Source: Candidatus Omnitrophota bacterium
GTDB taxonomy: Bacteria; Omnitrophota; Gorgyraeia; Zapsychrales; Zapsychraceae
Length of the DNA stretch: 64,000 nt
Assembly: GCA_021108075.1 (NCBI GenBank)
Contig: JAIORP010000168.1
Coordinates: forward strand, 2,649 to 66,648
Reading direction: 5' to 3'
Shown here: piece by piece, positions 1 to 64,000 of the stretch
Position numbering within the stretch: the stretch's first letter is position 1
Layout of the letters: each line of letters begins with the position of its first letter
Notes under the pieces: generated by a model
What the model saw: the letters and a program-made list of their open reading frames with translations, nothing else
Databases searched by the model: none
Told to the model about the DNA's origin: nothing
Program-made: the position numbers and the translations under genes

Positions 1-1077
1 ATCCTTCAATTCTTTTGAGCGACGGTCCAGTGACGCCGTTGAAAGAGAAAGTTGAATCACGGCTGCACCGATGGATTCAGAGATACTCACGTTTGCAGCG
101 ACCATGGATTCCTGATCTTGCGTAACCTGTGATATGGAATTAATTTGATTAGCGACATTTTGTATGTTCTCCATCATTTCTCCTAAGCTGCGGCCGGCCT
201 CTTCACTCAATTGACCACCTTGAAGAACATATTGATTGTTGTCCTGCATCAATTGCTTGATTTCATTTGCTGATTCAGCACTCCGTTCGGCTAACTTACG
301 AACCTCATCAGCAACAACAGCAAAACCCTTGCCTTGCTCACCAGCCCGTGCGGCTTCAATAGCGGCATTTAACGCCAATAAATTCGTCTGGTCGGCAATA
401 TCTGTAATAAATGTTACAGCCTCTGTCACCTGTAGCGTTCCTTTTTCAATGGTCTTCATCGCCTCGACCATGGCATCCATTTTTTTTCCCGTAATTTCTG
501 CGCTCTGCTCAACAGATTTAACAAGTTCATTAACACTAGCTGAATTGGTTGCGTTGGATTGAATCGATTCAGATAAGTCTTTAAAAGACTCCCCCTGCAT
601 GGATACACCTTCAGAGATGCCCTGAGCTTTTAGTATGATTTCATTGTTGGATGAACCTGTCTTGGCTGATGATAAGTTTATCCGGGAGAATATATCATCA
701 ATTTCACTTAAAAACGAATTAAACATCCGGGCAATATCTCTAAACGAACCAGACGATGATTCCGTTATTCTTTGCTGCAATGCGCGCTCGCCCGAGGTCA
801 AATTCATAAGCAGACGCTTCAACTCTACCAGGCCTCTTGACAGCCCACCGCCCCCTTTCAATCCAACAAAAGCTATCAACAGGGCCAAAGCAAACCCACC
901 GATGTACACGAAAAATTTAGCCTGTTTCACCACTTTTATCAGTTGTTCTTGATCCGATGATACTTGCAGGATTTGATTGAGCGAATGAGACAAAGAAAAA
1001 ATATAGGCAAGGCAAACAATTATAATAAAAGAAAAAATCCAAAAAGTTTTCGATCTAAAAACTGTTTTGAGTTCCAA
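1..1077 (-). CDS. Methyl-accepting chemotaxis protein, partial. The C-terminus lies beyond the window start. The N-terminus has two TM segments then a HAMP/signalling domain.
   Basis: The minus-strand translation contains the canonical MCP motif [41 protein letters not shown]. The frame is open from position 1 to a TTG at 1075-1077, preceded by an AAGGGGG Shine-Dalgarno. The ORF track omits it because there is no in-window stop. Confidence 0.8.
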
Positions 1078-1185
1078 CCCATCCCCCTTAGAAAGATTGT
1101 TACAATATAGAATTTCTCAAAAAAATATACTATGAATTAATGATACAGATAAAATTTATTAAATAAAGAATTATTTATTATTTCT

Positions 1186-1218
1186 TCAAAATAAAAATCC
1201 CCAACGAAGTCCGGGGAA
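1186..1218 (-). terminator. Putative rho-independent terminator downstream of the 1252..2841 gene
   Basis: The minus-strand RNA would read CCCCGG-ACUUCG-UUGGGG followed by AUUUUUAUUUUG. This lies about 35 nt past the stop codon. Confidence 0.4.
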
Positions 1219-1251
1219 AGATGCATAACAGGCGCTCAGACGCGTCATTTC

Positions 1252-2841
1252 TCAGGGAAGAACCTGTTTATAATATCCATCGTCTTTGAATCCGAGATCG
1301 CGCGCCTTGATCGCGTCTAAATAAGCATGACGCATATCACCGACAAATCCATAGTGTTTTGAACGGAGGTAATACGCCTGGGCATCCAGGGGATTAAATT
1401 GAATGCATTTTGTGTAGTCTTCAATCGCTTTATCGGGTTTTCCTAATTTTGAATACGTATTGGCCCGGTTGAAATACGCTTCGATAAAATGCGGGTCGAT
1501 CTGTAGACACAGGTTAAAGTCAGATAAAGCCAGGATTAAATCCATCTGCCGGACACCACGATTATTATAGGCGATGGCCCTTTCGGGGTTTGCCGCTATG
1601 ACCGAATCCCACAGCGTTAAGCTGTTCTTCCAGACCTGTGTCTGCAGGTATGTTAAAAACGATAAATAGACGAAAACGAACGCGAGGCCATTACAAACGG
1701 TCAGTATGCGTATGCCGCCTTTTTTTCTGGCCGCGTCAAACATGTGATGAAAAGCCGATCCGATCAGCAAACAATATCCCAGGCTGGGTAGATACATAAA
1801 CCGGTCTTCAATCGAGTAAAACGGCTCTGCGCCCGGGCTGTGTACCTGAACCCTGCGCAAAACAAAAAATATGGACAGGATAAAGTAAAGATTCGCGAAA
1901 AGATAGACTTTATTCCTACGAAAGCGCACCATGCTGGCGACCCATAACACAAAGACAATCAAGGATAAAAAATACATGGGACCGGACAGGGTAAAAGGCC
2001 GGGGGATGTCATAGAACATCGTGTACGAAAGCGGAACAAAAAATTTCCAAAGATAAAACATCGTAATCCAAACGACTTTTACAATTTCATTGATAATATT
2101 GGTGCTGTAGGCCACCTGTTCCATATTCTTCAACGTCATCCAGGTGACAGGAATGAGCATGAGAAAAAGTGGTCCCTTTTCAACAATCACTCTCCATGTG
2201 AATTTTCGTCCCTTGAACCAATCACACAGGTAAAAAACAAGCGGCAGACTGATGGCCATGGGTTTCGATAAAAAACTCAAACAGCCTATTAAAACAGCAG
2301 TATAAAAAAAAGCCTTTTTTTGACGATGAGTGTATATCAAATAACAATTTAATGACAGCATATAAAAAAAGGTATAGAGCACATCCTTTCGTTCTGTGAC
2401 CCAAGCGACAGACTCGACGTGCATCGGATGGATTCCAAAAATCAAAGCCGCCAGGGCAGCCACTTTTTGATTAAAGCCTAATTGGATGAAAAAATAAAAA
2501 ATAAGCCATACGACGGCAAGGTGCAGAATCAAGTTATTGAGGTGATAAAAAAACGGGTTCAATTGGAAAAAACGGTATTCAAACGCGAACGTTAAAATCG
2601 TTAAAGGACAATAAATTTTTAGTACCGGGGTCTTAAAGATCCGGATAATATTGTCAACGGTCAAAGAACGGACCAGGGGATTTCTCAACAAAATGACATC
2701 ATCATCCCAGTTCACAAAATCATTATACAACACAGACTGAAAAGATAAGAACGTGATAAAAACAATCGCGAAACTGCATAGGATGATTGACTTTAAGCCC
2801 GATCCCAATGACCAAATTTTATGATGTGACCGTTCTTCCAC
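1252..2841 (-). CDS. Polytopic membrane protein with C-terminal TPR repeats. It resembles a TMTC/PMT-like GT-C glycosyltransferase (DUF1736-type).
   Basis: 529 aa. About 11 predicted TM helices come first. An acidic loop motif NDFVNWDDDVIL follows TM1 (the DD/DE motif of PMT/TMTC/ArnT-type GT-C enzymes). The C-terminus carries three or more TPR repeats (AYNNRG..., AYFNRANTYSKLG..., AYYLRS...). Confidence 0.5.
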   Translation of the reverse strand: MEERSHHKIWSLGSGLKSIILCSFAIVFITFLSFQSVLYNDFVNWDDDVILLRNPLVRSLTVDNIIRIFKTPVLKIYCPLTILTFAFEYRFFQLNPFFYHLNNLILHLAVVWLIFYFFIQLGFNQKVAALAALIFGIHPMHVESVAWVTERKDVLYTFFYMLSLNCYLIYTHRQKKAFFYTAVLIGCLSFLSKPMAISLPLVFYLCDWFKGRKFTWRVIVEKGPLFLMLIPVTWMTLKNMEQVAYSTNIINEIVKVVWITMFYLWKFFVPLSYTMFYDIPRPFTLSGPMYFLSLIVFVLWVASMVRFRRNKVYLFANLYFILSIFFVLRRVQVHSPGAEPFYSIEDRFMYLPSLGYCLLIGSAFHHMFDAARKKGGIRILTVCNGLAFVFVYLSFLTYLQTQVWKNSLTLWDSVIAANPERAIAYNNRGVRQMDLILALSDFNLCLQIDPHFIEAYFNRANTYSKLGKPDKAIEDYTKCIQFNPLDAQAYYLRSKHYGFVGDMRHAYLDAIKARDLGFKDDGYYKQVLP

Positions 2842-2953
2842 GCCTGGTTCCCTTTGTGCTTTTTACAGAAGAGATCATAATATGTCGAGTTAAAATCAAG
2901 TACATCTAAACCGCAAACATATGGTTTTATATGATACCGCAAAAACATCAATA

Positions 2954-3035
2954 ATACCAATTCCATTAAATAATGACCAAAACCAATTCTGCTTTTCAGA
3001 ATTAAAATAGAACAATTTATTAATGGATTTGGTAT
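2954..3035 (+). repeat. MITE-like element, short form, copy A. It is 78 bp of element plus flanking TA dinucleotides.
   Basis: ATACCAATTCCATTAAATAATGACCAAAACCAATTCTGCTTTTCAGAATTAAAATAGAACAATTTATTAATGGATTTGGTAT. It has imperfect terminal inverted repeats and a central hairpin AATTCTG-CTTTT-CAGAATT. Near-identical copies lie at 14478, 45874, 47947, 61592 and 63648. Confidence 0.8.
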
Positions 3036-3126
3036 AATCATTTTTTAAACGAATTCCATCATGATGTCAATCTATTTCCTTATTTCAAAAGAGATAAAGA
3101 GATATCAATCGGCGCTTGAGGCGCAC

Positions 3127-3161
3127 CAAAAAAAGCGCCACAGACCGAAATCTGTGACGCT
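3127..3161 (-). terminator. Rho-independent terminator downstream of mscS
   Basis: The stem is GCGTCACAGA/TCTGTGGCGC with loop UUUCGG. On the minus strand it is followed by UUUUUUU (plus-strand A7 at 3128-3134). It lies 20 nt past the stop at 3182. Confidence 0.55.
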
Positions 3162-3181
3162 TTCATATTAAAAAACATAAA

Positions 3182-4045
3182 CTAAACGGTGGCTGCCCCG
3201 ACCGATGATTGCTGCTGTGATGAACCCGTTGGATAAACATGAATGTCCTGTTGTGGATATGGAATAGAAAGCCCTTGTTTTTCTAAAGCCTCTTTGCCTT
3301 TTTCGGTAAGGTCAAAATAAACCCCCCAATAATCAGCAGGCTTAACCCATGGCCGGCACACGAGATTGACACTGCTATCTCCTAATTCAGAAACAGCCAC
3401 AAGCGGTTCCGGATCCTTCAAAACCCGTGGGTCTGATTGGACAAGTTTCATTAAAATTTGCTTGGCTTTTTTCATGTCGTCATCATAAGAAATACCAAAA
3501 ACCATATCAACCCGTCTCTGATCAATCGCGGAAAAATTGGTAATGGTATCACCGGCAACCTTAGAATTTGGAACAATAATTTTCCGGTTGTCCGGAGAGG
3601 CCAGCACCGTGTTAAAAATCTGGATCTCTTTGACAGATCCCATGACTCCGCCGCCTTCAATAAAATCTCCGACCTTAAAAGGTCTGAACAGAATCAGCAT
3701 CACGCCGGCGGCAAAATTTGAAAGTGTGCCCTGCAAAGCCATACCCACAGCTAAACCGGCCGCGCCTAAAATAGCGATAAATGACGTCGTTTGAACGCCC
3801 AACTTGCCGACAGCGGCGATCATCGTAAAAACAAGAATACCGGCGTAAATGATGTTCTTGGTGAACCCGGTTAAAGCGCTGTCCACTTTAGCCTTATCCA
3901 TCACTTTGGCAATGGTTTTTGCAACAAGACCTGCTATCCATTTTCCGACAATATAGATAAAGATAGCGGCTACGAGATTGAGTAAGAATGGAACGCCTAC
4001 ATCAATAATTTTATCAATAATTCCCTGTAGTTCTGAAGATGACAT
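3182..4045 (-). CDS. mscS: Small-conductance mechanosensitive channel (MscS family)
   Basis: 287 aa. It has three N-terminal TM helices and a conserved pore helix region (GAAGLAVGMALQGTLSNFAAGVMLILFRPFKVGDFI). The C-terminal beta/alpha-beta domains are typical of MscS/YbdG. Confidence 0.85.
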   Translation of the reverse strand: MSSSELQGIIDKIIDVGVPFLLNLVAAIFIYIVGKWIAGLVAKTIAKVMDKAKVDSALTGFTKNIIYAGILVFTMIAAVGKLGVQTTSFIAILGAAGLAVGMALQGTLSNFAAGVMLILFRPFKVGDFIEGGGVMGSVKEIQIFNTVLASPDNRKIIVPNSKVAGDTITNFSAIDQRRVDMVFGISYDDDMKKAKQILMKLVQSDPRVLKDPEPLVAVSELGDSSVNLVCRPWVKPADYWGVYFDLTEKGKEALEKQGLSIPYPQQDIHVYPTGSSQQQSSVGAATV

Positions 4046-4230
4046 AAAATCTCCTCTATTATGATTGGTTAGTATTTATCGGTTAAATTTGAAAATATGC
4101 CGCGCTCATTTTCAAATAGAAATAAAATTTTTGTTAAACGTATCCATTAATATAATCGCCTCGCGATGAAAACTCAAGCTTTTTTAAATCACGCTGGCTG
4201 AGGCAGTTACGATCGAATAAAAAGATTGTC

Positions 4231-4259
4231 TTGACATTGCAGTTTAATTTGTTTATTTT
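4231..4259 (+). promoter_or_regulatory. Candidate sigma70-like promoter for the DUF481 gene
   Basis: TTGACA at 4231-4236, a 17-nt spacer, then TATTTT at 4254-4259. A strong Shine-Dalgarno AAAGGAAGG precedes the ATG at 4313. Confidence 0.3.
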
Positions 4260-4312
4260 GGTTGTCAATAGTTTAAATCTTTTATTATCCTATCCAATGA
4301 AAGGAAGGTCGT

Positions 4313-5053
4313 ATGTATACATTGAAAACCAAATCAAGCATCACAACCCTTGTTTTATTGTCGTTCCTGATCGCATTACCTAACATTGTTTCTGCGGCTG
4401 AAGGCTGGAAAGGTGATATTGGGGTCGGGTACAATCAATCCAACGGCAACACGGAGAAATCATCTTTGAGCGTGGCCGGTCACGTCAAAAGAATTTTTGA
4501 GCACTCCGATTTCATGCTGAAGGGTGACATCTACATGTCTACGACAGACGAACGCTTAGATGATCAAAAATGGTCGGGATTAGCATCATCGAATTTTGAC
4601 ATCGATGATGCCGGCAAGTGGTTTACATCCTTTGGTGTCTTAATCGACCACGACCGTTTTGCTGATATTGATGTCCGCATCACACCATCGGCAGGTATCG
4701 GTTATTGGTTTTTAGACGAAGATGATATCAAATTAAACGTTGAAGGCGCGCTCGGTTATGAATCCACCAGTTACCGTAGCGGGATCCCGGATGAGGACGG
4801 CGTAGTCGCGCTCGGTAAAGTCTTCTTTGAAAAACAAATTTTTGAAAAAGCCAGGATCGCAGAACACATAACTGTTATTCCTTCTCTTGAAGGCGGCGGT
4901 TTCCGCGTTAAATCTGAGACCGAGTTTACGAATCCTTTGCGTGATGATTTAGACCTCAGCGTTAAATATGTCGTTGACCACAACAGCGAACCTGCTGCGG
5001 GTAAAAAGAAAACAGACACACGGATCGTAACAGGCGTCAAATACTCGTTCTGA
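4313..5053 (+). CDS. Outer-membrane beta-barrel protein of the DUF481 (YdiY-like) family
   Basis: 246 aa. It has a cleavable signal peptide (LLSFLIALPNIVSA-AEG). Alternating amphipathic beta-strand pattern, C-terminal residues YSF (a terminal aromatic), and length are typical of DUF481 proteins. Confidence 0.65.
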   Translation: MYTLKTKSSITTLVLLSFLIALPNIVSAAEGWKGDIGVGYNQSNGNTEKSSLSVAGHVKRIFEHSDFMLKGDIYMSTTDERLDDQKWSGLASSNFDIDDAGKWFTSFGVLIDHDRFADIDVRITPSAGIGYWFLDEDDIKLNVEGALGYESTSYRSGIPDEDGVVALGKVFFEKQIFEKARIAEHITVIPSLEGGGFRVKSETEFTNPLRDDLDLSVKYVVDHNSEPAAGKKKTDTRIVTGVKYSF

Positions 5054-5078
5054 GTCTTTTTTTTCTATTCTAATCTAT
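5054..5078. terminator. T-rich tract with a weak stem between convergent genes. It may act as a bidirectional terminator.
   Basis: ACTC-GTTCT-GAGT followed by CTTTTTTTTC immediately after the stop of 4313..5053. The stop of the convergent 1647-aa gene is at 5079. Confidence 0.25.
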
Positions 5079-8000
5079 CTATTTCAAACTTAATATCTTC
5101 GGCAATTGATTATTATCCGGTTCATCTCGTTCTAACCCGATCAACGGCAAAACACTATTCAGAGGAAAAACATTAATGATGACCGGCGAGAAACCGTCGA
5201 TAGGCCCGGCGCTCATAATCTCCTGTATGCGTTTCTGGTCAAATTCAATGGTGATCGCATTGCCTGTGCTTTCAAAATCAATCTCATTAAAATCAATACC
5301 ACCAAGGGAATCATCTGTCAATTGAGCCAAATCTGTTGTCAGTTCTCCACCCCGCAGTTCTGCTTCGGCTTTAGAAACCTGGAGATCAATGATGTCATCA
5401 ATCTCCGCTTGATAATTATTTAAGCGCTGAATGAATCCCTCTTGATCCCTGAGTTCGCCCAGATAACCATTTGAAAAATTACTCCCGTAGCGGGCATCAA
5501 GATCCCTGAAGACTTCATCCAACATCCCTTGCCGTTGGGCATTGGTCAGCCGTGTCAAATCGAAAAATTGCATATAGGACCGTAACCGGGCTGTTTTATA
5601 CACAGACGAAGCCGAATAAACCTGGGCATTGTATTTTGCGGCTAATGCTGAACCGATCATCCCGCCCCAACGGACCGAATCGCCCCAATCGCCGCTGATG
5701 ATAAAAGGTTTGCCATATAGTTTGGAAACTTTAGCCATAAACCAGGTCACTTCAAACAAACGTGGTTGCGGTTCATCAAATAAATGACTATAACGGCTGT
5801 CAAACCTCGAAACATCTGGAAAGTCATTCTTAAACAGAGAATTCAACATGTCGTTCGTCCCGATAGCGATAAAATCTGATTTCTCGACCATCTCTTCATA
5901 ATGCTCGAGCTGGCCCACTTCCTCAACATAAAAACCGATCTTAACAGTATCAAATAGCTGCATCAATTTCCTGATAAAATCCTTCTGCCCTCGATTGAAC
6001 ACCGCCAATTCACCCTGTTTTTGAGATAATGCGTCCCTCGTGTTAGCGAGTGCCGTTTGCTCATCTGCTGACAATTCATCCTGCCCCTCAAAATCAGCAA
6101 TTCTTTGTTCGAGGACGGTAACATCACCCCCTCGCTTTCTTTGCTCTTCAGTAAGGATATCGTCAGCCGCTTTGAGTTTAGCCTCCACGATCATATTCAA
6201 AACGTCATCAACCGTCATAACACCTTTGATATTGCGCATATTCGGAAACGTAACGCCCAATCGTTTATTATCCGCGTGATGATACGCCTTAAATAAAGCG
6301 CGTAATTGTCGTTGACCATATTCATAAAATGGGCGTTGCCCGTTTTCATCCATATAGAAATAAAAAGAAACACCATTAAAGTCCCGCAGGATCGTCTTTT
6401 GGAGTTGATCCCGCTTTTCTTTGCTCTGGTCGCGCTCTATCCTGTCGAGGTATTGCTCCAGAATGATGGGTATTTTCTCACCGGCCACATCGTCCAAACG
6501 GGGCATCCATAAGCCACGCACATCACTCGCTTCGGTCTCACTAAAGATAGACGCATTTAAATAATCGGTAAATTGCTTTACCATTTGCCCCTCTTCGCTC
6601 CAGAGTTTGTTGTTATAAGGATTGCTGAATAACAATTCGAGGCGATGCAGGCCAACTCCTGACGCCGCCACTTTTGCCATGCCTCTTTCGATATCGGATT
6701 CCGCCTTGGCACCAATACTCACCAAACTGTGATAATGCTGGCCGCCTACTTCAAACGGTTTTGTCGCGGCAGAGAAAAAATATTCCTGTTTGCGATCCAG
6801 GTCCTCTCTTGTTTGATAGGCTTTCAAGCGCGTAGGAAGTTTGGGACGAACAGTGACGTCCCCAACACCTTTTGAAGAACCCTGAACAATAACAAAATCA
6901 CCTTCTTTGACATTAGCCGCATTAATCTCATTCACGCCCGAGACGGAGAGCGGAAACTGATTAATCGCATGAGGAGAGCGGCCCTGTTCAACAAAAGCAA
7001 CGATACGCCCATAACGCTGATTCAATGATCCGACCTCATTCGGTGTCAAAACGTCAATAGCCGGATCCACAAAGACAACCACCGCGTCTTCTTCTAATTT
7101 TTCGGCATCATCATCGGCTAAATTCTGAGAAAAAAGCATGACAAAATCAAAAATATTCTCAATCAATTGACTTTGAGCAACTTGATCATCCAGGCGCGGA
7201 ACATTCAACAGATCTTTCGCCTGTCCATATAAAGTCTCATCATGATATATCGCCAGGAAGTCCGCGACGCTACTTTCTGTATCCAAGCCTGTCGTCTGGA
7301 TATGCTCCTTTACAAAGGAAAAAAATCCATCCAGAAAGGCCTTTAAGGTTTCATTCCGGTTAATTAATACGGTGACAGCCGCGTCAGAAAGTTCTGGTGC
7401 TTTTAACAATATTTCGTAATCCGGGTCAAATAGTTTATTTTGACTTTTGAGTCTTTTGCGTATGAATTCGAGCATGAAAAGATACCGTGTCTTCTCAAAA
7501 GCTGAATTGAAACGGCGAACTTCCAAATTCTTTTTACTCTTCTGTATTTCTAAAGGATCAGCATAGGAGGTCACATAAGATTGGCTGTCCAACCGCCCTT
7601 TAACAAAAGTAAAAGATTGATAATTCTCAGCAATCGCCTCGATGTTTCTGTTCCAATTCCCCGAGTCTCTCATCATGGTAAAAAACTGCTGCATTTTCTC
7701 CTCTGTTCGCTGAAGGACATCATGGGCCACCAAATCTTCTCCGGCATCATCGATCTGCTTTAAAGGTTTACCTAAAAAATCTATCATAAAAAATGTCTCT
7801 TGGGTTCCAGCGATACCTTGATCATCATCAATTTCGACATTCAATACAGCCAGACGCTTTTCAATCATTTCCATCCTGTGGCGTGTTCTTGTGATGAGTT
7901 TGTTGTCGCGTGCTTCAGCGGTCTTGGCGAGTTCATCCTGGAGCAGTTGCTGGTCCAATAAATACTCACGGACCAGTTCCCGGTATTCATGGACTTTTAA

Positions 8001-10022
8001 CATCGCGAACGGATGTGTCAAAATCGTGGCCCAGGAACTGCGCAACAGCTTAAAACGTTCATGGCTGTTTTTATCTTCTCCAAACAGCGCGTCACTGTCC
8101 ATAAAGTGGGAGCGTTCCATGACAAGCGCGGGGATATAATCATCCAACAGTTCTTTTTTCAGTTCGTTGATAAAATCATCATCAATCTGTTGCTCGCCCA
8201 ATACTAAATTCTCACGAAAATCCACATTCTCTAAACGCACCAGCTCGTGCACAATACGATAACCAAAAACCATACGCTTTTCGATTTGGTCGACAAGATA
8301 GGACCGGACAACTTGAATCGTGTTTGCGTATTCAGGATGGTCTTTCAATTTTGATACACGTTCAAAAACCTTCTCAAACGTTTCGACCACATGCTGTTGT
8401 TCATGTTCGACTTTTTGATCACGGATCGATTCATTATCTATCGGGGCGACAAGCGGGTAGGTGTACTGCACATCTTCGCGTTCAAAAAATGTGGCCCGCC
8501 CCATTCCGATGCTTTCTAAACCGTTTGATTTACCTGGCAATTTCGTTTGGTCCTGACCAAGATATTCATTACCCGCGATCAAATAACCAGGGGTGTTAAT
8601 GAGAAAAGTCTCGATCACCTCGACATCAACCGTCATGCCTTCCGCTTTTAATCTTTCCACCAGGGCTGCCGCCATTTCAGATGAAGAAATAACTTGATCT
8701 CTCTTCCAACGCTTTTCTTTCCGGACAGACTCAAACAGGTGATCAATCAGTTCTATTTCCCGCAAAGGCAAAGACGCGGTATCCTCGGTTAACATCGCGG
8801 CATCACCTTCCTTGCGCGGGTAAGCGCCTATTTCAAGCACAAACCGGCGTCCCACGGCACTCCGGTCAACCAGCATCGCGTCATCAATCGATTCAAACTC
8901 AACATTCATCAATTGGGTGATCCCGCCGGAGAAATATTTACGCGGCACAACTTCTTGGGCGTACTGATCATACTCTTCTTTGACATAATCGAAAACACCG
9001 ATATTATAAGCCTTAATGTACTGCTCATAAATACGGTCTTTCAATTCCGGATCATCCGCATCGACGCCTAAAATTTTATTTTGATCGACATAAAGTTGTG
9101 ACAATAAACTGTTCGTAACAGTCACTTTGTACCACTTCGCTAATATCAATGAATGGAAAATCTGGCGCAACACTGCAAAATTCTGACCGGTATTGATTTC
9201 TTTCTCGATTTCCGGAATGACAAGATCGCGGACAATGGACGCCGATAATTGACTGATACCCTGCTCTTCTGCTTGGTCCGTCCTGTCCGTTCCCAAGCGA
9301 TTGTTGTCGGCCTCTTGTTGCCACGCGATATAGTCTTCATCCAGCATCACCTTTAAACGGGTCCGCACAATAAAAACACTCAAATCTTTTTCAAAGATTT
9401 GCGCCTGGTCAGGAAGGATCCAAACTTTGTTGAACATATTGATCGGCAACTCCGTCAAACCGTATTTTTCATAGGCCAGTTGATAGACCTTCTGCCAGAA
9501 TTCACGGCCGAGATCTTTCTCCGGATAAATTAAAGAAGAAGTGAGTTGTTTAAGTTGATAATCCTGGGCGAGCAGGTCTTGCCCCAACTCGGTTTTTCCT
9601 AAAACCGGGGTAATGATGCGGTCACTTTCATAGGGCGATAAATTCACCCACAAATCATCTTTTGGAATGGTCAAAGCAGACATAAAGTAATGCACGAGTT
9701 TCTGCGATTCCTCTTTGATTTGCCCGGCATCCAGTTGGTTGTAGCCGCTGTCCACGATAAAGTCAAAACGCAAAGGGTCATCTTTATGAAGCGTGATCCC
9801 TGACAACAAAACCGGAACAAAATCTTGACTCGGCCCGATCATTTCACCGGGTGGAACTAAGTTTCGAATAATCTCGTTTCCAATAGCAACATCCGCTGGA
9901 ATAAATAATGGAAAAATAAGAGTTAATACGTACGAAAATACGACAGAAACGCGCAGTATTTTTTTCATGATATGGTTATCCTTCTTGTAGGGATTAAAAA
10001 ATAGACATAACAATATTAACAT
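5079..10022 (-). CDS. Giant (1647 aa) protein with an N-terminal signal anchor and an N-terminal region of about 1000 aa of unknown function. The C-terminal part carries a PEP-utilizing-enzyme phosphohistidine-like domain and a TIM-barrel domain (Enzyme I/PpsA/PPDK superfamily).
   Basis: The N-terminus is MKKILRVSVVFSYVLTLIFPLFIPA. The C-terminal third contains EQGRSPHAINQFPLSVSGV (compare EGGRTSHAAIIARELGIPAVVG). It contains GVGLHRLELLF (compare GIGLFRTEFLF). It contains FIAIGTNDMLNSLF (compare FSIGTNDLTQY). It contains PFIISGDWGD (compare the CGE motif, with Cys replaced by Ser). Confidence 0.6.
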   Translation of the reverse strand: MLILLCLFFNPYKKDNHIMKKILRVSVVFSYVLTLIFPLFIPADVAIGNEIIRNLVPPGEMIGPSQDFVPVLLSGITLHKDDPLRFDFIVDSGYNQLDAGQIKEESQKLVHYFMSALTIPKDDLWVNLSPYESDRIITPVLGKTELGQDLLAQDYQLKQLTSSLIYPEKDLGREFWQKVYQLAYEKYGLTELPINMFNKVWILPDQAQIFEKDLSVFIVRTRLKVMLDEDYIAWQQEADNNRLGTDRTDQAEEQGISQLSASIVRDLVIPEIEKEINTGQNFAVLRQIFHSLILAKWYKVTVTNSLLSQLYVDQNKILGVDADDPELKDRIYEQYIKAYNIGVFDYVKEEYDQYAQEVVPRKYFSGGITQLMNVEFESIDDAMLVDRSAVGRRFVLEIGAYPRKEGDAAMLTEDTASLPLREIELIDHLFESVRKEKRWKRDQVISSSEMAAALVERLKAEGMTVDVEVIETFLINTPGYLIAGNEYLGQDQTKLPGKSNGLESIGMGRATFFEREDVQYTYPLVAPIDNESIRDQKVEHEQQHVVETFEKVFERVSKLKDHPEYANTIQVVRSYLVDQIEKRMVFGYRIVHELVRLENVDFRENLVLGEQQIDDDFINELKKELLDDYIPALVMERSHFMDSDALFGEDKNSHERFKLLRSSWATILTHPFAMLKVHEYRELVREYLLDQQLLQDELAKTAEARDNKLITRTRHRMEMIEKRLAVLNVEIDDDQGIAGTQETFFMIDFLGKPLKQIDDAGEDLVAHDVLQRTEEKMQQFFTMMRDSGNWNRNIEAIAENYQSFTFVKGRLDSQSYVTSYADPLEIQKSKKNLEVRRFNSAFEKTRYLFMLEFIRKRLKSQNKLFDPDYEILLKAPELSDAAVTVLINRNETLKAFLDGFFSFVKEHIQTTGLDTESSVADFLAIYHDETLYGQAKDLLNVPRLDDQVAQSQLIENIFDFVMLFSQNLADDDAEKLEEDAVVVFVDPAIDVLTPNEVGSLNQRYGRIVAFVEQGRSPHAINQFPLSVSGVNEINAANVKEGDFVIVQGSSKGVGDVTVRPKLPTRLKAYQTREDLDRKQEYFFSAATKPFEVGGQHYHSLVSIGAKAESDIERGMAKVAASGVGLHRLELLFSNPYNNKLWSEEGQMVKQFTDYLNASIFSETEASDVRGLWMPRLDDVAGEKIPIILEQYLDRIERDQSKEKRDQLQKTILRDFNGVSFYFYMDENGQRPFYEYGQRQLRALFKAYHHADNKRLGVTFPNMRNIKGVMTVDDVLNMIVEAKLKAADDILTEEQRKRGGDVTVLEQRIADFEGQDELSADEQTALANTRDALSQKQGELAVFNRGQKDFIRKLMQLFDTVKIGFYVEEVGQLEHYEEMVEKSDFIAIGTNDMLNSLFKNDFPDVSRFDSRYSHLFDEPQPRLFEVTWFMAKVSKLYGKPFIISGDWGDSVRWGGMIGSALAAKYNAQVYSASSVYKTARLRSYMQFFDLTRLTNAQRQGMLDEVFRDLDARYGSNFSNGYLGELRDQEGFIQRLNNYQAEIDDIIDLQVSKAEAELRGGELTTDLAQLTDDSLGGIDFNEIDFESTGNAITIEFDQKRIQEIMSAGPIDGFSPVIINVFPLNSVLPLIGLERDEPDNNQLPKILSLK

Positions 10023-10198
10023 ATTTATTTGTAACAGTCGAACTTATATGGCAGACCCGACAACAATCAGCGGCACAATTTGTAAATCATTTAAATAGAA
10101 TAGTTTAAAAAAACGGACACATACCAAAAATACATGTATTCGGTGAACCCCAAAAAAAAATCAAATGGGTCCATTTGTATTTAGGGTGAAAAAAATAT

Positions 10199-10271
10199 CC
10201 GGTTTTGGTCATTATTTAATGGAGTGGATTCCTCTGAGCTCTGCTCCAAGGAAATTCACTGGAACTGGTAT
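10199..10271 (-). repeat. Truncated or interrupted copy of the MITE-like element (one terminal arm)
   Basis: GGTTTTGGTCATTATTTAATGGA ... ACTGGTAT matches the right arm of the element. An extra 36-bp segment lies between TGGA direct repeats. Confidence 0.45.
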
Positions 10272-10281
10272 TATTATTTTT

Positions 10282-10896
10282 TTAGGGATTGTCGATCCGC
10301 AAGGGGGAGGAAATCTTGCCTTCAAGATCCATCAATATTTGCTCAAGCCCCTGGTTGTAGCCATGGATAATAGCACCGATGCTTTTTTCATGGATCGGGA
10401 CATGTGCAATAAAAATTTGAGAAAACACATCTTCCGGAAAGATAAAATTCGATTGCAACGAAAAACGAATTTCAATGACAACTTCGTAAGCCGAGGGATC
10501 GGAAAAATCCGCATAAAAATGCTTAACCTGACCGGACAAAATATAATCGTATTTCTTTAAAAATTTCGCTCCAATCACCTCTTTAACAGACGCTGAAGCG
10601 GCGAACCAATCAAGGACAATGTCTGTGACCATATAATGCAACGGGCGGTCCCAACGGTTATAGTAATCGGTTTCAAACGATTGATTTTGCATCTGATAAA
10701 CAAACTGCTTGCGGTCATATGGAGAGACAATCAGGAGTTGTTTAACTTTTAAACGGATCGGCGCTTGATCCGACCCGACATCCTGTACTCGGTCCACCCC
10801 CAGGGAATACGATTGAATATCCAGATAATCCTGTGAAACCGTAATGCAACCACACAAACAGATTGAAAGGAATAAAAATAATAATTTCATTTTCAT
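10282..10896 (-). CDS. Lipoprotein, ABC-type transport auxiliary component (PqiC/YmbA-like, DUF330-type)
   Basis: 204 aa. It has a lipoprotein signal with a lipobox-like LCGC. It overlaps the upstream MCE gene by 4 bp. Position after the MCE gene in the operon is typical. Confidence 0.55.
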   Translation of the reverse strand: MKMKLLFLFLSICLCGCITVSQDYLDIQSYSLGVDRVQDVGSDQAPIRLKVKQLLIVSPYDRKQFVYQMQNQSFETDYYNRWDRPLHYMVTDIVLDWFAASASVKEVIGAKFLKKYDYILSGQVKHFYADFSDPSAYEVVIEIRFSLQSNFIFPEDVFSQIFIAHVPIHEKSIGAIIHGYNQGLEQILMDLEGKISSPLRIDNP

Positions 10897-11747
10897 CGCG
10901 GAACATCCAATTTCCGGGGTGGTTTACCGAACAGGACCCGTGACGGGTTCTGGTTTAATTCTAAGCTGAAATCTTTCAATTCTTCAGAAACGACACGCAG
11001 ATTTTCAATCAATTCACTGATGCTGTCCTTTTCAACAGTCATCAGATTATTCACGTGATTTAACGAGGCCTTGAGGTCCTCTGTTATACTAGGAAAATCA
11101 TCTGAAGCGACTTTAAAGTTATCCAGGATCGGCATGAGTTTTTCTGAGGCATGGTTCAAATTCTGGAGGAGCGGAAGAAATTCGTTTTCGAATTCCCGGG
11201 AAAACGTCGTCACCGCCTGCTCAATACGAATGATGGGACTCGGCACGGATGGGATATAAAAAGTTTCCGGAGTCCAGGTAATCAATAACGGAGGATTTTC
11301 TTTGGGATCCACATAATCAATCTCGAGATACAATAAGCCTGTGATACCTAAATAACCGATCTTGATCCGTAACCCTTCATTGCTGATCAGACGGCTCAAT
11401 GTGCTTCCCAGGTCCTGTTCATCTTTCAACCGGCCGAACAATCGGGCGTCGAGATCTATCTCAACCATAACGTATTGATTGTATAAATCATTCGCTTGTT
11501 CATTGTCACCAAAATCATACTTATCGGTCACAACCGTAATGTTCTTGACTTTTCCGACGGACACCCCCCGGTACTTGACAAAAGAACCCACATCTAATCC
11601 CTGCACGCTCTCGTCAAAATACGTTTCCAATTGTATCGACTTGTCAAATAGTTCGCCTGCGCCAAAAATGACGATCGCAACAACCATCAGCACCGTTCCG
11701 ATGACAAGGAACAACCCAATACGGAAATAATGATTTTTCTCTCTCAA
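10893..11747 (-). CDS. mlaD: MCE-family substrate-binding protein (MlaD/PqiB-like)
   Basis: 284 aa. It has an N-terminal TM anchor followed by an MCE domain (YFDESVQGLDVGSFVKYRGVSVGKV) and a C-terminal coiled-coil region. Confidence 0.8.
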   Translation of the reverse strand: MREKNHYFRIGLFLVIGTVLMVVAIVIFGAGELFDKSIQLETYFDESVQGLDVGSFVKYRGVSVGKVKNITVVTDKYDFGDNEQANDLYNQYVMVEIDLDARLFGRLKDEQDLGSTLSRLISNEGLRIKIGYLGITGLLYLEIDYVDPKENPPLLITWTPETFYIPSVPSPIIRIEQAVTTFSREFENEFLPLLQNLNHASEKLMPILDNFKVASDDFPSITEDLKASLNHVNNLMTVEKDSISELIENLRVVSEELKDFSLELNQNPSRVLFGKPPRKLDVPR

Positions 11748-11765
11748 AATTAAACAATCCTTTTT

Positions 11766-12530
11766 CTAGATGGAAACCTGACGGTTAAAAAAATCATGAA
11801 CAAATTTATTCTTCGAGCGTTGTTTTAACGTTTGCGGTTTTCCCTGGGCAATAATGCTTTTCGTTTCTTTGTCCAAAAAAATCACGCGGTCAGCGATCGT
11901 AAAAATGCTATCTAACTCATGCGTCACGATAACAAACGTGATGCCTAAAATACGGGATAATCGAATAATCAATTGATCCAGTTCAGCTGACGTAATCGGA
12001 TCAAGTCCCGCAGAAGGTTCATCCAAAAAGAGTATCTTGGGATCCAAGGCCATGGCCCGCGCTATTGCGGCCCGTTTCTGCATCCCTCCCGAAATCTCAG
12101 ACGGCAAATACTGTTCAAATCCGTCTAAACTGACTTGCTTTAATTTTAGCGCGGCTATTCTTTCACAGGCAGACTTGGGTAAGTCCGTGAACTCTTCTAA
12201 AGGGAGTATAATATTTTCGCTCAAGGTCATCGAGCCAAACAAGGCTCCGCTTTGGTACATCACACCAATCTTATTTAAAATTCTCTGTAACACATCCCCC
12301 TGAGCCAGGGTGATATCATCGCCATCGATAATAATCTGCCCGGTCTTCACTTGATATAATCCGATTAGATGCTTCAAAAGCGTACTTTTACCGCAACCAG
12401 ACCCCCCCAGGATGATAAAAATTTCCCCACGTATAATTTCAAAAGATACATTCTCTAAAATGATGTTATCCCCATATCCCATGGTCAACTGGCTTGTTTG
12501 TATCATAATATCATTTTGTTTCGACATCAA
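11766..12530 (-). CDS. mlaF: ABC transporter ATP-binding protein (MlaF-like)
   Basis: Walker A GGSGCGKST. ABC signature LSGGMQKRAAIARA. Walker B ILFLDEPSAGLD. 254 aa. It abuts the permease gene at 12530/12531. Confidence 0.9.
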   Translation of the reverse strand: MMSKQNDIMIQTSQLTMGYGDNIILENVSFEIIRGEIFIILGGSGCGKSTLLKHLIGLYQVKTGQIIIDGDDITLAQGDVLQRILNKIGVMYQSGALFGSMTLSENIILPLEEFTDLPKSACERIAALKLKQVSLDGFEQYLPSEISGGMQKRAAIARAMALDPKILFLDEPSAGLDPITSAELDQLIIRLSRILGITFVIVTHELDSIFTIADRVIFLDKETKSIIAQGKPQTLKQRSKNKFVHDFFNRQVSI

Positions 12531-13682
12531 TCAAATCCCTAAAAAATAATAAACAATTGAAAAAGCACCTTCAGCCAAAATAATCAGGATCAGAGAACTC
12601 ACAACAGCTCTGGTCGTCGACTGACCAACCGCGCTCGCCCCACTGCCCGTTTCAAGCCCACGATAGCAGCCTATCGAGGCGATTATGAAACCAAACACAA
12701 AGGACTTAATAAATCCGCCCAAGAAATCATTGAGATGGACCGCCCCTAAAATCTGATTGACATAGGTAATCAGGGGATAACCGAAAGAACGGACAACAAC
12801 CGCCCCTCCCAGCAAACCAGCAAAATCAGCAAAAATCGTCAGAACAGGCGCCAGAATGATCATTCCCAAAATTCTGTTTGTGACTAAAAATTTCAAAGGA
12901 TTAAGCCCCATTGTCTTCAAGGCATTAATCTCTTCATTCACCTTCATGGTGCCGATCTCTGCCGCAAACGCTGAACCGGTCCGCCCGGCCAGGACGATCG
13001 CCGTCATCAAAGGGCCCAAAACCCGTAAAATTGACAGCGCGACCAAATTCGCGACAAAAATGTCCGCGCCAAACTGCCGCATCGGAATGGCCGCCTGAAA
13101 AGCCATAATCAAACCCATTAAAAAATTGATCATCAGAATGATAAACAGCGCCTGCACGCCCCCCTCTTCCACGACCCGCCAGACATCTGTCCATCTGAAA
13201 TACCGCAAAGGATCACGCAAAGCCCTCAAGAAATGCACGGACAATTCCCCCAGGAAAACAATTTGCTGATAAATATGTTCGATAAAAAAATAAAAACTTT
13301 CGCCGACACCTTCAAAAATATTAACTCGTTCTTTCGGTCGAGGGGCGGGGCTGAAGGCCGGGTCTTCCAAGAAAACATCCAATAATTTTTGAAAATCTTC
13401 TTTGAGGTTGATGACATTGCAGTGCTGGCCTTTGAGGTGTTGCTGGCGATTAATTTCGGTTAATAACCCGATACCCGCGCCATCGCAATAACTCACGTCC
13501 CGGGCATCAATAATGATTAAAGGTTTTTGCTCCTGTTGAACACGTTCTAGGACTTCATTCCATAAAAGACCGATAGATTGCGCGCTCAAGTGCCCTTTCA
13601 AACGAAGATACAACTGATCTTCCGCAGGTATTTGAACATCATAAATAAAAGGTGGTATGGCTTGTTGAGTTCGTAAAGTCAT
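12531..13682 (-). CDS. mlaE: MlaE-family ABC permease with an N-terminal fused STAS (MlaB-like) domain
   Basis: 383 aa. The N-terminal approximately 110 aa resemble a STAS/anti-sigma-antagonist fold (LIIIDARDVSYCDGAGIGLL). The remainder is a typical MlaE permease with five TM helices. Confidence 0.8.
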   Translation of the reverse strand: MTLRTQQAIPPFIYDVQIPAEDQLYLRLKGHLSAQSIGLLWNEVLERVQQEQKPLIIIDARDVSYCDGAGIGLLTEINRQQHLKGQHCNVINLKEDFQKLLDVFLEDPAFSPAPRPKERVNIFEGVGESFYFFIEHIYQQIVFLGELSVHFLRALRDPLRYFRWTDVWRVVEEGGVQALFIILMINFLMGLIMAFQAAIPMRQFGADIFVANLVALSILRVLGPLMTAIVLAGRTGSAFAAEIGTMKVNEEINALKTMGLNPLKFLVTNRILGMIILAPVLTIFADFAGLLGGAVVVRSFGYPLITYVNQILGAVHLNDFLGGFIKSFVFGFIIASIGCYRGLETGSGASAVGQSTTRAVVSSLILIILAEGAFSIVYYFLGI

Positions 13683-13853
13683 CGAGCGTCCAGTTGATAT
13701 CTGATTTAAAAAATATTATTCACCGATCCGAGTATTATTTTACATGATGTGATGAGATAAAAAAATAAATATAAAAAAATATATCTTTATTTTTTCCGCC
13801 GGGGTATTGGACAGGTTGGCAAACAGGACTCGCGTAGAAAAACCTTCCCCTCA

Positions 13854-14330
13854 TTATGCGCTATTCGGCATCAGGCCTTTTTGCATCTTAACAAATGTGA
13901 TCTCATGCTCCAGGAAATCAGGATGGTCCAAATATTCGCCGCTTGAGACAAAACCGTTTTTCTCAAAAAATGGCCGTGACGCATTTCGGGCTATGGCATG
14001 CAAGTTCGCAATCCCCTGACTTCTCACAATTGTTTCAAGCTTAACAAGCATTTTCGTTCCTAACCCACAAGCACGATAATCTTGCCTGATACCGATGTGC
14101 CGCAACTCATAAGAGTCCGTTGACGTTTGATAGGCGATTAATCCGCCCACAAATTGATCTTGATCTTTGATAGCCAGAATCATCTCATACCCGTCCAGAT
14201 TAAAATCATTTTGAATCTCTTTTGATAAACCTAACGGCTCCCAGAGAATTTGCCACATCAACTCATCAACTTTCCGGGCCTGTTCAGACTGGGGAATAAT
14301 AACCTCAATGAGGATTTTATTTTTTTTCAT
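13854..14330 (-). CDS. GNAT-family N-acetyltransferase
   Basis: 158 aa. It carries the acetyl-CoA-binding motif RQDYRACGLGTKML and beta-bulge region. Confidence 0.8.
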   Translation of the reverse strand: MKKNKILIEVIIPQSEQARKVDELMWQILWEPLGLSKEIQNDFNLDGYEMILAIKDQDQFVGGLIAYQTSTDSYELRHIGIRQDYRACGLGTKMLVKLETIVRSQGIANLHAIARNASRPFFEKNGFVSSGEYLDHPDFLEHEITFVKMQKGLMPNSA

Positions 14331-14477
14331 GGCATCCTATCCTGAAAATCTTTGTTTATGTTTTGCCCCACATCAAACCGGCAAATGACACGATAACGGA
14401 ATGACGTGTCGGAGGCAGGATTGATATAGATTAATTCTGATGATCCCCTGTGTTAATCCCTTCAAAAAATACATATG

Positions 14478-14559
14478 ATACCAATTCCATTAAATAATAA
14501 CCAAAATCAATTCTGCTTTTCAGAATTAAGATAGAACAATTTATTAATGGATTTGGTAT
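14478..14559 (+). repeat. MITE-like element, short form, copy C
   Basis: ATACCAATTCCATTAAATAATAACCAAAATCAATTCTGCTTTTCAGAATTAAGATAGAACAATTTATTAATGGATTTGGTAT. It is flanked by the TA-containing ends ATA...TAT. Confidence 0.8.
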
Positions 14560-14749
14560 GATATGCCTCTTTGCAAACCGGACAGCCCAGAACTTTTTCT
14601 TCCCGGGAAGCATTCTCAGTGACAATACACCCGCCTAAAATCATAATCGACAAAAACATAAACAAAATATTTTTTTTGATTTCATTTATATCATATTGAT
14701 TGACCTATTCAATGATGTTGATCGAATACACATGATGGATTCTGCGCGA

Positions 14750-15481
14750 TCAAATTTCAAAATCACAAATAAGCGGGCGATGATCGGAGAAAGCGACCTC
14801 AGGCATGGAAAAATGAGAAACTTTAATGTCAGGACTGTGTAATATAAAATCAATTTCCCTAAATGGACGGCGGCTCGGAAAAGACGGCAAGCCACTATGA
14901 TTCGCGTTAATCAGTTTCGTCTTGTCCAAAAAATCTTCCATTTCATGATCCCCTCTTAAAACATTAAAATCACCGGCTACTATAATCGGCTTTGAAATGG
15001 ACTGCAACTGCTTGCGCAGTTCATCTAATTGATGATGACGGTGTTTGTATTTAATCGACAAATGGACTAAAAAAATGACCACCTGCTCGATTTCTAATTC
15101 AATCATCATCCGTTTTATCCCCTTACGGAAATAATGAATTTTCTTGTTGTGGATGGTTCGGTTCGTCAGAATCGCATTGCCTTGTTTATTGGTTAAGGGC
15201 AATTTCTGCCAAATAGATTTTCGCGCGTATTTCGATTGATAGACGCAGAAATGTTGCAACTGACGGGCAAGGGTGTTCGCTTGACATTCTTTTTGAAAAC
15301 GAACAGAACCGCTGTCAACTTCAAGCAACCCAAGAATATCTGGATTGACGGATTCAACAAAATCGATCAAATGCGAAAACTTTTTATGCGTGCTCCGCAG
15401 GTAACCGCTAAATGGAAACGGGAGATGGAAATGCCACTCGGAGCCGGTTCCGTAACGAATATTGTATAGAAGAAATCGCAT
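14750..15481 (-). CDS. Endonuclease/exonuclease/phosphatase (EEP) family protein
   Basis: 243 aa. It has the N-terminal LLEVD motif and the C-terminal SDHRPL motif typical of the EEP fold. Confidence 0.65.
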   Translation of the reverse strand: MRFLLYNIRYGTGSEWHFHLPFPFSGYLRSTHKKFSHLIDFVESVNPDILGLLEVDSGSVRFQKECQANTLARQLQHFCVYQSKYARKSIWQKLPLTNKQGNAILTNRTIHNKKIHYFRKGIKRMMIELEIEQVVIFLVHLSIKYKHRHHQLDELRKQLQSISKPIIVAGDFNVLRGDHEMEDFLDKTKLINANHSGLPSFPSRRPFREIDFILHSPDIKVSHFSMPEVAFSDHRPLICDFEI

Positions 15482-15557
15482 AAGTAACTAATAGACTATC
15501 TCATTAACAAAATTATTAACAGCGGCCATAAGACGTCCTCTTAAATAAGTTATGACA

Positions 15558-15899
15558 TTATTCAGCATAATGCTTTAAATCTTTCCTAGCCTGTTCAACC
15601 CAAAAACCAGAACGGTGTTTATTAATCAATTCCATATAAACATTCATCGCCCGGTCACTATCCCCACTGTTCCGGTAACTTTCAGCTAAATAATATAAAA
15701 CAACTTCATTCAACGGGTTATTGGGTTTTTCCTGAACAAACACCTTAAAATGTTTGACGGCCTCTTTATAGCGACCGGATTGATAGGCTTGCATCCCTTG
15801 ATCATACACATCATCAAGTTTAGGATTCGTTGTCGCGCAACTTGCCAGGATCAAAGAAAAATATAACGTCATCAATAGAAATTTCCATTTCCTCATCAT
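15558..15899 (-). CDS. TPR-repeat lipoprotein (YbgF/CpoB-like)
   Basis: The likely true start is MMRKWKFLLMTLYFSLILASC (lipobox). A TPR region follows (AYQSGRYKEAVKHFKVF..., YYLAESY...). The listed ORF extends to 15947 with an N-terminal tail that is probably non-coding. Confidence 0.55.
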   Translation of the reverse strand: MMRKWKFLLMTLYFSLILASCATTNPKLDDVYDQGMQAYQSGRYKEAVKHFKVFVQEKPNNPLNEVVLYYLAESYRNSGDSDRAMNVYMELINKHRSGFWVEQARKDLKHYAE

Positions 15900-15963
15900 T
15901 GCTTTGACTCCTAAGGTCAACCGTTCTTGTGAGATATCTATACTCACACCGAATTATTGAATG

Positions 15964-16359
15964 CTACTCATCCCACCCCATTCCTTCATCGACCGTATCA
16001 TCCGGCCGGTCAGACTTTTTCCGTCCAGCCCCCATAAACTGGACATTCGACGCCAAGACTTTCAAGCGCGTTCGTTTTGCGCCCTGCTCGGTTTCCCATC
16101 GGTCCTGTTTGAGACGACCTATCACAACAACCGGACTTCCTTTCTGGAGATATTTCGCGCAATTCTCCGCGATCACACCCCAAACCTCTATGTCGATAAA
16201 CGACGTTTCCTGTGTCTTTTGCCCGCCTTGCATATACGTCCGATTCGACGCTAAAGTAAACGTACAAACCTTCCGCCCTGACGATGTGTTCTTTAGGACA
16301 ACATCTTTTGTCAGGTTTCCGCCTAAAATCACATTATTAATCTCTAAACTCATGTTCAA
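15964..16359 (-). CDS. ssb: Single-stranded DNA-binding protein
   Basis: 131 aa. It has an OB-fold core (NNVILGGNLTKDVVLKNTSSGRKVCTFTLASN...). The C-terminal tail ends GMGWDE and lacks the canonical DDDIPF tip. Confidence 0.8.
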   Translation of the reverse strand: MNMSLEINNVILGGNLTKDVVLKNTSSGRKVCTFTLASNRTYMQGGQKTQETSFIDIEVWGVIAENCAKYLQKGSPVVVIGRLKQDRWETEQGAKRTRLKVLASNVQFMGAGRKKSDRPDDTVDEGMGWDE

Positions 16360-16584
16360 ACCTTTTTCTGAATAGATTGATGGATAGATGAATCAGACAC
16401 CCGTTTTCTCTAAAATAAAGATATCATAAATTATAGAATGAATAAGCATTTTTCTCAAGCAGCATATTTCAGCCTAGACAATGACACGATTGGACCCTTT
16501 CGGTCATTCCGGTGAGTCCGATAAAGCGCAACATAATAGGGATAGCGTTCAACAAAACGGTTTTGGGCGAACAACAGATATCCA

Positions 16585-17058
16585 TTATTGAAAACGGCAA
16601 TCTGAGCGTCTTTGGATCACTTCGTCTTCAGATGACCGCATCCATCCCGATCGGCTATTTTCGACGGAATCAAAGGCGTGAATATAAGGTTTAATATCAA
16701 TCAAAGGCGTTCCGTCTAACACGTCGACCCCACGAATGGTTAAGACGGACCCATCAACTTTCACTAATCGAACAATCGAGAGGCCTATCGGGTTCGGACG
16801 GGATGGTGAACGGGTTGAAAAAATTCCCCGCAGCGATGGATCCATAAACGGTTTGACGATCAATTGGGATTGCTGGGCCTTATGCCACAGATACAATAAA
16901 TAGAGATGGCTGAATCCCTCTACATCTTTTAACCCCTGGGCATATTGGCAGTCGACATGTACCTTTCCCTCAATCTCCATGCCTCCTTTTGGCTGAACCG
17001 GCATATTATCAATTTTATTAAACGGTGTGCGGATAACTCCGATCGGTTTCACTTCCAT
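16585..17058 (-). CDS. trmO: tRNA (t6A37) methyltransferase TrmO (YaeB-like), short form
   Basis: 157 aa. N-terminal IGVIRTPF and the beta-barrel TsaA-like domain. Characteristic RPNPIG motif. Confidence 0.75.
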   Translation of the reverse strand: MEVKPIGVIRTPFNKIDNMPVQPKGGMEIEGKVHVDCQYAQGLKDVEGFSHLYLLYLWHKAQQSQLIVKPFMDPSLRGIFSTRSPSRPNPIGLSIVRLVKVDGSVLTIRGVDVLDGTPLIDIKPYIHAFDSVENSRSGWMRSSEDEVIQRRSDCRFQ

Positions 17059-17117
17059 ATTGTCTACTCCTCTGCTTCCTGAGTGATCGTCTCATTCGTT
17101 ATAATTGATGTCTTAAT

Positions 17118-17489
17118 TTAAAGGCGGAAATGATCCAGACATGCATTGTCATAGATGACTTCTTCCATCGAGTTCAGATAATACTGGTCGATTGCTTCCC
17201 GGACCGTCGAAATATCACCATCCGTGCAAAACGCTTTGATTCCATTTTGATTGAGTTGCCCGACAGCCCGGACGCCCATGCCAGAGCATAAAACAACCTT
17301 GATGCCAAGGGGTTTGATCTGCCCGATAGCCTGACAGGTCCCATGAATATGATGATGGGCGTGATTGTCAATAAAAAAGAGCGATTGATCTTTATGATTA
17401 TGTATGGCAAGAAACGGCGAGCTGCCAAAATGATCATAAATTTTAGCTCCATAGCCATCATTACTCTTACTGGGAATACATATTTTCAT
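17118..17489 (-). CDS. NifB/NifX/NafY-like dinitrogenase FeMo-cofactor-binding domain protein
   Basis: 123 aa. Typical family size and the pattern ...GIKVVLCSGMGVRAV...GIKAF.... Confidence 0.6.
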   Translation of the reverse strand: MKICIPSKSNDGYGAKIYDHFGSSPFLAIHNHKDQSLFFIDNHAHHHIHGTCQAIGQIKPLGIKVVLCSGMGVRAVGQLNQNGIKAFCTDGDISTVREAIDQYYLNSMEEVIYDNACLDHFRL

Positions 17490-17683
17490 CTCTTTATCCT
17501 TTCTGAGTCATTGAAACGATTTGCTTTTCAAAAATTGATCAGATGATTCTGAATTTTTTGTCATTAATGTTTTGTCTCCGCTATCGTCGTCAAAAAAATC
17601 GACGACGGTTCTTCATTCTTTTACAGATAAAAACATGATCGCACTGGCCGGACTCCATCGTGAAAGCATTCCAACCCTTTTTA

Positions 17684-20491
17684 TTATCCGTCTTCCTCTG
17701 ATAGCAATATAGCCACAGGAAAAACTTTCAATACGTGTCCGACGTTAAGATCCGGCATAATGTCGAAAGTCTTACGTGTGATCGCGTTGAAACCCCGACC
17801 GACAAGTTCCTGTGGACATTCGATAAATGTTTCTCCCCAGACATTCTCACCGGTAGGACTCTCATCTGTTTTGACGATTTCGGTAAAAAAACGAGGGGCA
17901 ATAACTAATACAACTGTATTTTTGCGCTTACGATAAAAGGCAACCAGGCAGTCTTCATGCGTCCCTTTTACTGTCAATGGATGATAGGTTCCGTCTAGAA
18001 AGAGCTCCTCCTGTTGCCTCCGGCATTGTAGGATCTGATGGATTAAAAATAATTTGATCCGTCCGTCTTGACGACTCTGCCACAAGTCGCATAATAACAG
18101 GTCCATGTCATTCCGGGACCTGACATCAATGTCATCCAAACACAACAGACGTTTTTTATAATCTACCGGACGTCGGTTATCGGGATCGACAAAACTAAAA
18201 TCCCATAAGTCTGTTCCCTGATAAAAATCCGGCACGCCGACACCCGTCATTTTCAACAAAGTCTGCGATAAGGAATTAAGAATACCATAGTGCGCGATAT
18301 GTTTCTGAAAAGGAATAAACTCATTCAGAAATTTATTATCGGTATCCTGATTCAAAATCTTATCAATAAAAGCCAAACAGGTTTCTTCATAAACCGTGTC
18401 CGGTTTGATCCACGCGGTATGAACCTTCGCCTCGCGAATCGCTTTAATCGTGTAATCCTTCAGGCGCTGTTTAAACGAATCAAGCTCGGATAGATCAAAC
18501 GGAAAGGCCCCCAGCATGGATTGATAAATAAAATACTCATCATTGGCATCAGGAATATAAGCCCCGTCTATTTTTCTTTTCCTGGCGCGGTTCATTTTGC
18601 TCCAGGTCTTTAATGCATTTTTCCAATCCTCAGGAATTTCCGACAGGACATTGATCCGTGCCCGAGCATCTTCTCCGCGCTTTGTATCGTGCGTTGCTGT
18701 TGCATTGAGCGTGTGCGGAAATTGAGCGAATCTTTGCTGATTAAAATGATGAAAATCATGGCGTGTGATGCCAAAACAACCGGGATCTCCTCCAACTTCA
18801 TTTAAAGAAATCAGTTTGTTGTAGGAGTAAAAAAAGGTGTCTTCAAATCCTTTAGCCATAATCGGCGAGGTGATTTGCTGAAAACGCATAATAAAATGCC
18901 AAAAATCACGTTTTTCATCCTCCCGCAGCGAATCCTCTATCTCTAACAAAAGAAATTTCTTGATAAACTTTATTTCATACTCAAGGCCCGGATGATGTTT
19001 CAACGACTTCGTGATCGCAGTCTGAATATAAACCTTCTCATGTTCATTTCTGTGCAAGGACGACAGATACGTTCGATATACGGGGAATGCCGTCAAGACC
19101 GCCACCAGAGCGCGTTTTAGCCCGAAAAGTGTGATGTCGCGTCCGTAGCGGTCCCGGCTGGCCACTTTCTTCATCAAGTAAGCAAGATTCTCAATATCTC
19201 CCGCCATATGCTTATCAATGATCAACCGTTTTGTTTGGTCAACAAGATATTCATATCGAAAATGAAGTTTTGTGAATTTATAATAAATCTTGATAAAATC
19301 CGCTTTGGACTTGGTCCGGCACAACACGCCATTAACCCTATTCATAAAATCATACCCGGTGGTACCCTGAATCGGCCAATCCGGAGGCAATTTTTCATCC
19401 CCGGCTAATATTTTCTCTGTCACGATAAACGTGTCCTTCATCGCGGCAGATAATCGCTTCAAATAAACCGTCGGGTCATACAAGCCATCAACATGATCAA
19501 TTCTTAATCCGTGAATTTTATTTTCTTGCTTAAGTTTCTTAATAAAATCATGCGTGACGTTGAAAACATTCCGTTGTTCAACGCGCAACGAGATTAAATC
19601 ATTGATGGTAAAAAACCTCCGGTAATTTAATTCCTCACTGGCGACTTTCCAAAAAGATAAACGGTAACATTGCCTGGACAATAACAAGTCAAAAAATTCA
19701 AGACCCCGGTCTTTGTCTTTCTTCCCGTTAAAAAAAAGCAAATTGTCATCAACAAAACTTTTTATCGTCGCGTTCTGATAACAATCCCACAACATCTTTT
19801 TAGCGTGTAAAACCTGGTGATTGTCACAATCCAGTTTGTCTTTGTTTAATAATGCGCTAAAAATATCAACGGCACCATAAAATTTGATATACGTCGAGTC
19901 ATATTCCCCCAGTGTTTGTTCTAAACAAGAGATGTTATTCAGCAGAACGTCTTTGTATGTATCTAAATAGAGGGGAAAACATAAATCATAGTAACGGATG
20001 AATAATCCCCCCTGGTTATAGACCACTTTAATTTCCCCATCTGATAACGCCTCGGAATAAAACTTGCCGAGAAACGGAGCCAAAACCCGCCCCTGGTAAC
20101 TTTCATACATATGGACCCAATCAATATCAAAATACTCAAAATAAAGAGAATGTTCGCGTTTTTCAAATATATCCATAAGCATATCGTTCTCTTTATGGTA
20201 GGCCATATGATTGGGAACAATATCCTGCAGCCAGAACATGCCCTGGTCCTGGACAGATTTAATAAGCGATTCAAACTCCTCATGGGTTCCTAATTGGGGG
20301 TTTATCGTTGATGGGTCGGTCACATCATAACCATGTTGGGAACCAAACCGGGCCTTCAGTATGGGCGACGCATAAATATCAGAGACACCCAATTTATGCA
20401 AGTAAGGCAAAATGGCCTCCAGGTCTTTAAACCCAAAAACAGGGGAAAACTGAATCCGATATGTTGCCCGAGGTATATGCATGTTATTCAA
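17684..20491 (-). CDS. treY: Malto-oligosyltrehalose synthase (GH13)
   Basis: 935 aa. N-terminus YRIQFSP...DIYASPILKA...GYDVTDP, then VPNHMA, is diagnostic of TreY. Confidence 0.85.
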   Translation of the reverse strand: MNNMHIPRATYRIQFSPVFGFKDLEAILPYLHKLGVSDIYASPILKARFGSQHGYDVTDPSTINPQLGTHEEFESLIKSVQDQGMFWLQDIVPNHMAYHKENDMLMDIFEKREHSLYFEYFDIDWVHMYESYQGRVLAPFLGKFYSEALSDGEIKVVYNQGGLFIRYYDLCFPLYLDTYKDVLLNNISCLEQTLGEYDSTYIKFYGAVDIFSALLNKDKLDCDNHQVLHAKKMLWDCYQNATIKSFVDDNLLFFNGKKDKDRGLEFFDLLLSRQCYRLSFWKVASEELNYRRFFTINDLISLRVEQRNVFNVTHDFIKKLKQENKIHGLRIDHVDGLYDPTVYLKRLSAAMKDTFIVTEKILAGDEKLPPDWPIQGTTGYDFMNRVNGVLCRTKSKADFIKIYYKFTKLHFRYEYLVDQTKRLIIDKHMAGDIENLAYLMKKVASRDRYGRDITLFGLKRALVAVLTAFPVYRTYLSSLHRNEHEKVYIQTAITKSLKHHPGLEYEIKFIKKFLLLEIEDSLREDEKRDFWHFIMRFQQITSPIMAKGFEDTFFYSYNKLISLNEVGGDPGCFGITRHDFHHFNQQRFAQFPHTLNATATHDTKRGEDARARINVLSEIPEDWKNALKTWSKMNRARKRKIDGAYIPDANDEYFIYQSMLGAFPFDLSELDSFKQRLKDYTIKAIREAKVHTAWIKPDTVYEETCLAFIDKILNQDTDNKFLNEFIPFQKHIAHYGILNSLSQTLLKMTGVGVPDFYQGTDLWDFSFVDPDNRRPVDYKKRLLCLDDIDVRSRNDMDLLLCDLWQSRQDGRIKLFLIHQILQCRRQQEELFLDGTYHPLTVKGTHEDCLVAFYRKRKNTVVLVIAPRFFTEIVKTDESPTGENVWGETFIECPQELVGRGFNAITRKTFDIMPDLNVGHVLKVFPVAILLSEEDG

Positions 20492-22907
20492 TCTTAATTG
20501 TTAAATGTTGTGCCAATTGTCTATACATTTTCATCCAACATCGGGCATGTTCTTCGCCCGCTTCTTCTTTCTTCCGCATGTCCGCAAGATTATTTTTGGC
20601 AACCAGGAAAAAATCATTCTGGGCCCTCCAAAAATCTATCTTTAACGATAAGGGATCTACGATGTCCAGCATAAAAACAATGTTATTCAATACCCCAGCC
20701 TCCCGGGGGTTTTGCCGCCAGTCAGCCATAAAACCATTTAAACGTTTACGGACCATAAACTCAAGCGTGATTTGATCAATTTCTAATGACCATTCTATAA
20801 CCTCTCGCACCAGTTCCTGCAAACGCTTGAAATCAATCGGATCAGCACCTAAGACACGCATGATATCCGTATTTAAAGACGCTAAAACTGTATTCGCTAA
20901 AATCTGCGGTAAGGGGATTCCCAGTTGTCGAATAACCTGGATAATCGAATAATGATGTTGGTTGATCTGTCTCAAGGAGGATTCAATATCCTCTAACGTT
21001 GTGCATAATATCTGATAAAGAATTTTCCGTTGTTCATCTTTAAATAAATGCCATAAAGAATAATGGCTATTATGAAACGTTTTCTCGATCAGGGCAATGG
21101 TCCCGGCGATATCACTTTTTTTAAAAACAGACTTGATCTCACCCGCTATTTTCTGAAAATTCATCCCCTCTTCAACCGGGATAACACCCCCGATAAAATT
21201 GTGATCACCCAGGTGCAGGGTAACAAAATAAATGGACGCCTGCGCCCCGGTAATGTTTGATTGAATCATGGCTTGCCCGCTGGCCAGACGATGTGAACCT
21301 ACGACCATTAAATCATATGATTCGCTCTGAGCGGTATAACAATAAATCGATGTGACTTTATCATATGTTTCAAATAAGGACGATATGGTGTAATGCGCAC
21401 CAACTCTGGCAAGATCAACAATCGCTGGTTTAACAAGTTGATGGTAAATATTTCTCGCATTCTCGAACTCGGCGATATTACTGGGGATCTTCTCCAACAA
21501 ATGACAAAATGTTTGGTCAAAAGGGATTGAAGAGATGGTTTCAGCCAACTGAATAACACGCGCGGCATACTGAAGAATCTGGACGGTCTCGATCCCGGAA
21601 ACTTCATCGAAAAACCATCCGCAACTTGTAAACATTAGCATGGAAAATCGCTGCATTTCTAAAAGCTGCCGGACCTTCAACCGGTCCCCTTCGGACAAAG
21701 ACATAGAAATATTCTGCGTTAAGAAATGATCAATCTTGCCGGAAGACCTGTCAAGGATCACTTCAACGTATTTATTGCGTAAAGTCCAAACATCATCGCA
21801 ATATTTCCGCATATGATCGACATAAACATTCGCCGCATTATCCCTTAACCAATCCAATGCTCCACGTAACGGGGCCCGCCATTCCTGGTTCCAATCTGGA
21901 TGCTTGCCGGAATGACAGCCGCAATTATTCCGCCAGCGCTCAATCCCGTGCTCACAACTCCAGGAAGAATGTTCAAATATCTCAACCTCAAATTCAGGGG
22001 CATGGGAATCAAGATATTCCCCATAATTCGTTATCCGTGCGAGTTTAAGGGATTTGATATGGTTAATACAGTACGCCAGCGCCATATCACCACTTGGATG
22101 ATGATGGCCATAGGTTTCTCCATCTGTCGCGATATGGACAAATTGGTCATCCTTGTCATGGCTGTATCCGCCCAGCAGACGGTTGGCAAAGTGTTCGCCG
22201 TGATAAAGCAATCCTTCAAACGCGACGCTCTGTGAAATAGGACCATCATAAAAAAATAAAACAATCTGCCGGCCAGAAAATAAACGACACAGGTACGGGC
22301 GACGGGGATTTACGCGGGAACCACTCACATCCCGCCATTTCTTATCGCCGATCTTACGGATCCTTTTAGCCTGTCGAGGGGCTAATATCGTGTAGCGTAT
22401 GCCCTGCGCGGCCATAATATCTAAAGACTCTAAATCAACAGCTGTTTCCGGCAACCACATTCCCTCTGGCGGCCGATTAAAATGATATTTGAAATCTTCA
22501 ATCCCCCACACAATTTGTGTTTCTTTATCCTCCCTCGTCGCCAAAGGAAGTATCATGTGATTATAGGCCTGTGCGATAGCTGAACCATGCCCGGAAAAAA
22601 ATTTTATCGATTCTTGATCCGCCTTGAGGATCGCATGATAAACATCCGGATCCATGCGCGACATCCAATACAGTAATGTCGGACCAAAGTTAAAGCTGAT
22701 ATGGGAATAATTGCTGACAATATCCTGGATACGTCCCTCATCTCCTAAAATACGGGCAGCCGAATTTGGGGCATAACATTCCGATGTGATCCGTTCATTC
22801 CAGTCGTGATACGGATAAGCGGAATCTTGCCGTTCAATTTCCTCCAACCAGGGATTCTCTCTGGGCGGTTGATAAAAATGGGCGTGAATACAAATATATT
22901 TATTCAT
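20484..22907 (-). CDS. Glycoside hydrolase family 57 protein with a C-terminal DUF3536-like extension. It could be a 4-alpha-glucanotransferase or branching-enzyme type.
   Basis: 807 aa. The N-terminus HAHFYQPPRENPW and the catalytic region are typical of GH57. It overlaps treY by 8 bp. Confidence 0.8.
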   Translation of the reverse strand: MNKYICIHAHFYQPPRENPWLEEIERQDSAYPYHDWNERITSECYAPNSAARILGDEGRIQDIVSNYSHISFNFGPTLLYWMSRMDPDVYHAILKADQESIKFFSGHGSAIAQAYNHMILPLATREDKETQIVWGIEDFKYHFNRPPEGMWLPETAVDLESLDIMAAQGIRYTILAPRQAKRIRKIGDKKWRDVSGSRVNPRRPYLCRLFSGRQIVLFFYDGPISQSVAFEGLLYHGEHFANRLLGGYSHDKDDQFVHIATDGETYGHHHPSGDMALAYCINHIKSLKLARITNYGEYLDSHAPEFEVEIFEHSSWSCEHGIERWRNNCGCHSGKHPDWNQEWRAPLRGALDWLRDNAANVYVDHMRKYCDDVWTLRNKYVEVILDRSSGKIDHFLTQNISMSLSEGDRLKVRQLLEMQRFSMLMFTSCGWFFDEVSGIETVQILQYAARVIQLAETISSIPFDQTFCHLLEKIPSNIAEFENARNIYHQLVKPAIVDLARVGAHYTISSLFETYDKVTSIYCYTAQSESYDLMVVGSHRLASGQAMIQSNITGAQASIYFVTLHLGDHNFIGGVIPVEEGMNFQKIAGEIKSVFKKSDIAGTIALIEKTFHNSHYSLWHLFKDEQRKILYQILCTTLEDIESSLRQINQHHYSIIQVIRQLGIPLPQILANTVLASLNTDIMRVLGADPIDFKRLQELVREVIEWSLEIDQITLEFMVRKRLNGFMADWRQNPREAGVLNNIVFMLDIVDPLSLKIDFWRAQNDFFLVAKNNLADMRKKEEAGEEHARCWMKMYRQLAQHLTIKIE

Positions 22908-24755
22908 CTATTTTTCACCTTCATAAACACAAACATGGTGTGGCTGTAGTTTGATATTATCCCCGGAGCGAATGCGGTCCACGGCCAAACAACCTGGGCC
23001 ACCCCAATCAGGGGCAGCTGAATCCAAACACTTTTTATGAGGCAACGGCAGGTGCGGGATACCTAAATTAACGGATTGAACACTGATATTCACAATAATA
23101 AAAATGGAACTCGCCTTATGCTTTCTATGCATCATTAAGACACGATCATCATTTGTTAAGAACACCTGATAATCCTCCCGGTCAAAATGCCTTAACGCCG
23201 GCTGCGATTTTCTGAGTGCGATTAATGACTGATAAAAAGACAACATCTGCGCATGTCGCCCCTCGGCGATAATATCCCACTGGATTTTCGATTGCAAGAA
23301 CACATCTTCGCTGTTAGGGTCCGGGGGCTCCACCTTCCAATGGAATGATTGAAATTCCTTCTTGCGGCCTTCGCGAACAGCCTGGACCAATTGCGGGTCA
23401 AGATGACTGATAAAATACATAAAGGGATTCTTCTGGGCAAATTCTTCTCCCATAAACAACATCGGAACATAAGGCGATAACAACATAATCGCCGCACAAC
23501 ATTTAAGGGACTCGAATGGTACCAGATGAGACAACCGTTCGCCCAACATGCGATTACCGACTTGATCATGATTTTGAATAAAAGCGATAAACTGTCGCGG
23601 AAGGATATGGCCGGAGGAGGATCCGTATTTCTTCCGTCGATGAAGTGAATAATCCCAAGAAAAAACGAATCCTTCTTTTAAGGCCTTAAGCAGTTGCGAC
23701 GGAGCACCGAAATCCTGATAATACCCGGTCCTTTCTTCTGTCATGATTGTTCGTATAGAATGATGAAAATCATCTAACCATTGCGCGTCTAATGCCAGGC
23801 CTCCTTTCTGTTTATCATCAATAATATGCGTATCATTTAAGTCGCTTTCGGCAATCAAATAAAACGATCTTTTCTGTCCGTCAATTTTCGCGCGCACACA
23901 ATCAGATAGTTCCGACAAAAAATGTCTTGCCCCGAAATCACAAATACCGTGAACCGCGTCCAGACGTAAACCGTCCAAATGAAAATATTCATACCAATAC
24001 AGCGCATTATCAATGAAAAATTGTCTCACTCCGCCGCAATCCGGGCCATCAAAGTTAATGGCGCTTCCCCAGGGTGTTTGATAGCGATCCGTAAAATACG
24101 GCCCGAAATGTCCCAGATAATTTCCCTCAGGTCCTAAGTGGTTGTAAACGACATCTAAAATCACCGACAGACCTTTGAAATGGCACGCGTTGACAAATTC
24201 TTTCATTCCAGCAGGGCCACCATAAGTGTTTTGGACGGCAAAAGGATGAACGCCATCATATCCCCAATTGCGGCCACCCGGAAATTGGGAAACCGGCATG
24301 ATTTCAACCGCGTTAATACCCAGGTCAACCAAATAATCAAGACGCTCAACAGCAGAAAAAAATGTGCCTTCTCTGGTAAATGTTCCGACATGCAATTCAT
24401 ACAGGATCATCTCGGATAATGCCACACTCTTCCAATCCCTGTCCTGCCATTGGAAGGCATGATGCTCAACAAGGGCGGAGGGCTGGTGCACACCCCGCGG
24501 CTGGAAAAAAGAAGCGGGATCCGGACATTCATGCTCTTGATTGATCACATATAAATAAAGGGTACCCGGCGATACATCCTCGACGCGAACAGACCAATAA
24601 CCCTGGTCATCCTGCTTCATGGGAATGGTCCGGCTCCGGGGATGGCATAATTTCAATTCAAGCTTTGAACAATTTGGAGCCCACACGGAAAAAAGAGACT
24701 GACCTGAGGCATAAAAAGCGCCGTTTTTCATCTTAAAATATTCCCTCCAATTCAA
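22908..24755 (-). CDS. treZ: Malto-oligosyltrehalose trehalohydrolase (GH13)
   Basis: 615 aa. It has an N-terminal CBM48-like domain and GH13 motifs (DVVYNH, GLRLDAV, FIQNHDQ). Confidence 0.85.
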   Translation of the reverse strand: MNWREYFKMKNGAFYASGQSLFSVWAPNCSKLELKLCHPRSRTIPMKQDDQGYWSVRVEDVSPGTLYLYVINQEHECPDPASFFQPRGVHQPSALVEHHAFQWQDRDWKSVALSEMILYELHVGTFTREGTFFSAVERLDYLVDLGINAVEIMPVSQFPGGRNWGYDGVHPFAVQNTYGGPAGMKEFVNACHFKGLSVILDVVYNHLGPEGNYLGHFGPYFTDRYQTPWGSAINFDGPDCGGVRQFFIDNALYWYEYFHLDGLRLDAVHGICDFGARHFLSELSDCVRAKIDGQKRSFYLIAESDLNDTHIIDDKQKGGLALDAQWLDDFHHSIRTIMTEERTGYYQDFGAPSQLLKALKEGFVFSWDYSLHRRKKYGSSSGHILPRQFIAFIQNHDQVGNRMLGERLSHLVPFESLKCCAAIMLLSPYVPMLFMGEEFAQKNPFMYFISHLDPQLVQAVREGRKKEFQSFHWKVEPPDPNSEDVFLQSKIQWDIIAEGRHAQMLSFYQSLIALRKSQPALRHFDREDYQVFLTNDDRVLMMHRKHKASSIFIIVNISVQSVNLGIPHLPLPHKKCLDSAAPDWGGPGCLAVDRIRSGDNIKLQPHHVCVYEGEK

Positions 24756-24949
24756 ATCCTTACATGTCAGCTAGGAGGCTGTCCGAAAATAGAATTTTTG
24801 TTCAGAACAAGGCGCGAGACGAGAGAAAACCACAGGCGTACATGTGTACGTTGAGGATTTTTTTGAGTTTCGCAACGCAGGACTGGACAAAAACATCATT
24901 ATCGGACAACCTCCTGGTCATAAGGATAAATGTTCATCATAAATTAACA

Positions 24950-27900
24950 CTATGTGCTTCTTTTACGTTTGGTTTGAAAATTATCCATCACGTGTTTTAT
25001 TCCCCTTAAAGGCAGGACGATCCAATCAGGTCGATTGTTAAGTTCATAACCTAATTCATAAATAGCTTTATCCAACAAATATATTTTCAACAGAACATCC
25101 AGATCTTTTTTAACTCTTGGTAAGAACTCGGACTTTCCGATCATATCGAAATACGCCGATAAAAACGTATCAATAACGCGTGCGTACCACGCGTGTGCGG
25201 CGGATTCCAGGATAAAAATATCTTCTTCCCGCACCGTGCTGTTTAATAATAACGTCGCATGCACCACATAATGAAAAGACCGCAACATCCCTGCAAGGTC
25301 TCTTAACACGGACCTCTTAATTCTCCGTTCACTCAAAGCACGCGCAGGTTCACCTTCAAAGTCGATGATAACAAAGTCTTTTCCCGTAAACAAAACCTGC
25401 CCCAGATGATAATCTCCATGGATGCGTATTTTTTTTGCGGAATACTTTGATTGCAGAATCAGTTTCAGTCGGGCGTATATCTGTTTTTCCATCGCCAGAA
25501 CGGGTGTTGCCTCACCTTGAATATCTACGGGTAATGCCCCGATAATTTTCTTCAGTAAACGTAATACAAACCGGGCCTGACTGCCCATCGATTGATAAAC
25601 AGAGCGTTGATACAGCAAGGAGAAGGATTCGGGTTTAAAATCCGGATGGTCTGAACCTGCCGCTAAGGACAAGTGCATCTCGGCCGTACGGTGACCGAGG
25701 AGCTGAACCATTTCCAGGTAAAAATCATCAACCAGGTCCTGCATTTGCTCCACAGTCAGCAAATGGTTTTGGACGTCAGATCCTGATGATGTAAGCTCTT
25801 TCTTACGAAGGCCTTTGACCTCCGATAATATCAGATCGAAATATGATTTCACGTGGTCTAATGAGAAATTCCACGCATCAGATTGATGACGAACATAGCC
25901 CTGCAACAAACCAATGGTGACGGGTTCCTTCCTGGGCTGGCGGTACTCTATGACACCGGCATACGGCGGGATCTGTTTATACTTTTGATCATCCGTTAAA
26001 AACTGAATAATTTCCGCATCCGGATTCTTACCTTCATCAAGTTTCCTGAAAATTTTCAAGAAAAACACATTGTCATATAAAATGGATGTGTTGCTCTGTT
26101 CCGTCTTTAATATGTGGGAGTTCATTTGCCCCGTCACATGTTTCATGATACTGGAAAACTTCTTACCCTTGAGGCCGTAAATTTCGCTTGTAGAATTCTT
26201 AATTTTCTTACGGTTTGTAATCATTTTGAGCAGCAATCGATGGAAACTTGAATCATAGACCCCATCAAAAAGAATCCCGTCTTTACCCCCGACGGACAAT
26301 CGGCACAATATGCTTTCAGGGTATTGTTGCGCGATCATTTTATCTTCTTTTGAATAGATAAACGAAAGGGGCAATAAATAATTTTCTTCTCCCCGGCTTG
26401 CATAATGGATATGCACCACCAACAATTTGACCGTGGTTTCGTCCTTGGGCAAATAAATGATATCATCCACCCGCACAGAAATCATCTGCCGGGCTTTTCC
26501 TCCAAACCAACGGACTTTCTTAAAATAATTTGGCAGCACCGTTGTTTCTAATTTTTTAATATTCTTTTGTATAAAAAGCTCTTCCCAGGAATCGTTTAAT
26601 TTGATCCGCGCTAACTTCCGGCCCAAATCACGAATAATTTTATCCATCGGCTTTAATAGCAACCAAAAATGGCCGTGTGCCCCCAGTGTAATCAAATACG
26701 GTTGATCTTTAAGGATCGGGAATTCATTCTGGCTAAAGACCTCCTGTGGGATATAACCGTTGTACTCTTTAAGGTCAAGTTCAACATACTGGGAAAAACG
26801 TGATAAATTGATGATCACCAAAATGATCTCATCTTTATGTTGCCGTATAAAACTCAAGACTTTCGAATTATCTGAAGCGATAAACTTCGTGGAGCCCTGG
26901 CTAAACGCCTTGTAATTTTTCCGAAAAGCGATAACGCGTTTCATCCACCACAACATGGAAGATAAATTGCTTTCCTGATTCTCAACATTGATAGATTCAT
27001 AATGGAACTCAGAATCGATAATAACAGGCAAATACAGTTCCTGGGGATTGGCGCGTGAGAAGCCGGCATTCCGGTCCGGACTCCATTGCATGGGGGTGCG
27101 CACACCATCGCGGTCACCTAAAAAACGGTTATCCCCCATGCCGATCTCATCACCGTAATAGATAACAGGGGTTCCTGGCAACGAAAACAAAAGCACATTC
27201 ATCAACTCAATCTTTCGATAATTATTACTCAACAAGGGCACTAATCGTCGACGGATTCCAAGATTGATCTTCGAACGGGTGTCTTTGGCATAAGTCCGGT
27301 ACATATAATCACGCTCTTCATCAGTTACCATCTCTAAGGTCAGTTCGTCATGATTGCGTAAAAAGATAGCCCACTGACAATTCTTGGGTATTTTTGGCGT
27401 TTGTTCCAGGATGTCAATGATCGGGAACCGGTCCTCCATTTGAACGCTCATATACATCCGCGGCATGAGCGGAAAATGAAAGGCCATATGGCATTCGTCT
27501 CCCCGGCCAAAATAAGCGACCGCATCTTCCGGCCATTGATTAGCTTCGGCTAACAGCATACGATTTCTATATTTTTGATCAACATGCTTGCGCAGCTTTT
27601 TCAAAAAAGCATACGTCTCTGGAAGGTTCTCACAATTTGTTCCTTCCCGCTCAAACAAATACGGTACAGCGTCGAGCCGTAGGCCGTCAACCCCCAGACC
27701 GTACCAATAATCAACTAACCTGAGAATCTCTTTTTGCACATTTTGGTTATCAAAATTGAGATCGGGTTGATGGGAATAAAACCGGTGCCAATAATATGCA
27801 GCGGCTTCTTCATCCCACGTCCAGTTTGAAACCTCAAAATCTTTAAAAATGACGCGTGCATCTTTGTATTTATCCGGACGCTCACTCCACACATAATAAT

Positions 27901-28300
27901 TCCGGTAATTTGAACCTGGTTTGGATTTCTTCGCCCTCTTAAACCACGGATGCTGGTCGGACGTGTGATTAATCACTAACTCTGTAATAACCCGCAGGCC
28001 CCGCAAATGCGCTTCCCTCAAAAAATCTTTAAAGTCCTTAAGCGTTCCGTATTGCGGATGAATGTTGACATAATCAGAAATATCATATCCATCATCCCTT
28101 AGCGGCGATGGATAAAAAGGCAGCAACCAGATTGCGGTAATGCCTAAATTTTTTAAGTAATCTAATTTCTCAATTAATCCCTTAAAATCACCAATCCCAT
28201 CACCATTGCTGTCAAAAAATGACTTCACATGCAATTGATAAATAACAGCATCTTTAAACCAGAGAGGATTATTTTCCAGGACAGATCGCGCAATTGGCAT
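24950..28300 (-). CDS. treS: Trehalose synthase fused to maltokinase (TreS-Mak/Pep2)
   Basis: 1116 aa. The N-terminal 600 aa are GH13 TreS (DAVIYQLHVKSFFDSNGDGIGDF, INHTSDQHPWF, GLRLDAV). The C-terminal approximately 450 aa are a maltokinase-like kinase domain. Confidence 0.85.
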   Translation of the reverse strand: MPIARSVLENNPLWFKDAVIYQLHVKSFFDSNGDGIGDFKGLIEKLDYLKNLGITAIWLLPFYPSPLRDDGYDISDYVNIHPQYGTLKDFKDFLREAHLRGLRVITELVINHTSDQHPWFKRAKKSKPGSNYRNYYVWSERPDKYKDARVIFKDFEVSNWTWDEEAAAYYWHRFYSHQPDLNFDNQNVQKEILRLVDYWYGLGVDGLRLDAVPYLFEREGTNCENLPETYAFLKKLRKHVDQKYRNRMLLAEANQWPEDAVAYFGRGDECHMAFHFPLMPRMYMSVQMEDRFPIIDILEQTPKIPKNCQWAIFLRNHDELTLEMVTDEERDYMYRTYAKDTRSKINLGIRRRLVPLLSNNYRKIELMNVLLFSLPGTPVIYYGDEIGMGDNRFLGDRDGVRTPMQWSPDRNAGFSRANPQELYLPVIIDSEFHYESINVENQESNLSSMLWWMKRVIAFRKNYKAFSQGSTKFIASDNSKVLSFIRQHKDEIILVIINLSRFSQYVELDLKEYNGYIPQEVFSQNEFPILKDQPYLITLGAHGHFWLLLKPMDKIIRDLGRKLARIKLNDSWEELFIQKNIKKLETTVLPNYFKKVRWFGGKARQMISVRVDDIIYLPKDETTVKLLVVHIHYASRGEENYLLPLSFIYSKEDKMIAQQYPESILCRLSVGGKDGILFDGVYDSSFHRLLLKMITNRKKIKNSTSEIYGLKGKKFSSIMKHVTGQMNSHILKTEQSNTSILYDNVFFLKIFRKLDEGKNPDAEIIQFLTDDQKYKQIPPYAGVIEYRQPRKEPVTIGLLQGYVRHQSDAWNFSLDHVKSYFDLILSEVKGLRKKELTSSGSDVQNHLLTVEQMQDLVDDFYLEMVQLLGHRTAEMHLSLAAGSDHPDFKPESFSLLYQRSVYQSMGSQARFVLRLLKKIIGALPVDIQGEATPVLAMEKQIYARLKLILQSKYSAKKIRIHGDYHLGQVLFTGKDFVIIDFEGEPARALSERRIKRSVLRDLAGMLRSFHYVVHATLLLNSTVREEDIFILESAAHAWYARVIDTFLSAYFDMIGKSEFLPRVKKDLDVLLKIYLLDKAIYELGYELNNRPDWIVLPLRGIKHVMDNFQTKRKRST

Positions 28301-28342
28301 AATTTATTTATCTCCTTCACGTCTTTTTTTACATTCTACTCT

Positions 28343-30313
28343 TCAGGTGCTTTGATGATCAAGCCGGATCACATGGGCCATTGATCTTTGAGGATCAAGC
28401 TCAATATACGCTCCGTCACCCTGCCAAACATATTTCTCTTCATTCAACAGATCATGGGCAATATACGGACGCTCATAATCCAGACCTAATTCATCAATCG
28501 GGACCCGCAACCAGCCGGATTCCGTGCAAAATGGATTCAAATTGACTGCGACAAGAATAATATTTGAATAATCTTCTGTTGCTTTGTAAAAACATAATAA
28601 CTGATCATTGTTGATGTCAAGGAATCGAATCTTACGGGTTTGTTGCAAACTTGGATTTTCTCGACGGATCATATTAAGTGTCGTAATGACACTCTTGATA
28701 TTACCCGGCCGGTCCCAATCCCAGGCCTTAATTTCATATTTCTCCGAATCGATATACTCTTCTTTATCCGAAACGGATTTAGACAAACACAACTCAAAAA
28801 CCGGTCCGTAAATACCGAAATTGGCAGATAACATCGAAGCCAAAACAACGCGCATGATAAACGCCGGCCGGCCACCCTCCTGCAGGTGCGGGACGAGAAT
28901 GTCCGGGGTGTTGGGCCAAAAATTCGGACGAAAGAATTCACCGACTTCCGTTTGCGTTAACTCCGTTAAATATTCCATGAGTTCACTCTTCGTATGGCGC
29001 CAGGTAAAATATGTGTAGGATTGAGTGAAACCGCCCTTGGCCAGGCGATACATAACTTTGGGTCGTGTGAAGGCTTCAGCAAGAAAAATTGTTTGGGGAT
29101 GCGCCTTCTTGACCTCGGCGATCAGCCAATCCCAGAAGACAAAAGGTTTTGTGTGCGGATTATCGACCCGAAAAATTGACACCCCTTTTTCAATCCAGAA
29201 AAAAACAATACTTTTTAATTCCTGCCATAAATTTTGCCGATCGTCTGTTTCAAAATTCAAGGGCAAGATATCCTCATACTTTTTGGGAGGATTCTCGGCA
29301 TATTGGACAACTCCGTCAGGACGCCATTTAAACCACTTTGGGTGAGCCTTGACATAAGGATGGTCCGGTGAACATTGAAAAGCGAGATCAATCGCGACTT
29401 CAAGCCCCAATTTATTGGCGCACGCGACAAAATCCTGAAAGTCAGCAAAATCACCTAATTGAGGATGAATCGATTTGTGCCCCCCCTCTTTTGACCCTAT
29501 CGCCCAAGGGGAACCCGGGTCGCCTTTCCGACAGACAACCGCATTGTTTTTGCCCTTTCGTTTTGTTTGTCCGATAGGATGAATCGGAGGCAGATAGATT
29601 ACGTTAAAACCCATATCTTTAATCGCCGGCAAGATCTGTTGGCAATCCTTAAACGTACCGTGCTGACCCGGCTTTTTCCCCCATGATCGAGGAAAAAACT
29701 CATACCAGCTGCTAAAAGATGCGCGCGGATCTTCAACAAGGACAATCAGTTCTTTTTCATAAACGGTACTTCTTCGGGGATCAAGGTATGTCTCAAGCAT
29801 ATACAGCAGGTCTGAATCAAAGGCGGCTTCAAGGGCATCCTCCTTTTTCCGGGAATTTCTTAATAACGCAATCCATTTCTTCAGCTCTGATTTATGTTGG
29901 GGCATGACGCGTGGCAGTGCGGCTTCAAGAATCTGAACACCGATCATTAAATCAACATCCACGTCTTGCCGCGACTTAACCTTCTTTTGTAAACCTTTGC
30001 GCCATGTATCGAAATCATGAATGAAGCCCTGTACCGTGTAACAGTAATTCACGTTCTCTTCGACCCTGAACTTTGATTCCCAAAGATCATTACCCAAAGA
30101 TTTCATGCGAACTTTCTGCCATTCACGATCTTCTTGCCTTTTAAAAAGCAAAAGAACAAAAATTTCAGCATGACCGTCGGCAAAGACATCCGCGCTGACA
30201 GTAACGCATTCTCCTTTGACGCGTTTGATCGGAAATCGTCCGCCATCAATCTCAGGCCGAACATTCTCGATGACAATCCGTCGGGTAGCAGAAGACGACA
30301 TATTTTCGACCAT
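28343..30313 (-). CDS. glgE: Alpha-1,4-glucan:maltose-1-phosphate maltosyltransferase
   Basis: 656 aa. N-terminal domain plus GH13_3 catalytic core (FRVDNPHTKP, DLAFQCSPDHPYV). The length matches GlgE. Confidence 0.85.
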   Translation of the reverse strand: MVENMSSSATRRIVIENVRPEIDGGRFPIKRVKGECVTVSADVFADGHAEIFVLLLFKRQEDREWQKVRMKSLGNDLWESKFRVEENVNYCYTVQGFIHDFDTWRKGLQKKVKSRQDVDVDLMIGVQILEAALPRVMPQHKSELKKWIALLRNSRKKEDALEAAFDSDLLYMLETYLDPRRSTVYEKELIVLVEDPRASFSSWYEFFPRSWGKKPGQHGTFKDCQQILPAIKDMGFNVIYLPPIHPIGQTKRKGKNNAVVCRKGDPGSPWAIGSKEGGHKSIHPQLGDFADFQDFVACANKLGLEVAIDLAFQCSPDHPYVKAHPKWFKWRPDGVVQYAENPPKKYEDILPLNFETDDRQNLWQELKSIVFFWIEKGVSIFRVDNPHTKPFVFWDWLIAEVKKAHPQTIFLAEAFTRPKVMYRLAKGGFTQSYTYFTWRHTKSELMEYLTELTQTEVGEFFRPNFWPNTPDILVPHLQEGGRPAFIMRVVLASMLSANFGIYGPVFELCLSKSVSDKEEYIDSEKYEIKAWDWDRPGNIKSVITTLNMIRRENPSLQQTRKIRFLDINNDQLLCFYKATEDYSNIILVAVNLNPFCTESGWLRVPIDELGLDYERPYIAHDLLNEEKYVWQGDGAYIELDPQRSMAHVIRLDHQST

Positions 30314-30407
30314 GGATCGGTTTCTCCATTCTCATTTCAAACTATTGTTATGGGCTAAAAAACGTTCATCCAAACATTTATTATGTCAGTTAAAACGGTA
30401 AATGATT

Positions 30408-30432
30408 ATACCAATTCCGTTAAATAATAATT
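30408..30432 (+). repeat. Solo terminal arm of the MITE-like element
   Basis: ATACCAATTCCGTTAAATAATAATT matches the left terminal inverted repeat only. Confidence 0.5.
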
Positions 30433-30477
30433 ATACAATACAACCCGTGATTTTAAACAACAAAACATATGCATCTC

Positions 30478-31932
30478 CTACAACAAAGGAGAAAACAAAC
30501 GGGAAAAAGAATTCCGGAATTTCTCAAAAACACTCAAACGGTCGTAATATTCCAGGGTGATCTCTTCACACAACTCAAGGTCCCTTTGAAAAGACTGCAT
30601 AATTTCATCTGTTATCGACTTATCATAGATTAATGTATTTGATTCATAATTCAAATGAAAACTCCGTATATCCATATTCGCTGTGCCGACCGAACAAATG
30701 TCCTCATCAACGCAAATCGTCTTGGCGTGCAAAAAGCCGGCTTTGTATTGATAAATTTTTACTCCGGCTAACAATAACTTTTCATAAAATGTGAACGCGG
30801 ACCAGAATGGCAATCTGCGGTCGGGCAAACCCGTCATCATCAGACGCACATCCACACCAGACAAAGCGGCTGTCTGCAATGCCATATAAATGCTTTTATC
30901 CGGGACAAAATAGGGCGACTGAATGTAAACCTTCCGAGCCGCTGAAGCAATCAAGGTAAAATATAATTGTTGAATCGACTCCCACGCTGAATCCGGACCT
31001 GATGTTGTAATCTGCATCGGAACGCCTTGTTCAACCTTTTTCGGGGTGGGAAAATATTGGGACTGGAATATCGACTCTTTGCCTGTATTCAACCAACTTG
31101 TCGCAAAAACCGACTGAAGAACCGCAACCGCCTCGCCTTCTATCCGCAAATGCGCGTCGCGCCAGGTGTCAAACCGTTTACCACCATCGATATACTCCTG
31201 CGCCATGTTCATGCCACCGGCGTATCCCACCTGCCCGTCAATAACAATAATTTTACGATGATTCCGGTAATTCAAGGTGTGGATGGTCAAGGGAGAACGA
31301 AAATCATAATAGGGATAAATTTGTATTCCGGCCTTCTGCAAAGAACGAGTATACCTGCTGGTTAACGCGAGACTGCCAACGGCATCAAAAAGAATGCGAA
31401 CCTCAACACCGGCTTTGACTTTATCTTCTAGAATACGGGTGATCTTTCGGGTTAATTTATCATTCCGCCAAATGTAGTACTCCAGATGAATAAAACTCCT
31501 GGCCTTTTCTATGTCGGAGCATAATGCATCAAATTTTTCTTTGCCTGAATAAAAAACCTTCACTTGATTATGGCTCGTTAAGATCGAATCTGAATTTGAA
31601 TACAGCAGATGAATGATTTTCCTCTTGGCTTCATTGGGATACATACGTTCAAGTTCAAGCAGGTTCCTGTTCTGTTCCTGGACAATCGGCTCCAACATGG
31701 CGTTCAGGTTCTTGTCCAACTGTTGTTGCTTCAGACGGCGCTCTTTTCTTTTCGGACGCCAATTCCGGCCAATTAAAAAATAAACGATTAGCCCTGCAAT
31801 AGGAAAAAGCATAAAAACAAGCAACCAGGCCAGCGTCGTCGTTGAATCCCGGTTATCCAACAATAAAAGAATGATGGTTCCGAGTAAATACAAATAAAAT
31901 AAAATTGAGAGTATAATCTGGAAATTATTCAT
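30478..31932 (-). CDS. cls: Cardiolipin synthase (PLD superfamily)
   Basis: 484 aa. It has two N-terminal TM helices and two HKD motifs (HRKIIVIDG and HAKTICVDE). Confidence 0.85.
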   Translation of the reverse strand: MNNFQIILSILFYLYLLGTIILLLLDNRDSTTTLAWLLVFMLFPIAGLIVYFLIGRNWRPKRKERRLKQQQLDKNLNAMLEPIVQEQNRNLLELERMYPNEAKRKIIHLLYSNSDSILTSHNQVKVFYSGKEKFDALCSDIEKARSFIHLEYYIWRNDKLTRKITRILEDKVKAGVEVRILFDAVGSLALTSRYTRSLQKAGIQIYPYYDFRSPLTIHTLNYRNHRKIIVIDGQVGYAGGMNMAQEYIDGGKRFDTWRDAHLRIEGEAVAVLQSVFATSWLNTGKESIFQSQYFPTPKKVEQGVPMQITTSGPDSAWESIQQLYFTLIASAARKVYIQSPYFVPDKSIYMALQTAALSGVDVRLMMTGLPDRRLPFWSAFTFYEKLLLAGVKIYQYKAGFLHAKTICVDEDICSVGTANMDIRSFHLNYESNTLIYDKSITDEIMQSFQRDLELCEEITLEYYDRLSVFEKFRNSFSRLFSPLL

Positions 31933-32096
31933 AGATTAGTTTGAACAGGATTTAACTCGCCCCGCAACAACGAAAAAAAATCAAAGGCTATCGGTCCTCG
32001 GGCAAAAAAAATTTATGGCTCGGTTTAAATGTTGTTTAACTTTTCCCGGGTGGACATTCTGAATCATCATATTCCTTTTTTAAAATATGTCTCAGA

Positions 32097-32306
32097 CTAA
32101 AAAACTGATTTCTTACCGACAATAAATCCGAGGCCAAATCCCGCCAGAAGAAATAAAACTAAAAAAATGATCCGTGACATGCTGATTTTCCAGAACAATA
32201 ATTGAAAATCAACAACCTGTGTGTTCTGCAACAACACGATGAGGACGATTCCTGCTAGAAGGCTCAAAGCGATCAATTTCATTCTGCCCATATCATCAAA
32301 ACTCAT
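32097..32306 (-). CDS. LapA-like (DUF1049) small inner-membrane protein
   Basis: 69 aa with two TM helices. It resembles YciS/LapA. The true start may be an internal Met (MKLIALS...). Confidence 0.45.
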   Translation of the reverse strand: MSFDDMGRMKLIALSLLAGIVLIVLLQNTQVVDFQLLFWKISMSRIIFLVLFLLAGFGLGFIVGKKSVF

Positions 32307-32320
32307 TGAGTTTCCCTATT

Positions 32321-33454
32321 CTATAACCATTTTTTCTTTTTAAAATAAACAAGTATCCCTGTTAAAACCAGTAACAATGCTCCGAGCATGACGTAAAATC
32401 CCAAACGCCAATGCGACATGGGCATGTGGTTGAAATTCATCCCAAACAAACAGGTAAAAAAGGTTGCCGGCATAAAGACAGCGACAAAAAAAACTAAAAC
32501 TTTCATGCTTTCATTGGTTTTGTTATTGATGTTTGAAAGATAAATATCGTTCAAGCCCGTAATAACCTCTCCAAAAGATTCAATGGTATCAATAACCTGG
32601 ACAGCATGATCAAAAACATCTTTTAAAAAGACCCCGGTTGATTCTTTTATCAACATGGAATCCGTATGCAGGAGACCATGAATGACATCCTTTATGGGAC
32701 AAATTTGACGACGCAGATAGATTACGTCCCGTTTTAATAAATGAATCTCTTGATTCATCTCCCGACTGACATCTGTAATCAATTCTTCTTCCATGTCTTC
32801 AATAAGGTTGCCGTAACGCTCTAACACCAGATAGTAATGATCAACGATGGCATCTAATAAAGCATAGGCCAAATAATCGGTTCCCATCTTGCGGATACGG
32901 CCTTTGTTCGCGCGCAAACGGTCTCTGATCGTCTCAAAAACATCCCCCCGGTGCTCTTGGAAGGTGATAACATAATTATGACCAATCAACAAACTGACCT
33001 GTTCAGCCTTTAATCCGTGATGCCTGGAGTCATAATAAAGCATTTTTACAACGATATAAAGATACGCCCCATAATCTTCCATCTTGGCGCGTTGCTCCGT
33101 ATTAACAATATCTTCTTGCACCAACGGGTGAATGCCAAAATGAGCGTCAATTTGTTCAATAATCTCAACTTGCTCAACACCGTCGATATTGATCCACGTC
33201 CGGCTAGGCTTATCGCGGTAGGCAAAGCAATCTTTAATGCTTTTTACGTTGGGTTCATCTAAAAAAGTCTCATCATAATCAAACGCGGTAATGATTGTTT
33301 TCTTTGTTCTTTTTTCACCGACATGAATTAATGTTCCTGGGGGCAAACCGATTTTTTTCGATACTTTTTTGTATAACTTTGGCATACGATCTCCTTTCAC
33401 TCGTCTCCAAATGAATAGCACTGAGAACAAAAACAACACTGCCGTTACTGACAC
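32321..33454 (-). CDS. corA: Magnesium/cobalt transporter CorA
   Basis: It has the FGMNF (GMN) motif and two C-terminal TM helices. The true start is likely the internal MPKLYKK at about 33385. Confidence 0.85.
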   Translation of the reverse strand: MSVTAVLFLFSVLFIWRRVKGDRMPKLYKKVSKKIGLPPGTLIHVGEKRTKKTIITAFDYDETFLDEPNVKSIKDCFAYRDKPSRTWINIDGVEQVEIIEQIDAHFGIHPLVQEDIVNTEQRAKMEDYGAYLYIVVKMLYYDSRHHGLKAEQVSLLIGHNYVITFQEHRGDVFETIRDRLRANKGRIRKMGTDYLAYALLDAIVDHYYLVLERYGNLIEDMEEELITDVSREMNQEIHLLKRDVIYLRRQICPIKDVIHGLLHTDSMLIKESTGVFLKDVFDHAVQVIDTIESFGEVITGLNDIYLSNINNKTNESMKVLVFFVAVFMPATFFTCLFGMNFNHMPMSHWRLGFYVMLGALLLVLTGILVYFKKKKWL

Positions 33455-33464
33455 GGCGCAGTCA

Positions 33465-35606
33465 TTAGGAACTCATTTTGCCGATCAAGACCACAACACT
33501 GTACGGCTTCGCCAGGTAACGCTCCGGGGGGCTTAGCAACACTTCTGCTTCAATCTGACAAAATTCCTCTCCCGCAGGCAAATCCGTATCGATAGCCCGG
33601 TACCATTGTTTACCATCGTACTGAGGCAGTTCTATTGTCTGCTCTTTTTCATCAGCATTCAAAATAAAAAACAAATGATAATCCCCTAAATCCGAAGGGA
33701 TTTCGCTGCCATCAAATTGATAACACAAACACTTCAAGTCGGGATTCAACCAGTCAGGAGTATTCAGGTGAGCATCAAACCACAAAACGTCCGGAACATT
33801 ATCATGATCCTGGTCCTTTCCTGAAAGGAACTTCTCTCTTTTTAGAATAGAATAATGCTGTCGAAACGCAATCGCTTTCTGAGAAAAATGAAACAGGTCA
33901 TCATGTCTGTCTATCAGACCCCAATCAAACCAGGTCAGCTCATTGTCCTGGCAATAAGCATTGTTATTACCCTGCTGTGTGCGCATGCATTCATCTCCGG
34001 CTAACAACATGGGTGTTCCAATAGAGAAAAATAAAAAACATAAGGCGTTTTTAGCCATCTTTTTTCTCAAGCGGTTGACACTGTCTTCATCTGTTGGCCC
34101 CTCACAACCACAATTCCATGAATGATTATCATTGGAACCATCCCGGTTATCTTCCTTATTAGCTTCATTGTGTTTCTGGTTGTATGCGTACAAATCAGAC
34201 AAGGTAAAACCATCATGACACGTGATGAAATTGATGCTGTTATGAGGTTGGCGTTGATCCTGACCATACAGGTCAGCCGATCCCGTTAACCGCCAGGCAA
34301 GATCTTGTATTTGCCGGGGATCACCTTTATTAAAGCGTCTGATCGTGTCACGAAACCGCCCATTCCATTCGGACCAGTTATAAGGGAAATGGCCCACTTG
34401 ATAGGTTGTTAAATCCCATGGTTCCGCGATTAACTTGCGTTGATTCAGGACCGGATCGTCCTGAATCAATTTAAAAAACAGGGAGTCTTTATCATAACGG
34501 CCTTTCACCCGTGCTAATATTGACGCCAAATCGAAACGAAACCCATCCACATGCATAACCTCAACCCAATAACGCAAAGAATCCATCACAAGCCGCATGA
34601 CGAGAGGATGTTCAATGTTAAAGGTATTACCACAACCCGTATCATTCAGGTAATGGCGGTACGGTTGACCGTCTACGCCAACCAGCGAATAATATGTCGC
34701 ATTATCCACTCCGCGGTAACAAATGGTCGGTCCTAATTCATTCCCTTCCGCCGTGTGGTTATACACAACATCCATAATAACTTCTATCCCTGCCTTATGC
34801 AGTTCCCTGACCATTGTTTTAAACTCAACCACTTCTACTCCTGGTTCTCTTTTAGACCCATAGGATGGTTCCGGCGCTAAAAAGGAGACCGTGTTATACC
34901 CCCAATACTCACTTAACCCCGCGGAAACCAAACCATCGCGCACAAAAAAATGCTGCACCGGTAATACTTCAACCGCGTTGACACCTAATTTTTTAAGATA
35001 GGGAATTTTTTCAATAAGGCCAAGGTATGTTCCGGGATGTTTGACCATCGAACTTGGATGAGCGGTGAAACCTTTCAGATGAATTTCATAAAGAATCAAA
35101 TCGTTTAATGAAATATTCAACGGCTTGTCATCTTGCCAATCAAAATGATTGTCAATAACAAGGGATTTTGGCACATGCGCGAATGATTCTAATAAACTAA
35201 ATGAGAGGTCCTGCTCTTTATGATCCATAGCATAACCCTGCAAATGATTTTCGCTGTTGTCATATTGGCCGAAAACAGCCTTCGCATAAGGATCCAGGAG
35301 TAATTTATGGGCGTTAAACCGTTGTCCATTGACGGGATCATACGGCCCTTCGACTTTATAACCATACATCTGCCCCGGATGAATGCCTTCAACCCGAATG
35401 TGCCAGACCGCATGATCCGAACGCGTCAACGGAATAATGTCTGTTGGCGCTTGCCCCTTCCGGTCAAAAAGACACACGTAAACACACTGAGCGTATTCAG
35501 AATAGATAGCAAAATTTGTGCCATTCCCTTCCCAGGTGGCCCCGAGCGGTTCAGGCTGGCCCGGATGAACCTGCCGATTTGTTTTAGGTGTTATCTTGAT
35601 TGTCAT
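33465..35606 (-). CDS. glgX: Glycogen debranching enzyme (GH13)
   Basis: 713 aa. N-terminal CBM48 (QPEPLGATWEGNGTNFAIYS) plus GH13 motifs (DVVYNHT, GFRFDLAS, ITCHDGFTL). Confidence 0.85.
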   Translation of the reverse strand: MTIKITPKTNRQVHPGQPEPLGATWEGNGTNFAIYSEYAQCVYVCLFDRKGQAPTDIIPLTRSDHAVWHIRVEGIHPGQMYGYKVEGPYDPVNGQRFNAHKLLLDPYAKAVFGQYDNSENHLQGYAMDHKEQDLSFSLLESFAHVPKSLVIDNHFDWQDDKPLNISLNDLILYEIHLKGFTAHPSSMVKHPGTYLGLIEKIPYLKKLGVNAVEVLPVQHFFVRDGLVSAGLSEYWGYNTVSFLAPEPSYGSKREPGVEVVEFKTMVRELHKAGIEVIMDVVYNHTAEGNELGPTICYRGVDNATYYSLVGVDGQPYRHYLNDTGCGNTFNIEHPLVMRLVMDSLRYWVEVMHVDGFRFDLASILARVKGRYDKDSLFFKLIQDDPVLNQRKLIAEPWDLTTYQVGHFPYNWSEWNGRFRDTIRRFNKGDPRQIQDLAWRLTGSADLYGQDQRQPHNSINFITCHDGFTLSDLYAYNQKHNEANKEDNRDGSNDNHSWNCGCEGPTDEDSVNRLRKKMAKNALCFLFFSIGTPMLLAGDECMRTQQGNNNAYCQDNELTWFDWGLIDRHDDLFHFSQKAIAFRQHYSILKREKFLSGKDQDHDNVPDVLWFDAHLNTPDWLNPDLKCLCYQFDGSEIPSDLGDYHLFFILNADEKEQTIELPQYDGKQWYRAIDTDLPAGEEFCQIEAEVLLSPPERYLAKPYSVVVLIGKMSS

Positions 35607-35682
35607 AAATATATTCTAACGTTTACGGCAGTCACCTTCAGGTATTGATTTTAACCCGGAAACGGAAATTGGGATCACCTGC

Positions 35683-35799
35683 GAAGGCAAAACTCGTCGC
35701 AATTGCTACGTGATGCTCGGGATTATTTCGTGAAGCGTATCGAGATACGGTGAACGAAATAATCCCGAGCATCACGTAGCAATTGCGACAACTGCCTTC
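35683..35799. repeat. Long palindromic element. It has a 34-bp perfect inverted repeat (35697-35730 / 35755-35788) with an inner 6-bp palindrome and outer imperfect extension.
   Basis: Arm 1 is TCGCAATTGCTACGTGATGCTCGGGATTATTTCG. The spacer is TGAAGCGTATCGAGATACGGTGAA and contains CGTATC-GA-GATACG. Arm 2 is CGAAATAATCCCGAGCATCACGTAGCAATTGCGA. Outer GAAGGCA/TGCCTTC also pair. Confidence 0.85.
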
Positions 35800-35828
35800 T
35801 CGTTACGATTCCGATTGCATTTTCCGGG

Positions 35829-37133
35829 TTAAAACGGTTTTTGAAATTTAAAGAGGATCTCTTCATTCGTTGTCTCGTCTTGAACTGATTGATCTCCCGC
35901 GCCCAAGTCCTTTAATTCTGTTGACACTTCGATAGAAAAATTCTCTGTGATAGCGACTTCGCCGCCTATCTTCTGTTTTGTTTTGACCTCTTGATTCTGT
36001 GCGTCCACATGACGCTCAATATTATAACTGGCCTCAATGTTGTCGGTTATTTCTTTCGAAACCGAAACCCCTTTAACGTCCGCATCAAAGGTGATGGAGA
36101 TATCCTTAAGGCCTAACTTATTCGCTACTTGATCCAATTGGCCGCCCAACAAGAAGTAATCGATCACGTCCTTAACCATATCAGGACTGAGTTGTCCTTT
36201 TCGAAAATGCTCTTCGGTTGTCTTCCATGTCTTATTTGTCGCCAGCATCAGCAACAACTTGCTTTGCGCCATGGGGGGAGTTGATGTGACGGAGATGTCC
36301 GGTTGCTGTAAATCTCCACGCAATGCGATGTTGATGTTCACTTCTTCAATTTCGGATATAGCTCGAATAGCCAGACGGGGATTTGCCGGATCACCAGAAA
36401 AATAAATTTTACTCTGAGCCAAATGAATCAGCGCCGTCCTTTTCCCGAATATCTCTCCCTGCTGCACATGGACTGTGCCATGCAATTCAACATCATCCTT
36501 CTTCTCTTTGATGTTCAGTTCAAAAGAGCACGGCGCGTTCTCCAGGGTCACAAGTTCATGTTTAATTTTAGAAACATGTGCTTTACCAGTGACATCAAGA
36601 CTGTCTATAGTCCCCTTCACAAAAATGTCAACATCAAATAAATCCCCTTTTAACTTCTTAAATTGAGAATCTTGGATAAAGTGCTTCAAATCTTCGATCG
36701 ACATCTTATACGTCGAGACATTAAAATCCAGTTTATCCCCGTTTAGAGAACCAGAAATCAAAATCGGATCAGAATCATCAATGACCGCACGAAAATTATC
36801 AATCCTGACTTCAATCCCTTCGAGACTCAACCTCTTCAAAGCAAAAGACATGTCCTGAATCTTAATGACATTCGGTTTTGGCAACTCATCCATATCGGAA
36901 ATCTGCACATTCTTAAATTCAAGTCCATCGACAAAAGTTCCGCTCACACTCTCCCAGCTTATCTGATATTCCTGTGCATAGCGATCTTTTATTTTCTCCA
37001 AAGCAAAATGACACCCGCCCTGCGTGAATAAAAGGTAATAACCCAGACCAAGGGCGCAAAAAACAAAAATAAAAAATAAGATAGAGATTGATATGGGTAC
37101 AATTCTGGAAGAGTTTCGCATTTTATTATCCAT
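35829..37133 (-). CDS. AsmA/TamB-like (DUF490-type) envelope protein with an N-terminal TM anchor
   Basis: 434 aa. It has a single N-terminal TM helix and a beta-rich repetitive body. The assignment is tentative. Confidence 0.4.
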   Translation of the reverse strand: MDNKMRNSSRIVPISISILFFIFVFCALGLGYYLLFTQGGCHFALEKIKDRYAQEYQISWESVSGTFVDGLEFKNVQISDMDELPKPNVIKIQDMSFALKRLSLEGIEVRIDNFRAVIDDSDPILISGSLNGDKLDFNVSTYKMSIEDLKHFIQDSQFKKLKGDLFDVDIFVKGTIDSLDVTGKAHVSKIKHELVTLENAPCSFELNIKEKKDDVELHGTVHVQQGEIFGKRTALIHLAQSKIYFSGDPANPRLAIRAISEIEEVNINIALRGDLQQPDISVTSTPPMAQSKLLLMLATNKTWKTTEEHFRKGQLSPDMVKDVIDYFLLGGQLDQVANKLGLKDISITFDADVKGVSVSKEITDNIEASYNIERHVDAQNQEVKTKQKIGGEVAITENFSIEVSTELKDLGAGDQSVQDETTNEEILFKFQKPF

Positions 37134-37143
37134 TCTCTTTTTT

Positions 37144-37328
37144 ATACCACATCCATTAATGAATTGTTCTATTTCGATTTTGGCAATTATACCAATTCCG
37201 TTAAATAATTTTCAAAAATTCTCATCGATTTTGGCGAACGCTTTTACGCGAATTGAGAAAAAAAATCAGTAAAATTATTTATTGGATTTGGTCTCGCTAT
37301 TTGTACAATTATTTAACGTAATTGGTAT
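37144..37328. repeat. Nest of at least three fragments or diverged copies of the MITE-like element
   Basis: 37144-37188 is a reverse-arm fragment (ATACCACATCCATTAATGAATTGTTCTATTT...). 37189-37293 is a diverged forward long-form copy (ATACCAATTCCGTTAAATAAT ... TTATTGGATTTGGT). 37308-37328 is TTATTTAACGTAATTGGTAT, a terminal arm whose last T overlaps the pfkA stop codon. Confidence 0.55.
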
Positions 37329-38401
37329 CAGTCACCAAAACATGTTCCCAATGAACGGGCCGACTGAACGAGATAATGTTGCGGATCAATCAGTCGGGCC
37401 CCCTTTGCCACATCGGATAAAGCGACATCGATAAGCTGCTGGCCCTGGACTCCGACCATAAACCCGAACTTATTGCGTTGAATCATATCGACAACATACG
37501 TGCCCAACTTAGTTGCCAGGACACGGTCAAATGCGCACGGTGCTCCCCCACGCTGCAAATGCCCGATGTCAACGGCCCGGGCCTCTAAACCCGTGATCTC
37601 TTCAATCTGTCCGCTTAATATCTGGGCAATCCCACCCAACCGGACAGGACCACTCGCCTTATCAGCCATTTTCTCAATAACCACATCACCGCCTTGCGGC
37701 TTAGCTCCCTCGGCGACAACGATAATGCTAAATCCGCTGTCTTTTTGATTTCTGTCTTTAACACGCTGCGCGATCACATCTAAATTGTATGGAATTTCAG
37801 GAATCAAAATGATATCTCCGCCACCGGCAATACCGGAGTAAAGGGCGATCCAGCCCGCGGTGCGCCCCATGGCTTCAATGATCATCACGCGATGATGGGA
37901 TTGGGCGGTTGTATGAATGCGGTCAATCCCATCGGTCACGACATTGACGGCTGACTGAAATCCGAAAGTTATTTCCGTTCCGATAATATCATTATCAATG
38001 GTTTTTGGTACACCCACGACAGGAATACCGGATTGCATCATTTTACAGGCGATCGCTAAGGTGCCATCGCCGCCAATACAGACTAAACAATCAAGGTCCA
38101 GGTCTCTAATATTTCTGATGACATCAGCGGATACATCAACCGGATCAGCCCCTTTAGTGGCGACATAGTTATAAGGATCGGCCTTGTTTGTCGTTCCTAA
38201 TATTGTTCCGCCTAAAGTTAGAATGCCTGAAACATCTTTAAAGTCTAATGCCCGGTATTTCTCATTGATCAGACCTTCAAATCCATCTTCAATGCCGATC
38301 ACATCCATGTTGCGGGATAAAATCGCTTTTTTGGTTACCGCCCGAATCACGGCATTAAGGCCGGGGCAATCCCCTCCACCTGTCAGTATTCCTATTTTCA
38401 T
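37328..38401 (-). CDS. pfkA: 6-phosphofructokinase
   Basis: 357 aa. It has GGGDCPGLNAVIR, GGDGTL, PKTIDNDI and MGRTAGW motifs. Confidence 0.85.
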   Translation of the reverse strand: MKIGILTGGGDCPGLNAVIRAVTKKAILSRNMDVIGIEDGFEGLINEKYRALDFKDVSGILTLGGTILGTTNKADPYNYVATKGADPVDVSADVIRNIRDLDLDCLVCIGGDGTLAIACKMMQSGIPVVGVPKTIDNDIIGTEITFGFQSAVNVVTDGIDRIHTTAQSHHRVMIIEAMGRTAGWIALYSGIAGGGDIILIPEIPYNLDVIAQRVKDRNQKDSGFSIIVVAEGAKPQGGDVVIEKMADKASGPVRLGGIAQILSGQIEEITGLEARAVDIGHLQRGGAPCAFDRVLATKLGTYVVDMIQRNKFGFMVGVQGQQLIDVALSDVAKGARLIDPQHYLVQSARSLGTCFGD

Positions 38402-38464
38402 AACATAATCTCCCCTGTGGTGATCCTCAAACCGGGCTCGTATTCAACCTCAATCAACCGAACC

Positions 38465-41400
38465 TTAAAAATAAGGAATAGTAATATCTATCTTCGTTCC
38501 CTTGTTCTGACGGCCTTTAAACGATATCGATCCATTCAGCGACTGCAGACGTTCTTTCATCCCAATAACACCTAATGACTTTTTATCTGAAATCTGCTTT
38601 TCGGTGATGCCGATTCCATTGTCCTGTATTGTAAACTGGATAAAATCCTCCGTAGATATAATGCTAATAGTAATTCTCGTCGCCCGGGCATGCCGCAGGA
38701 CATTGGTCAAGGCCTCTTGAAAAATCCTGAACAACACGGTCGCGACTTTCGGTTCAACAAGATGCTCCCCTTCGGAACGAACAAGGCATGTGAGGCCTGA
38801 CCGTTTCTCAAACTCCTGGGCCTGCCATTCGACCGCAGCAATGAGTCCCAAATCATCGAGAATGCCCGGCCGAATCTCACTTGAAATCTTTTGAACCCAA
38901 TGAATTGTATCATCAATCAATTTAAACATCGATTCAATTTTATCTAAACTTCTCGACTGGTCATTCACATGCGTTTTAAGCCAGGCTAAATCCATGCGTA
39001 ACGCGGTTAACGCCTGGCCCAATTCATCATGCAACTCACGCGCTATCCCCTTACGCTCTTCTTCACGCTCCTTATACAGGTGATCTGATAAATGTTTCAA
39101 TTTTTCATTGACATCGCTCAATTCACTGTTTTTTAACTCAAGTTCCCACTCAGCTTTTTTGCGGGCTGTGATATCCATCCCCTGGACAGAAATATAAGCA
39201 ATCTCGCCCGAATAGCCTTTAACCGGTTGAAAAACGCGGGCAGCAAATACTTTTTTTCCGTTTTTATCAAATGACACGCAGTCATGTTCCGAACGCTGGC
39301 CTTTCGTGGCGGCTTGAATAGATTTTTTTATTGTGGATATTTCTTCCTGTGTTTTTTCCCAGAACCAGGCTTCCCAGAGAGGTTTTCCTATGATCTTCGT
39401 CGGAAAACACCCATAGACATCATAGACCAACTGGTTAACCTCCAGCGTGTTCCCGTCTAAATCCGTAATCACAAAAAACTGAAAAAAAGATTGATCAAAA
39501 AACATCCTGAATCTCAGTTCACTATCACGAGAAGCCTCTTCGGCTGTTCGACGGACAGAAATATCTTTAAGAAAACCCAGATAACGATCCTCACTAATTT
39601 TTACCGTATCAATATTCAAATATCCCCTTGAGCCATCCTTGCGAAGATGCATCAGTTCTCCTTTAGACAGGCCTTTTGTGCGGACGCTGTTAAAGTGCGC
39701 CATGGCTTGTTTTTTCCAATCGTCGGGAAATAAATCCGGCATAGACATTTTTAATAGCTGCTGACGGCTATATCCTGTTATATTTGTAATGGCCGCGTTG
39801 GCCTCAATATACTGCCCCTTCTTGTTTGTGACCAGAATGCCATCCGGGGCGTTCTCGATATAGCTGCGAAACTTTGTTTCACTTTCGACAAGTGCCGTCT
39901 CCACACGCTTTCGGTCTGTTACGTCCAATAAAAGGCCATCCCATAGATACGATTTATCAGGCAACTGCTGCACACTGGCCAGAGCCCTCACCCATCTTAT
40001 TTCTCCCTCGGTAGACTTGACCCGCCAGGAAAAATCCCATTTCATATTCTTTTTAGCCATTTTCAGCAAAGTTGTCTTCAAAGACAGGATATCCTCCTCA
40101 ACGATAGTTGCCCGGATCAAATCATCATCGCTTAAAATTTGATCTGCCGTCAAACCAATAATTTTTTGAGTCCCTGAGGTAATATATTTAAACGCGCCTT
40201 TCGCGTCATTTTTGGGGTGCCAGTATTGAAATATGACTCCCGGCAAATTTTCAGTAATATTGGATAATTGTTCTTTGGTTTCCAACAATTCCTGTTGAGC
40301 GACTTTACGTTCGGTTATATCCGCGATAACCGTGATATGACAATCGGGGGCCTCCCCGATAGACCACATCGGTGAGACAGACAAACTGACCCAGACAACC
40401 GACCCATCTTTACGGCAGAACCGTTTCTCCATCGTAAACTCACGGATTTTCCCGCCGACAAGCAACTTCATACTATCTAAATCAGCCTTCAAATCATCAG
40501 GGTGTACGATGTCTTGAAACGTTTTTTTAAGCATCTCTGACGTCGAGTAACCGATGATTTCCCCGTAACGCTGGTTGATGCGGACAAATCGGCCTGTCCG
40601 CGAAATGATCTGGGCGACACCGACCCCCGCCTGTTCAAATATTGTCCTAAACCTAAGCTCACTTTCCTGCAATTGATTAAACACTTTCTGACGGGCTGAC
40701 ATTTCCAAATGCAACCGGGTCGCGTTAGACCTTAACTGTCGATTGGTGGTTATAAGTTCTCGTCCCCTGGCCTTCAATTGCCGGTTGGCGGCCTTTAAGT
40801 CCTCCTCAACCAGAATGAGTTTAGTAATATCATTGTGGATGCAGATGGCATTGATGACATTCTCATCTTTATCAAGGATGGGAGCGATAACAATATCAAA
40901 GACTATCAATCCATCGTCCTTAAATTTGATTTGTTTGACCTGATTTAATCGGTAGTGAAGGATAAAATTAATGGTTTTCTTAGCTGTAAAGACGCTTCTG
41001 ACTAAAGGCATTAATCCTTGCTTCTTAGCTTGCGCGTCCTTTAATACATTGTATTTACCGACAATATCCGTCCCCCCCGGGCCCAACAGTTGCAGTAAAG
41101 CCCGGTTCACTCTGACAATCGTTCCTTTTCCATCGCTGATCCACATGGGTGAAGGCGTTTTTTCAATGATTTCATCCAAAAACCTTTCATGTTTACGCGC
41201 TGCCCATTCAACCTGTTTGCATTGTGTGATATCTTCACCCGAACTCAAAGTTGTGACAATTCTTCCTTGATTATTGCGAACAATTGTATTGTGCCATGAA
41301 ATAATCCGCCTTTTACCTTTGCGGGTTAGGATTTCATTTTCATAGTATTCAACCGGATCAAGCTCCCCGCACATAATTGACCGAAAATATTTTTTAACTT

Positions 41401-42622
41401 GTTTATTGATATCCTTCGGAAGGAAATAAGCAAACCAATCTTTACCTAACGCGTACTTCTCGCTGCATTCTAACAATTCGCAACCTTTCTTATTAATCAA
41501 TTGAATACATCCCTTGCGGTCCAAAACCAGTAAGATCACGCCGGCGATATCGAGGTAATTCTGGATGCGGTCTCTTTGCCGCCTGATATTGATTTCTTTT
41601 TGAATCAGGTTCTTATTGACATCTCTCAACTTTTGTTCATTTGCTTTCAGCTGTTCATTCAACGTTAATAAACGATGTTCCACTTTTTTCATGCGCGTGA
41701 TATCATCGAGCACGCATATTGTCCGCAGAAACTCACCCTGTTTATTTTTTAAAGCTGATGAATTTTTCACGACATCAATAAACGAGCCATCTTTACGCAC
41801 GAATTGGCAATGGTCCCTAAAAGAACGACCTTTTGAGATGACCGTCTTTAAATTTCCTGCCGCGAGCGCGCGATAATCCGGATGAATAAACTGGGATATG
41901 GGTTTGCCGATGACTTCTTTCCTGGTGTAACCTAATACCGCCTTGATCCTTTTATTGCAGTCAATGATGACGCCCTTGTGGTCGGCGGAAAGGATCAAAT
42001 TTGCGGCTGTATCAAAAATGGACCGGTATTTTTTCTCATTTTTTAAGGCCTCTTCCTTAGCCTTTTCTTCAGCCTGCATTTGTTGTCTCAATTTTAATGC
42101 TTGAGCGCGTAATTGTTGATTAGCAGTATGCAATTGAATTTCACTGACCTGCAATTGCTGGTTCATCGCTTTGAGGGTCATGCCCGGGTTCGTCCCTCGT
42201 GCGCTATCGACCAAATACTCAATGACATAGACCAATTGACCTTCCTGGTCAAAGACAGGAATCCCGAAGATATCAACTTGCTGCGTTTTTCCAGCGGTCA
42301 ATTTCTTTAAATGTTTTAAAACAACGCTGCGCTGCGATTTCTTGACTTCTTTTAAGGCGCAGGGCCAGTTGGAGGGACATTTTTTTTGACGATTGTGTAA
42401 AACGCGATAGCAAAAATTTTCTCCTTTTGCCATATCAATCTTTGCGACAGGGTTCGCGTAGAAAACTTTATATGTTTGAATATCGATAACAACAACGGGA
42501 AAGGGAAGAGCTTCAAGTCTTGCCCTGGTCGATTGATTCAGAACAGGTTGTTTCGCCTGACTCAAAACCAGGGGTGCAGCTTTCTTTTTCTTATTCATCA
42601 TCCTCTCCCCGTCAGAATTCAC
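38465..42622 (-). CDS. Multi-PAS/PAC sensor histidine kinase of the HisKA_3 (NarX/DegS-like) type
   Basis: 1385 aa. It has about 7-8 PAS/PAC repeats and coiled coils. The H-box is ELHDELGQALTALRMDL (HisKA_3) and a C-terminal HATPase_c follows (IQDNGIGI). No receiver domain is present. Confidence 0.85.
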   Translation of the reverse strand: MNSDGERMMNKKKKAAPLVLSQAKQPVLNQSTRARLEALPFPVVVIDIQTYKVFYANPVAKIDMAKGENFCYRVLHNRQKKCPSNWPCALKEVKKSQRSVVLKHLKKLTAGKTQQVDIFGIPVFDQEGQLVYVIEYLVDSARGTNPGMTLKAMNQQLQVSEIQLHTANQQLRAQALKLRQQMQAEEKAKEEALKNEKKYRSIFDTAANLILSADHKGVIIDCNKRIKAVLGYTRKEVIGKPISQFIHPDYRALAAGNLKTVISKGRSFRDHCQFVRKDGSFIDVVKNSSALKNKQGEFLRTICVLDDITRMKKVEHRLLTLNEQLKANEQKLRDVNKNLIQKEINIRRQRDRIQNYLDIAGVILLVLDRKGCIQLINKKGCELLECSEKYALGKDWFAYFLPKDINKQVKKYFRSIMCGELDPVEYYENEILTRKGKRRIISWHNTIVRNNQGRIVTTLSSGEDITQCKQVEWAARKHERFLDEIIEKTPSPMWISDGKGTIVRVNRALLQLLGPGGTDIVGKYNVLKDAQAKKQGLMPLVRSVFTAKKTINFILHYRLNQVKQIKFKDDGLIVFDIVIAPILDKDENVINAICIHNDITKLILVEEDLKAANRQLKARGRELITTNRQLRSNATRLHLEMSARQKVFNQLQESELRFRTIFEQAGVGVAQIISRTGRFVRINQRYGEIIGYSTSEMLKKTFQDIVHPDDLKADLDSMKLLVGGKIREFTMEKRFCRKDGSVVWVSLSVSPMWSIGEAPDCHITVIADITERKVAQQELLETKEQLSNITENLPGVIFQYWHPKNDAKGAFKYITSGTQKIIGLTADQILSDDDLIRATIVEEDILSLKTTLLKMAKKNMKWDFSWRVKSTEGEIRWVRALASVQQLPDKSYLWDGLLLDVTDRKRVETALVESETKFRSYIENAPDGILVTNKKGQYIEANAAITNITGYSRQQLLKMSMPDLFPDDWKKQAMAHFNSVRTKGLSKGELMHLRKDGSRGYLNIDTVKISEDRYLGFLKDISVRRTAEEASRDSELRFRMFFDQSFFQFFVITDLDGNTLEVNQLVYDVYGCFPTKIIGKPLWEAWFWEKTQEEISTIKKSIQAATKGQRSEHDCVSFDKNGKKVFAARVFQPVKGYSGEIAYISVQGMDITARKKAEWELELKNSELSDVNEKLKHLSDHLYKEREEERKGIARELHDELGQALTALRMDLAWLKTHVNDQSRSLDKIESMFKLIDDTIHWVQKISSEIRPGILDDLGLIAAVEWQAQEFEKRSGLTCLVRSEGEHLVEPKVATVLFRIFQEALTNVLRHARATRITISIISTEDFIQFTIQDNGIGITEKQISDKKSLGVIGMKERLQSLNGSISFKGRQNKGTKIDITIPYF

Positions 42623-42951
42623 ATATATTGAATTTTCACACTATCTCTATCAATCACGCGACCGGCGCCAACGGTGCAATGATATGCGACAACCCGGGGA
42701 TCCTTCAGCCGCCCTGTTCATCGGAAGATACCTGGCGAGATAAAATGAGCCAAACCAGCGGGCTTCCTTTTCGCCGTCATAAAACAGCTAAGGCCAACAG
42801 CGGGACATCTTGCTTTAGCACAGAAAAAAATACCCTTCAAGGTCAACTGTATTATAGGACGGATTGAAAACTGAACAAATAAGTTTTTTCCCATTGGGAC
42901 ATCCACCCCGGGGCCTGGGGGTGGCGTTTGCTTTAACAGTTGCTGGACCCA

Positions 42952-44691
42952 TCACGGGTTAACAGTAAATTTATCAAAAATTTTTTGAAGTTGTGGAGAA
43001 GGCATGACGCAATTTTCTTTTTCCTCTATTTGATGGATCGAAGCCGGTTCATTTATGTAGACCTCAACCCATACACCATCTTTTTGAAAAACATCGACGC
43101 GTTTAAAATGATGATAAAACAGGTCCCTGACTGTCTTCGTCTCCTGGTCAAGCAACCCATCCTTGATCCACATGGAATAGACGAGCCATAACCGGTTAAA
43201 AGACAGGTCTTCAATATTGAACTCACTTAAAAGCCGATCATTCTTAAAAGGCGTGAATTTATAAAACTGTAATGGATCGCTTTCATCCACAATATCATAT
43301 TCGTTTTCCATGCCCAGGAAAAAAATTTCAAAGGCCGAAATCCCATACGGAAAAAACACCTTGTAAAAAGATTCTGGCAGTTTGTCCCGGTATTTGGCAT
43401 AATGCCGATAGACTTGCTGACGGGTTAAAACATAAGAATGAAAATTTGCGGCAACAACGATATCGCCCTCCTTCATATTCAACGGCAGGGGATCTAATAT
43501 CTCAGAGGCCTGTCTTTTCGGGGGTGTTCCCATAAAAACAGCCTGCAAGTATCCACGCGGATACGCGTAACCCTTATAATAGTTTGTCAAAGCCGGCAGC
43601 TGAAAAGCGCAGAAAATAATGACGCAGATGACTTTATAATGTTTTTTCTTTAACGCGTCGATACCGCACGCCATCAATAAATAATAGAACGGCGAGAAAA
43701 TGATCAATTGCCGATGGACAAAAACAGGTAAAATCCATCTCGAAAGATAAAACATGATGATCACCGGACAAAACAAAAAAGCACTCAATGAAACCGACTG
43801 GACCTTATCCACCTTAAATAAAGCGAAAATGCCATAACAGGCTATGGAAAAAAAGAACAAAAAACTTAATAAAAAATGAAAATAATTCGACCCCGAATAA
43901 CCGACACCGAAAATCATCCAGGCAAAAAGAAAGACTTCATATCTGGGTGAAATCAGCCAAAAATTCTTTCTGACCATGTCCATGTGCTCAGAAAACAATG
44001 CTTTAAGGGCAAAAATAACGATTAAAATAATTACAATCGACAGAATCCACTTGAATAATTTTGAACGGTGTTTTTGCGTTAATAAAGGTATGAAAGAAAA
44101 CAGCAGCAAAAAAACAGCAAAATAATTCGACAGCACAGCCATGAAACCCATGACCGTGAACATCACCCAATGCCCCCGTCGATCCGTTTGAAAAACCTTC
44201 AGATAAAAATAAACCCACACCAAACAGACAAAAACCGCCATAGCGTACCCGCGCGCTTCCTGCGCGTACCAGAGATGGAATGGATTAACCGCCATGATAA
44301 GAAGGGTGTAGAACCCCACACGGGGATTCACAAAGTGATGGGCGATATACCACAAAACAATCAGGGCCATCATACTGAAAAAGACAGACATCAGCCGCAG
44401 CGACATACCATCGCCGATCAGCACACTGTAGAGATAGACAAGAATATTATAAATCGGGGAATGCGGGTCGCGCATCAACATATCCGTGAAGACTTCAATC
44501 GCAGGGGTGTCCGTCAATTCAGCAGTGATTTGAATGCTCTTCGCGCCATACAGATCATTACCGATCTCATCATGCCACAAATCAAAAAAATCATAATGGT
44601 ACAGACGAAGCCCTAAAGCAAGAATAAATAAGAATAGACAGAGAATTTTACGGATAGGTAATTTATTGGATAAAACTATGAAATCAAACAT
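42952..44691 (-). CDS. GT-C fold membrane glycosyltransferase (GT39/GT83, PMT/ArnT-like)
   Basis: 579 aa with about 12 TM helices. The acidic first-loop motif FFDLWHDEIGNDLYGAK matches the DE motif of PMT/ArnT. It has a C-terminal soluble domain. Confidence 0.5.
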   Translation of the reverse strand: MFDFIVLSNKLPIRKILCLFLFILALGLRLYHYDFFDLWHDEIGNDLYGAKSIQITAELTDTPAIEVFTDMLMRDPHSPIYNILVYLYSVLIGDGMSLRLMSVFFSMMALIVLWYIAHHFVNPRVGFYTLLIMAVNPFHLWYAQEARGYAMAVFVCLVWVYFYLKVFQTDRRGHWVMFTVMGFMAVLSNYFAVFLLLFSFIPLLTQKHRSKLFKWILSIVIILIVIFALKALFSEHMDMVRKNFWLISPRYEVFLFAWMIFGVGYSGSNYFHFLLSFLFFFSIACYGIFALFKVDKVQSVSLSAFLFCPVIIMFYLSRWILPVFVHRQLIIFSPFYYLLMACGIDALKKKHYKVICVIIFCAFQLPALTNYYKGYAYPRGYLQAVFMGTPPKRQASEILDPLPLNMKEGDIVVAANFHSYVLTRQQVYRHYAKYRDKLPESFYKVFFPYGISAFEIFFLGMENEYDIVDESDPLQFYKFTPFKNDRLLSEFNIEDLSFNRLWLVYSMWIKDGLLDQETKTVRDLFYHHFKRVDVFQKDGVWVEVYINEPASIHQIEEKENCVMPSPQLQKIFDKFTVNP

Positions 44692-44786
44692 TAAAAAGTC
44701 TTAATCTATATAAGGTAGAAATCTATTTCACCATTAATAACATCAACAATGCAAAATTGAAGCCACCATTGAATGTCCGACGTCCA

Positions 44787-45038
44787 TTAACCGTTACGGG
44801 CACACAAGGCAACATATCTTGCAGGTAAATAGGGCCTGGTTGATCCTGTCTGGGCTTGATTAATCCACACAAAACCACCACCCCCGCAACCACATACACC
44901 TGACTGGCAATTGCGCAAACGAAATGTCGCGCATTGGGCTTCCGCGTAACGCGTTCCGACACGCAATCCGATAACGGAAATAAGCACAAAAGCACACAAA
45001 AAAATTAATAATTTTATCGTTGTCTTAATTCTTTCCAT
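44787..45038 (-). CDS. Small secreted Cys-rich peptide, paralog 3 (83 aa from the ATG)
   Basis: Signal peptide then AEA-QC. The mature peptide of about 48 aa has 5 Cys, a CGC motif and a C-terminal TRPYLPARYVALC. It has a strong Shine-Dalgarno (GGGAGG). It is in tandem with two paralogs. Confidence 0.6.
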   Translation of the reverse strand: MERIKTTIKLLIFLCAFVLISVIGLRVGTRYAEAQCATFRLRNCQSGVCGCGGGGFVWINQAQTGSTRPYLPARYVALCARNG

Positions 45039-45071
45039 CAAACATCCTCCCTTTAAAAAAACATCAAAAAC

Positions 45072-45320
45072 TTAGCTCCCCAGGCAAAGGGTCATATATC
45101 TTGCCGGAACATAAGGGCGACCAGAACCGCATTGTGTCGTTGAAACAGGATTGTAACCAGCAGGACAACCGCATCCACTACTATTGCAGGTTACAACCGT
45201 ATAGCGGACACACGCTTGGGCTTCCGCGCGCGGCACATACAATTTGACACCCACTATGATAGACACCGTTAAAACACTTAAAAAAATTGTTATTAAAAAA
45301 ATATAACTTATTTTCTTCAT
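45072..45320 (-). CDS. Small secreted Cys-rich peptide, paralog 2 (82 aa)
   Basis: Signal peptide then AEAQA-C. The mature peptide has 6 Cys, CGCPAGY and a C-terminal GRPYVPARYMTLC. It has a Shine-Dalgarno GGGAGG. Confidence 0.6.
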   Translation of the reverse strand: MKKISYIFLITIFLSVLTVSIIVGVKLYVPRAEAQACVRYTVVTCNSSGCGCPAGYNPVSTTQCGSGRPYVPARYMTLCLGS

Positions 45321-45429
45321 ACTCTGTCCTCCCTAAAGGATACAAACAGATTATCTGAATTTCAAAAAATACGCAAATTCAAAAGACCGCTTCATAAAAC
45401 CTGTCACATTCGTGATCTTAAGCAAGCAC

Positions 45430-45678
45430 CTATTGCGCGCAAATAGCCGTATACCAATAAGTCGCGTAACTAGGTGAATAAGGGTTTCCCGCCGGTTGAT
45501 TGCGCACCCAACCTGCCGGGCACGGATCCCCCCACTGGCCCGCGGTAGTAGATGAATAAATACGCCAACTGACACATTGCGCTTGTGCTGTTGGTGGTTC
45601 AACACGCAGATTGGAAATACAGAATACGGTCAAAGTGATCAGTATACAAATAATGACTTGAAGTATTCTTTTAAACAT
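45430..45678 (-). CDS. Small secreted Cys-rich peptide, paralog 1 (82 aa)
   Basis: Signal peptide then AQA-QC. The mature peptide has 3 Cys, CPAGW, NPYSPSYATYWYTAIC, and is Ser/Thr/Tyr/Trp-rich. It has a Shine-Dalgarno AGGAGG. An AT-rich putative promoter region lies upstream. Confidence 0.6.
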   Translation of the reverse strand: MFKRILQVIICILITLTVFCISNLRVEPPTAQAQCVSWRIYSSTTAGQWGDPCPAGWVRNQPAGNPYSPSYATYWYTAICAQ

Positions 45679-45873
45679 GCATCTGCCTCCTTTTATGACA
45701 TATACAAAGATAAGTGCCGATGTTATTGATAATATTTTTATATTAAATCTTCATTAATAAGAATAATAGATGCTTTTAAAATAATACCATAAAATAAATA
45801 AAATGCAAAGCCTTTCGTCTTTTTCCTACCCGGCAACGAGACAAAAAAAATTACCTTCCCTATCAGATCAATG

Positions 45874-45978
45874 ATACCAATCCCATTAAATAATGACCAA
45901 AACCGATTCTGCTTTTCTCGACGCTTTAGCGAGAATGTCAGGATTGAAATAAAAACAATTCATTAATGGATTTAGTAT
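45874..45978 (+). repeat. MITE-like element, long form, copy F (about 100 bp of element plus TA flanks)
   Basis: ATACCAATCCCATTAAATAATGACCAAAACCGATTCTGCTTTTCTCGACGCTTTAGCGAGAATGTCAGGATTGAAATAAAAACAATTCATTAATGGATTTAGTAT. The long form equals the short form plus an approximately 22-bp nested hairpin (TTCTCG...CGAGAA) in the central loop. Confidence 0.8.
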
Positions 45979-46125
45979 GGCGATAAAGTAATATCTATCA
46001 AAAATTTTAAAATTATTATTGAACCGGACGGCGAAAAGCTCCCTATCGGTTCGTGTCATCGGTCATCGCGTTCTTTTTATTTCATCCCGGTCCAATAGAA
46101 GTAAAAACCTCAGGGTCTATACCGC

Positions 46126-47331
46126 TCAACGAGACTGGATCGCTTGAAAAACATCATCCGGTCTTATTTGTTGAATACAAATATTATTCTTGCAGGTGGA
46201 AACGCGGTGGTTAAAAACAGACAAACAGGGTGAACAGGGCCATTGGGAATAAAAAATGTGAATATGCTCCCCTAATGGCGCGAAAATCCCGGGACTCTCC
46301 GGTCCGAACAAAACATATTGTTTGATCGACGTCATCGAGGCTAAATGCGCCAGGCCGCAATCATTGGCAATCAAGGCATCCGCGATATCAAACAGGGCAA
46401 ACAACTCGAATATTTGTGTCTGCCCGGTTAAGTCCAGACAAACGTCCTTTCCCAAAGCCTGACAAAATTGCCGGGCTTTCGTTTTGCAATTTTCTGTGCC
46501 GATCAGGAGAACAAAGCAATCCTTTTGAGCAACGATCTTTTTGCCTAATGTGACAAAAGACTCGAACGGCCACTCCCTTAAAGCAAGCACCCCATCACCT
46601 AAATTCATCAGCATCATTCTTGATGCCGCAGGCACGCCCATGCGGATCAATTTTTCCCGCATCGCATCAATGGCTGGCTGTTGGACTTGATATTGAGGAC
46701 GGTCTTGATCATCCATACACTGTCTTTCAATTAAGTCCGGAGTCACCTTGGCCACTGACGCGACCACCTGGCTAAAAGCCAAAAACATCTCACTGATATG
46801 TTTTTGGGGGTTATAAATAACTTTATGCGTCACTAAATCGCCGCGGTACAAACCTTCGAAGCTAAACCGGTCAAACCCAATCCTTTTTGGCGCGGAACTC
46901 AAATAAGACAGAATAGCGGTAAAACGGGAAAAAAATTCTAAATCTAAGACGACATCCACTTTTTCCTTTCTCATGCCGGCAATGACCGCAAACACATCAT
47001 GAACGAACTGTGAGAATGTCGTATCGCGAATCGTGTATATCTTTTTTAATGGGATGATATCCAGGACATCAAATATTTGACGGTTGCATTCAAATGTCAC
47101 GAAAAAAAACTGAGCCTGCGGATAAGCCGCCTGCATCCGCCTGATAAGGGGATAAGACAAAACAATCCCTCCCATTTCCGATGGCTTTAAAAAAAGGATC
47201 TTTCGCGGATTCGGTGCGGTATCCTTTTTTGACCTAAAAAGACCCGTAAGCTTATTAAAAACTGTCAGGAAGAAACACAGCGGAATGCCAACCCAAAAAT
47301 CTATAAATCGCATAAAATTTAATGTCATCAT
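46126..47331 (-). CDS. Glycosyltransferase family 9 (heptosyltransferase-like)
   Basis: 401 aa. The C-terminal motif NDCGLAHLASMTSIKQYVLFGPESP resembles the GT9 consensus (NDSGPMHLAAA...LFGPT). Confidence 0.65.
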   Translation of the reverse strand: MMTLNFMRFIDFWVGIPLCFFLTVFNKLTGLFRSKKDTAPNPRKILFLKPSEMGGIVLSYPLIRRMQAAYPQAQFFFVTFECNRQIFDVLDIIPLKKIYTIRDTTFSQFVHDVFAVIAGMRKEKVDVVLDLEFFSRFTAILSYLSSAPKRIGFDRFSFEGLYRGDLVTHKVIYNPQKHISEMFLAFSQVVASVAKVTPDLIERQCMDDQDRPQYQVQQPAIDAMREKLIRMGVPAASRMMLMNLGDGVLALREWPFESFVTLGKKIVAQKDCFVLLIGTENCKTKARQFCQALGKDVCLDLTGQTQIFELFALFDIADALIANDCGLAHLASMTSIKQYVLFGPESPGIFAPLGEHIHIFYSQWPCSPCLSVFNHRVSTCKNNICIQQIRPDDVFQAIQSR

Positions 47332-47477
47332 ACTTAAAAATCCAGAGGTCGCTGTTTTAAAGGTTTACAACACCCGTATACTATCGCGATAAATATTGGT
47401 TTATATAATTTTTTAGAATTATTATTAATCCTGAGGTATAAAAGTCAAGTTGTAAATTCACGAACAAAAATCCAGAC

Positions 47478-49151
47478 CTAATGATTTGGGCCTTCCTTTT
47501 TCTTGTACACATAAAATAATGTCATCATCTGACGGTCGGTCGACAGATTAAAAAAATCTTTCTTTTCGACTAAATCATAATGAGCGCGCACGGCCTGGAC
47601 GATTTCCTCCGTCCAACTTTGATAATGAATACCGATATCCGAAAGAACAATGAGATCAAAACGTTGAGAAACAATATCATTAATCAAAAGAGACTGGTCC
47701 CAATGCCCCCGGTCAGACAATTCCGTCATGGCAAAGGGGCTATAAAGCGAAAGTTTTCCATTGATAGCCGCGTATCCGGCATATTCCAGAAGAACTTCTC
47801 CCGGAGCGTCATGGACCAATTGGTTTAATTGTTGAGCGATTTTTTTATTATATTCATCTGGAACTGTGCGGTCGACTTTAATAAACAACATCCCCAACTG
47901 CAAAAGCAGACAAAGACTGATGGCGATTTTAATTAAACCGTTTTTTATACCAAATCCATTAATAAATTGTTCTATCTTAATTCTGATATTCTCGCTAAAT
48001 CGTCGAGAAAAGCAGAATTGGTTTTGGTCATTATTTAATGGAATTGGTATTAACGTCTCATTATCCAGCGCTAAGGTCTGTGAGAGGGCACAACCCGTCA
48101 GGATACAGATCGCCGCCCAAATCTCAAGGAAATAATTCAGGGAAGACCCATCTTTACCGGCTGTCACCGTAATGGCACAGGCAAAAATAAAAAAAAAGTG
48201 CTCGAGGCGCCATGACCTTTTGAGGCCATGATAAAAAATCAGCCCCAGAGACAATAAAAAAACAAATCCGTGAGACGCGATAAACCGGCCCATCCAATCG
48301 AAATATCTGTCCCACTGAAAAGCGCCGAGCGTATAACGCGTAATGTGATAAACAAATTGCCCTTTTGTCATAATCAACATCCCGATCACAAGCGAGACGC
48401 CAAGGCCTGTCAGGACAGACAATAAAATCATTATTTTTTTTAAATTCTCGTCATTCCAGGAGACATTGAATCGGATCCCATTCGGCTGACGGCAAGCGAG
48501 CAGCGCCAGACAACTGAATGGGGCCGCGATGGAACTTTGACGCGAAAACAATGCGGCGATAAACAAACCCGCGGCCAGACAAATCTTCTTCATATTATTT
48601 TGAGTATCGCCTTCTATAAATAAAACGAGTCCCCAGACCGAAAACATCACCGCCAGCATATCAACCCGGACCAGAACAGACCAAATATGGACCCACCCTG
48701 AAGAAACGAACAAAAAAGCAGAGAATAACGCCGCCATGTTGTTTTTGGAGCGCGCGTAGACAAACCGCCCGATCGCGTAGGCGCTCAATACCGCGGCGAT
48801 AATGGAAATCAGACGCCCCAAAATTAATTGGGGTCCGAATAAACGGATCAGCAGGGACAACAAAAAAGCATACAAAGCGGGATAATTCATCACAAAGAAA
48901 GGTTCCTGATTTAAGGGAGTAAAGACCGGAACACCTTGAGACATCGCGTACGCCGACTGAAAAACCAATCCCTCCCCGCCATTAACATCATAAGGGAACG
49001 TGGCGATCTGATAGGCATACAGGAGATAGGCCGCACATTGAACAAGCAGAAACAGCACCGCCAGGCAAATAAAAATATGAAAAGGTTTGTTCGGATTGAA
49101 ACAATTTTTGAAAATAAAAAAATATTCTTTCATGCAACTCCGACTCATCAA
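47478..49151 (-). CDS. GT-C-like polytopic membrane protein carrying an in-frame MITE insertion (34 extra codons)
   Basis: 557 aa with about 10-11 TM helices and a C-terminal soluble domain. Residues IPIPLNNDQNQFCFSRRFSENIRIKIEQFINGFG are the translation of MITE copy G (47947-48050). Confidence 0.5.
   Translation of the reverse strand: MMSRSCMKEYFFIFKNCFNPNKPFHIFICLAVLFLLVQCAAYLLYAYQIATFPYDVNGGEGLVFQSAYAMSQGVPVFTPLNQEPFFVMNYPALYAFLLSLLIRLFGPQLILGRLISIIAAVLSAYAIGRFVYARSKNNMAALFSAFLFVSSGWVHIWSVLVRVDMLAVMFSVWGLVLFIEGDTQNNMKKICLAAGLFIAALFSRQSSIAAPFSCLALLACRQPNGIRFNVSWNDENLKKIMILLSVLTGLGVSLVIGMLIMTKGQFVYHITRYTLGAFQWDRYFDWMGRFIASHGFVFLLSLGLIFYHGLKRSWRLEHFFFIFACAITVTAGKDGSSLNYFLEIWAAICILTGCALSQTLALDNETLIPIPLNNDQNQFCFSRRFSENIRIKIEQFINGFGIKNGLIKIAISLCLLLQLGMLFIKVDRTVPDEYNKKIAQQLNQLVHDAPGEVLLEYAGYAAINGKLSLYSPFAMTELSDRGHWDQSLLINDIVSQRFDLIVLSDIGIHYQSWTEEIVQAVRAHYDLVEKKDFFNLSTDRQMMTLFYVYKKKEGPNH
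47947..48050 (-). repeat. MITE-like element, long form, copy G, located inside the 47478..49151 ORF
   Basis: ATACCAAATCCATTAATAAATTGTTCTATCTTAATTCTGATATTCTCGCTAAATCGTCGAGAAAAGCAGAATTGGTTTTGGTCATTATTTAATGGAATTGGTAT. A 100-bp element plus 2 bp of TA equals 102 bp, which is 34 codons. Confidence 0.8.
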
Positions 49152-49181
49152 ATAACATCTATTAATAATTGAAAAATTTCA

Positions 49182-49997
49182 TCATGTCGTTTTAGAAAGA
49201 CACTGTTTCTTAAGGTATTGCATTCCGTCATTAACCTTTTCACTGTAAAACCGCATCATTTCTTGTTCATATTCATCATAAGAATGATCATACAAATAAT
49301 ACGCCTTAACAAAAATGTTAAAAAGGATCAGTTGAAAACAACGGCCCTGCATCTGGTGGTCCATCCTTGATCCTTTAACATCTTTGGACGGCATCAGTCC
49401 CAATTCGTAAAGCCTGGAACCCGCCGTGTTACTGTTGCTGTCCTCTTCACCGGTATCTGTAGCCGGGATCATTTTATCAAGACGCAGGCGCTCAACAAAC
49501 CCCGTCTCCTTATATCCGTCGAAGTCGAAAACAGGATTAGAATACATCACCCCAAACTCGGCGTAAAGGTCTTTGATCATCTCAACACCCCGTTTCATTT
49601 GCGCGGGAAAAATATTCATCCCCTGGTTCGCCCCATCGCAAACATGCGCCACCTGATTGTCCAGGCAGTACAGGATCGTCTGCATATGCATGGCTAACTT
49701 GCATAAACCACAATTTGACAGAAGAAAAAATCCGAATTTACGCCAATAATAGAAATAGCGCGAGTAAAACACAAACCTGGTGATGGCATCGACGTCGATG
49801 ATCGCATGGCTGAACTTTTCCTGTCCATATTTTTCCTGCAGTTTATGAACATTGAATGTTGAGTTCTTCACGCGAAAGAAGCCAAACCGCCTGTAAGTGA
49901 CCAGATGGACCCTGGAGAATTGCTGAGAAACTAAAGCCGCCGCAAGAGTGGAATCCGTTCCACCGGAGAACAAAACGACAATTTCATTTTTATTCAA
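49182..49997 (-). CDS. PP-loop ATP pyrophosphatase (QueC-like, N-type ATP PPase superfamily)
   Basis: 271 aa. It has the SGGxDS motif (VVLFSGGTDSTLAA) and a Cys cluster NCGLCKL. Confidence 0.55.
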   Translation of the reverse strand: MNKNEIVVLFSGGTDSTLAAALVSQQFSRVHLVTYRRFGFFRVKNSTFNVHKLQEKYGQEKFSHAIIDVDAITRFVFYSRYFYYWRKFGFFLLSNCGLCKLAMHMQTILYCLDNQVAHVCDGANQGMNIFPAQMKRGVEMIKDLYAEFGVMYSNPVFDFDGYKETGFVERLRLDKMIPATDTGEEDSNSNTAGSRLYELGLMPSKDVKGSRMDHQMQGRCFQLILFNIFVKAYYLYDHSYDEYEQEMMRFYSEKVNDGMQYLKKQCLSKTT

Positions 49998-50178
49998 CCG
50001 GCTTCTCCTTTTTAACAGCTTTCCTTAACTGCCCGACGATAAACTTCAACAGCGAAAAATACATAAAATAAAGTCCTTGAACGATCCAACCGATGAATTC
50101 CGTGTAAAGGCACCGAAGTTTATACGGCAATACCATGGCTACGCTGCAAATAATACATGCGAAAAATTTTTTTAACAT
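49990..50178 (-). CDS. Small hydrophobic protein, translationally coupled between the rSAM and PP-loop genes
   Basis: 62 aa with two predicted TM segments. It overlaps the downstream gene by 8 bp and starts 4 bp after the upstream stop. Confidence 0.3.
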   Translation of the reverse strand: MLKKFFACIICSVAMVLPYKLRCLYTEFIGWIVQGLYFMYFSLLKFIVGQLRKAVKKEKPVE

Positions 50179-50181
50179 TCC

Positions 50182-51633
50182 TCAACCCTGTTCTTTCTTG
50201 AGTTGTAAAAACAGATATCCCTGCAGCATCAAACTGATGGCCTGAATATAATTCTTCAAAAAACGCCCCTTCGACGGGTATTTCTTCAAACATTTTAAAA
50301 AGCGTCCCCCGTTCAAATAAAAACGCTGTTGGGCCATCAACATCAGATGGTTTAACCGGCCAGCTGACACGTCGCTGTGCGAGCCTTTTGACGAATAATA
50401 GCTGACATCCTTAAATTCAAAATCAATTTTCCTGTCATCACTCAGGTTTTGGCTCTTTGACTGATAAATCTTAAGGATATCATCATATGCCGTGAACTTA
50501 AAAAATGAAGCGGTATCCAATTCTGAATGAACCGCGAAATCAATTGTTTTCAGCATCTCCTCTTCTGTTTCCGATGGAAAACCCAGCATGAAATAACCGC
50601 CGGTTATGATTCCGGATTGTGATGTCTTAAAAATAATATCACGCGCGGCTGATAAATCTAAATTTTTATTAATCTCTTTCTGTAAACGCCCGACAGCCGT
50701 CTCAATACCGTAAACAAGCTTGTATGTGCCGGCCAGTTTCAACAATTGAATCAACTCTTCGTCCATTTTATCAACGCGCAATCCATGGGGAAAGGAAAGG
50801 CTAACATTTAAGTTCGCATCAATAATCCTCTGACATATTTCTTTCGCGCGTTGCATGTCAAAATTAAAAACCGCGTCAAAAACGTGAAATTCACGCACAG
50901 CATACTTTTCTTTAAGGTTGACCATCTCAGCTAAAACATCGTCTGGTTCCCGCGCGAAGAAACGGTTCGAGTAATTCTCCCGGCAATATGTGCATTGATA
51001 CGGACAGCCTCTGGAGGTCATAATCGGCAGGTAATACGCCCTTTTCAACATGCCGTTCCAATTCGCGTAATGAGAATAGCTTTTGGCATCGATGAGGTCC
51101 CAGGCCAACGGAGAAATTTTTGTTACGGAAAAACCCGCAGGACGAGGATCCATCGAATTCCAACAGACAGTCCCTTTGTCTCTGTAAACGAGTCCGGCGA
51201 TTCGCTCATATCCGGATTGCCTTTCAATCGCTTTAATCACCAGGGGGATAATTAAATCCAGCTCTCCCGTAATGGCATAGTTGATGTGCGGATCCATCAG
51301 TAAATAACGGCCGGCAATCATGGCCAACTGTCCGGATACGATGACAACCGCGTTTTTGTTGCGCGTCTTCATCGTCGCGGCCCATTCATGCACCAGGCCC
51401 GCTTCCCAGGCCAACGCGTGCAAACAGAGATAATCCGGATCGATATTGTCGAGGTGCTGTTCAACATCATCACCGGTCAACGAATCAATCCCCATATCGA
51501 TAATATGAACATTTAATGCCAGAGGATCATCCTCGTATAGCGCGGAAACAGCATAAAGGATATCGACCGGAGGCACAGGCCCCCCTAAACCAACAGGCTT
51601 AAATGGCCGAATGAAAAGAATTGTTTTAGACAT
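50182..51633 (-). CDS. B12-binding domain radical SAM protein (class B)
   Basis: 483 aa. It has an N-terminal Rossmann-like B12-binding region and the CxxxCxxC motif (SRGCPYQCTYCRE). Confidence 0.85.
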   Translation of the reverse strand: MSKTILFIRPFKPVGLGGPVPPVDILYAVSALYEDDPLALNVHIIDMGIDSLTGDDVEQHLDNIDPDYLCLHALAWEAGLVHEWAATMKTRNKNAVVIVSGQLAMIAGRYLLMDPHINYAITGELDLIIPLVIKAIERQSGYERIAGLVYRDKGTVCWNSMDPRPAGFSVTKISPLAWDLIDAKSYSHYANWNGMLKRAYYLPIMTSRGCPYQCTYCRENYSNRFFAREPDDVLAEMVNLKEKYAVREFHVFDAVFNFDMQRAKEICQRIIDANLNVSLSFPHGLRVDKMDEELIQLLKLAGTYKLVYGIETAVGRLQKEINKNLDLSAARDIIFKTSQSGIITGGYFMLGFPSETEEEMLKTIDFAVHSELDTASFFKFTAYDDILKIYQSKSQNLSDDRKIDFEFKDVSYYSSKGSHSDVSAGRLNHLMLMAQQRFYLNGGRFLKCLKKYPSKGRFLKNYIQAISLMLQGYLFLQLKKEQG

Positions 51634-51641
51634 AACATCTT

Positions 51642-52952
51642 TTAGTTTTGAACACGAATCATATCATTCCGGACCACACGCTCATAAATCTTTTGGGCGA
51701 TCAAATTATGCCCCACAGCGTTGGGATGAATCGTATCACCATCCGGGTCCAGAAACAAATATTGCGCATTATTCATTTGATTAAATTTTTTAAACTCTTC
51801 AACAATATCAACAACGACAATCTTCCTGTCATCAGCTACCTTTTGCATTATATCATTATAAACCCGGGATAAAGAAGCACACTCATGCAGTTCCATCTCA
51901 ACACTTTTCTTATAGAAAGCGTGACTGCGGTCGGACTGCCGCAGGACCTCATGATATTGCCCCAGATAATAATATGTTTCACTCGAGTGGGGATGATAAG
52001 CCAATGCTTGATTCAGCATTTGAATCGCCTTTTGATAGTCTTCTTTCCCGGCAGCCTTCAGGGCGTGCTGAATGAATTGATCCGACTGAGATCGGTTCTT
52101 TTCAGAAACAGGATCAACGGACGGCAAATTAACAGGCATCTTAATAAAAACAATTTGGATCCCTTCCTGGTGGGCGATACGCACAAAATCCAGCAGGTTC
52201 TTTGCATACGATTGATCTGAGACCCTCCGGTTTGTCATATAATAACGTTGCCCGGTTTTTCCAAAATATTGCATGGCGGTCGATGAGGATCGAACCATCA
52301 AGCGTTTTAATAACGCGACAAAGTGACTGCGGCTCAGAATGTTATCAACGGCAATCAATAGGGGTGAAATGGGTTCCAATTCCATATCACTCTTTCCATT
52401 GCTTCGAAAGAAGCGATGCTTATCGACATCATTAATGACATAGGAAACCGTTATCAAGTCCGGCTTTAATGATAATATGGATTTCTTTAACAACTTCAAA
52501 CCTTGAAAGGAACTGTAACCAATGGACCCCGCGTTCATCACTTCCACGCGCTGAGCCTTTGTTTGACCGGATTGAAGCAGATCCTGCAAGCGATGGGCAT
52601 ATGTTTGTTCTTGACCGACGCCCCATCCGAATGTCGGTGACGCCCCCAGGCAAACAATACGGAAGACATCTTGCCCTTTGCCAGTCACCGGGCCGGACCG
52701 GAAGCCGAATTGATTTGTCTTGATCAACTTCCCGGAAAAGGATGTTGACAAATGAACGCGTTGCTTCCAGAACAAATCGAAATCTTGTTCTAAAACAGCC
52801 AGAATGTGTTCCATCGGTGTCTTATGACGCGTGAGAAGATATCCCAGCCCTTCAAAAAACAGTAAAATAAACAAAAAAAAGACAGCCGCAATGAATGGGC
52901 CTTTATATTTGTCCATAAAGATGGAACCTCTCGCGTATCCCAAAATAATCAA
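51642..52952 (-). CDS. SGNH/GDSL-type hydrolase with an N-terminal TM anchor and TPR-like segment
   Basis: 436 aa. It has a GDS-like block IVCLGASPTFGWG and a C-terminal DPDGDTIHPNAVGH (the SGNH D-x-x-H block). Confidence 0.55.
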   Translation of the reverse strand: MIILGYARGSIFMDKYKGPFIAAVFFLFILLFFEGLGYLLTRHKTPMEHILAVLEQDFDLFWKQRVHLSTSFSGKLIKTNQFGFRSGPVTGKGQDVFRIVCLGASPTFGWGVGQEQTYAHRLQDLLQSGQTKAQRVEVMNAGSIGYSSFQGLKLLKKSILSLKPDLITVSYVINDVDKHRFFRSNGKSDMELEPISPLLIAVDNILSRSHFVALLKRLMVRSSSTAMQYFGKTGQRYYMTNRRVSDQSYAKNLLDFVRIAHQEGIQIVFIKMPVNLPSVDPVSEKNRSQSDQFIQHALKAAGKEDYQKAIQMLNQALAYHPHSSETYYYLGQYHEVLRQSDRSHAFYKKSVEMELHECASLSRVYNDIMQKVADDRKIVVVDIVEEFKKFNQMNNAQYLFLDPDGDTIHPNAVGHNLIAQKIYERVVRNDMIRVQN

Positions 52953-53012
52953 TCTATGAATGCAAGATCACACCTGATATTGTCGGAATTAGTCAGGATG
53001 AAATAAACCTCT

Positions 53013-53222
53013 TTAAAATAAAGCATAAATCGCCGGCAGTATCGACTGATTTCCTGTGAGGCTAATAAACAAACCTAAGAAGGCTAAAACGAAAAGAAAC
53101 GGCAATAACCACCATTTCTTATTTTCCTTTATCAAAATGTACAGTTCCATTAATAATTCTATATTTGATTCAAAACGTGATTTCTTAGGCTTACCCTTTT
53201 TTGTTCCACTATATTTGTTCAT
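53013..53222 (-). CDS. DUF5989-like small membrane protein
   Basis: 69 aa. The core ELYILIKENKKWWLLPFLFVLAFLGLFISLTG..AIYALF is recalled from memory, unchecked, to resemble DUF5989 proteins. The true start may be an internal Met. Confidence 0.4.
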   Translation of the reverse strand: MNKYSGTKKGKPKKSRFESNIELLMELYILIKENKKWWLLPFLFVLAFLGLFISLTGNQSILPAIYALF

Positions 53223-53448
53223 CTGATGCTCTTTTGTTCTCGTAAGACATGAAATGATTTTACCACTGATATATTTTAATCCTCAATGAGAATAAATAAA
53301 ATAAAAACTTTCTGTTCCTATCCCGCACGAGCCAAAAAAATGATGAGCACGCGCAAAGGCTGATTAACACCACACAAGTATAACATCCATCCCGTTTTAT
53401 ATCTTGAATAATACCAAATCCCCTCTCTGTTGGCACATTCGGACTGAA

Positions 53449-54765
53449 CTAGGCGACGTGCACCTTTTTTTCACCGAACAAATAATAACGGATTTTTTTC
53501 ACGAAACGGCCCCGGTTGTGCCGCAGGACCAGGCGCCGTAAAATAAAACGGAAAACGGAAAACTTAAAAATCAACCGCACATTAGCCCACATCTGCCACC
53601 TCTTATGCTTAAGAACCTCTTCATCCGATGGCAAAGCCTTGCCGGAAGACTGTGACATCAACGGCTTAAAAATATTATAATGAATAAAGTCAAAATCAAA
53701 CCGGCGCGATTGACGGATGTCGGCCTTCACCTCGGACAGTGTCTGCCCCGGCAAACCAAATATCAGGCTGCAACAAATTTCGACCCCGAGGTCTTTGCAC
53801 CGTTGCACGACATCAGCGACCGTCTGAGAAGATTGCCTGCGGCGGTTTCTTTGCGTGAGCGTATCATGAAACGATTCAACACCTAATGATATGCTGTAAC
53901 AACCGGCAGACGCCATCGCATCGATCACATTCAGGTCTGTCATTTCACTTAGAGGGATCACGCCCGCGCATTGCCACTCAATAGTGTCCGGACGCTCCCC
54001 GATAAGGGCACACAGGCCTTTGATTCTTTTAATATCATGACCGATAAAGTTCTTATCCTCAACGTGAAACTCCCTGATGCCATATTTGTCAACCAGATGC
54101 GCCATTTCATCAACAATGTTTTGTGGTGACCGGACACGATAAGGCTGGCCGATAACAGATTCAGCGCAGTAGGAACATTTGTGCACACAACCACGGCTGG
54201 TTACTATCTGAGCGTAAATCTTTTGACGCGTGAGCATACCATTTGCATACTGCCCGACAGAAAAAGAGTCCCGGTCCGGAAACGGTAAATCATCAAGGTT
54301 ATTGATCAACGCGAGCTCCCCCGCACGCGTGCGCGTTGTTTGCCGGTTCAATACGCCTTTAATGTTATAATCACGATTTTGTGTGAGGGCCTGACATACC
54401 TCAGAAAAAGCGTACTCCGCGTCCCCTCGGATGGTCGCCTCGATCCCGGGGATCAAAGCGAACAAGTCCTTGCCGGCCAATGTTGCATACTCCCCCAGAG
54501 CGACGACACGGACAGGCTGAAGGCTTTGAATGTTCCGGCACAGGTCTGCCGTGTACGGGTTCATATCAGACGCGACATCTATCCCGACAAGATCAATGCG
54601 TTCCTCTCTCATAATGGATAAAACCATATCGGCCGGATCAAAAAACAAATCAACACCCCGGACACGCCAACCCTTTTTCTTCTGTATCGCGGCGATGGTT
54701 CCCAATGTAAACGGAAAAATTGGTTCCATGTTATGTTTAGGAATATTGATCAATAATAGATTCAT
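53449..54765 (-). CDS. B12-binding domain radical SAM protein (class B)
   Basis: 438 aa. It has a CxxxCxxC motif (SRGCVHKCSYCAE) preceded by a B12-binding-like N-terminal domain. Confidence 0.85.
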   Translation of the reverse strand: MNLLLINIPKHNMEPIFPFTLGTIAAIQKKKGWRVRGVDLFFDPADMVLSIMREERIDLVGIDVASDMNPYTADLCRNIQSLQPVRVVALGEYATLAGKDLFALIPGIEATIRGDAEYAFSEVCQALTQNRDYNIKGVLNRQTTRTRAGELALINNLDDLPFPDRDSFSVGQYANGMLTRQKIYAQIVTSRGCVHKCSYCAESVIGQPYRVRSPQNIVDEMAHLVDKYGIREFHVEDKNFIGHDIKRIKGLCALIGERPDTIEWQCAGVIPLSEMTDLNVIDAMASAGCYSISLGVESFHDTLTQRNRRRQSSQTVADVVQRCKDLGVEICCSLIFGLPGQTLSEVKADIRQSRRFDFDFIHYNIFKPLMSQSSGKALPSDEEVLKHKRWQMWANVRLIFKFSVFRFILRRLVLRHNRGRFVKKIRYYLFGEKKVHVA

Positions 54766-54792
54766 AGCGAAACAATTTATCTTTGCAGAGAG

Positions 54793-56229
54793 TCAGGACC
54801 TTTTCTTATGGAGTATTTTTTTGAAACTTGTTAATTCAAAAAACACATCCCTATTCAACAAGTAAAACAAACCATACTTGAGCAGATGATGGATAAAATA
54901 GGACAGCCGCAGATAAAAAGAGCGGTAAAACAGAACGTACATCTGTTTCGTCGTCTCCATATCCATTTGACTGAAATTGACCGGATGATCTTGATAATGA
55001 TAGGTCTCGCGTATCTTTTCCTTGAGCCGGCTATCGTCAATTTGGGCGTAATAACTGGATCCCGGATAAGCGGTAAAATAACACAACTGCAGCAAGTCCG
55101 GCCGCAGATCCCGCGACAGTTGGATATTATTCAGGACATCCTGCGCTGTCTCTCTCGGACAACCAACCTGAAACATAGCCAACGTGTCTATTTTTAAGGC
55201 CCGGGCCGATTGAAAGACTTCCAGCGCTTGCTGGACCCATATGTCCGGTCGTTTAGATTTTTTGATATGATTTAAAACCTCGACGGAGGAAGATTCTATT
55301 CCAAAACGCAATTGAATACACCCGGCCTTGCGCATAAGCTTTAAAAGATCAACAGATAGTTCGTCCACTCTTGCATGGGACGTCCATTCGATACGAATAC
55401 CCGCGCCCAAAAGAGCGTTGCAAAATGCCCGCACGTGATTGGCTAAACATGTAAAATCATCGTCCGCGATATACAGCATATTCACACCTAAAGCCTGCAA
55501 AGCCTTAATTTCTTCGATGATCAATCCCGGATTACGGCAACGGACCTGAGCCCCAAAGCTCTCGCGGGTCACCTGCGAACAAAATACGCAGGCATGTGGG
55601 CAACCCCGTGTTGTCAAGATATGCCCCCAGACAAGTTTATGATAAAAAGTTAATGGATAAAAAATCTTGTACTTCAACAGTTCCTCACGGGAATAACCTG
55701 GCGCGGGCAAAAGGTCCAGATCCGTGACCCGGGCGATGGATTGATCGGCAAAGGCCATGCTGCACAGACCGGGAACCCCGAGGGGTGTCTGCCCCTGTTC
55801 TAAGGCATCCAGAAGTTCCAGGAAGGACAACTCCGGCTCCCCTCTAATGACACAATCAACAGGAGAGTCGGCATGGATATACCGCCAAGGCTCGGCAGAA
55901 GGATCTTGACCGATGGCAACGATATATGGATTTAATTTCATTTTCATCTCACGCGCGAATGATAAAACCAAGTCCTGTTCGGTGGTCATGGCACTCATAA
56001 GAATAATATCCGGTTTCCATTTGAGCACACCGGATATCAGTGTTTCAAACGGCAAGGGAGAAATCCATGAATCAAAAAAATAAGTTTCATAGAAAATTTT
56101 GGTTTTAAGGAGGGCCTCGATATATTTGAGATAAAAAGGCACACGGATATCTCGCGTGTGGCCGGCTTCTTTAACAACAGTCGCCATCGGCCGCCATAAA
56201 AATATCCTTATTTTCTTTCTATTTTTCAT
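54793..56229 (-). CDS. B12-binding domain radical SAM protein (class B)
   Basis: 478 aa. It has a CxxxCxxC motif (TRGCPHACVFCSQ). Confidence 0.85.
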   Translation of the reverse strand: MKNRKKIRIFLWRPMATVVKEAGHTRDIRVPFYLKYIEALLKTKIFYETYFFDSWISPLPFETLISGVLKWKPDIILMSAMTTEQDLVLSFAREMKMKLNPYIVAIGQDPSAEPWRYIHADSPVDCVIRGEPELSFLELLDALEQGQTPLGVPGLCSMAFADQSIARVTDLDLLPAPGYSREELLKYKIFYPLTFYHKLVWGHILTTRGCPHACVFCSQVTRESFGAQVRCRNPGLIIEEIKALQALGVNMLYIADDDFTCLANHVRAFCNALLGAGIRIEWTSHARVDELSVDLLKLMRKAGCIQLRFGIESSSVEVLNHIKKSKRPDIWVQQALEVFQSARALKIDTLAMFQVGCPRETAQDVLNNIQLSRDLRPDLLQLCYFTAYPGSSYYAQIDDSRLKEKIRETYHYQDHPVNFSQMDMETTKQMYVLFYRSFYLRLSYFIHHLLKYGLFYLLNRDVFFELTSFKKILHKKRS

Positions 56230-56279
56230 AAATATTTCTTCCGACGATCGTCCATCATCCCGCTAAAAAACAGCACCTG

Positions 56280-57734
56280 TCACACCGAATGGTTCAAAAG
56301 CACTTCCAAGCCGGCTTTCAACATCATCTTTCTGCGATAATGGCTCTTCGCTCCGAAAAATTCCCGGATAACAAATGTGGGGCGCAGATAAAATTTGCGA
56401 ATGGCCCTGTTGCGAAACTCCCATACCTGTCTGGCTGACAATTGAGAAGATTCCCAAACCGGTTGCCCGATTGAATGATCAACTTCGATCTTCGGGTCGA
56501 AAATTTTGTTATTTTTTTCCAAGGCATCACGAAAAGATGTATCCCAAGCGGGGTTTGCGATATTAAAAGAAACATAATTCGGGTCGAGCTCAATGCAAAA
56601 ATCGATAAGCCGTTGAAGAGAAAGCTCATCCTCTCCTTGCATCCCTACGATAACATGCGCGAGCGTCCTGATGCCCAACTGTTTAGCCAGGTGAAACGCT
56701 TCTTTTGTCCTTTGCAGTGATATATTTTTGTTGTGCTTCCTTAAAATGTTTTCGCTTGCTGACTCAACACCAAACATGATGGTATGGCAACCGGATTTTT
56801 TCATCGCCTTAAGCAACGTTTCATCAGCCTTATCCGTGCGCATCTCACAACTCCAGGAAAACGGATGGCTCACTTCTTCAAATAAACGGCAAACAGCATA
56901 CGCCTGCTCACGATGTGAACCAAAACATTGATCTCGAAAAAACAATTCCCTTATACCCATCGATTTGATCGACCGCAACTCCTGCTCAATGCTTTCAATG
57001 GTCCGCAATTTAAAAGGAATTCTTTCGTAAGGACAATAGGAACAGGCGTGCATGCATCCAAACGTCGTTAGGATCGTCGTGAACGGATGACACTGAATGT
57101 GGGGCAGATGATAGCGCTTTATGGGAAAAAGATCATGACGGGGTGGCGGGTAGGAACACGCTTCGTTGACCGCAACGATTTCTTCATGCATTGATTCACG
57201 CGTCATGATATTGACAATGGAATCCGAATGAGGATTGAAAACATAACTGAGAATCCCACAATGAGAAAAATCCAAAACAATCGCATCAATACATGTATTT
57301 TCCGTTAATACCTGACGCGGATAAATTCTCGAATAATCCCCGGAAACAATGATCAACGCTGACGTCTTTTGGGACAATTTGCTCAAAAATCGCATATCGG
57401 AACGCCAATTCACAGCAGCGACCATGCAAATAATAATATCCGGACTGAAGGATTGGATTTCTTCAAGTGTTTTGTCCTCGCTAAGGGGCATCACCATCGC
57501 ATCGATGACCGACAGATCACAATCATCCTGGAGCATCCCGCTAAAGACCAGCAGGTCCTGAGGCAGCCAGAGATAATTCCCCTTGGCCAAATGGCTGCAA
57601 TAATAATCGCGAATGACCCCTTTTCTGGCAGGTGGATTCAGCAATAAAACTTTCTTTTTCATAAGCAATACCTTTACCTGTACCGATATATAACGCCTGT
57701 GAATCATCGGCTCCATCATCCACGACGCTTCCAC
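56280..57734 (-). CDS. B12-binding domain radical SAM protein (class B)
   Basis: 484 aa. It has a CxxxCxxC motif (TFGCMHACSYCPY). Confidence 0.85.
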   Translation of the reverse strand: MEASWMMEPMIHRRYISVQVKVLLMKKKVLLLNPPARKGVIRDYYCSHLAKGNYLWLPQDLLVFSGMLQDDCDLSVIDAMVMPLSEDKTLEEIQSFSPDIIICMVAAVNWRSDMRFLSKLSQKTSALIIVSGDYSRIYPRQVLTENTCIDAIVLDFSHCGILSYVFNPHSDSIVNIMTRESMHEEIVAVNEACSYPPPRHDLFPIKRYHLPHIQCHPFTTILTTFGCMHACSYCPYERIPFKLRTIESIEQELRSIKSMGIRELFFRDQCFGSHREQAYAVCRLFEEVSHPFSWSCEMRTDKADETLLKAMKKSGCHTIMFGVESASENILRKHNKNISLQRTKEAFHLAKQLGIRTLAHVIVGMQGEDELSLQRLIDFCIELDPNYVSFNIANPAWDTSFRDALEKNNKIFDPKIEVDHSIGQPVWESSQLSARQVWEFRNRAIRKFYLRPTFVIREFFGAKSHYRRKMMLKAGLEVLLNHSV

Positions 57735-57735
57735 T

Positions 57736-58926
57736 TCAGAGCAAATCTTTCAAAGCAAATCCCTGGGCTTTTTGACGAAAAGATTTTTTGGCATAATGCG
57801 CGCATTTCAACTTGATCGCGCCATGCGGGCAACTTTCATAACATCCAAAACATGATAAGCACTTCTTTATATAAATGGGTGTTTTCCCGCTTGTGATCGC
57901 ACCGGTCGGACAAATATCCGCACATTTGCGGCAGTCCCGGCATAAATCCTTTATAGCATAAGGCCGTATTAACGACGACCTTAACTTAAAAAAAATATAA
58001 TCCTTTACGATGCCAACAACGTTCCGGGAAGATAATGTCGGCAACTGAAAAGATCGACGGCCGATTTGCCCGGTGTCACCGGCCACGGAAATTTTATCCA
58101 AGTCACAGGGACCCAAACCAACATCCCGGGCGATACGCGTGATGAGAACATCTTCCGGGGCAATCCCGATCAAATCACTGCAGACAGCGTCTAAGGCCAC
58201 CAGGTTATCACTACCGGCGATAAAATGACTACGGACAACCGATCCGGAACTCGGCCCCTGACCTTCCATCGCCCAAATGGCATCCATCAAGGCAAAATCA
58301 AATGCAACAAAAACGTTTAAATCCACAATCGCCCGCGCGAGCGCATCTAATCCAGGGGCCAATAAATGCATGCGGGCTTTCAGGCATCCGGGGATCACGC
58401 CCATTTGATTTTTTAAGGCGCCGGTGTAAAGCGACAAACTGTGCGTTTTAAGTTTGGGCAATGAAATCCGATAGTCAACTTCCTGAAGAAGTTTCGGTAA
58501 ATACATTTCTTTTAAACGATGGCCGTTTATGTGTTGCTTCTTTAGCGCGCAGGCGTCAAAATTAACCCACTCCACAGCTTCTTCCCGCGCCACTTTAATG
58601 ATTCCGGCAATGTCTAAGGCTTCACGGGTGAAACCATATATGACAGATGATTCTCCGATGATCGGCCGTCCCCGCAATTTTTTTATGGCCCGCACAACTC
58701 CCCGGACAAACTCAGGATGGGTGTGACTGGCTTCGCCGGGATCTTTTGGAATGGCGATGCTCGGTTTCAATAAAACTCTTTTGTTCTTGAACGCATGTTC
58801 CAGGCCAAAAACATCAAAAATGTCCAAAACCTTTTGTTCAACATGATGATAATCATCGCAAAATTTTAAGACGACTTTTTCATTTTTCTCTGTTTTTTTG
58901 GAGTTCATATAATTTTTTGCGTTCAT
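57736..58926 (-). CDS. DUF362 domain protein fused to a C-terminal 2x[4Fe-4S] ferredoxin domain
   Basis: 396 aa. The C-terminus has two CxxCxxCxxxCP motifs (CRDCRKCADICP and CLSCFGCYESCP). It ends 1 bp before the rSAM gene. Confidence 0.65.
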   Translation of the reverse strand: MNAKNYMNSKKTEKNEKVVLKFCDDYHHVEQKVLDIFDVFGLEHAFKNKRVLLKPSIAIPKDPGEASHTHPEFVRGVVRAIKKLRGRPIIGESSVIYGFTREALDIAGIIKVAREEAVEWVNFDACALKKQHINGHRLKEMYLPKLLQEVDYRISLPKLKTHSLSLYTGALKNQMGVIPGCLKARMHLLAPGLDALARAIVDLNVFVAFDFALMDAIWAMEGQGPSSGSVVRSHFIAGSDNLVALDAVCSDLIGIAPEDVLITRIARDVGLGPCDLDKISVAGDTGQIGRRSFQLPTLSSRNVVGIVKDYIFFKLRSSLIRPYAIKDLCRDCRKCADICPTGAITSGKTPIYIKKCLSCFGCYESCPHGAIKLKCAHYAKKSFRQKAQGFALKDLL

Positions 58927-59129
58927 CCCTGATCTTTTCCATTTGATGAGCCTGCAGATTCCAGGAACACCTCATTCATCCGCCCCGAACGATATAAAAT
59001 CCTGTATATTTTTTTCGCATTATATCAGGCATTAAATCTTTTCAAATCGTTTTTTAATATTTACGCTATCAAGACGTTATGTATATATTTAACTGTTGAT
59101 AAATAGGAATACTTATATATTATAGTGAA

Positions 59130-61448
59130 ATGAGAATGAAATGGAAAAATATTATATTACCTCTTGGGGCTACTCTCCTTCTTGCGCTCGGAACGCTGAT
59201 CTATTTTCTTGTCGCCCGTCAACAATTCGTAAAGTGTTATACCTCTGATGTGATCTTTTTATTTATGGGCATTATCCGGCAAGGGTTCTCTTTACCTTTT
59301 GAGCGGTTCGGCCAATTAATAGCGTTGTTTCTCCTGGGGCTGAACACCCTATTAATTCTATGTTTCGTTTATATCTATAAATCTGAATTCGCCAAAAAAC
59401 ATTTCAAAATTTTGACATTGATCAGTATGATCATTCATCTATCCTATCAAACACTTTACCTCCATTCAAACCTGGCCTGGATTGCGTTTGGGGTTCTGCT
59501 CCTGCTCATTATTTTTGAACACCTCCTCAAAGGAACCGGCCCTTTAAACAGGCCATTCTATCTCGATGCCGTCAACAGGTCAACGTCTGTCCGCCTTCTC
59601 AGCCTGGTCCTGATAACCGCCTTGCCGTTCTTTTACAAATTTCCTGTGACCAGGTTCAATCAACTGATCTTTCAAGACGACTACCCAAAATACTTATATT
59701 TTGCCAGATATCATTTAAACATCCTGAAAAATGGAGCTCTTTTCGGATGGAACGATCAATTTTCCGGAGGGTTCCCAAGCTTTCTGGACCTAAGATTACT
59801 CAGCCTGCCCTTTCTGCCTTTTTCTTTCTTCGGCGATAACATCGGTTTTCATCTAATGATCACGGCATTCTACCTGACGCTTCCCCTTCTCATTTATGCG
59901 CTGACGATTCAAATAAATAATGATAAAACAACCGCCTTTATCAATGGCCTCGTTTGTGGTTTTGCCCAGATGGCCTATTTCGGAGACATGCTGGAATGGG
60001 GCATGCTGCCTGGATTTATTTCGATTTGGCTCATGGTGCTTTCCCTTATATTTATTGAACGCTTTTATCAAGACAAAGCGTTCAGCCTTTTTTATCTCAG
60101 CCTCACCTTAGGATTAATGTTTTATATTCATTTTATATCACTCGCTTCGACGGTGTGCCTGTTATTTTTTAGAACGCTAGCCCAAACATTCCTGTTAAAA
60201 AAAAGAGTATCCGCAAAAAAATTACTATTCATGTGCCTATTCGTCACACTCATTGTCTTACCTTTTCTCCTACCCATGATCCGATACAATCGTTTTATTA
60301 TTCCAACATCAAACTTTTTTGATCAAAGTGACAGTGGGTCCTTAATCTTCCATTTTTCCGATATGTTGCGAACCTATCTCATCCTGCCGGTATGGCTGCT
60401 CGATACCCCCCACTACAGAAGCCTTTGGATGATTCTCCCGCTGGCCATCATGCTTTTCTTTCGCGATGAGCGGGCAAAAAAAAACGCCATATATTTATTT
60501 ATCATTCTGATCATCGCTTTTGGAGGACCCTTCTTCAATACACAATTCACGGCCCGGATTAAATTTATTGTGCCCATTTTTATTGCACTGATTGCGGGCG
60601 TTTGGATCGTCGATCCTTCCGGAAAATTTTCTTTGTCACGCTTCCTGATGATATTATTGGTCTGTTCCTTCATGCTCACAACAAATTCTTTGTCAAAACC
60701 TATCCGCCATATACCTCATATTGCTGATTTTAAACCGCATCTCATTCAAGAAATCACGCGAGCGAACGGACAGTTAATCTTACTTGAAAACACGGCAAAT
60801 CTTAATCCGTACAAGAACCTCTTTGAAGAACATGTTGAATCCGGCTATCCGCATTTTGAAGGAAGTCTTGCGTCGCACACGGAAAGACGCTTTTTATCCC
60901 ATTATGGTACCGATTCCTATCCGTATTTTATTTTTCGAGAAGGGCTGATCCTCTCTGGAGTGTCCAATGGCGACGATATCGCAAAAATCCATATTAAAGA
61001 TATGATCCGCATATTGGATAAATGGGGTATTCAAAATGTCGTGGTATTTAGCTCAAAGGCGAAAAATTATTTTTATAACGCCCATCCCTATTTTGATCGA
61101 ACGTTCCAAGACGAAGGCTTTGAAATGTTCACCTTAAAAGACCGCCAGTCCGGGGATGACAAAATAAAAACACAGACCCTGAACCCTTTTCACAAACAAA
61201 TCACACTTAAAAATATTGCGCGGGGTGAGACGATCACGCTGAAAACAAACTATTTTCCCGCCTGGAAGGCTTTTCATGGAAAGCATAAAGTTGAAGTATT
61301 CAATGATAACGGGCAACTGTCTTTTCTATCACCGACGGAAGGGAATGTAAAGATTGACCTTTATTTTCCCCGATACTATCCTTTGCTCATCATAAGCTTC
61401 GTAGCGATCTTAACGTTTTATATCCTATCCTGGAAAAAATGCTTTTAA
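59130..61448 (+). CDS. Large polytopic membrane protein (YfhO/GT-C-like), divergently transcribed from the rSAM island
   Basis: 772 aa. It has about 14 or more N-terminal TM helices, a soluble domain of about 230 aa and a final C-terminal TM helix. This architecture resembles the YfhO glycosylation proteins. Confidence 0.5.
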   Translation: MRMKWKNIILPLGATLLLALGTLIYFLVARQQFVKCYTSDVIFLFMGIIRQGFSLPFERFGQLIALFLLGLNTLLILCFVYIYKSEFAKKHFKILTLISMIIHLSYQTLYLHSNLAWIAFGVLLLLIIFEHLLKGTGPLNRPFYLDAVNRSTSVRLLSLVLITALPFFYKFPVTRFNQLIFQDDYPKYLYFARYHLNILKNGALFGWNDQFSGGFPSFLDLRLLSLPFLPFSFFGDNIGFHLMITAFYLTLPLLIYALTIQINNDKTTAFINGLVCGFAQMAYFGDMLEWGMLPGFISIWLMVLSLIFIERFYQDKAFSLFYLSLTLGLMFYIHFISLASTVCLLFFRTLAQTFLLKKRVSAKKLLFMCLFVTLIVLPFLLPMIRYNRFIIPTSNFFDQSDSGSLIFHFSDMLRTYLILPVWLLDTPHYRSLWMILPLAIMLFFRDERAKKNAIYLFIILIIAFGGPFFNTQFTARIKFIVPIFIALIAGVWIVDPSGKFSLSRFLMILLVCSFMLTTNSLSKPIRHIPHIADFKPHLIQEITRANGQLILLENTANLNPYKNLFEEHVESGYPHFEGSLASHTERRFLSHYGTDSYPYFIFREGLILSGVSNGDDIAKIHIKDMIRILDKWGIQNVVVFSSKAKNYFYNAHPYFDRTFQDEGFEMFTLKDRQSGDDKIKTQTLNPFHKQITLKNIARGETITLKTNYFPAWKAFHGKHKVEVFNDNGQLSFLSPTEGNVKIDLYFPRYYPLLIISFVAILTFYILSWKKCF

Positions 61449-61591
61449 TCCGAAACAATTCTTTTTTAACATTTTCCAACCAGGGTTCATATTGCAAATA
61501 CGGCAACAGGTTCGCGTCCCGTTCACGCAGGACAACAAAACATGCCTTCCGGCATGGATTCTGGAAAAAAATCTTGCGCGGGTGCCTCATT

Positions 61592-61695
61592 ATACCAATT
61601 CCATTAAATAATGATCAAAACCAATTCTGCTTTTCTCGACGACTTAGCGAGAATATCAAAATTAAAATAGAACAATTTATTAATGGATTTGGTAT
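61592..61695 (+). repeat. MITE-like element, long form, copy H
   Basis: ATACCAATTCCATTAAATAATGATCAAAACCAATTCTGCTTTTCTCGACGACTTAGCGAGAATATCAAAATTAAAATAGAACAATTTATTAATGGATTTGGTAT. Its terminal T is the first base of the TAA stop (minus strand) of the 61695..62804 gene. Confidence 0.8.
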
Positions 61696-62804
61696 TATTC
61701 TTTCAGTACGACGTCTGAGAATTGCAATTTATGAGAGAAGGGCACAAAGAAGAGAAGTCCTAAAAGGACAGGAACGATCTGGTGCACGAAAAACACCAAT
61801 AATCCCAATGCGAGTAGCGTTTCTTTCGGCGCGAAATGCGCCAAAAAAATAATATACGCCCCTTCCCGCACGCCAAAGCCCGATATGGATACAGGCAGTT
61901 GAGTCAGCAGCACCACCAATGGCATATACAAAAACAAGGCCCCGAGGGGGATCACCAGACCATAGGAACGCGCGAACACAAAGCAGATCAATAATTCAGA
62001 AATTTGATAACCCATGGACAAGACAAGCAAAAACAACAACTTTTTAAGCGACAAACCATGCCATAGGTCTATATTTTTTTTAAAGAGCTGAAATAACCGC
62101 GATTCTCTGGCAAAACAGAACAAAAAAAGAATTTTCTTCGCGGTTTCTTTTTTAAGGATAAACAGACACAAGGAAAACATCACAACCACACCCATGACCG
62201 CCATGATCATAAAATATTTCTGATAAATTATCAACTCTCCCTGCCGCATGCCATAAAGCAAACAACCGAGTGCGAAAAAAATTAAAATTGTAATCAGATG
62301 AATAATATTGGCAATCACATTGGACAATAAGCCTTCTATGAGGGGAACATGATGATACTTCTTCAAATAGTAGACTGAAAAAATCTCGGTATTCTTAACA
62401 GTAGGAATAAGTTTGTATGGCAGGCTCCCGCAACGGATAAACAGCGCATTCATATACGACATAGGATAGTTCATATACGCCAGTATTGTCTGCTTAATAA
62501 ACGCGCACAAAAAAATATTCAACAAGATGGAAATGGCTATACCTGTCAGCAGGGAGGCGCTCTTAACCCGGGAGATAAGCTGGAAAGTTTGTTGGAAGTC
62601 AACAACCGATTTCAAATAATAGAAAATGACACATGTGACAGCGAGAATAATGATGAAAGACAGAATAAGCCTTAAGAGGTGTCGATCAAAAAAATTTAAT
62701 AAAATTCTTTCATCTTTCATCATATTGAAATAAAGCCCACCAAAGAATAAATTTTGATGAAAAATATCATTCTTTGAACGGACGACCCCAGCGGCCCTCT
62801 CCAA
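61695..62804 (-). CDS. Flippase-like UPF0104 membrane protein (lysylphosphatidylglycerol-synthase TM-domain family)
   Basis: 369 aa with about 8 TM helices. It is encoded 1 bp downstream of a GT2 gene. Confidence 0.55.
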   Translation of the reverse strand: MERAAGVVRSKNDIFHQNLFFGGLYFNMMKDERILLNFFDRHLLRLILSFIIILAVTCVIFYYLKSVVDFQQTFQLISRVKSASLLTGIAISILLNIFLCAFIKQTILAYMNYPMSYMNALFIRCGSLPYKLIPTVKNTEIFSVYYLKKYHHVPLIEGLLSNVIANIIHLITILIFFALGCLLYGMRQGELIIYQKYFMIMAVMGVVVMFSLCLFILKKETAKKILFLFCFARESRLFQLFKKNIDLWHGLSLKKLLFLLVLSMGYQISELLICFVFARSYGLVIPLGALFLYMPLVVLLTQLPVSISGFGVREGAYIIFLAHFAPKETLLALGLLVFFVHQIVPVLLGLLFFVPFSHKLQFSDVVLKE

Positions 62805-62805
62805 G

Positions 62806-63561
62806 TTAAGTAATATTTTTAACGGCTTTTTTTTGTCGGGATGCCAAACGATATAAATCCCTCAGCGCTTCAATGATAACTTCCAGACTGGCGCCCGTTT
62901 GCTTTCCCTGCACGCGGGGGAAATGGGCAACGGGAACTTCCTTTATCCGGCACCCCTTTTCTCTGGCTTGAATAAAAAAATCCGTATAAAAAACACCTGC
63001 GTGACAGTCAAATTCATCAAAGTTAAAACGATCTTTTTTAAACAGTTTAAATCCGCAATTTATATCCTTCAAGCTTAAATCAAACAACCGGCAGGCAAAC
63101 CACGTATACATCTTCCCCAGTAATATACGGTACACGGAATCCCGGCGATGAGACCGATATCCCGTGATAATGTCATCGTCTTCGAGAAATGGCTGCATAT
63201 CTACGAGTGAAGAAATTTGAAATTGACCATCCGCGTCCATAAAAAGGATGGACGAATATTGAGCGATGTGAAGCCCTGAAAGAAGCGCCGCGCCATAGCC
63301 CTCATTTTCAGAATGCGTGACAACTTTTAACGATGGATAGCGTGCGGCAGCGTCTTTTAAAAATTGAGCGGTTTTATCGCGGCTCCCGTCATCAACAACA
63401 ATCACTTCATATCTTAAAAAAAATGTTTGTTTTGATAAATAATCATATGTGTCGCTTAATGTTTTACCTATAATATCCGCTAAATCATACGAGGGCAAAA
63501 CGACCGATATAGCATCTTTATTCATATTCTTCCTTTTTGAATCGGGCTCGACCGTAATCAA
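62806..63561 (-). CDS. Glycosyltransferase family 2 (polyprenol-phosphate sugar transferase, DPM1-like)
   Basis: It has VVLPSYD, VVDDGSRD and FMDADGQ (DxD) motifs. The true start is probably the internal MNKDAIS at about 63525. Confidence 0.8.
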   Translation of the reverse strand: MITVEPDSKRKNMNKDAISVVLPSYDLADIIGKTLSDTYDYLSKQTFFLRYEVIVVDDGSRDKTAQFLKDAAARYPSLKVVTHSENEGYGAALLSGLHIAQYSSILFMDADGQFQISSLVDMQPFLEDDDIITGYRSHRRDSVYRILLGKMYTWFACRLFDLSLKDINCGFKLFKKDRFNFDEFDCHAGVFYTDFFIQAREKGCRIKEVPVAHFPRVQGKQTGASLEVIIEALRDLYRLASRQKKAVKNIT

Positions 63562-63647
63562 CCGCTAACACCTGTTCCGCGACTCTTAAAAGGGCCCGAT
63601 AAAAGCCATTTCAATTCATTGAGATAAAATGCGTTTGGTTAAAACTC

Positions 63648-63751
63648 ATACCAAATCCATTAATGAATTGTTTTATTTCAATTCTGATATTCTTGCCTTA
63701 GCGTCGAAAAAAGCAGAATTGGTTTTGGTCATTATTTAATGGAATTGGTAT
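63648..63751 (-). repeat. MITE-like element, long form, copy I
   Basis: ATACCAAATCCATTAATGAATTGTTTTATTTCAATTCTGATATTCTTGCCTTAGCGTCGAAAAAAGCAGAATTGGTTTTGGTCATTATTTAATGGAATTGGTAT. Confidence 0.8.
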
Positions 63752-63753
63752 TA

Positions 63754-64000
63754 TTACGATTTTAAAGAAAAAACCCCCTTCAATAACCGAAAAAAGATAT
63801 CCGTATTGTGACAATAGAACGGCGCGTAACGATAAATGTGCTCCCATAAAAATCGGGGACTAAAAAATATCCGCCGGTATATCTTTACCCGCATGTCTTC
63901 GAGTTGACGGGTGCTCACAGCGCTCAAGGTCATTCGGGGAACAGTATAATGGTACATCGACAGCACTTCTTCATCTTTCAACGTGCTTTTCAATTGCTCA
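63754..64000 (-). CDS. Hypothetical protein, probably partial. The frame stays open to the window end.
   Basis: The ORF is open from 63754 to the window edge. The listed start is a TTG at 63993. I recognised no motifs. Confidence 0.25.
   Translation of the reverse strand, partial: EQLKSTLKDEEVLSMYHYTVPRMTLSAVSTRQLEDMRVKIYRRIFFSPRFLWEHIYRYAPFYCHNTDIFFRLLKGVFSLKS

Follow-up and report, generated by a model that had tools for sequence, protein, structure and literature searches.

A family of small Cys-rich, putatively secreted peptides encoded directly upstream of a predicted GT-C glycosyltransferase in Omnitrophota

Introduction

Protein glycosylation by GT-C enzymes is known in bacteria from general systems (PglB, PMT) and from a few dedicated pilin modifiers. 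Protein O-mannosyltransferases of the PMT type use a polyprenyl-phosphate sugar to modify Sec-exported proteins. Among the pilin modifiers, TfpW has a GT-C fold, and the tfpW gene lies directly downstream of pilA. For ArnT/GtrC-type systems we know of no conserved secreted Cys-rich peptide array encoded beside the enzyme. A preprint on the P. aeruginosa system describes the modification of the pilA product by TfpW, a periplasm-facing arabinosyltransferase/oligosaccharyltransferase (bioRxiv 10.1101/2020.04.19.049825). Small exported peptides are also glycosylated in glycocin biosynthesis, where in sublancin-type members the sugar sits on a Cys within a Gly-rich loop (Gly-Cys-Gly-Gly/Ser). The hallmarks of these loci are a cytoplasmic SunS-type glycosyltransferase, a double-glycine leader, the ABC/C39 exporter SunT, BdbA/B and an immunity protein (PMC6405829).

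Omnitrophota are uncultured, ultra-small and possibly host-dependent bacteria, and their surface biology is almost unknown; a literature search on Omnitrophota glycosylation clusters found nothing relevant. Here we describe three tandem peptide genes and their neighbours in a 64,000-nucleotide stretch of DNA from this phylum (the window), together with related loci from other genomes.

Results

The three peptide genes

The original prediction described three tandem, divergent paralogs of 82-84 aa on the minus strand, and the ORF coordinates and pairwise identities bear this out (Table 1). Paralogs 2 and 3 are 36% identical over 80 aa, and paralog 1 shares 33-36% identity with them. The mature parts had been put at about 48 aa with 3, 6 and 5 Cys, which agrees with the lengths and counts obtained from the predicted cleavage sites. 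The motifs named at that time are likewise present: CPAGW or CPAGY, CGC in paralogs 2 and 3, and GS.RPY.PARY..LC in the same two peptides. All three peptides are cationic (pI 7.9-9.4).

Table 1. Features in and around the peptide/GT-C locus; the slash marks the predicted cleavage site
Feature	Position	Strand	Length	Remarks
GT-C glycosyltransferase, PMT_2 family	42952..44691	(-)	579 aa	PF13231 E=8e-7; starts 95 nt downstream of paralog 3
Paralog 3 (P0001)	44787..45038	(-)	83 aa	...TRYAEA/QC; predicted 49-aa mature part, 5 Cys; CGCGGGG and GSTRPYLPARYVALC
Paralog 2 (P0002)	45072..45320	(-)	82 aa	...VPRAEA/QAC; predicted 48-aa mature part, 6 Cys; CGCPAGY and GSGRPYVPARYMTLC
Paralog 1 (P0003)	45430..45678	(-)	82 aa	signal-like N-terminus MFKRILQVIICILITLTVFCISNLRVEPPTAQA; predicted 49-aa mature part, 3 Cys; CPAGW
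AT-rich spacer	45679..46125	(-)	447 nt	upstream of paralog 1; presumably where the peptide/GT-C transcription unit has its promoter and 5' region
GT9 (heptosyltransferase-like)	46126..47331	(-)	401 aa	upstream of the array; PF01075 E=3e-18
Second, very divergent PMT_2-type GT-C	47478..49151	(-)	557 aa	PF13231 E=6e-6
GT2 family protein	62806-63561		251 aa	PF00535; the only GT2, 17 kb away

In the ORF list, paralog 3 extends to a TTG at 45041 (44787-45041, 84 aa). Since NCBI places the start of P0001 at the ATG at 45038, and since GGGAGG is found 7 nt upstream of it with the same spacing as in genes 1 and 2, this ATG most likely is the start of the gene. The strong Shine-Dalgarno sequence claimed for every gene could be read directly from the sequence as GGAGG or GGGAGG 7 nt before each ATG (on the plus strand CCTCC at 45686-45690 and CCTCCC at 45328-45333 and 45046-45051).

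Along the three peptide genes and the GT-C gene the gaps are 109, 33 and 95 nt. No terminator was found between these genes, and the folds of the intergenic regions had z-scores of -0.3, -0.1 and +1.6, showing neither an attenuator nor a terminator. The region upstream of paralog 1 had been called AT-rich and promoter-like, and only the first half of this description stood. The spacer has a GC content of 33% (22% over 45700-45830) compared to 42.5% in the window, but sigma-70-like matches, among them TTTGCA-17-TATTAT at 45809-45781, are no commoner in it than in shuffles (8 versus 6.0 +/- 2.0). An Rfam scan of the whole window matched no family.

Membership and conservation of the family

Pfam and NCBIfam scans of the three window peptides gave no match, and the family as a whole has no relative in Pfam, NCBIfam or the PDB. 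The sole NCBIfam line returned for the peptides, MtsC, was discarded as noise (18.8 bits, cut-off 350). Word-indexed searches with 3- and 10-sequence profiles recovered essentially the query organism and a few short contigs alone. They missed relatives because the family is too short and divergent, and an exhaustive search was therefore needed. When 1.84 billion (1.84e9) representatives were searched exhaustively with the 3-sequence profile, only 7 further proteins of 77-88 aa with the same layout were obtained; P0011, a 945-aa repeat protein from the same search, was rejected as a low-complexity false positive. Further loci were gathered through the GT-C gene; the peptide alignment has no conserved stretch of 7-10 columns. 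In all, 41 unique members were collected. The family was previously unannotated and has so far been found only in Omnitrophota-type genomes. Homologs of the same architecture in other genomes confirm at the sequence level that the three ORFs did not arise by chance but are real genes of a genuine small-protein family.

The only invariant Cys residues of the family are C1, C4 and C5. Paralog 1, which matches the family HMM at 7e-20, contains these three Cys and no others. If the two Cys presumed to be bonded together are set aside, the mature peptide has C4 as its sole invariant nucleophile. The number of Cys is odd in 33 of 40 mature peptides (binomial 2e-5, uncorrected for relatedness) and even in the other seven, window paralog 2 among them. 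Together with the presence of only three invariant Cys, the frequent odd count suggests that one thiol is probably unpaired. The mature part lacks any conserved Ser, Thr or Asn and hence an obvious common O- or N-acceptor. The earlier argument for O-glycosylation from Ser/Thr-rich stretches is weakened by this and by the modest S+T content of the window peptides (10-21%).

Rapid divergence of the paralogs had been considered typical of bacteriocins or effectors. Lineage-specific duplications were indeed found (window paralogs 2 and 3; loci L012 and L018). Elsewhere, however, orthologs are kept position by position between genomes (L013/L017/L101, L008/L010 and L015/L016), and conservation of the N-terminal segment matches that of the mature part and, in close orthologs, exceeds it (0.74 versus 0.45 and 0.59 versus 0.40).

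N-terminal signal and predicted fold

The window peptides begin with M-[FKE]-[KR], followed by an uncharged core of about 20 aa and then by AQA/Q, AEA/Q and AEA/Q, respectively. The N-terminal signal with an AxA site that had been proposed for them is common across the family. In 32 members analyzed, position -1 is Ala in 31 and position -3 is Ala or Val in 27, while position +1 is Gln in 27 and His in 4. The features of a Sec signal peptide with a signal peptidase I site (basic n-region, h-region, A-x-A) are therefore present, and the peptides are probably cleaved here. The hydrophobic core is longer than usual for a signal peptide, and such a core combined with a conserved N-terminal region would also fit a retained membrane anchor.

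Two other types of N-terminus were considered and rejected. A lipobox ([LVI][ASTVI][GAS]C) is missing at C1, where the preceding residue is Gln in most members and charged residues come before it; the matches to a PROSITE-style regular expression all lie inside the mature domain. Likewise, a type IV prepilin or Flp pilin motif occurs in 0 of 41 members, and none of the Pfam pilin families matched the peptides at E<=1.

An AlphaFold2 model of paralog 2, calculated from an MSA of 8 sequences, reached a pLDDT of 78.9. It predicts a helix (residues 2-26) and three strands (39-45, 56-64 and 74-81), with a low-confidence linker spanning the predicted cleavage site.

The adjacent GT-C enzyme

The original prediction had also pointed to an adjacent enzyme with a GT-C fold, and this assignment was strengthened. 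The 579-aa protein matches PF13231 with 29.8 bits (cut-off 26.1), and its AlphaFold2 model (pTM 0.77) was compared with known structures using Foldseek. STT3, PglB and AglB were matched at E-values of 6e-8 to 4e-6, and the best TM-score was obtained with ArnT (5ezm, 0.52/0.56). Matches with a probability of 1.00 were STT3, PglB, AglB, ArnT, ALG9/12, Pmt4 and AftA, with Pmt4 ranking below STT3, PglB and ArnT. A C-terminal soluble domain is present in the model as in PglB/STT3 and ArnT, and the acidic D..DE motif of the first loop (D37, D41, E42) is invariant in 11 orthologs. Profile match and model together identify the neighbour as a GT-C fold glycosyltransferase; this fold does not reveal whether an enzyme acts on proteins, lipids or glycans.

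PDB sequence searches with the 579-aa protein gave no match, and it has no detectable sequence relation to any characterised enzyme. NCBI labels its homologs 'glycosyltransferase family 39 protein'. An assignment to the GT39 protein O-mannosyltransferases proper was rejected: the NCBIfam mannosyltransferase model NF052499 reaches 30.5 bits where its cut-off is 900, and the Pfam matches consist of PF13231 (PMT_2) only, with no PF02366 PMT core, MIR domain or PMT_4TMC.

Conserved pairing of peptide arrays and GT-C genes

A tie between the peptides and the neighbouring GT-C had been suspected from the window, and conserved synteny now supports it. One to three tandem family members are encoded directly upstream of, and co-oriented with, an ortholog of the GT-C (at least 30-31% identity) in about 15 independent loci from Omnitrophota. 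These are the window, L008, L009, L010/11/21, L012, L013, L015, L016, L017 (twice), L018, L044, L094/96/97, L098 and L101. L017 encodes two copies of the GT-C, each with its own peptide array, which amounts to a duplication of the module. Where the GT-C relative falls below about 30% identity, no peptide member was found (more than 130 loci). There are two exceptions to the pairing: the GT-C ortholog in L095 (34% identity) has no array, and no GT-C is encoded within 10 kb of the family member P0009 in locus L007.

A candidate substrate gene is thus the direct neighbour of the enzyme gene and runs in the same direction, an arrangement conserved across genomes. Because the peptide genes directly precede the GT-C in almost every examined genome with this type of enzyme, the pairing suggests, without proving it, that the peptides are dedicated targets of the GT-C. 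Gene adjacency does not itself show an enzyme-substrate relation, and it is from gene linkage alone that we infer glycosylation.

Other genes in the neighbourhood

The GT9 protein upstream of the array matches TIGR02195 (E=1e-22, below the cut-off of that model) and WaaF (1psw, E=8e-11). Using tblastn, homologs with 37-48% identity were found to flank the array in L013, L015, L016, L017 and L044; in L094 a called Glyco_transf_9 gene (413 aa) does so. The second GT-C has no BLASTP similarity to the first and is a looser neighbour, with orthologs (33-36% identity, tblastn) near the array in L010/L011 and L018 only. Homologs of the GT2 protein are present in L013 and L044, and the window copy could be the source of a lipid-linked sugar donor. 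Four B12-radical-SAM-type genes lie 4.5-12 kb upstream of the array (50182-57734). The one radical SAM protein that was scanned (50182-51633) gave sub-threshold NCBIfam matches to RiPP C-methyltransferases (ApyD, TIGR03975). The Pfam scan comprised every ORF of the window of at least 150 aa except the PAS kinase at 38465-42622, a size class above the one in which an immunity protein would fall.

Discussion

Our preferred reading, which we put forward tentatively, is that the peptides are Sec-exported, disulfide-stabilised dedicated acceptors of the periplasm-facing GT-C. Peptides and enzyme would be made from one transcription unit. The precursor of about 80 aa would be inserted through Sec by its basic and hydrophobic N-terminus, and signal peptidase I would cut at A-x-A/Q to release a peptide of about 49 aa that starts with Gln. 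The mature peptide is predicted to fold as a small three-stranded beta-sheet held by disulfides. From the presence and absence of Cys across the members, a pattern can be proposed in which C1, adjacent to the N-terminus, is presumably bonded to C5, located 2-6 residues before the C-terminus, and in which an optional C2-C3 pair would staple the first hairpin. The invariant C4 in the motif C-[GP]-x-G-aromatic would usually be left partnerless. In the periplasm the GT-C would use a polyprenyl-phosphate sugar to glycosylate the peptides, its most likely dedicated acceptors. The GT9 often found at the flank of the array might supply or extend the glycan, and small glycopeptides located in the envelope or on the cell surface would result.

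If this is true, the GT-C and the tiny, disulfide-rich secreted peptides of its array would constitute a compact and testable new enzyme-substrate pair. With peptides of about 5 kDa and an enzyme consisting of a single polypeptide, the hypothesis is open to direct testing. The conserved odd Cys raises the possibility of S-linked glycosylation or of covalent oligomerisation. One could go further and see in these loci a Sec-dependent periplasmic counterpart of glycocin biosynthesis, in which the GT-C glycosylates disulfide-stapled peptides after export with a lipid-linked sugar, perhaps on C4. We consider this version a long shot; if the sugar were indeed on C4, it would be the first S-glycosylation by a GT-C, and glycopeptides that mature outside the cytoplasm would form a new class, found in an uncultured phylum.

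The peptides might instead be accessory partners of the GT-C and not its substrates, that is, periplasmic or membrane-anchored subunits that present the acceptor, stabilise the enzyme or regulate it, comparable to the small subunits of the eukaryotic OST. The tight linkage to one GT-C subclade, including the duplicated module of L017, would be expected of such subunits, as would the position-wise orthologs maintained within arrays. The conservation of the N-terminal segment, which equals or exceeds that of the mature part, the transmembrane-helix length of its core and the absence of a conserved hydroxyl acceptor residue point in the same direction. A retained helix, however, hardly explains the near-invariant A-x-A/Q, and one to three copies with repeated lineage-specific duplication and large divergence are unusual for fixed enzyme subunits; moreover, P0009 occurs without a GT-C. 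We regard this reading as unlikely; if it held, partners of this kind would be a new type of small subunit for bacterial GT-C enzymes. Whether substrates or partners, a previously unannotated family gains a concrete genomic context.

It is rather unlikely that the peptides are structural components of the envelope or surface which use the unpaired Cys for intermolecular disulfides, covalent oligomers or attachment, with the GT-C next to them only as part of a shared envelope-biogenesis island. The prevalence of odd Cys counts and the invariance of C1, C4 and C5 agree with such a role, and so does a neighbourhood rich in envelope genes (GT9, GT-C, GT2, LPG_synthase_TM, GDSL, TamB, Mla). Against the preferred reading, the surrounding GT9, GT2, GDSL and B12-radical SAM genes would also suit an island for LPS or glycolipid, with some different role for the peptides. 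Co-location in an island would not, however, explain why in about 15 loci with differing other neighbours the array stays immediately upstream of one GT-C subclade and in the same orientation, and the members with an even number of Cys, including window paralog 2, do not conform to the use of an unpaired thiol.

The proposal that the peptides are secreted antagonistic or signalling peptides, bacteriocin-like and possibly 'glycocin-like' glycosylated toxins, was part of the original prediction and now appears improbable. The window peptides are small, cationic and disulfide-rich and occur in tandem divergent copies. A weak likeness to sublancin was detected as well: Pfam PF19151 was matched by 2 of 31 members (best E 0.02), hhalign to a provisional SunA sequence gave a probability of 17% and a P of 0.0014 over AQ-C..L..C...C-GGG, and G-C-G-G-G-G in paralog 3 resembles the loop that bears the sugar in sublancin-type glycocins (PMC6405829). 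The similarity in the Pfam and hhalign comparisons is at chance level after multiple testing and is retained as a pointer without evidential weight. Glycocin membership was rejected in addition because the neighbours are GT-C (PF13231) and GT9 (PF01075) genes without an adjacent SunS-like gene, and none of the hallmarks (ABC/C39 exporter, SunS-type GT2, thioredoxin/DsbB pair or other oxidoreductases, immunity gene) was found among the scanned window ORFs of at least 150 aa. Precomputed Pfam matches on the called genes of the syntenic loci showed none of these hallmarks either. The leader is of the Sec type and not a double-glycine leader, the model predicts a beta-sheet with three strands and not a helix-loop-helix with two helices, and position-wise orthologs are conserved between genomes.

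We consider it highly improbable that the B12-dependent radical SAM enzymes encoded nearby act in the cytoplasm on the peptides as RiPP precursors, whose leader would be the conserved N-terminal region. Such genes also occur near arrays in L012, L015, L016, L018, L044 and L094, but they accompany peptide-less GT-C paralogs as well (L014, L019, L020) and are absent within the flanks of L009, L010/11 and L013, so that a specific co-occurrence with a radical SAM maturase was not found. Every NCBIfam match was far below its cut-off, and the N-terminus resembles a Sec signal and not a RiPP leader.

Comparison with known systems

For the preferred reading of dedicated acceptors, ArnT/GtrC-type systems offer a structural parallel. 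ArnT, a lipid A enzyme, gave the best TM-score with the model, and a neighbourhood with GT2 and GT9 'LPS heptosyltransferase-like' genes resembles LPS-modification loci, but sequence similarity to the window GT-C is undetectable. The GT39 PMTs (actinobacterial Pmt) share with it the PMT_2 Pfam family and the acidic D-E motif in the first extracytoplasmic loop, and the window GT-C would likewise use a polyprenyl-phosphate sugar on Sec-exported proteins. In contrast to the PMTs, it lacks the PF02366 core, the MIR domain and any PDB relative by sequence; PMTs, moreover, have a broad range of substrates, and no dedicated substrate array is known to accompany their genes.

Glycocins (sublancin, thurandacin, pallidocin, glycocin F) resemble the peptides in their size of about 40-50 aa, the odd number of Cys and a disulfide-stabilised fold, which for the peptides is predicted. 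The likeness extends weakly to C4, which is part of C-[GP]-x-G and is paired by hhalign with Cys22 of sublancin (provisional SunA sequence). The differences are the predicted beta-sheet, the Sec-type export and the linked enzyme, a GT-C that would act outside the cytoplasm.

The pilA-tfpW pair of P. aeruginosa (and likewise pilA-tfpO/pilO) differs from the loci described here in several respects. The peptides have an A-x-A site of the signal peptidase I type instead of the prepilin motif G/F..E, they are encoded in tandem arrays of one to three without linked pilus assembly genes, and the GT-C stands apart in sequence from all characterised enzymes. In both cases (for the peptides, by prediction) a small protein is exported that has a hydrophobic helix at its N-terminus and disulfides in its C-terminal domain, and the gene beside it encodes a polytopic glycosyltransferase facing the periplasm, dedicated in P. 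aeruginosa to the pilin and in Omnitrophota, as the gene linkage suggests, perhaps to the peptides of the array.

Three tandem genes encode predicted exported cysteine-rich peptides

ORF listing of 44787-45678 gave three minus-strand ORFs of 82, 82 and 84 aa. Their products are 33-36% identical in end-to-end alignments, confirming the predicted tandem paralogs. The Shine-Dalgarno sequences ascribed to them are likewise present: gene 1 has GGAGG and the other two genes have GGGAGG, in each case exactly 7 nt before the ATG. The ORF finder begins gene 3 at the TTG at 45041, but the ATG at 45038 (83 aa) is the better-supported start, because the spacing then equals that of genes 1 and 2; the NCBI start of its product, P0001, is the same ATG. 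The locus is annotated with tags K8S27_12450/55 (Candidatus Omnitrophica metagenome-assembled genome). Gaps of 109 and 33 nt separate the peptide genes, without detectable terminator-like or unusually stable RNA structure between them, and 95 nt separate the last one from the next gene. The 447 nt spacer upstream of gene 1 is AT-rich (33% GC), as originally described, but its promoter-like matches do not exceed those in shuffled sequence. An Rfam search of the entire window gave no match.

The predicted mature parts of paralogs 1, 2 and 3 comprise 49, 48 and 49 aa (pI 7.9-9.4) with 3, 6 and 5 Cys, and the motifs of the original prediction were found again. Pfam and NCBIfam scans of all three peptides gave no match. 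An exhaustive HMMER search with a three-sequence profile against 1.84 billion cluster representatives yielded just seven further proteins (77-88 aa). In all seven the N-terminus is basic and leads into ~20 hydrophobic residues, which are followed by a spacer of 8-10 aa ending in A-x-A-Q, a Cys with alternating strand-like C-V-x-[FY]-x-L, a Gly/Ser-rich loop closing with C-[GP]-x-G-[WYF], and finally [AV]-L-C, placed 2-6 residues from the C-terminus. Searching fetched loci with the family HMM brought the unique members to 41; the cassette occurs in only 6 of 185,579 GTDB species genomes scanned. The family is without annotation and so far confined to a small Omnitrophota subgroup.

Among 32 members, position -1 is Ala in 31, position -3 Ala or Val in 27, and position +1 Gln in 27 and His in four. 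Motif tests found neither a lipobox at C1 nor a prepilin motif in any member. The AlphaFold2 model (8-sequence alignment, mean pLDDT 78.9) places residues 2-26 in a helix, gives low confidence to the linker across the A-x-A site and has strands at 39-45, 56-64 and 74-81 (pLDDT 81-91). These features are consistent with a Sec signal that signal peptidase I would remove, releasing a small beta-sheet peptide with an N-terminal Gln.

Only the cysteines C1, C4 and C5 are invariant in a 31-sequence alignment. C2 and C3 are mostly present or missing as a pair, which points to a local disulfide between them; alternative patterns occur in L012, L016_5536 and L017_1386. The Cys count is odd in 33 of 40 mature parts (five in 25, three in six; binomial P 2e-5, kinship among members ignored), so that most members probably leave one thiol unpaired. 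This is most likely C4, by alignment the only invariant nucleophile beyond the presumed C1-C5 bond, located in the Gly-rich loop. Two members are enlarged: L018_4781 (4781-5269, 162 aa) has an extra Gly/Cys-rich C-terminal tail of ~70 aa and 17 Cys in its mature part, and L017_1718 (1718-2089, 123 aa) has another ...YLCLFN module at its end, like a partial domain duplication.

Peptide arrays lie directly upstream of a GT-C glycosyltransferase gene

Contexts of GT-C homologs were collected by exact-protein look-up and from GTDB species genomes and JGI metagenomes, and all their small ORFs were searched with the family HMM. Where upstream DNA is available, GT-C genes of at least about 30-31% identity are directly preceded by one to three co-oriented members, the exceptions being L095 and L020/L102/L103. 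Array and GT-C co-occur in the window, L008, L009, L010/L011/L021, L012, L013, L015, L016, L018, L044, L094/L096/L097, L098 and L101, and L017 has two GT-C copies with an array in front of each. No member was found by the HMM at the distant GT-C relatives in L014, L019, L020 and L099-L103 or at more than 130 other loci with such relatives (Omnitrophota, Anaerolineae and others). Comparative genomics thus supports the proposed link between the peptides and the adjacent GT-C.

L010 and L095 share T2SSE, cNMP-binding, citrate synthase and GT-C genes. Between citrate synthase and GT-C, L010 (6157-7793) has two peptide genes and a transposase fragment (PF00872), whereas L095 (GT-C at 34% identity) has no peptide and an interval of merely 285 nt (5716-6001); the array may come and go as one unit. 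The sole member found apart from any GT-C (none within 10 kb) is P0009 (6 Cys; L007 7630-10267), which follows co-stranded Trypsin_2 protease and FHA-domain genes, adjoined by ammonium transporter and chemotaxis genes.

A homolog of the window GT9 (37-48% identity) flanks the array in L013, L015, L016, L017 and L044, as does a called Glyco_transf_9 gene in L094. The second window GT-C has no BLASTP-level relation to the first and recurs near arrays in L010/L011 and L018 only; B12-radical SAM genes are common around the arrays, and equally common beside peptide-less GT-C paralogs. The conserved core thus reads [GT9] - peptide array - GT-C.

In-order peptide orthologs occupy three positions in L013, L017 (second array) and L101, and two in L008 with L010 and in L015 with L016. 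Elsewhere (window paralogs 2 and 3, L012, L018) the nearest relative is the neighbour. The family therefore grows by repeated tandem duplication yet retains old, distinct paralogs.

Genes of the window
Feature	Position	Strand	Remark
1647-aa protein	5079-10022	-	partial PEP-utilizers_C match only
Alpha-amylase-domain protein, 935 aa	17684-20491	-	
GH57/DUF3536	within 17684-35606	-	
CBM48 alpha-amylase-family protein	22908-24755	-	
TreS-maltokinase-like fusion	24950-28300	-	
GlgE	28343-30313	-	
CBM48 branching or debranching-type enzyme	33465-35606	-	
Multi-PAS sensor histidine kinase, 1385 aa	38465-42622	-	directly 3' of GT-C
GT-C, PMT_2 family, 579 aa	42952-44691	-	directly downstream of peptide genes
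Paralog 3	44787-45038	-	
Paralog 2	45072-45320	-	
Paralog 1	45430-45678	-	
GT9, 401 aa	46126-47331	-	
Second GT-C	47478-49151		
QueC-like PP-loop ATPase	49182-49997	-	between radical SAM genes and GT-C/GT9
Called gene, 62 aa	about 49990-50178		no Pfam match
Radical SAM, B12-binding	50182-51633	-	
GDSL/TPR protein	51642-52952	-	between radical SAM genes and GT-C/GT9
DUF5989-matching gene, 69 aa	53013-53222 (L001 2099-2308)	-	between B12-radical SAM and GDSL genes
Radical SAM, B12-binding	53449-54765	-	
Radical SAM, B12-binding	54793-56229	-	
Radical SAM only	56280-57734	-	
DUF362/4Fe-4S protein	57736-58926	-	
772-aa protein	59130-61448	+	no Pfam match
GT2 family protein (PF00535), 251 aa	62806-63561		homologs in L013, L044

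Of the 35 window ORFs of at least 150 aa, 33 lie on the minus strand, the 772-aa protein being one of only two large plus-strand ORFs; GC skew is negative throughout. The four radical SAM genes form a run (50182-58926), and comparable radical-SAM-rich glycosyltransferase islands occur in Omnitrophota loci L014, L019 and L020. In the long alpha-glucan/trehalose cluster (17684-35606), genes for CorA and a cardiolipin-synthase-like PLD protein intervene. The histidine kinase is not kept at other array loci.

A possible substrate-enzyme pair

The first loop D37..D41-E42 is invariant across eleven GT-C orthologs. An AF2 model of the enzyme (pTM 0.77) matches GT-C enzymes at probability 1.00, with STT3, PglB and AglB at E 6e-8 to 4e-6; the best TM-score is to ArnT (0.52/0.56), followed by ALG9/12, Pmt4 and AftA. 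A PDB sequence search gave no relative.

We tentatively propose, as a serious possibility, that the peptides are dedicated acceptor substrates of GT-C. In this model, the most economical one, export and oxidation of the peptides would be followed by their periplasmic glycosylation, for which the co-transcribed GT-C would draw on a polyprenyl-phosphate sugar. This proposal is weakened by the lack of a conserved Ser, Thr or Asn in the mature part (31-sequence alignment), by an S+T content of just 10-21% in the window peptides, and by the GT-C fold, which does not disclose the acceptor class. That the peptides are an accessory subunit of GT-C is unlikely, and an envelope component attached through the free Cys somewhat more so. 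A bacteriocin or signal peptide is improbable: the rapid divergence originally compared to effector and bacteriocin peptides was only half borne out, as some arrays keep old position-wise paralogs, unlike in a simple rapidly diversifying toxin. A radical-SAM RiPP precursor is very improbable given the B12-radical SAM genes at peptide-less paralogs.

C4 in its Gly-rich loop resembles the sugar-bearing Cys of sublancin-type glycocins, which lies within Gly-Cys-Gly-Gly/Ser (PMC6405829). In a weak hhalign match C4 falls opposite sublancin Cys22 (probability 17%, P 0.0014; SunA query sequence entered by hand), and Pfam Sublancin matches two of 31 members at E of at least 0.02; after multiple testing the similarity is chance-level. 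Pfam revealed no other glycocin hallmarks among window ORFs of at least 150 aa (the kinase at 38465-42622 excepted) or among the matches of the syntenic loci. That GT-C glycosylates exported disulfide-stapled peptides, perhaps on C4, as a Sec-dependent periplasmic counterpart of the glycocins, is a long shot. In gene logic, the closest precedent is pilA-tfpW of P. aeruginosa. TfpW is described as a periplasm-facing arabinosyltransferase/oligosaccharyltransferase that modifies the pilin (bioRxiv 10.1101/2020.04.19.049825). The Omnitrophota cassette would be of the type that combines a dedicated substrate with an extracytoplasmic glycosyltransferase, with glycosylation as the predicted outcome.

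Follow-up and report, generated by a model that had tools for sequence, protein, structure and literature searches.

Short palindromic mobile repeats lying in frame within bacterial genes are known from Rickettsia (the Rickettsia palindromic elements, RPEs; Ogata et al., 2000, 2002; reviewed in PMC10969869 and PMC3184786), and further bacterial comparators are the MITEs QMITE1 and QMITE2 of Coxiella and the intragenic ERIC, BOX, and RU elements (PMC5896051; PMC3184786). In-frame insertion of MITEs in bacteria is already well documented (RPE, QMITE, ERIC), so the gain from one more locus is incremental. The RPEs share with our locus a short palindromic mobile repeat (about 100-150 bp) lying in frame in a conserved gene, and the addition of a few dozen residues at a site predicted to be compatible with the fold. 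An ORF is conserved in the RPE families, and copies inside genes are very common (44 such insertions in R. conorii), neither of which is true of the present family; the latter instead has clear terminal inverted repeats (TIRs) and a TNA target-site duplication (TSD), and its host is an uncultured, MAG-derived Omnitrophica bacterium rather than a Rickettsia in which RPEs have been described. The QMITE, ERIC, BOX, and RU elements resemble our family in being mostly intergenic MITEs that occasionally lie in frame or extend gene ends: for example, QMITE2 supplies the C-terminal 33 aa of EnhC (PMC5896051; PMC3184786). However, the QMITE sequence family and its TSDs differ (direct repeats of 7-11 nt for QMITE2 and 2-3 nt for QMITE1), and our insertion is internal to a conserved, confidently modelled enzyme, not in a hypothetical protein or at a 3′ end. 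Our overall account, to which we give a probability of roughly 0.8, is that a MITE inserted into a glycosyltransferase gene with a 3-bp TSD, kept the reading frame, and now codes for a putatively cytoplasmic loop in a probably active enzyme, the mobilisation having probably been of IS5 type.

The gene lies on the reverse strand of the window (the whole 64-kb stretch of DNA that was analysed). Its maximal ORF (47478..49151; 557 aa) has a TTG start at 49151; the real start is likely the ATG at 49133, which has a GGAG ahead of it, giving a gene at 47478..49133 and a product of 551 aa that is identical to a deposited protein (P0001, [quoted passage not shown]). The ORF, Pfam, its homologs, and Foldseek identify it as a GT-C membrane glycosyltransferase (PMT_2, or “GT39 family”; GT39/GT83-like in CAZy terms). 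The Pfam match to PF13231 (PMT_2; residues 91-221) is marginal, scoring 27.0 bits where the cut-off is 26.1, and an NCBIfam profile search of the glycosyltransferase gave no match; Foldseek with the AF2 model found GT-C folds in the PDB at E-values of 2e-7 to 3e-5, with STT3, AglB, PglB, ArnT, ALG9/12, and AftA matched at probability 1.00. With the GT-C_A enzymes (ArnT 5EZM/5F15, PglB 3RCE, AglB, STT3, and PMTs) the protein shares a multi-TM N-terminal module, periplasmic loops in which acidic and basic residues are conserved, a C-terminal soluble domain that follows the last TM helix, and the Pfam PMT_2 assignment, but the sequence identity is only ∼10-15% and the TM-scores are 0.44-0.55. Eleven TM helices are counted in the query, and its C-terminal domain is small (about 125 aa). 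ArnT and PglB have 13 TM helices.

Conservation was read from 100 homologs. E60 (in GEG), W157, R162, and D164 are conserved in at least 90% of them and are all kept in the query, and, as is a hallmark of GT-C enzymes, there is an acidic residue in the first extracytoplasmic loop with conserved residues on the same face; by analogy, E60, R162, D164, and W157 may have a catalytic role. Of the 42 columns with a conservation of 80% or more, the query keeps 36 (including E60, R113, W157, R162, D164, Q205, H269, N339, Y340, E343, and W484). The C-terminal soluble alpha/beta domain (aa 433-557; 47481..47855, reverse strand), delimited from the AF2 model and homolog conservation, has residues that are conserved across homologs at G451, L454, P472, L478, G482, W484, F498, and Y525. 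The window contains, at 42952..44691, a second PMT_2 gene, which was dropped as an uninserted reference, since it cannot be aligned to the query gene.

The first-pass annotation had placed a repeat copy inside the ORF at 47947-48050, and this copy is indeed 96% identical to that at 61592-61695 (4 of 104 positions differ) and 86-91% identical to the others. According to the TSD analysis, the element proper (copy G; 102 bp, 47948..48049, reverse strand) runs TACCAATTCC...GGATTTGGTA on the gene strand, and is flanked by TAA on that strand on both sides: the upstream-in-gene copy of the TSD is at 48050..48052 (TTA on the forward strand) and the downstream-in-gene copy at 47945..47947. The MITE, a non-autonomous element, transposed into a TAA trinucleotide within the glycosyltransferase coding sequence, duplicating the 3-bp target. 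The net insertion is 102 + 3 = 105 bp, or 35 codons (I368-I402 in the 557-aa numbering), so the reading frame is kept, and copy G is read through as (I)PIPLNNDQNQFCFSRRFSENIRIKIEQFINGFG(I). Copy G is free of stops in only one insertion phase, that in which codon position 2 is taken by the T of TNA, and this is the phase in use. With 105 bp in this phase, the gene remains a single ORF that is longer by 35 residues; that the frame in use is stop-free had been noted at the outset. Copy G is young, with 0-2 private changes and a divergence of at most ∼2% from its nearest relatives. It folds as a long hairpin (z of -5.4 as DNA and -7.3 as RNA), and its mRNA segment can form a hairpin of -30.5 kcal/mol, which could lower expression; no terminator-like site was found within the element by a terminator scan, and an Rfam scan of 45500-49500 gave no match.

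Copy G belongs to a family with at least seven copies or remnants in the window, at least 11 copies in a second MAG, and one in a marine-sediment contig. The copies are 80-105 bp long, without transposase coding capacity. The flanks of 19 independent copies delimit the element as TACC...GGTA, bordered by direct repeats of 3 bp with the sequence TNA; the duplication is perfect in 11 of these copies (P about 7e-14), and all full copies have TIRs of 16-21 nt, in which ATACCAATTCCATTAA(ATAAT) pairs with (ATTAT)TTAATGGAWTTGGTAT. The closest sister of copy G (61593..61694, forward strand; 96% identity) is intergenic, and its right TSD (61695-61697) coincides with the stop codon of a reverse-strand gene (61695..62804). 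Another intergenic copy (63649..63750, reverse strand) is ∼90% identical to copy G and has an imperfect TSD (TCA/TTA), and a 103-bp copy (45875..45977, forward strand) is likewise intergenic, with the GT9 gene on one side and the second PMT_2 gene on the other. Two 80-bp short-form copies are on the forward strand at 2955..3034 (without the central ∼22-nt hairpin; TSD TAA/TAA) and 14479..14558 (TSD TGA/TGA); there is also a nested or degenerate pair at 37145..37327 (no strand assigned), with the inner copy (37189-37294) within an outer short copy, and a solo TIR remnant at 30408..30428 (forward strand). Targeting of stop codons was considered and set aside: three TSDs are real stop codons, which is not clearly above chance in short intergenic regions. 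As context for a possible polyprenyl-phosphate-linked sugar donor, the gene at 61695..62804 is an LPG_synthase_TM gene, and a nearby ORF (62806..63561) looks GT2-like by reading of its sequence.

Only copy G sits within a real gene (1 of ∼20 copies); the others are intergenic or adjoin gene ends. The net length is a multiple of three in 6 of 22 family copies, most of them being of a size that would shift a reading frame, and the phase-0 frame is open in 4-5 of the 22, most copies carrying stops in every frame. Judged from these sequences, the family is not coding-compatible overall, and copy G is a lucky or selected survivor. A reading of the family as an RPE-like “coding palindrome” was dropped, because frames and lengths vary among the copies.

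The AF2 model has a mean pLDDT of 90.9 and a pTM of 0.91; from residue 21 on, pLDDT falls below 70 only in four blocks over 361-400 (46-65) and in 221-230 (62). In this model, the 35 extra residues form a loop between the penultimate TM helix (aa 338-361; 48069..48140, reverse strand), which contains the conserved N339, Y340, and E343, and the last TM helix (aa 403-425; 47877..47945, reverse strand), which follows directly after the insertion; the predicted structure thus bears out the initial suggestion of an insertion in a loop and not in a TM helix. Loops rich in K/R alternate with conserved-polar loops, giving a consistent 11-TM scheme with N-in/C-out orientation. The number of TM helices, the positive-inside rule, and the fact that GT-C enzymes have their C-terminal domain in the periplasm lead us to infer that the element-coded loop is cytoplasmic (its side comes from parity and charge, not from coordinates); the C-terminal soluble domain would be periplasmic, and the loop would therefore lie on the opposite membrane face from the periplasmic E60, R162, D164, and the G335/N339/Y340/E343 motif. 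The element-coded peptide is non-hydrophobic, with a net charge of about +1, and is predicted to combine a disordered segment with a short amphipathic helix (387-398); its presence should leave the topology unchanged. The insertion suggests that the last inter-TM loop of GT-C enzymes, putatively cytoplasmic, is likely a permissive insertion site.

Because the loop appears to be cytoplasmic, the peptide is non-hydrophobic, and the topology would be unchanged, the glycosyltransferase is probably still made and still active. The further proposal that the 35-residue MITE peptide is translated and forms a new cytoplasmic loop module, retained by a GT-C enzyme that is still active, is a tentative one, to which we would give slightly less than even odds. 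The intact ORF is itself weak evidence of function, since the insertion is recent and decay is not yet expected. The alternative that survives best is that the insertion abolished or impaired the activity of the enzyme, with misfolding, inefficient insertion into the membrane, or the mRNA hairpin as the cause, so that the gene is a young, undecayed pseudogene. We regard this as unlikely, though it carries real weight: copy G arose very recently (it has few private changes and shares 96% identity with its sister), the RNA hairpin is strong (-30.5 kcal/mol, z of -7.3), and P92, a proline in 100/100 homologs, is replaced by alanine in the query. Selection for tolerance need not be invoked, because the family is not coding-compatible, and this gene might conceivably be dispensable given the other PMT_2 gene (42952..44691), although the pair is unalignable. 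However, the insertion site is of the most permissive kind, a short and poorly conserved loop that varies in length (in homologs, 27-93 residues separate the anchors), on the inferred cytoplasmic side, away from the conserved periplasmic residues, and 36 of the 42 conserved positions are intact. Moreover, all other copies found are intergenic or at gene ends, as purifying selection against disruptive insertions in genes would leave them, so an intragenic copy that survives is more likely to be benign.

A second alternative concerns the size of the insertion. The first-pass annotation had described a mobile repeat of 100 bp with a duplicated 2-bp TA, making 34 codons, and had taken the in-frame result as independent support for that model. 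The mobile repeat stands, and its dimensions become 102 bp with a 3-bp duplication (35 codons); the in-frame result gives no independent support to a model of the element, since 102 and 105 are both multiples of three. An element of 100 bp with a duplicated TA (or AT), for a net 102 bp and with I402 native, is allowed by the invariant ends ATACC...GGTAT, which permit an “AT” reading. Moreover, the query minus 34 aa would be 523 aa long, with a G353-Q418 spacing of 30 residues, and the best homolog, P0003, has the same two values. However, the spacing in other close homologs is 27-29 residues, so the agreement with P0003 is not diagnostic, and the 2-bp model leaves unexplained that, in 14 of 19 copies, the two sides carry the same base outside the invariant A/T (P 2e-5), and that there is a T at -2 in 17 of 19 and an A at +2 in 15 of 19; we consider it improbable. 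With the 3-bp duplication, the query minus its 35-residue insert has 522 aa, compared with 523 aa for P0003; the G353-Q418 lengths alone cannot tell 34 from 35 codons, since they vary from 27 to 30 residues in the four closest homologs. The pre-insertion allele would read ...ACG TTA AAA AAC... (...GAGACGTTAAAAAACGG...) under the 105-bp model, and ...ACG TTA ATA AAA AAC... (...GACGTTAATAAAAAACGG...) under the 102-bp model; both are reconstructions, because neither an empty site nor an ortholog of >50% identity was found in any collection searched. A codon-degenerate pattern for the empty site, allowing for both the 34- and the 35-codon models, had no match in the JGI metagenomes.

An assembly artefact is a much weaker alternative. 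The contig is a SPAdes metagenome node with ∼14x coverage and the element is multicopy, so copy G in the gene might be a repeat-induced chimera; but copy G has its own perfect 3-bp TSD (a chimera would create no target duplication), its sequence is unique and unlike that of every other copy, and both flanks run in one frame into homologous protein sequence. We therefore think it very improbable that copy G was placed in the gene by misassembly.

Comparison with homologs bears on whether the segment was inserted at all. A word-indexed search found only the query itself and one distant match, and an exhaustive representative search found 2508 homologs. Nearly all of the best 150 of these align with the query in two stretches, the first ending at query position 347-370, and in an alignment of 101 sequences the columns of residues 373-397 are occupied in only 1-2 of the 100 homologs. 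In more than 100 homologs a single polypeptide contains both the membrane part at the N-terminus and the C-terminal domain, almost none having an equivalent segment, and P0002 and other full-length homologs span both parts. The E343-Q418 spacing is 74 in the query compared with a median of 36 in homologs; after taking out 35, it becomes 39, inside the main homolog range (31-47). The segment-free homologs are all distant (at most 41% identity to the query), and no close ortholog (>50% identity) was present in any collection searched. The same pair of PMT_2 paralogs is kept at the P0003 locus, where the downstream gene has no similarity to the GT9 gene of the window. The earlier proposal of a MITE-like element inserted in a single coherent GT-C gene agrees with these comparisons, as homologs join both halves without the segment and do not all carry a native equivalent of about 34 aa. 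Least probable of all, and close to negligible, is that the segment is a native, lineage-specific loop or that the two parts are separate genes: 1 of 71 homologs does have a comparable spacer (93 residues), but the segment, bounded by TIRs and a TSD, belongs to a dispersed repeat that is found in other genomes, 100 homologs have both parts fused without it, and no stop or frame change separates the N- and C-terminal parts.

Taking the segment as a MITE insertion, we propose an IS1031-type mobilisation because of the 3-bp TNA duplication. Members of the IS1031 group (IS5 family) prefer 5′-TNA-3′ targets and generate exclusively a 3-bp direct repeat (PMC12016507), and both the TNA target and the 3-bp direct repeat are the same in our family; the analogy points to a transposase of the IS5-family, IS1031-group type. 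The ends of the family (TACCAATTCCATTAAATAAT) differ from the single quoted IS1031-group IR (GAACCTGTCTAGTATCT), and other superfamilies with TNA or TWA targets may have provided the mobiliser. Neither a transposase gene nor a full-length autonomous IS with matching ends was found in the window and 13 loci; unpaired TIRs, at 30408 in the window, at 5712 in locus L004, and at 632 in loci L007/L009, were rejected as signs of a parent IS, being solo remnants or chance matches.

The locus offers a case of a transposable element absorbed in a conserved membrane enzyme that is intact at the sequence level, with the ends, the TSD, and the phase all defined. We found no published description of this MITE family (TNA target; 80-bp and 102-105-bp forms), which occurs in Omnitrophica-type MAGs and in a marine-sediment contig. 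If the MITE peptide is indeed translated and kept in an active enzyme, this would be a natural protein sequence made by an IS1031-type MITE, outside Rickettsia and in a candidate-phylum bacterium, and such insertions would provide a natural map of permissive sites for GT-C enzymes. Annotation pipelines label genes of this kind as intact (“glycosyltransferase family 39 protein”), and also predict spurious small proteins across intergenic copies. A search with concatenated forward and reverse MITE peptides gave a single further match, a 107-aa “hypothetical protein” from the same MAG.

One copy of a dispersed MITE (copy G, 47947-48050) lies inside a reverse-strand glycosyltransferase gene of the window, sharing 96% identity with the copy at 61592-61695 and 86-91% with those at 63648-63751 and 45874-45978. 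The ORF as read from the sequence runs from 49151 to 47478 (reverse strand, TTG start, 557 aa), and its residue numbering is used throughout; the deposited protein (P0001, [quoted passage not shown]; 551 aa) starts six codons further in, at an ATG at 49133 with GGAG upstream. The source contig is a metagenome node of 72.6 kb. The match to Pfam PMT_2 is barely over the threshold (27.0 bits vs. 26.1), and a Foldseek search of the AlphaFold2 model against the PDB returned GT-C enzymes exclusively (STT3, AglB, PglB, ArnT, ALG9/12, and AftA; E 2e-7 to 1e-4). As the first-pass annotation had read it, the frame is continuous across a stop-free frame of the element: ...DNETL IPIPLNNDQNQFCFSRRFSENIRIKIEQFINGFGI KNGLIK....

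An exhaustive HMMER search found 2508 homologs, and alignments were made with 14 and with 100 of them. For nearly all of the best 150 of the 2508, the alignment falls into two stretches, the first of which ends somewhere within query residues 347-370, just before the element. A native loop is rejected, since no close relative in either alignment has an equivalent segment: comparison with homologs that lack it leaves the columns of residues 373-397 occupied in only 1-2 of the 100. For the E343-Q418 spacing, the query value of 74 contrasts with a homolog median of 36 (main range 31-47, one outlier of 93) and falls to 39 once 35 residues are subtracted; similarly, the best homolog (P0003, 41% identity) has 523 aa, and the query without the insert 522. 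Two separate genes are likewise rejected, since the distant homolog P0002 and all full-length homologs are single chains spanning the membrane part at the N-terminus as well as the C-terminal domain; the proposal that the element sits inside a single coherent GT-C gene thus holds. On the metagenome contig of P0003 the adjoining gene is homologous to the second PMT_2 gene of the window (42952..44691; 33% identity, E 2e-106), so the pair of PMT_2 genes is conserved.

The ends of the element were analyzed in 19 independent, de-duplicated copies having both ends. All 19 share the termini A-TACC...GGTA-T, and the base triplets immediately outside TACC and GGTA make up a TNA direct repeat: the 3-bp repeat is perfect in 11 (P 7e-14; 0.023 per copy expected by chance), T is found at position -2 in 17 (P 7e-8), A at position +2 in 15 (P 2e-5), and the variable middle base is the same on both sides in 14 (P 2e-5). 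A 2-bp AT or TA duplication, which has no free positions, was rejected because it leaves the flank matches unexplained. Duplication of 3 bp at TNA targets is given as the distinguishing mark of IS1031-group elements within the IS5 family (PMC12016507); a search of the window and the other MITE-bearing loci revealed no autonomous partner. On the forward strand, copy G consists of TTA (47945-47947), TACCAA...TTGGTA (47948-48049, 102 bp), and TTA (48050-48052), so that the insertion adds a net 105 bp, equal to 35 codons (I368-I402), and the empty site would have been GAG ACG TTA AAA AAC GGT, translating as ...E T L K N G.... The earlier model of 100 bp plus a duplicated TA, giving 34 codons, is one codon short by this analysis, and the in-frame outcome, which had been taken as support for it, cannot discriminate between the models, since both 102 and 105 are divisible by three. 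Homolog loop length is no help either (G353-Q418 spans 27-30 residues in the four closest), and the target-site duplications (TSDs) alone separate the two.

In the AlphaFold2 model, built on 101 sequences (mean pLDDT 90.9, pTM 0.91), the insertion maps to the segment linking TM helix 338-361 with the last one (403-425), outside both; this last helix leads to a C-terminal alpha/beta domain (433-557). The MITE-coded peptide is modelled as extended over 362-386, followed by a short helix (387-398), with pLDDT of 46-65 over residues 361-400; elsewhere, confidence drops only at the N-terminus and in a short loop (221-230). Along the chain, K/R-rich loops (KN, NNMKK, RQPNGIR, and KRSWR) alternate with loops of conserved polar residues (E60; R162/D164; Q205; T262/H269; G335/N339/Y340/E343). 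The C-terminal domain is periplasmic in GT-C enzymes, as established for PglB and ArnT. Loop alternation, TM count, and this placement together suggest an 11-TM topology (N-in/C-out) that is self-consistent and would make loop 362-402 cytoplasmic. The peptide lacks hydrophobic character (its helix has a mean Kyte-Doolittle value of -0.4), and its charged residues, four K/R and three D/E, would fit a cytoplasmic position.

Judging from sequence, we put the probability that the enzyme tolerates the insertion at about 0.5-0.6. That the gene is instead a young pseudogene or a hypomorph seems rather unlikely: the recipient loop is short, unconserved, and variable in length in the family, and probably lies on the opposite face from the conserved periplasmic residues; of the 42 positions with at least 80% conservation across 100 homologs, 36 are retained, every charged or polar one among them; a terminator scan found no terminator-like signal brought in by the element; and all other copies found are intergenic or at a gene end, as expected if disruptive intragenic insertions are purged. 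On the other side, copy G is young (4 differences from its nearest sister copy, 0-2 of them private), so an intact ORF is weak evidence of function, and the mRNA hairpin could reduce expression. In addition, P92, a proline shared by all 100 aligned homologs, is here Ala (codon 92, 48876-48878; NYPA in place of the NYPP motif), a change that may be peculiar to the lineage or may point to relaxed constraint.

The whole element forms a single long hairpin with terminal inverted repeats of 16-21 nt (DNA -17.1 kcal/mol, z -5.4; RNA -30.5 kcal/mol, z -7.3), and matched no family in an Rfam scan. Most of 22 copies have stops in all frames, and the net insertion size is a multiple of three in only six, the commonest form being 103 + 3 = 106 bp. 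Copy G is open in one phase per orientation, the same phase both ways (ATA CCA...) because the ends are symmetric. We infer that a member of the 102-bp subfamily landing inside a gene would keep the ORF in roughly one case in three, namely when the T of its TNA target falls at codon position 2; the in-frame outcome is thus a moderate stroke of luck combined with survivorship rather than something the element is designed for. In-frame MITE insertions in bacterial genes are described as "not unusual", with Rickettsia palindromic elements (RPEs) as the extreme case (PMC10969869; PMC3184786), and Coxiella QMITE2 is in frame in several ORFs and provides the C-terminal 33 aa of EnhC (PMC5896051). 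The RPEs are a "coding palindrome", whereas the family here is not. A literature search for MITEs together with Omnitrophica/Omnitrophota found no paper. The case thus adds a member to a well-documented phenomenon: it joins a family with an IS1031-like target, apparently undescribed, to a single cleanly bounded in-frame insertion whose place in a GT-C enzyme is mapped on a structural model.

Two short-form copies of 82 nt (2954-3035 and 14478-14559) lack the central ~22-nt hairpin (TCTCGACG...CGAGA) and have perfect TSDs (TAA and TGA), evidently a deletion-derivative subfamily still able to transpose. The window also contains a solo end (30408) and a nested or degenerate pair, with an outer short copy (37144-37328) and an inner copy of ~106 nt (37189-37294); the right TSD of the outer copy, TCA, is the TGA stop of a phosphofructokinase gene (37328..38401, reverse strand). 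Similarly, the right TSD (TTA) of the sister copy at 61592-61697 is itself the TAA stop, on the gene strand, of an LPG_synthase_TM gene (61695..62804, reverse strand), so this stop was regenerated by the target duplication, and on another MITE-bearing contig (L002, 6157-6159) a 301-codon ORF ends in a TAA stop that is the left TSD. Since both TAA and TGA fit the TNA target, gene ends may be safe landing sites; these three cases are not clearly more than chance. A 137-aa ORF (61439-61852, forward strand) owes its existence to read-through of an intergenic copy along the open frame of that copy, as does a 107-aa protein of the same MAG deposited as "hypothetical protein" (P0152, K8S27_09180), which carries IPIPLNNDQTQFCFSRRFSENIRIKIEQFINGFG; both are likely annotation artefacts.

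An exact-pattern scan found the family in three further sources: six contigs (L002-L007) of the MAG CAZIRV01, labelled "uncultured Planctomycetales"; VAPK01 metagenome contigs (L009-L012 and L014) from the same organism (99-100% identity); and one marine-sediment contig (L013, ORDP01). Their copies are mostly 105 nt, with ends 88-95% identical. The CAZIRV01 contigs have 36-39% GC, against 42.5% for the window, and some of their genes have homologs in the window (L005, for instance, matches 8868-9731 by tblastx); possible explanations are that CAZIRV01 is a relative of Omnitrophica type or that the element has moved from one lineage to another.

The glycosyltransferase gene lies within a reverse-strand cluster that also contains a GT9 heptosyltransferase-like gene and the second PMT_2 gene. 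Next to these GT-C and GT9 genes, the dense part of the cluster at 49182-58926 comprises four radical-SAM genes (three with a B12-binding domain above the Pfam cut-off) and genes for a DUF362/ferredoxin (4Fe-4S) protein, a PP-loop (QueC-like) protein, a GDSL lipase, and a DUF5989 small protein. We read this part as a putative envelope or lipid modification locus of an unusual kind. Nearby are the LPG_synthase_TM gene and a putative GT2-like ORF (62806..63561), called by eye from its sequence, which, if a GT2, could make a polyprenyl-phosphate sugar donor; such a neighbourhood would fit a locus that modifies envelope glycolipids or glycans. A 772-aa polytopic membrane protein without a Pfam match (59130-61448), which adjoins the glycosylation genes, might be another GT-C-like enzyme.

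Elsewhere in the window, a run of alpha-glucan metabolism genes (17684-35606) encodes a GlgE-like maltosyltransferase, a TreS/Mak-like fusion (1116 aa), GH57 + DUF3536, and branching and debranching-type enzymes, and is broken by a cardiolipin-synthase-like PLD gene (30478..31932). The ORF at 5079-10022 (1647 aa) has only a weak family match, to PEP-utilizers_C. A lone, nearly perfect 94-nt palindrome (35696-35789; 46-nt arms, 93% complementary, with a 2-nt spacer), outside the MITE family and unrepeated in the window, lies between a CBM48/alpha-amylase-family gene (33465..35606) and a TamB-like gene (35829..37133), and folds as RNA at -84.8 kcal/mol (z -14.9).
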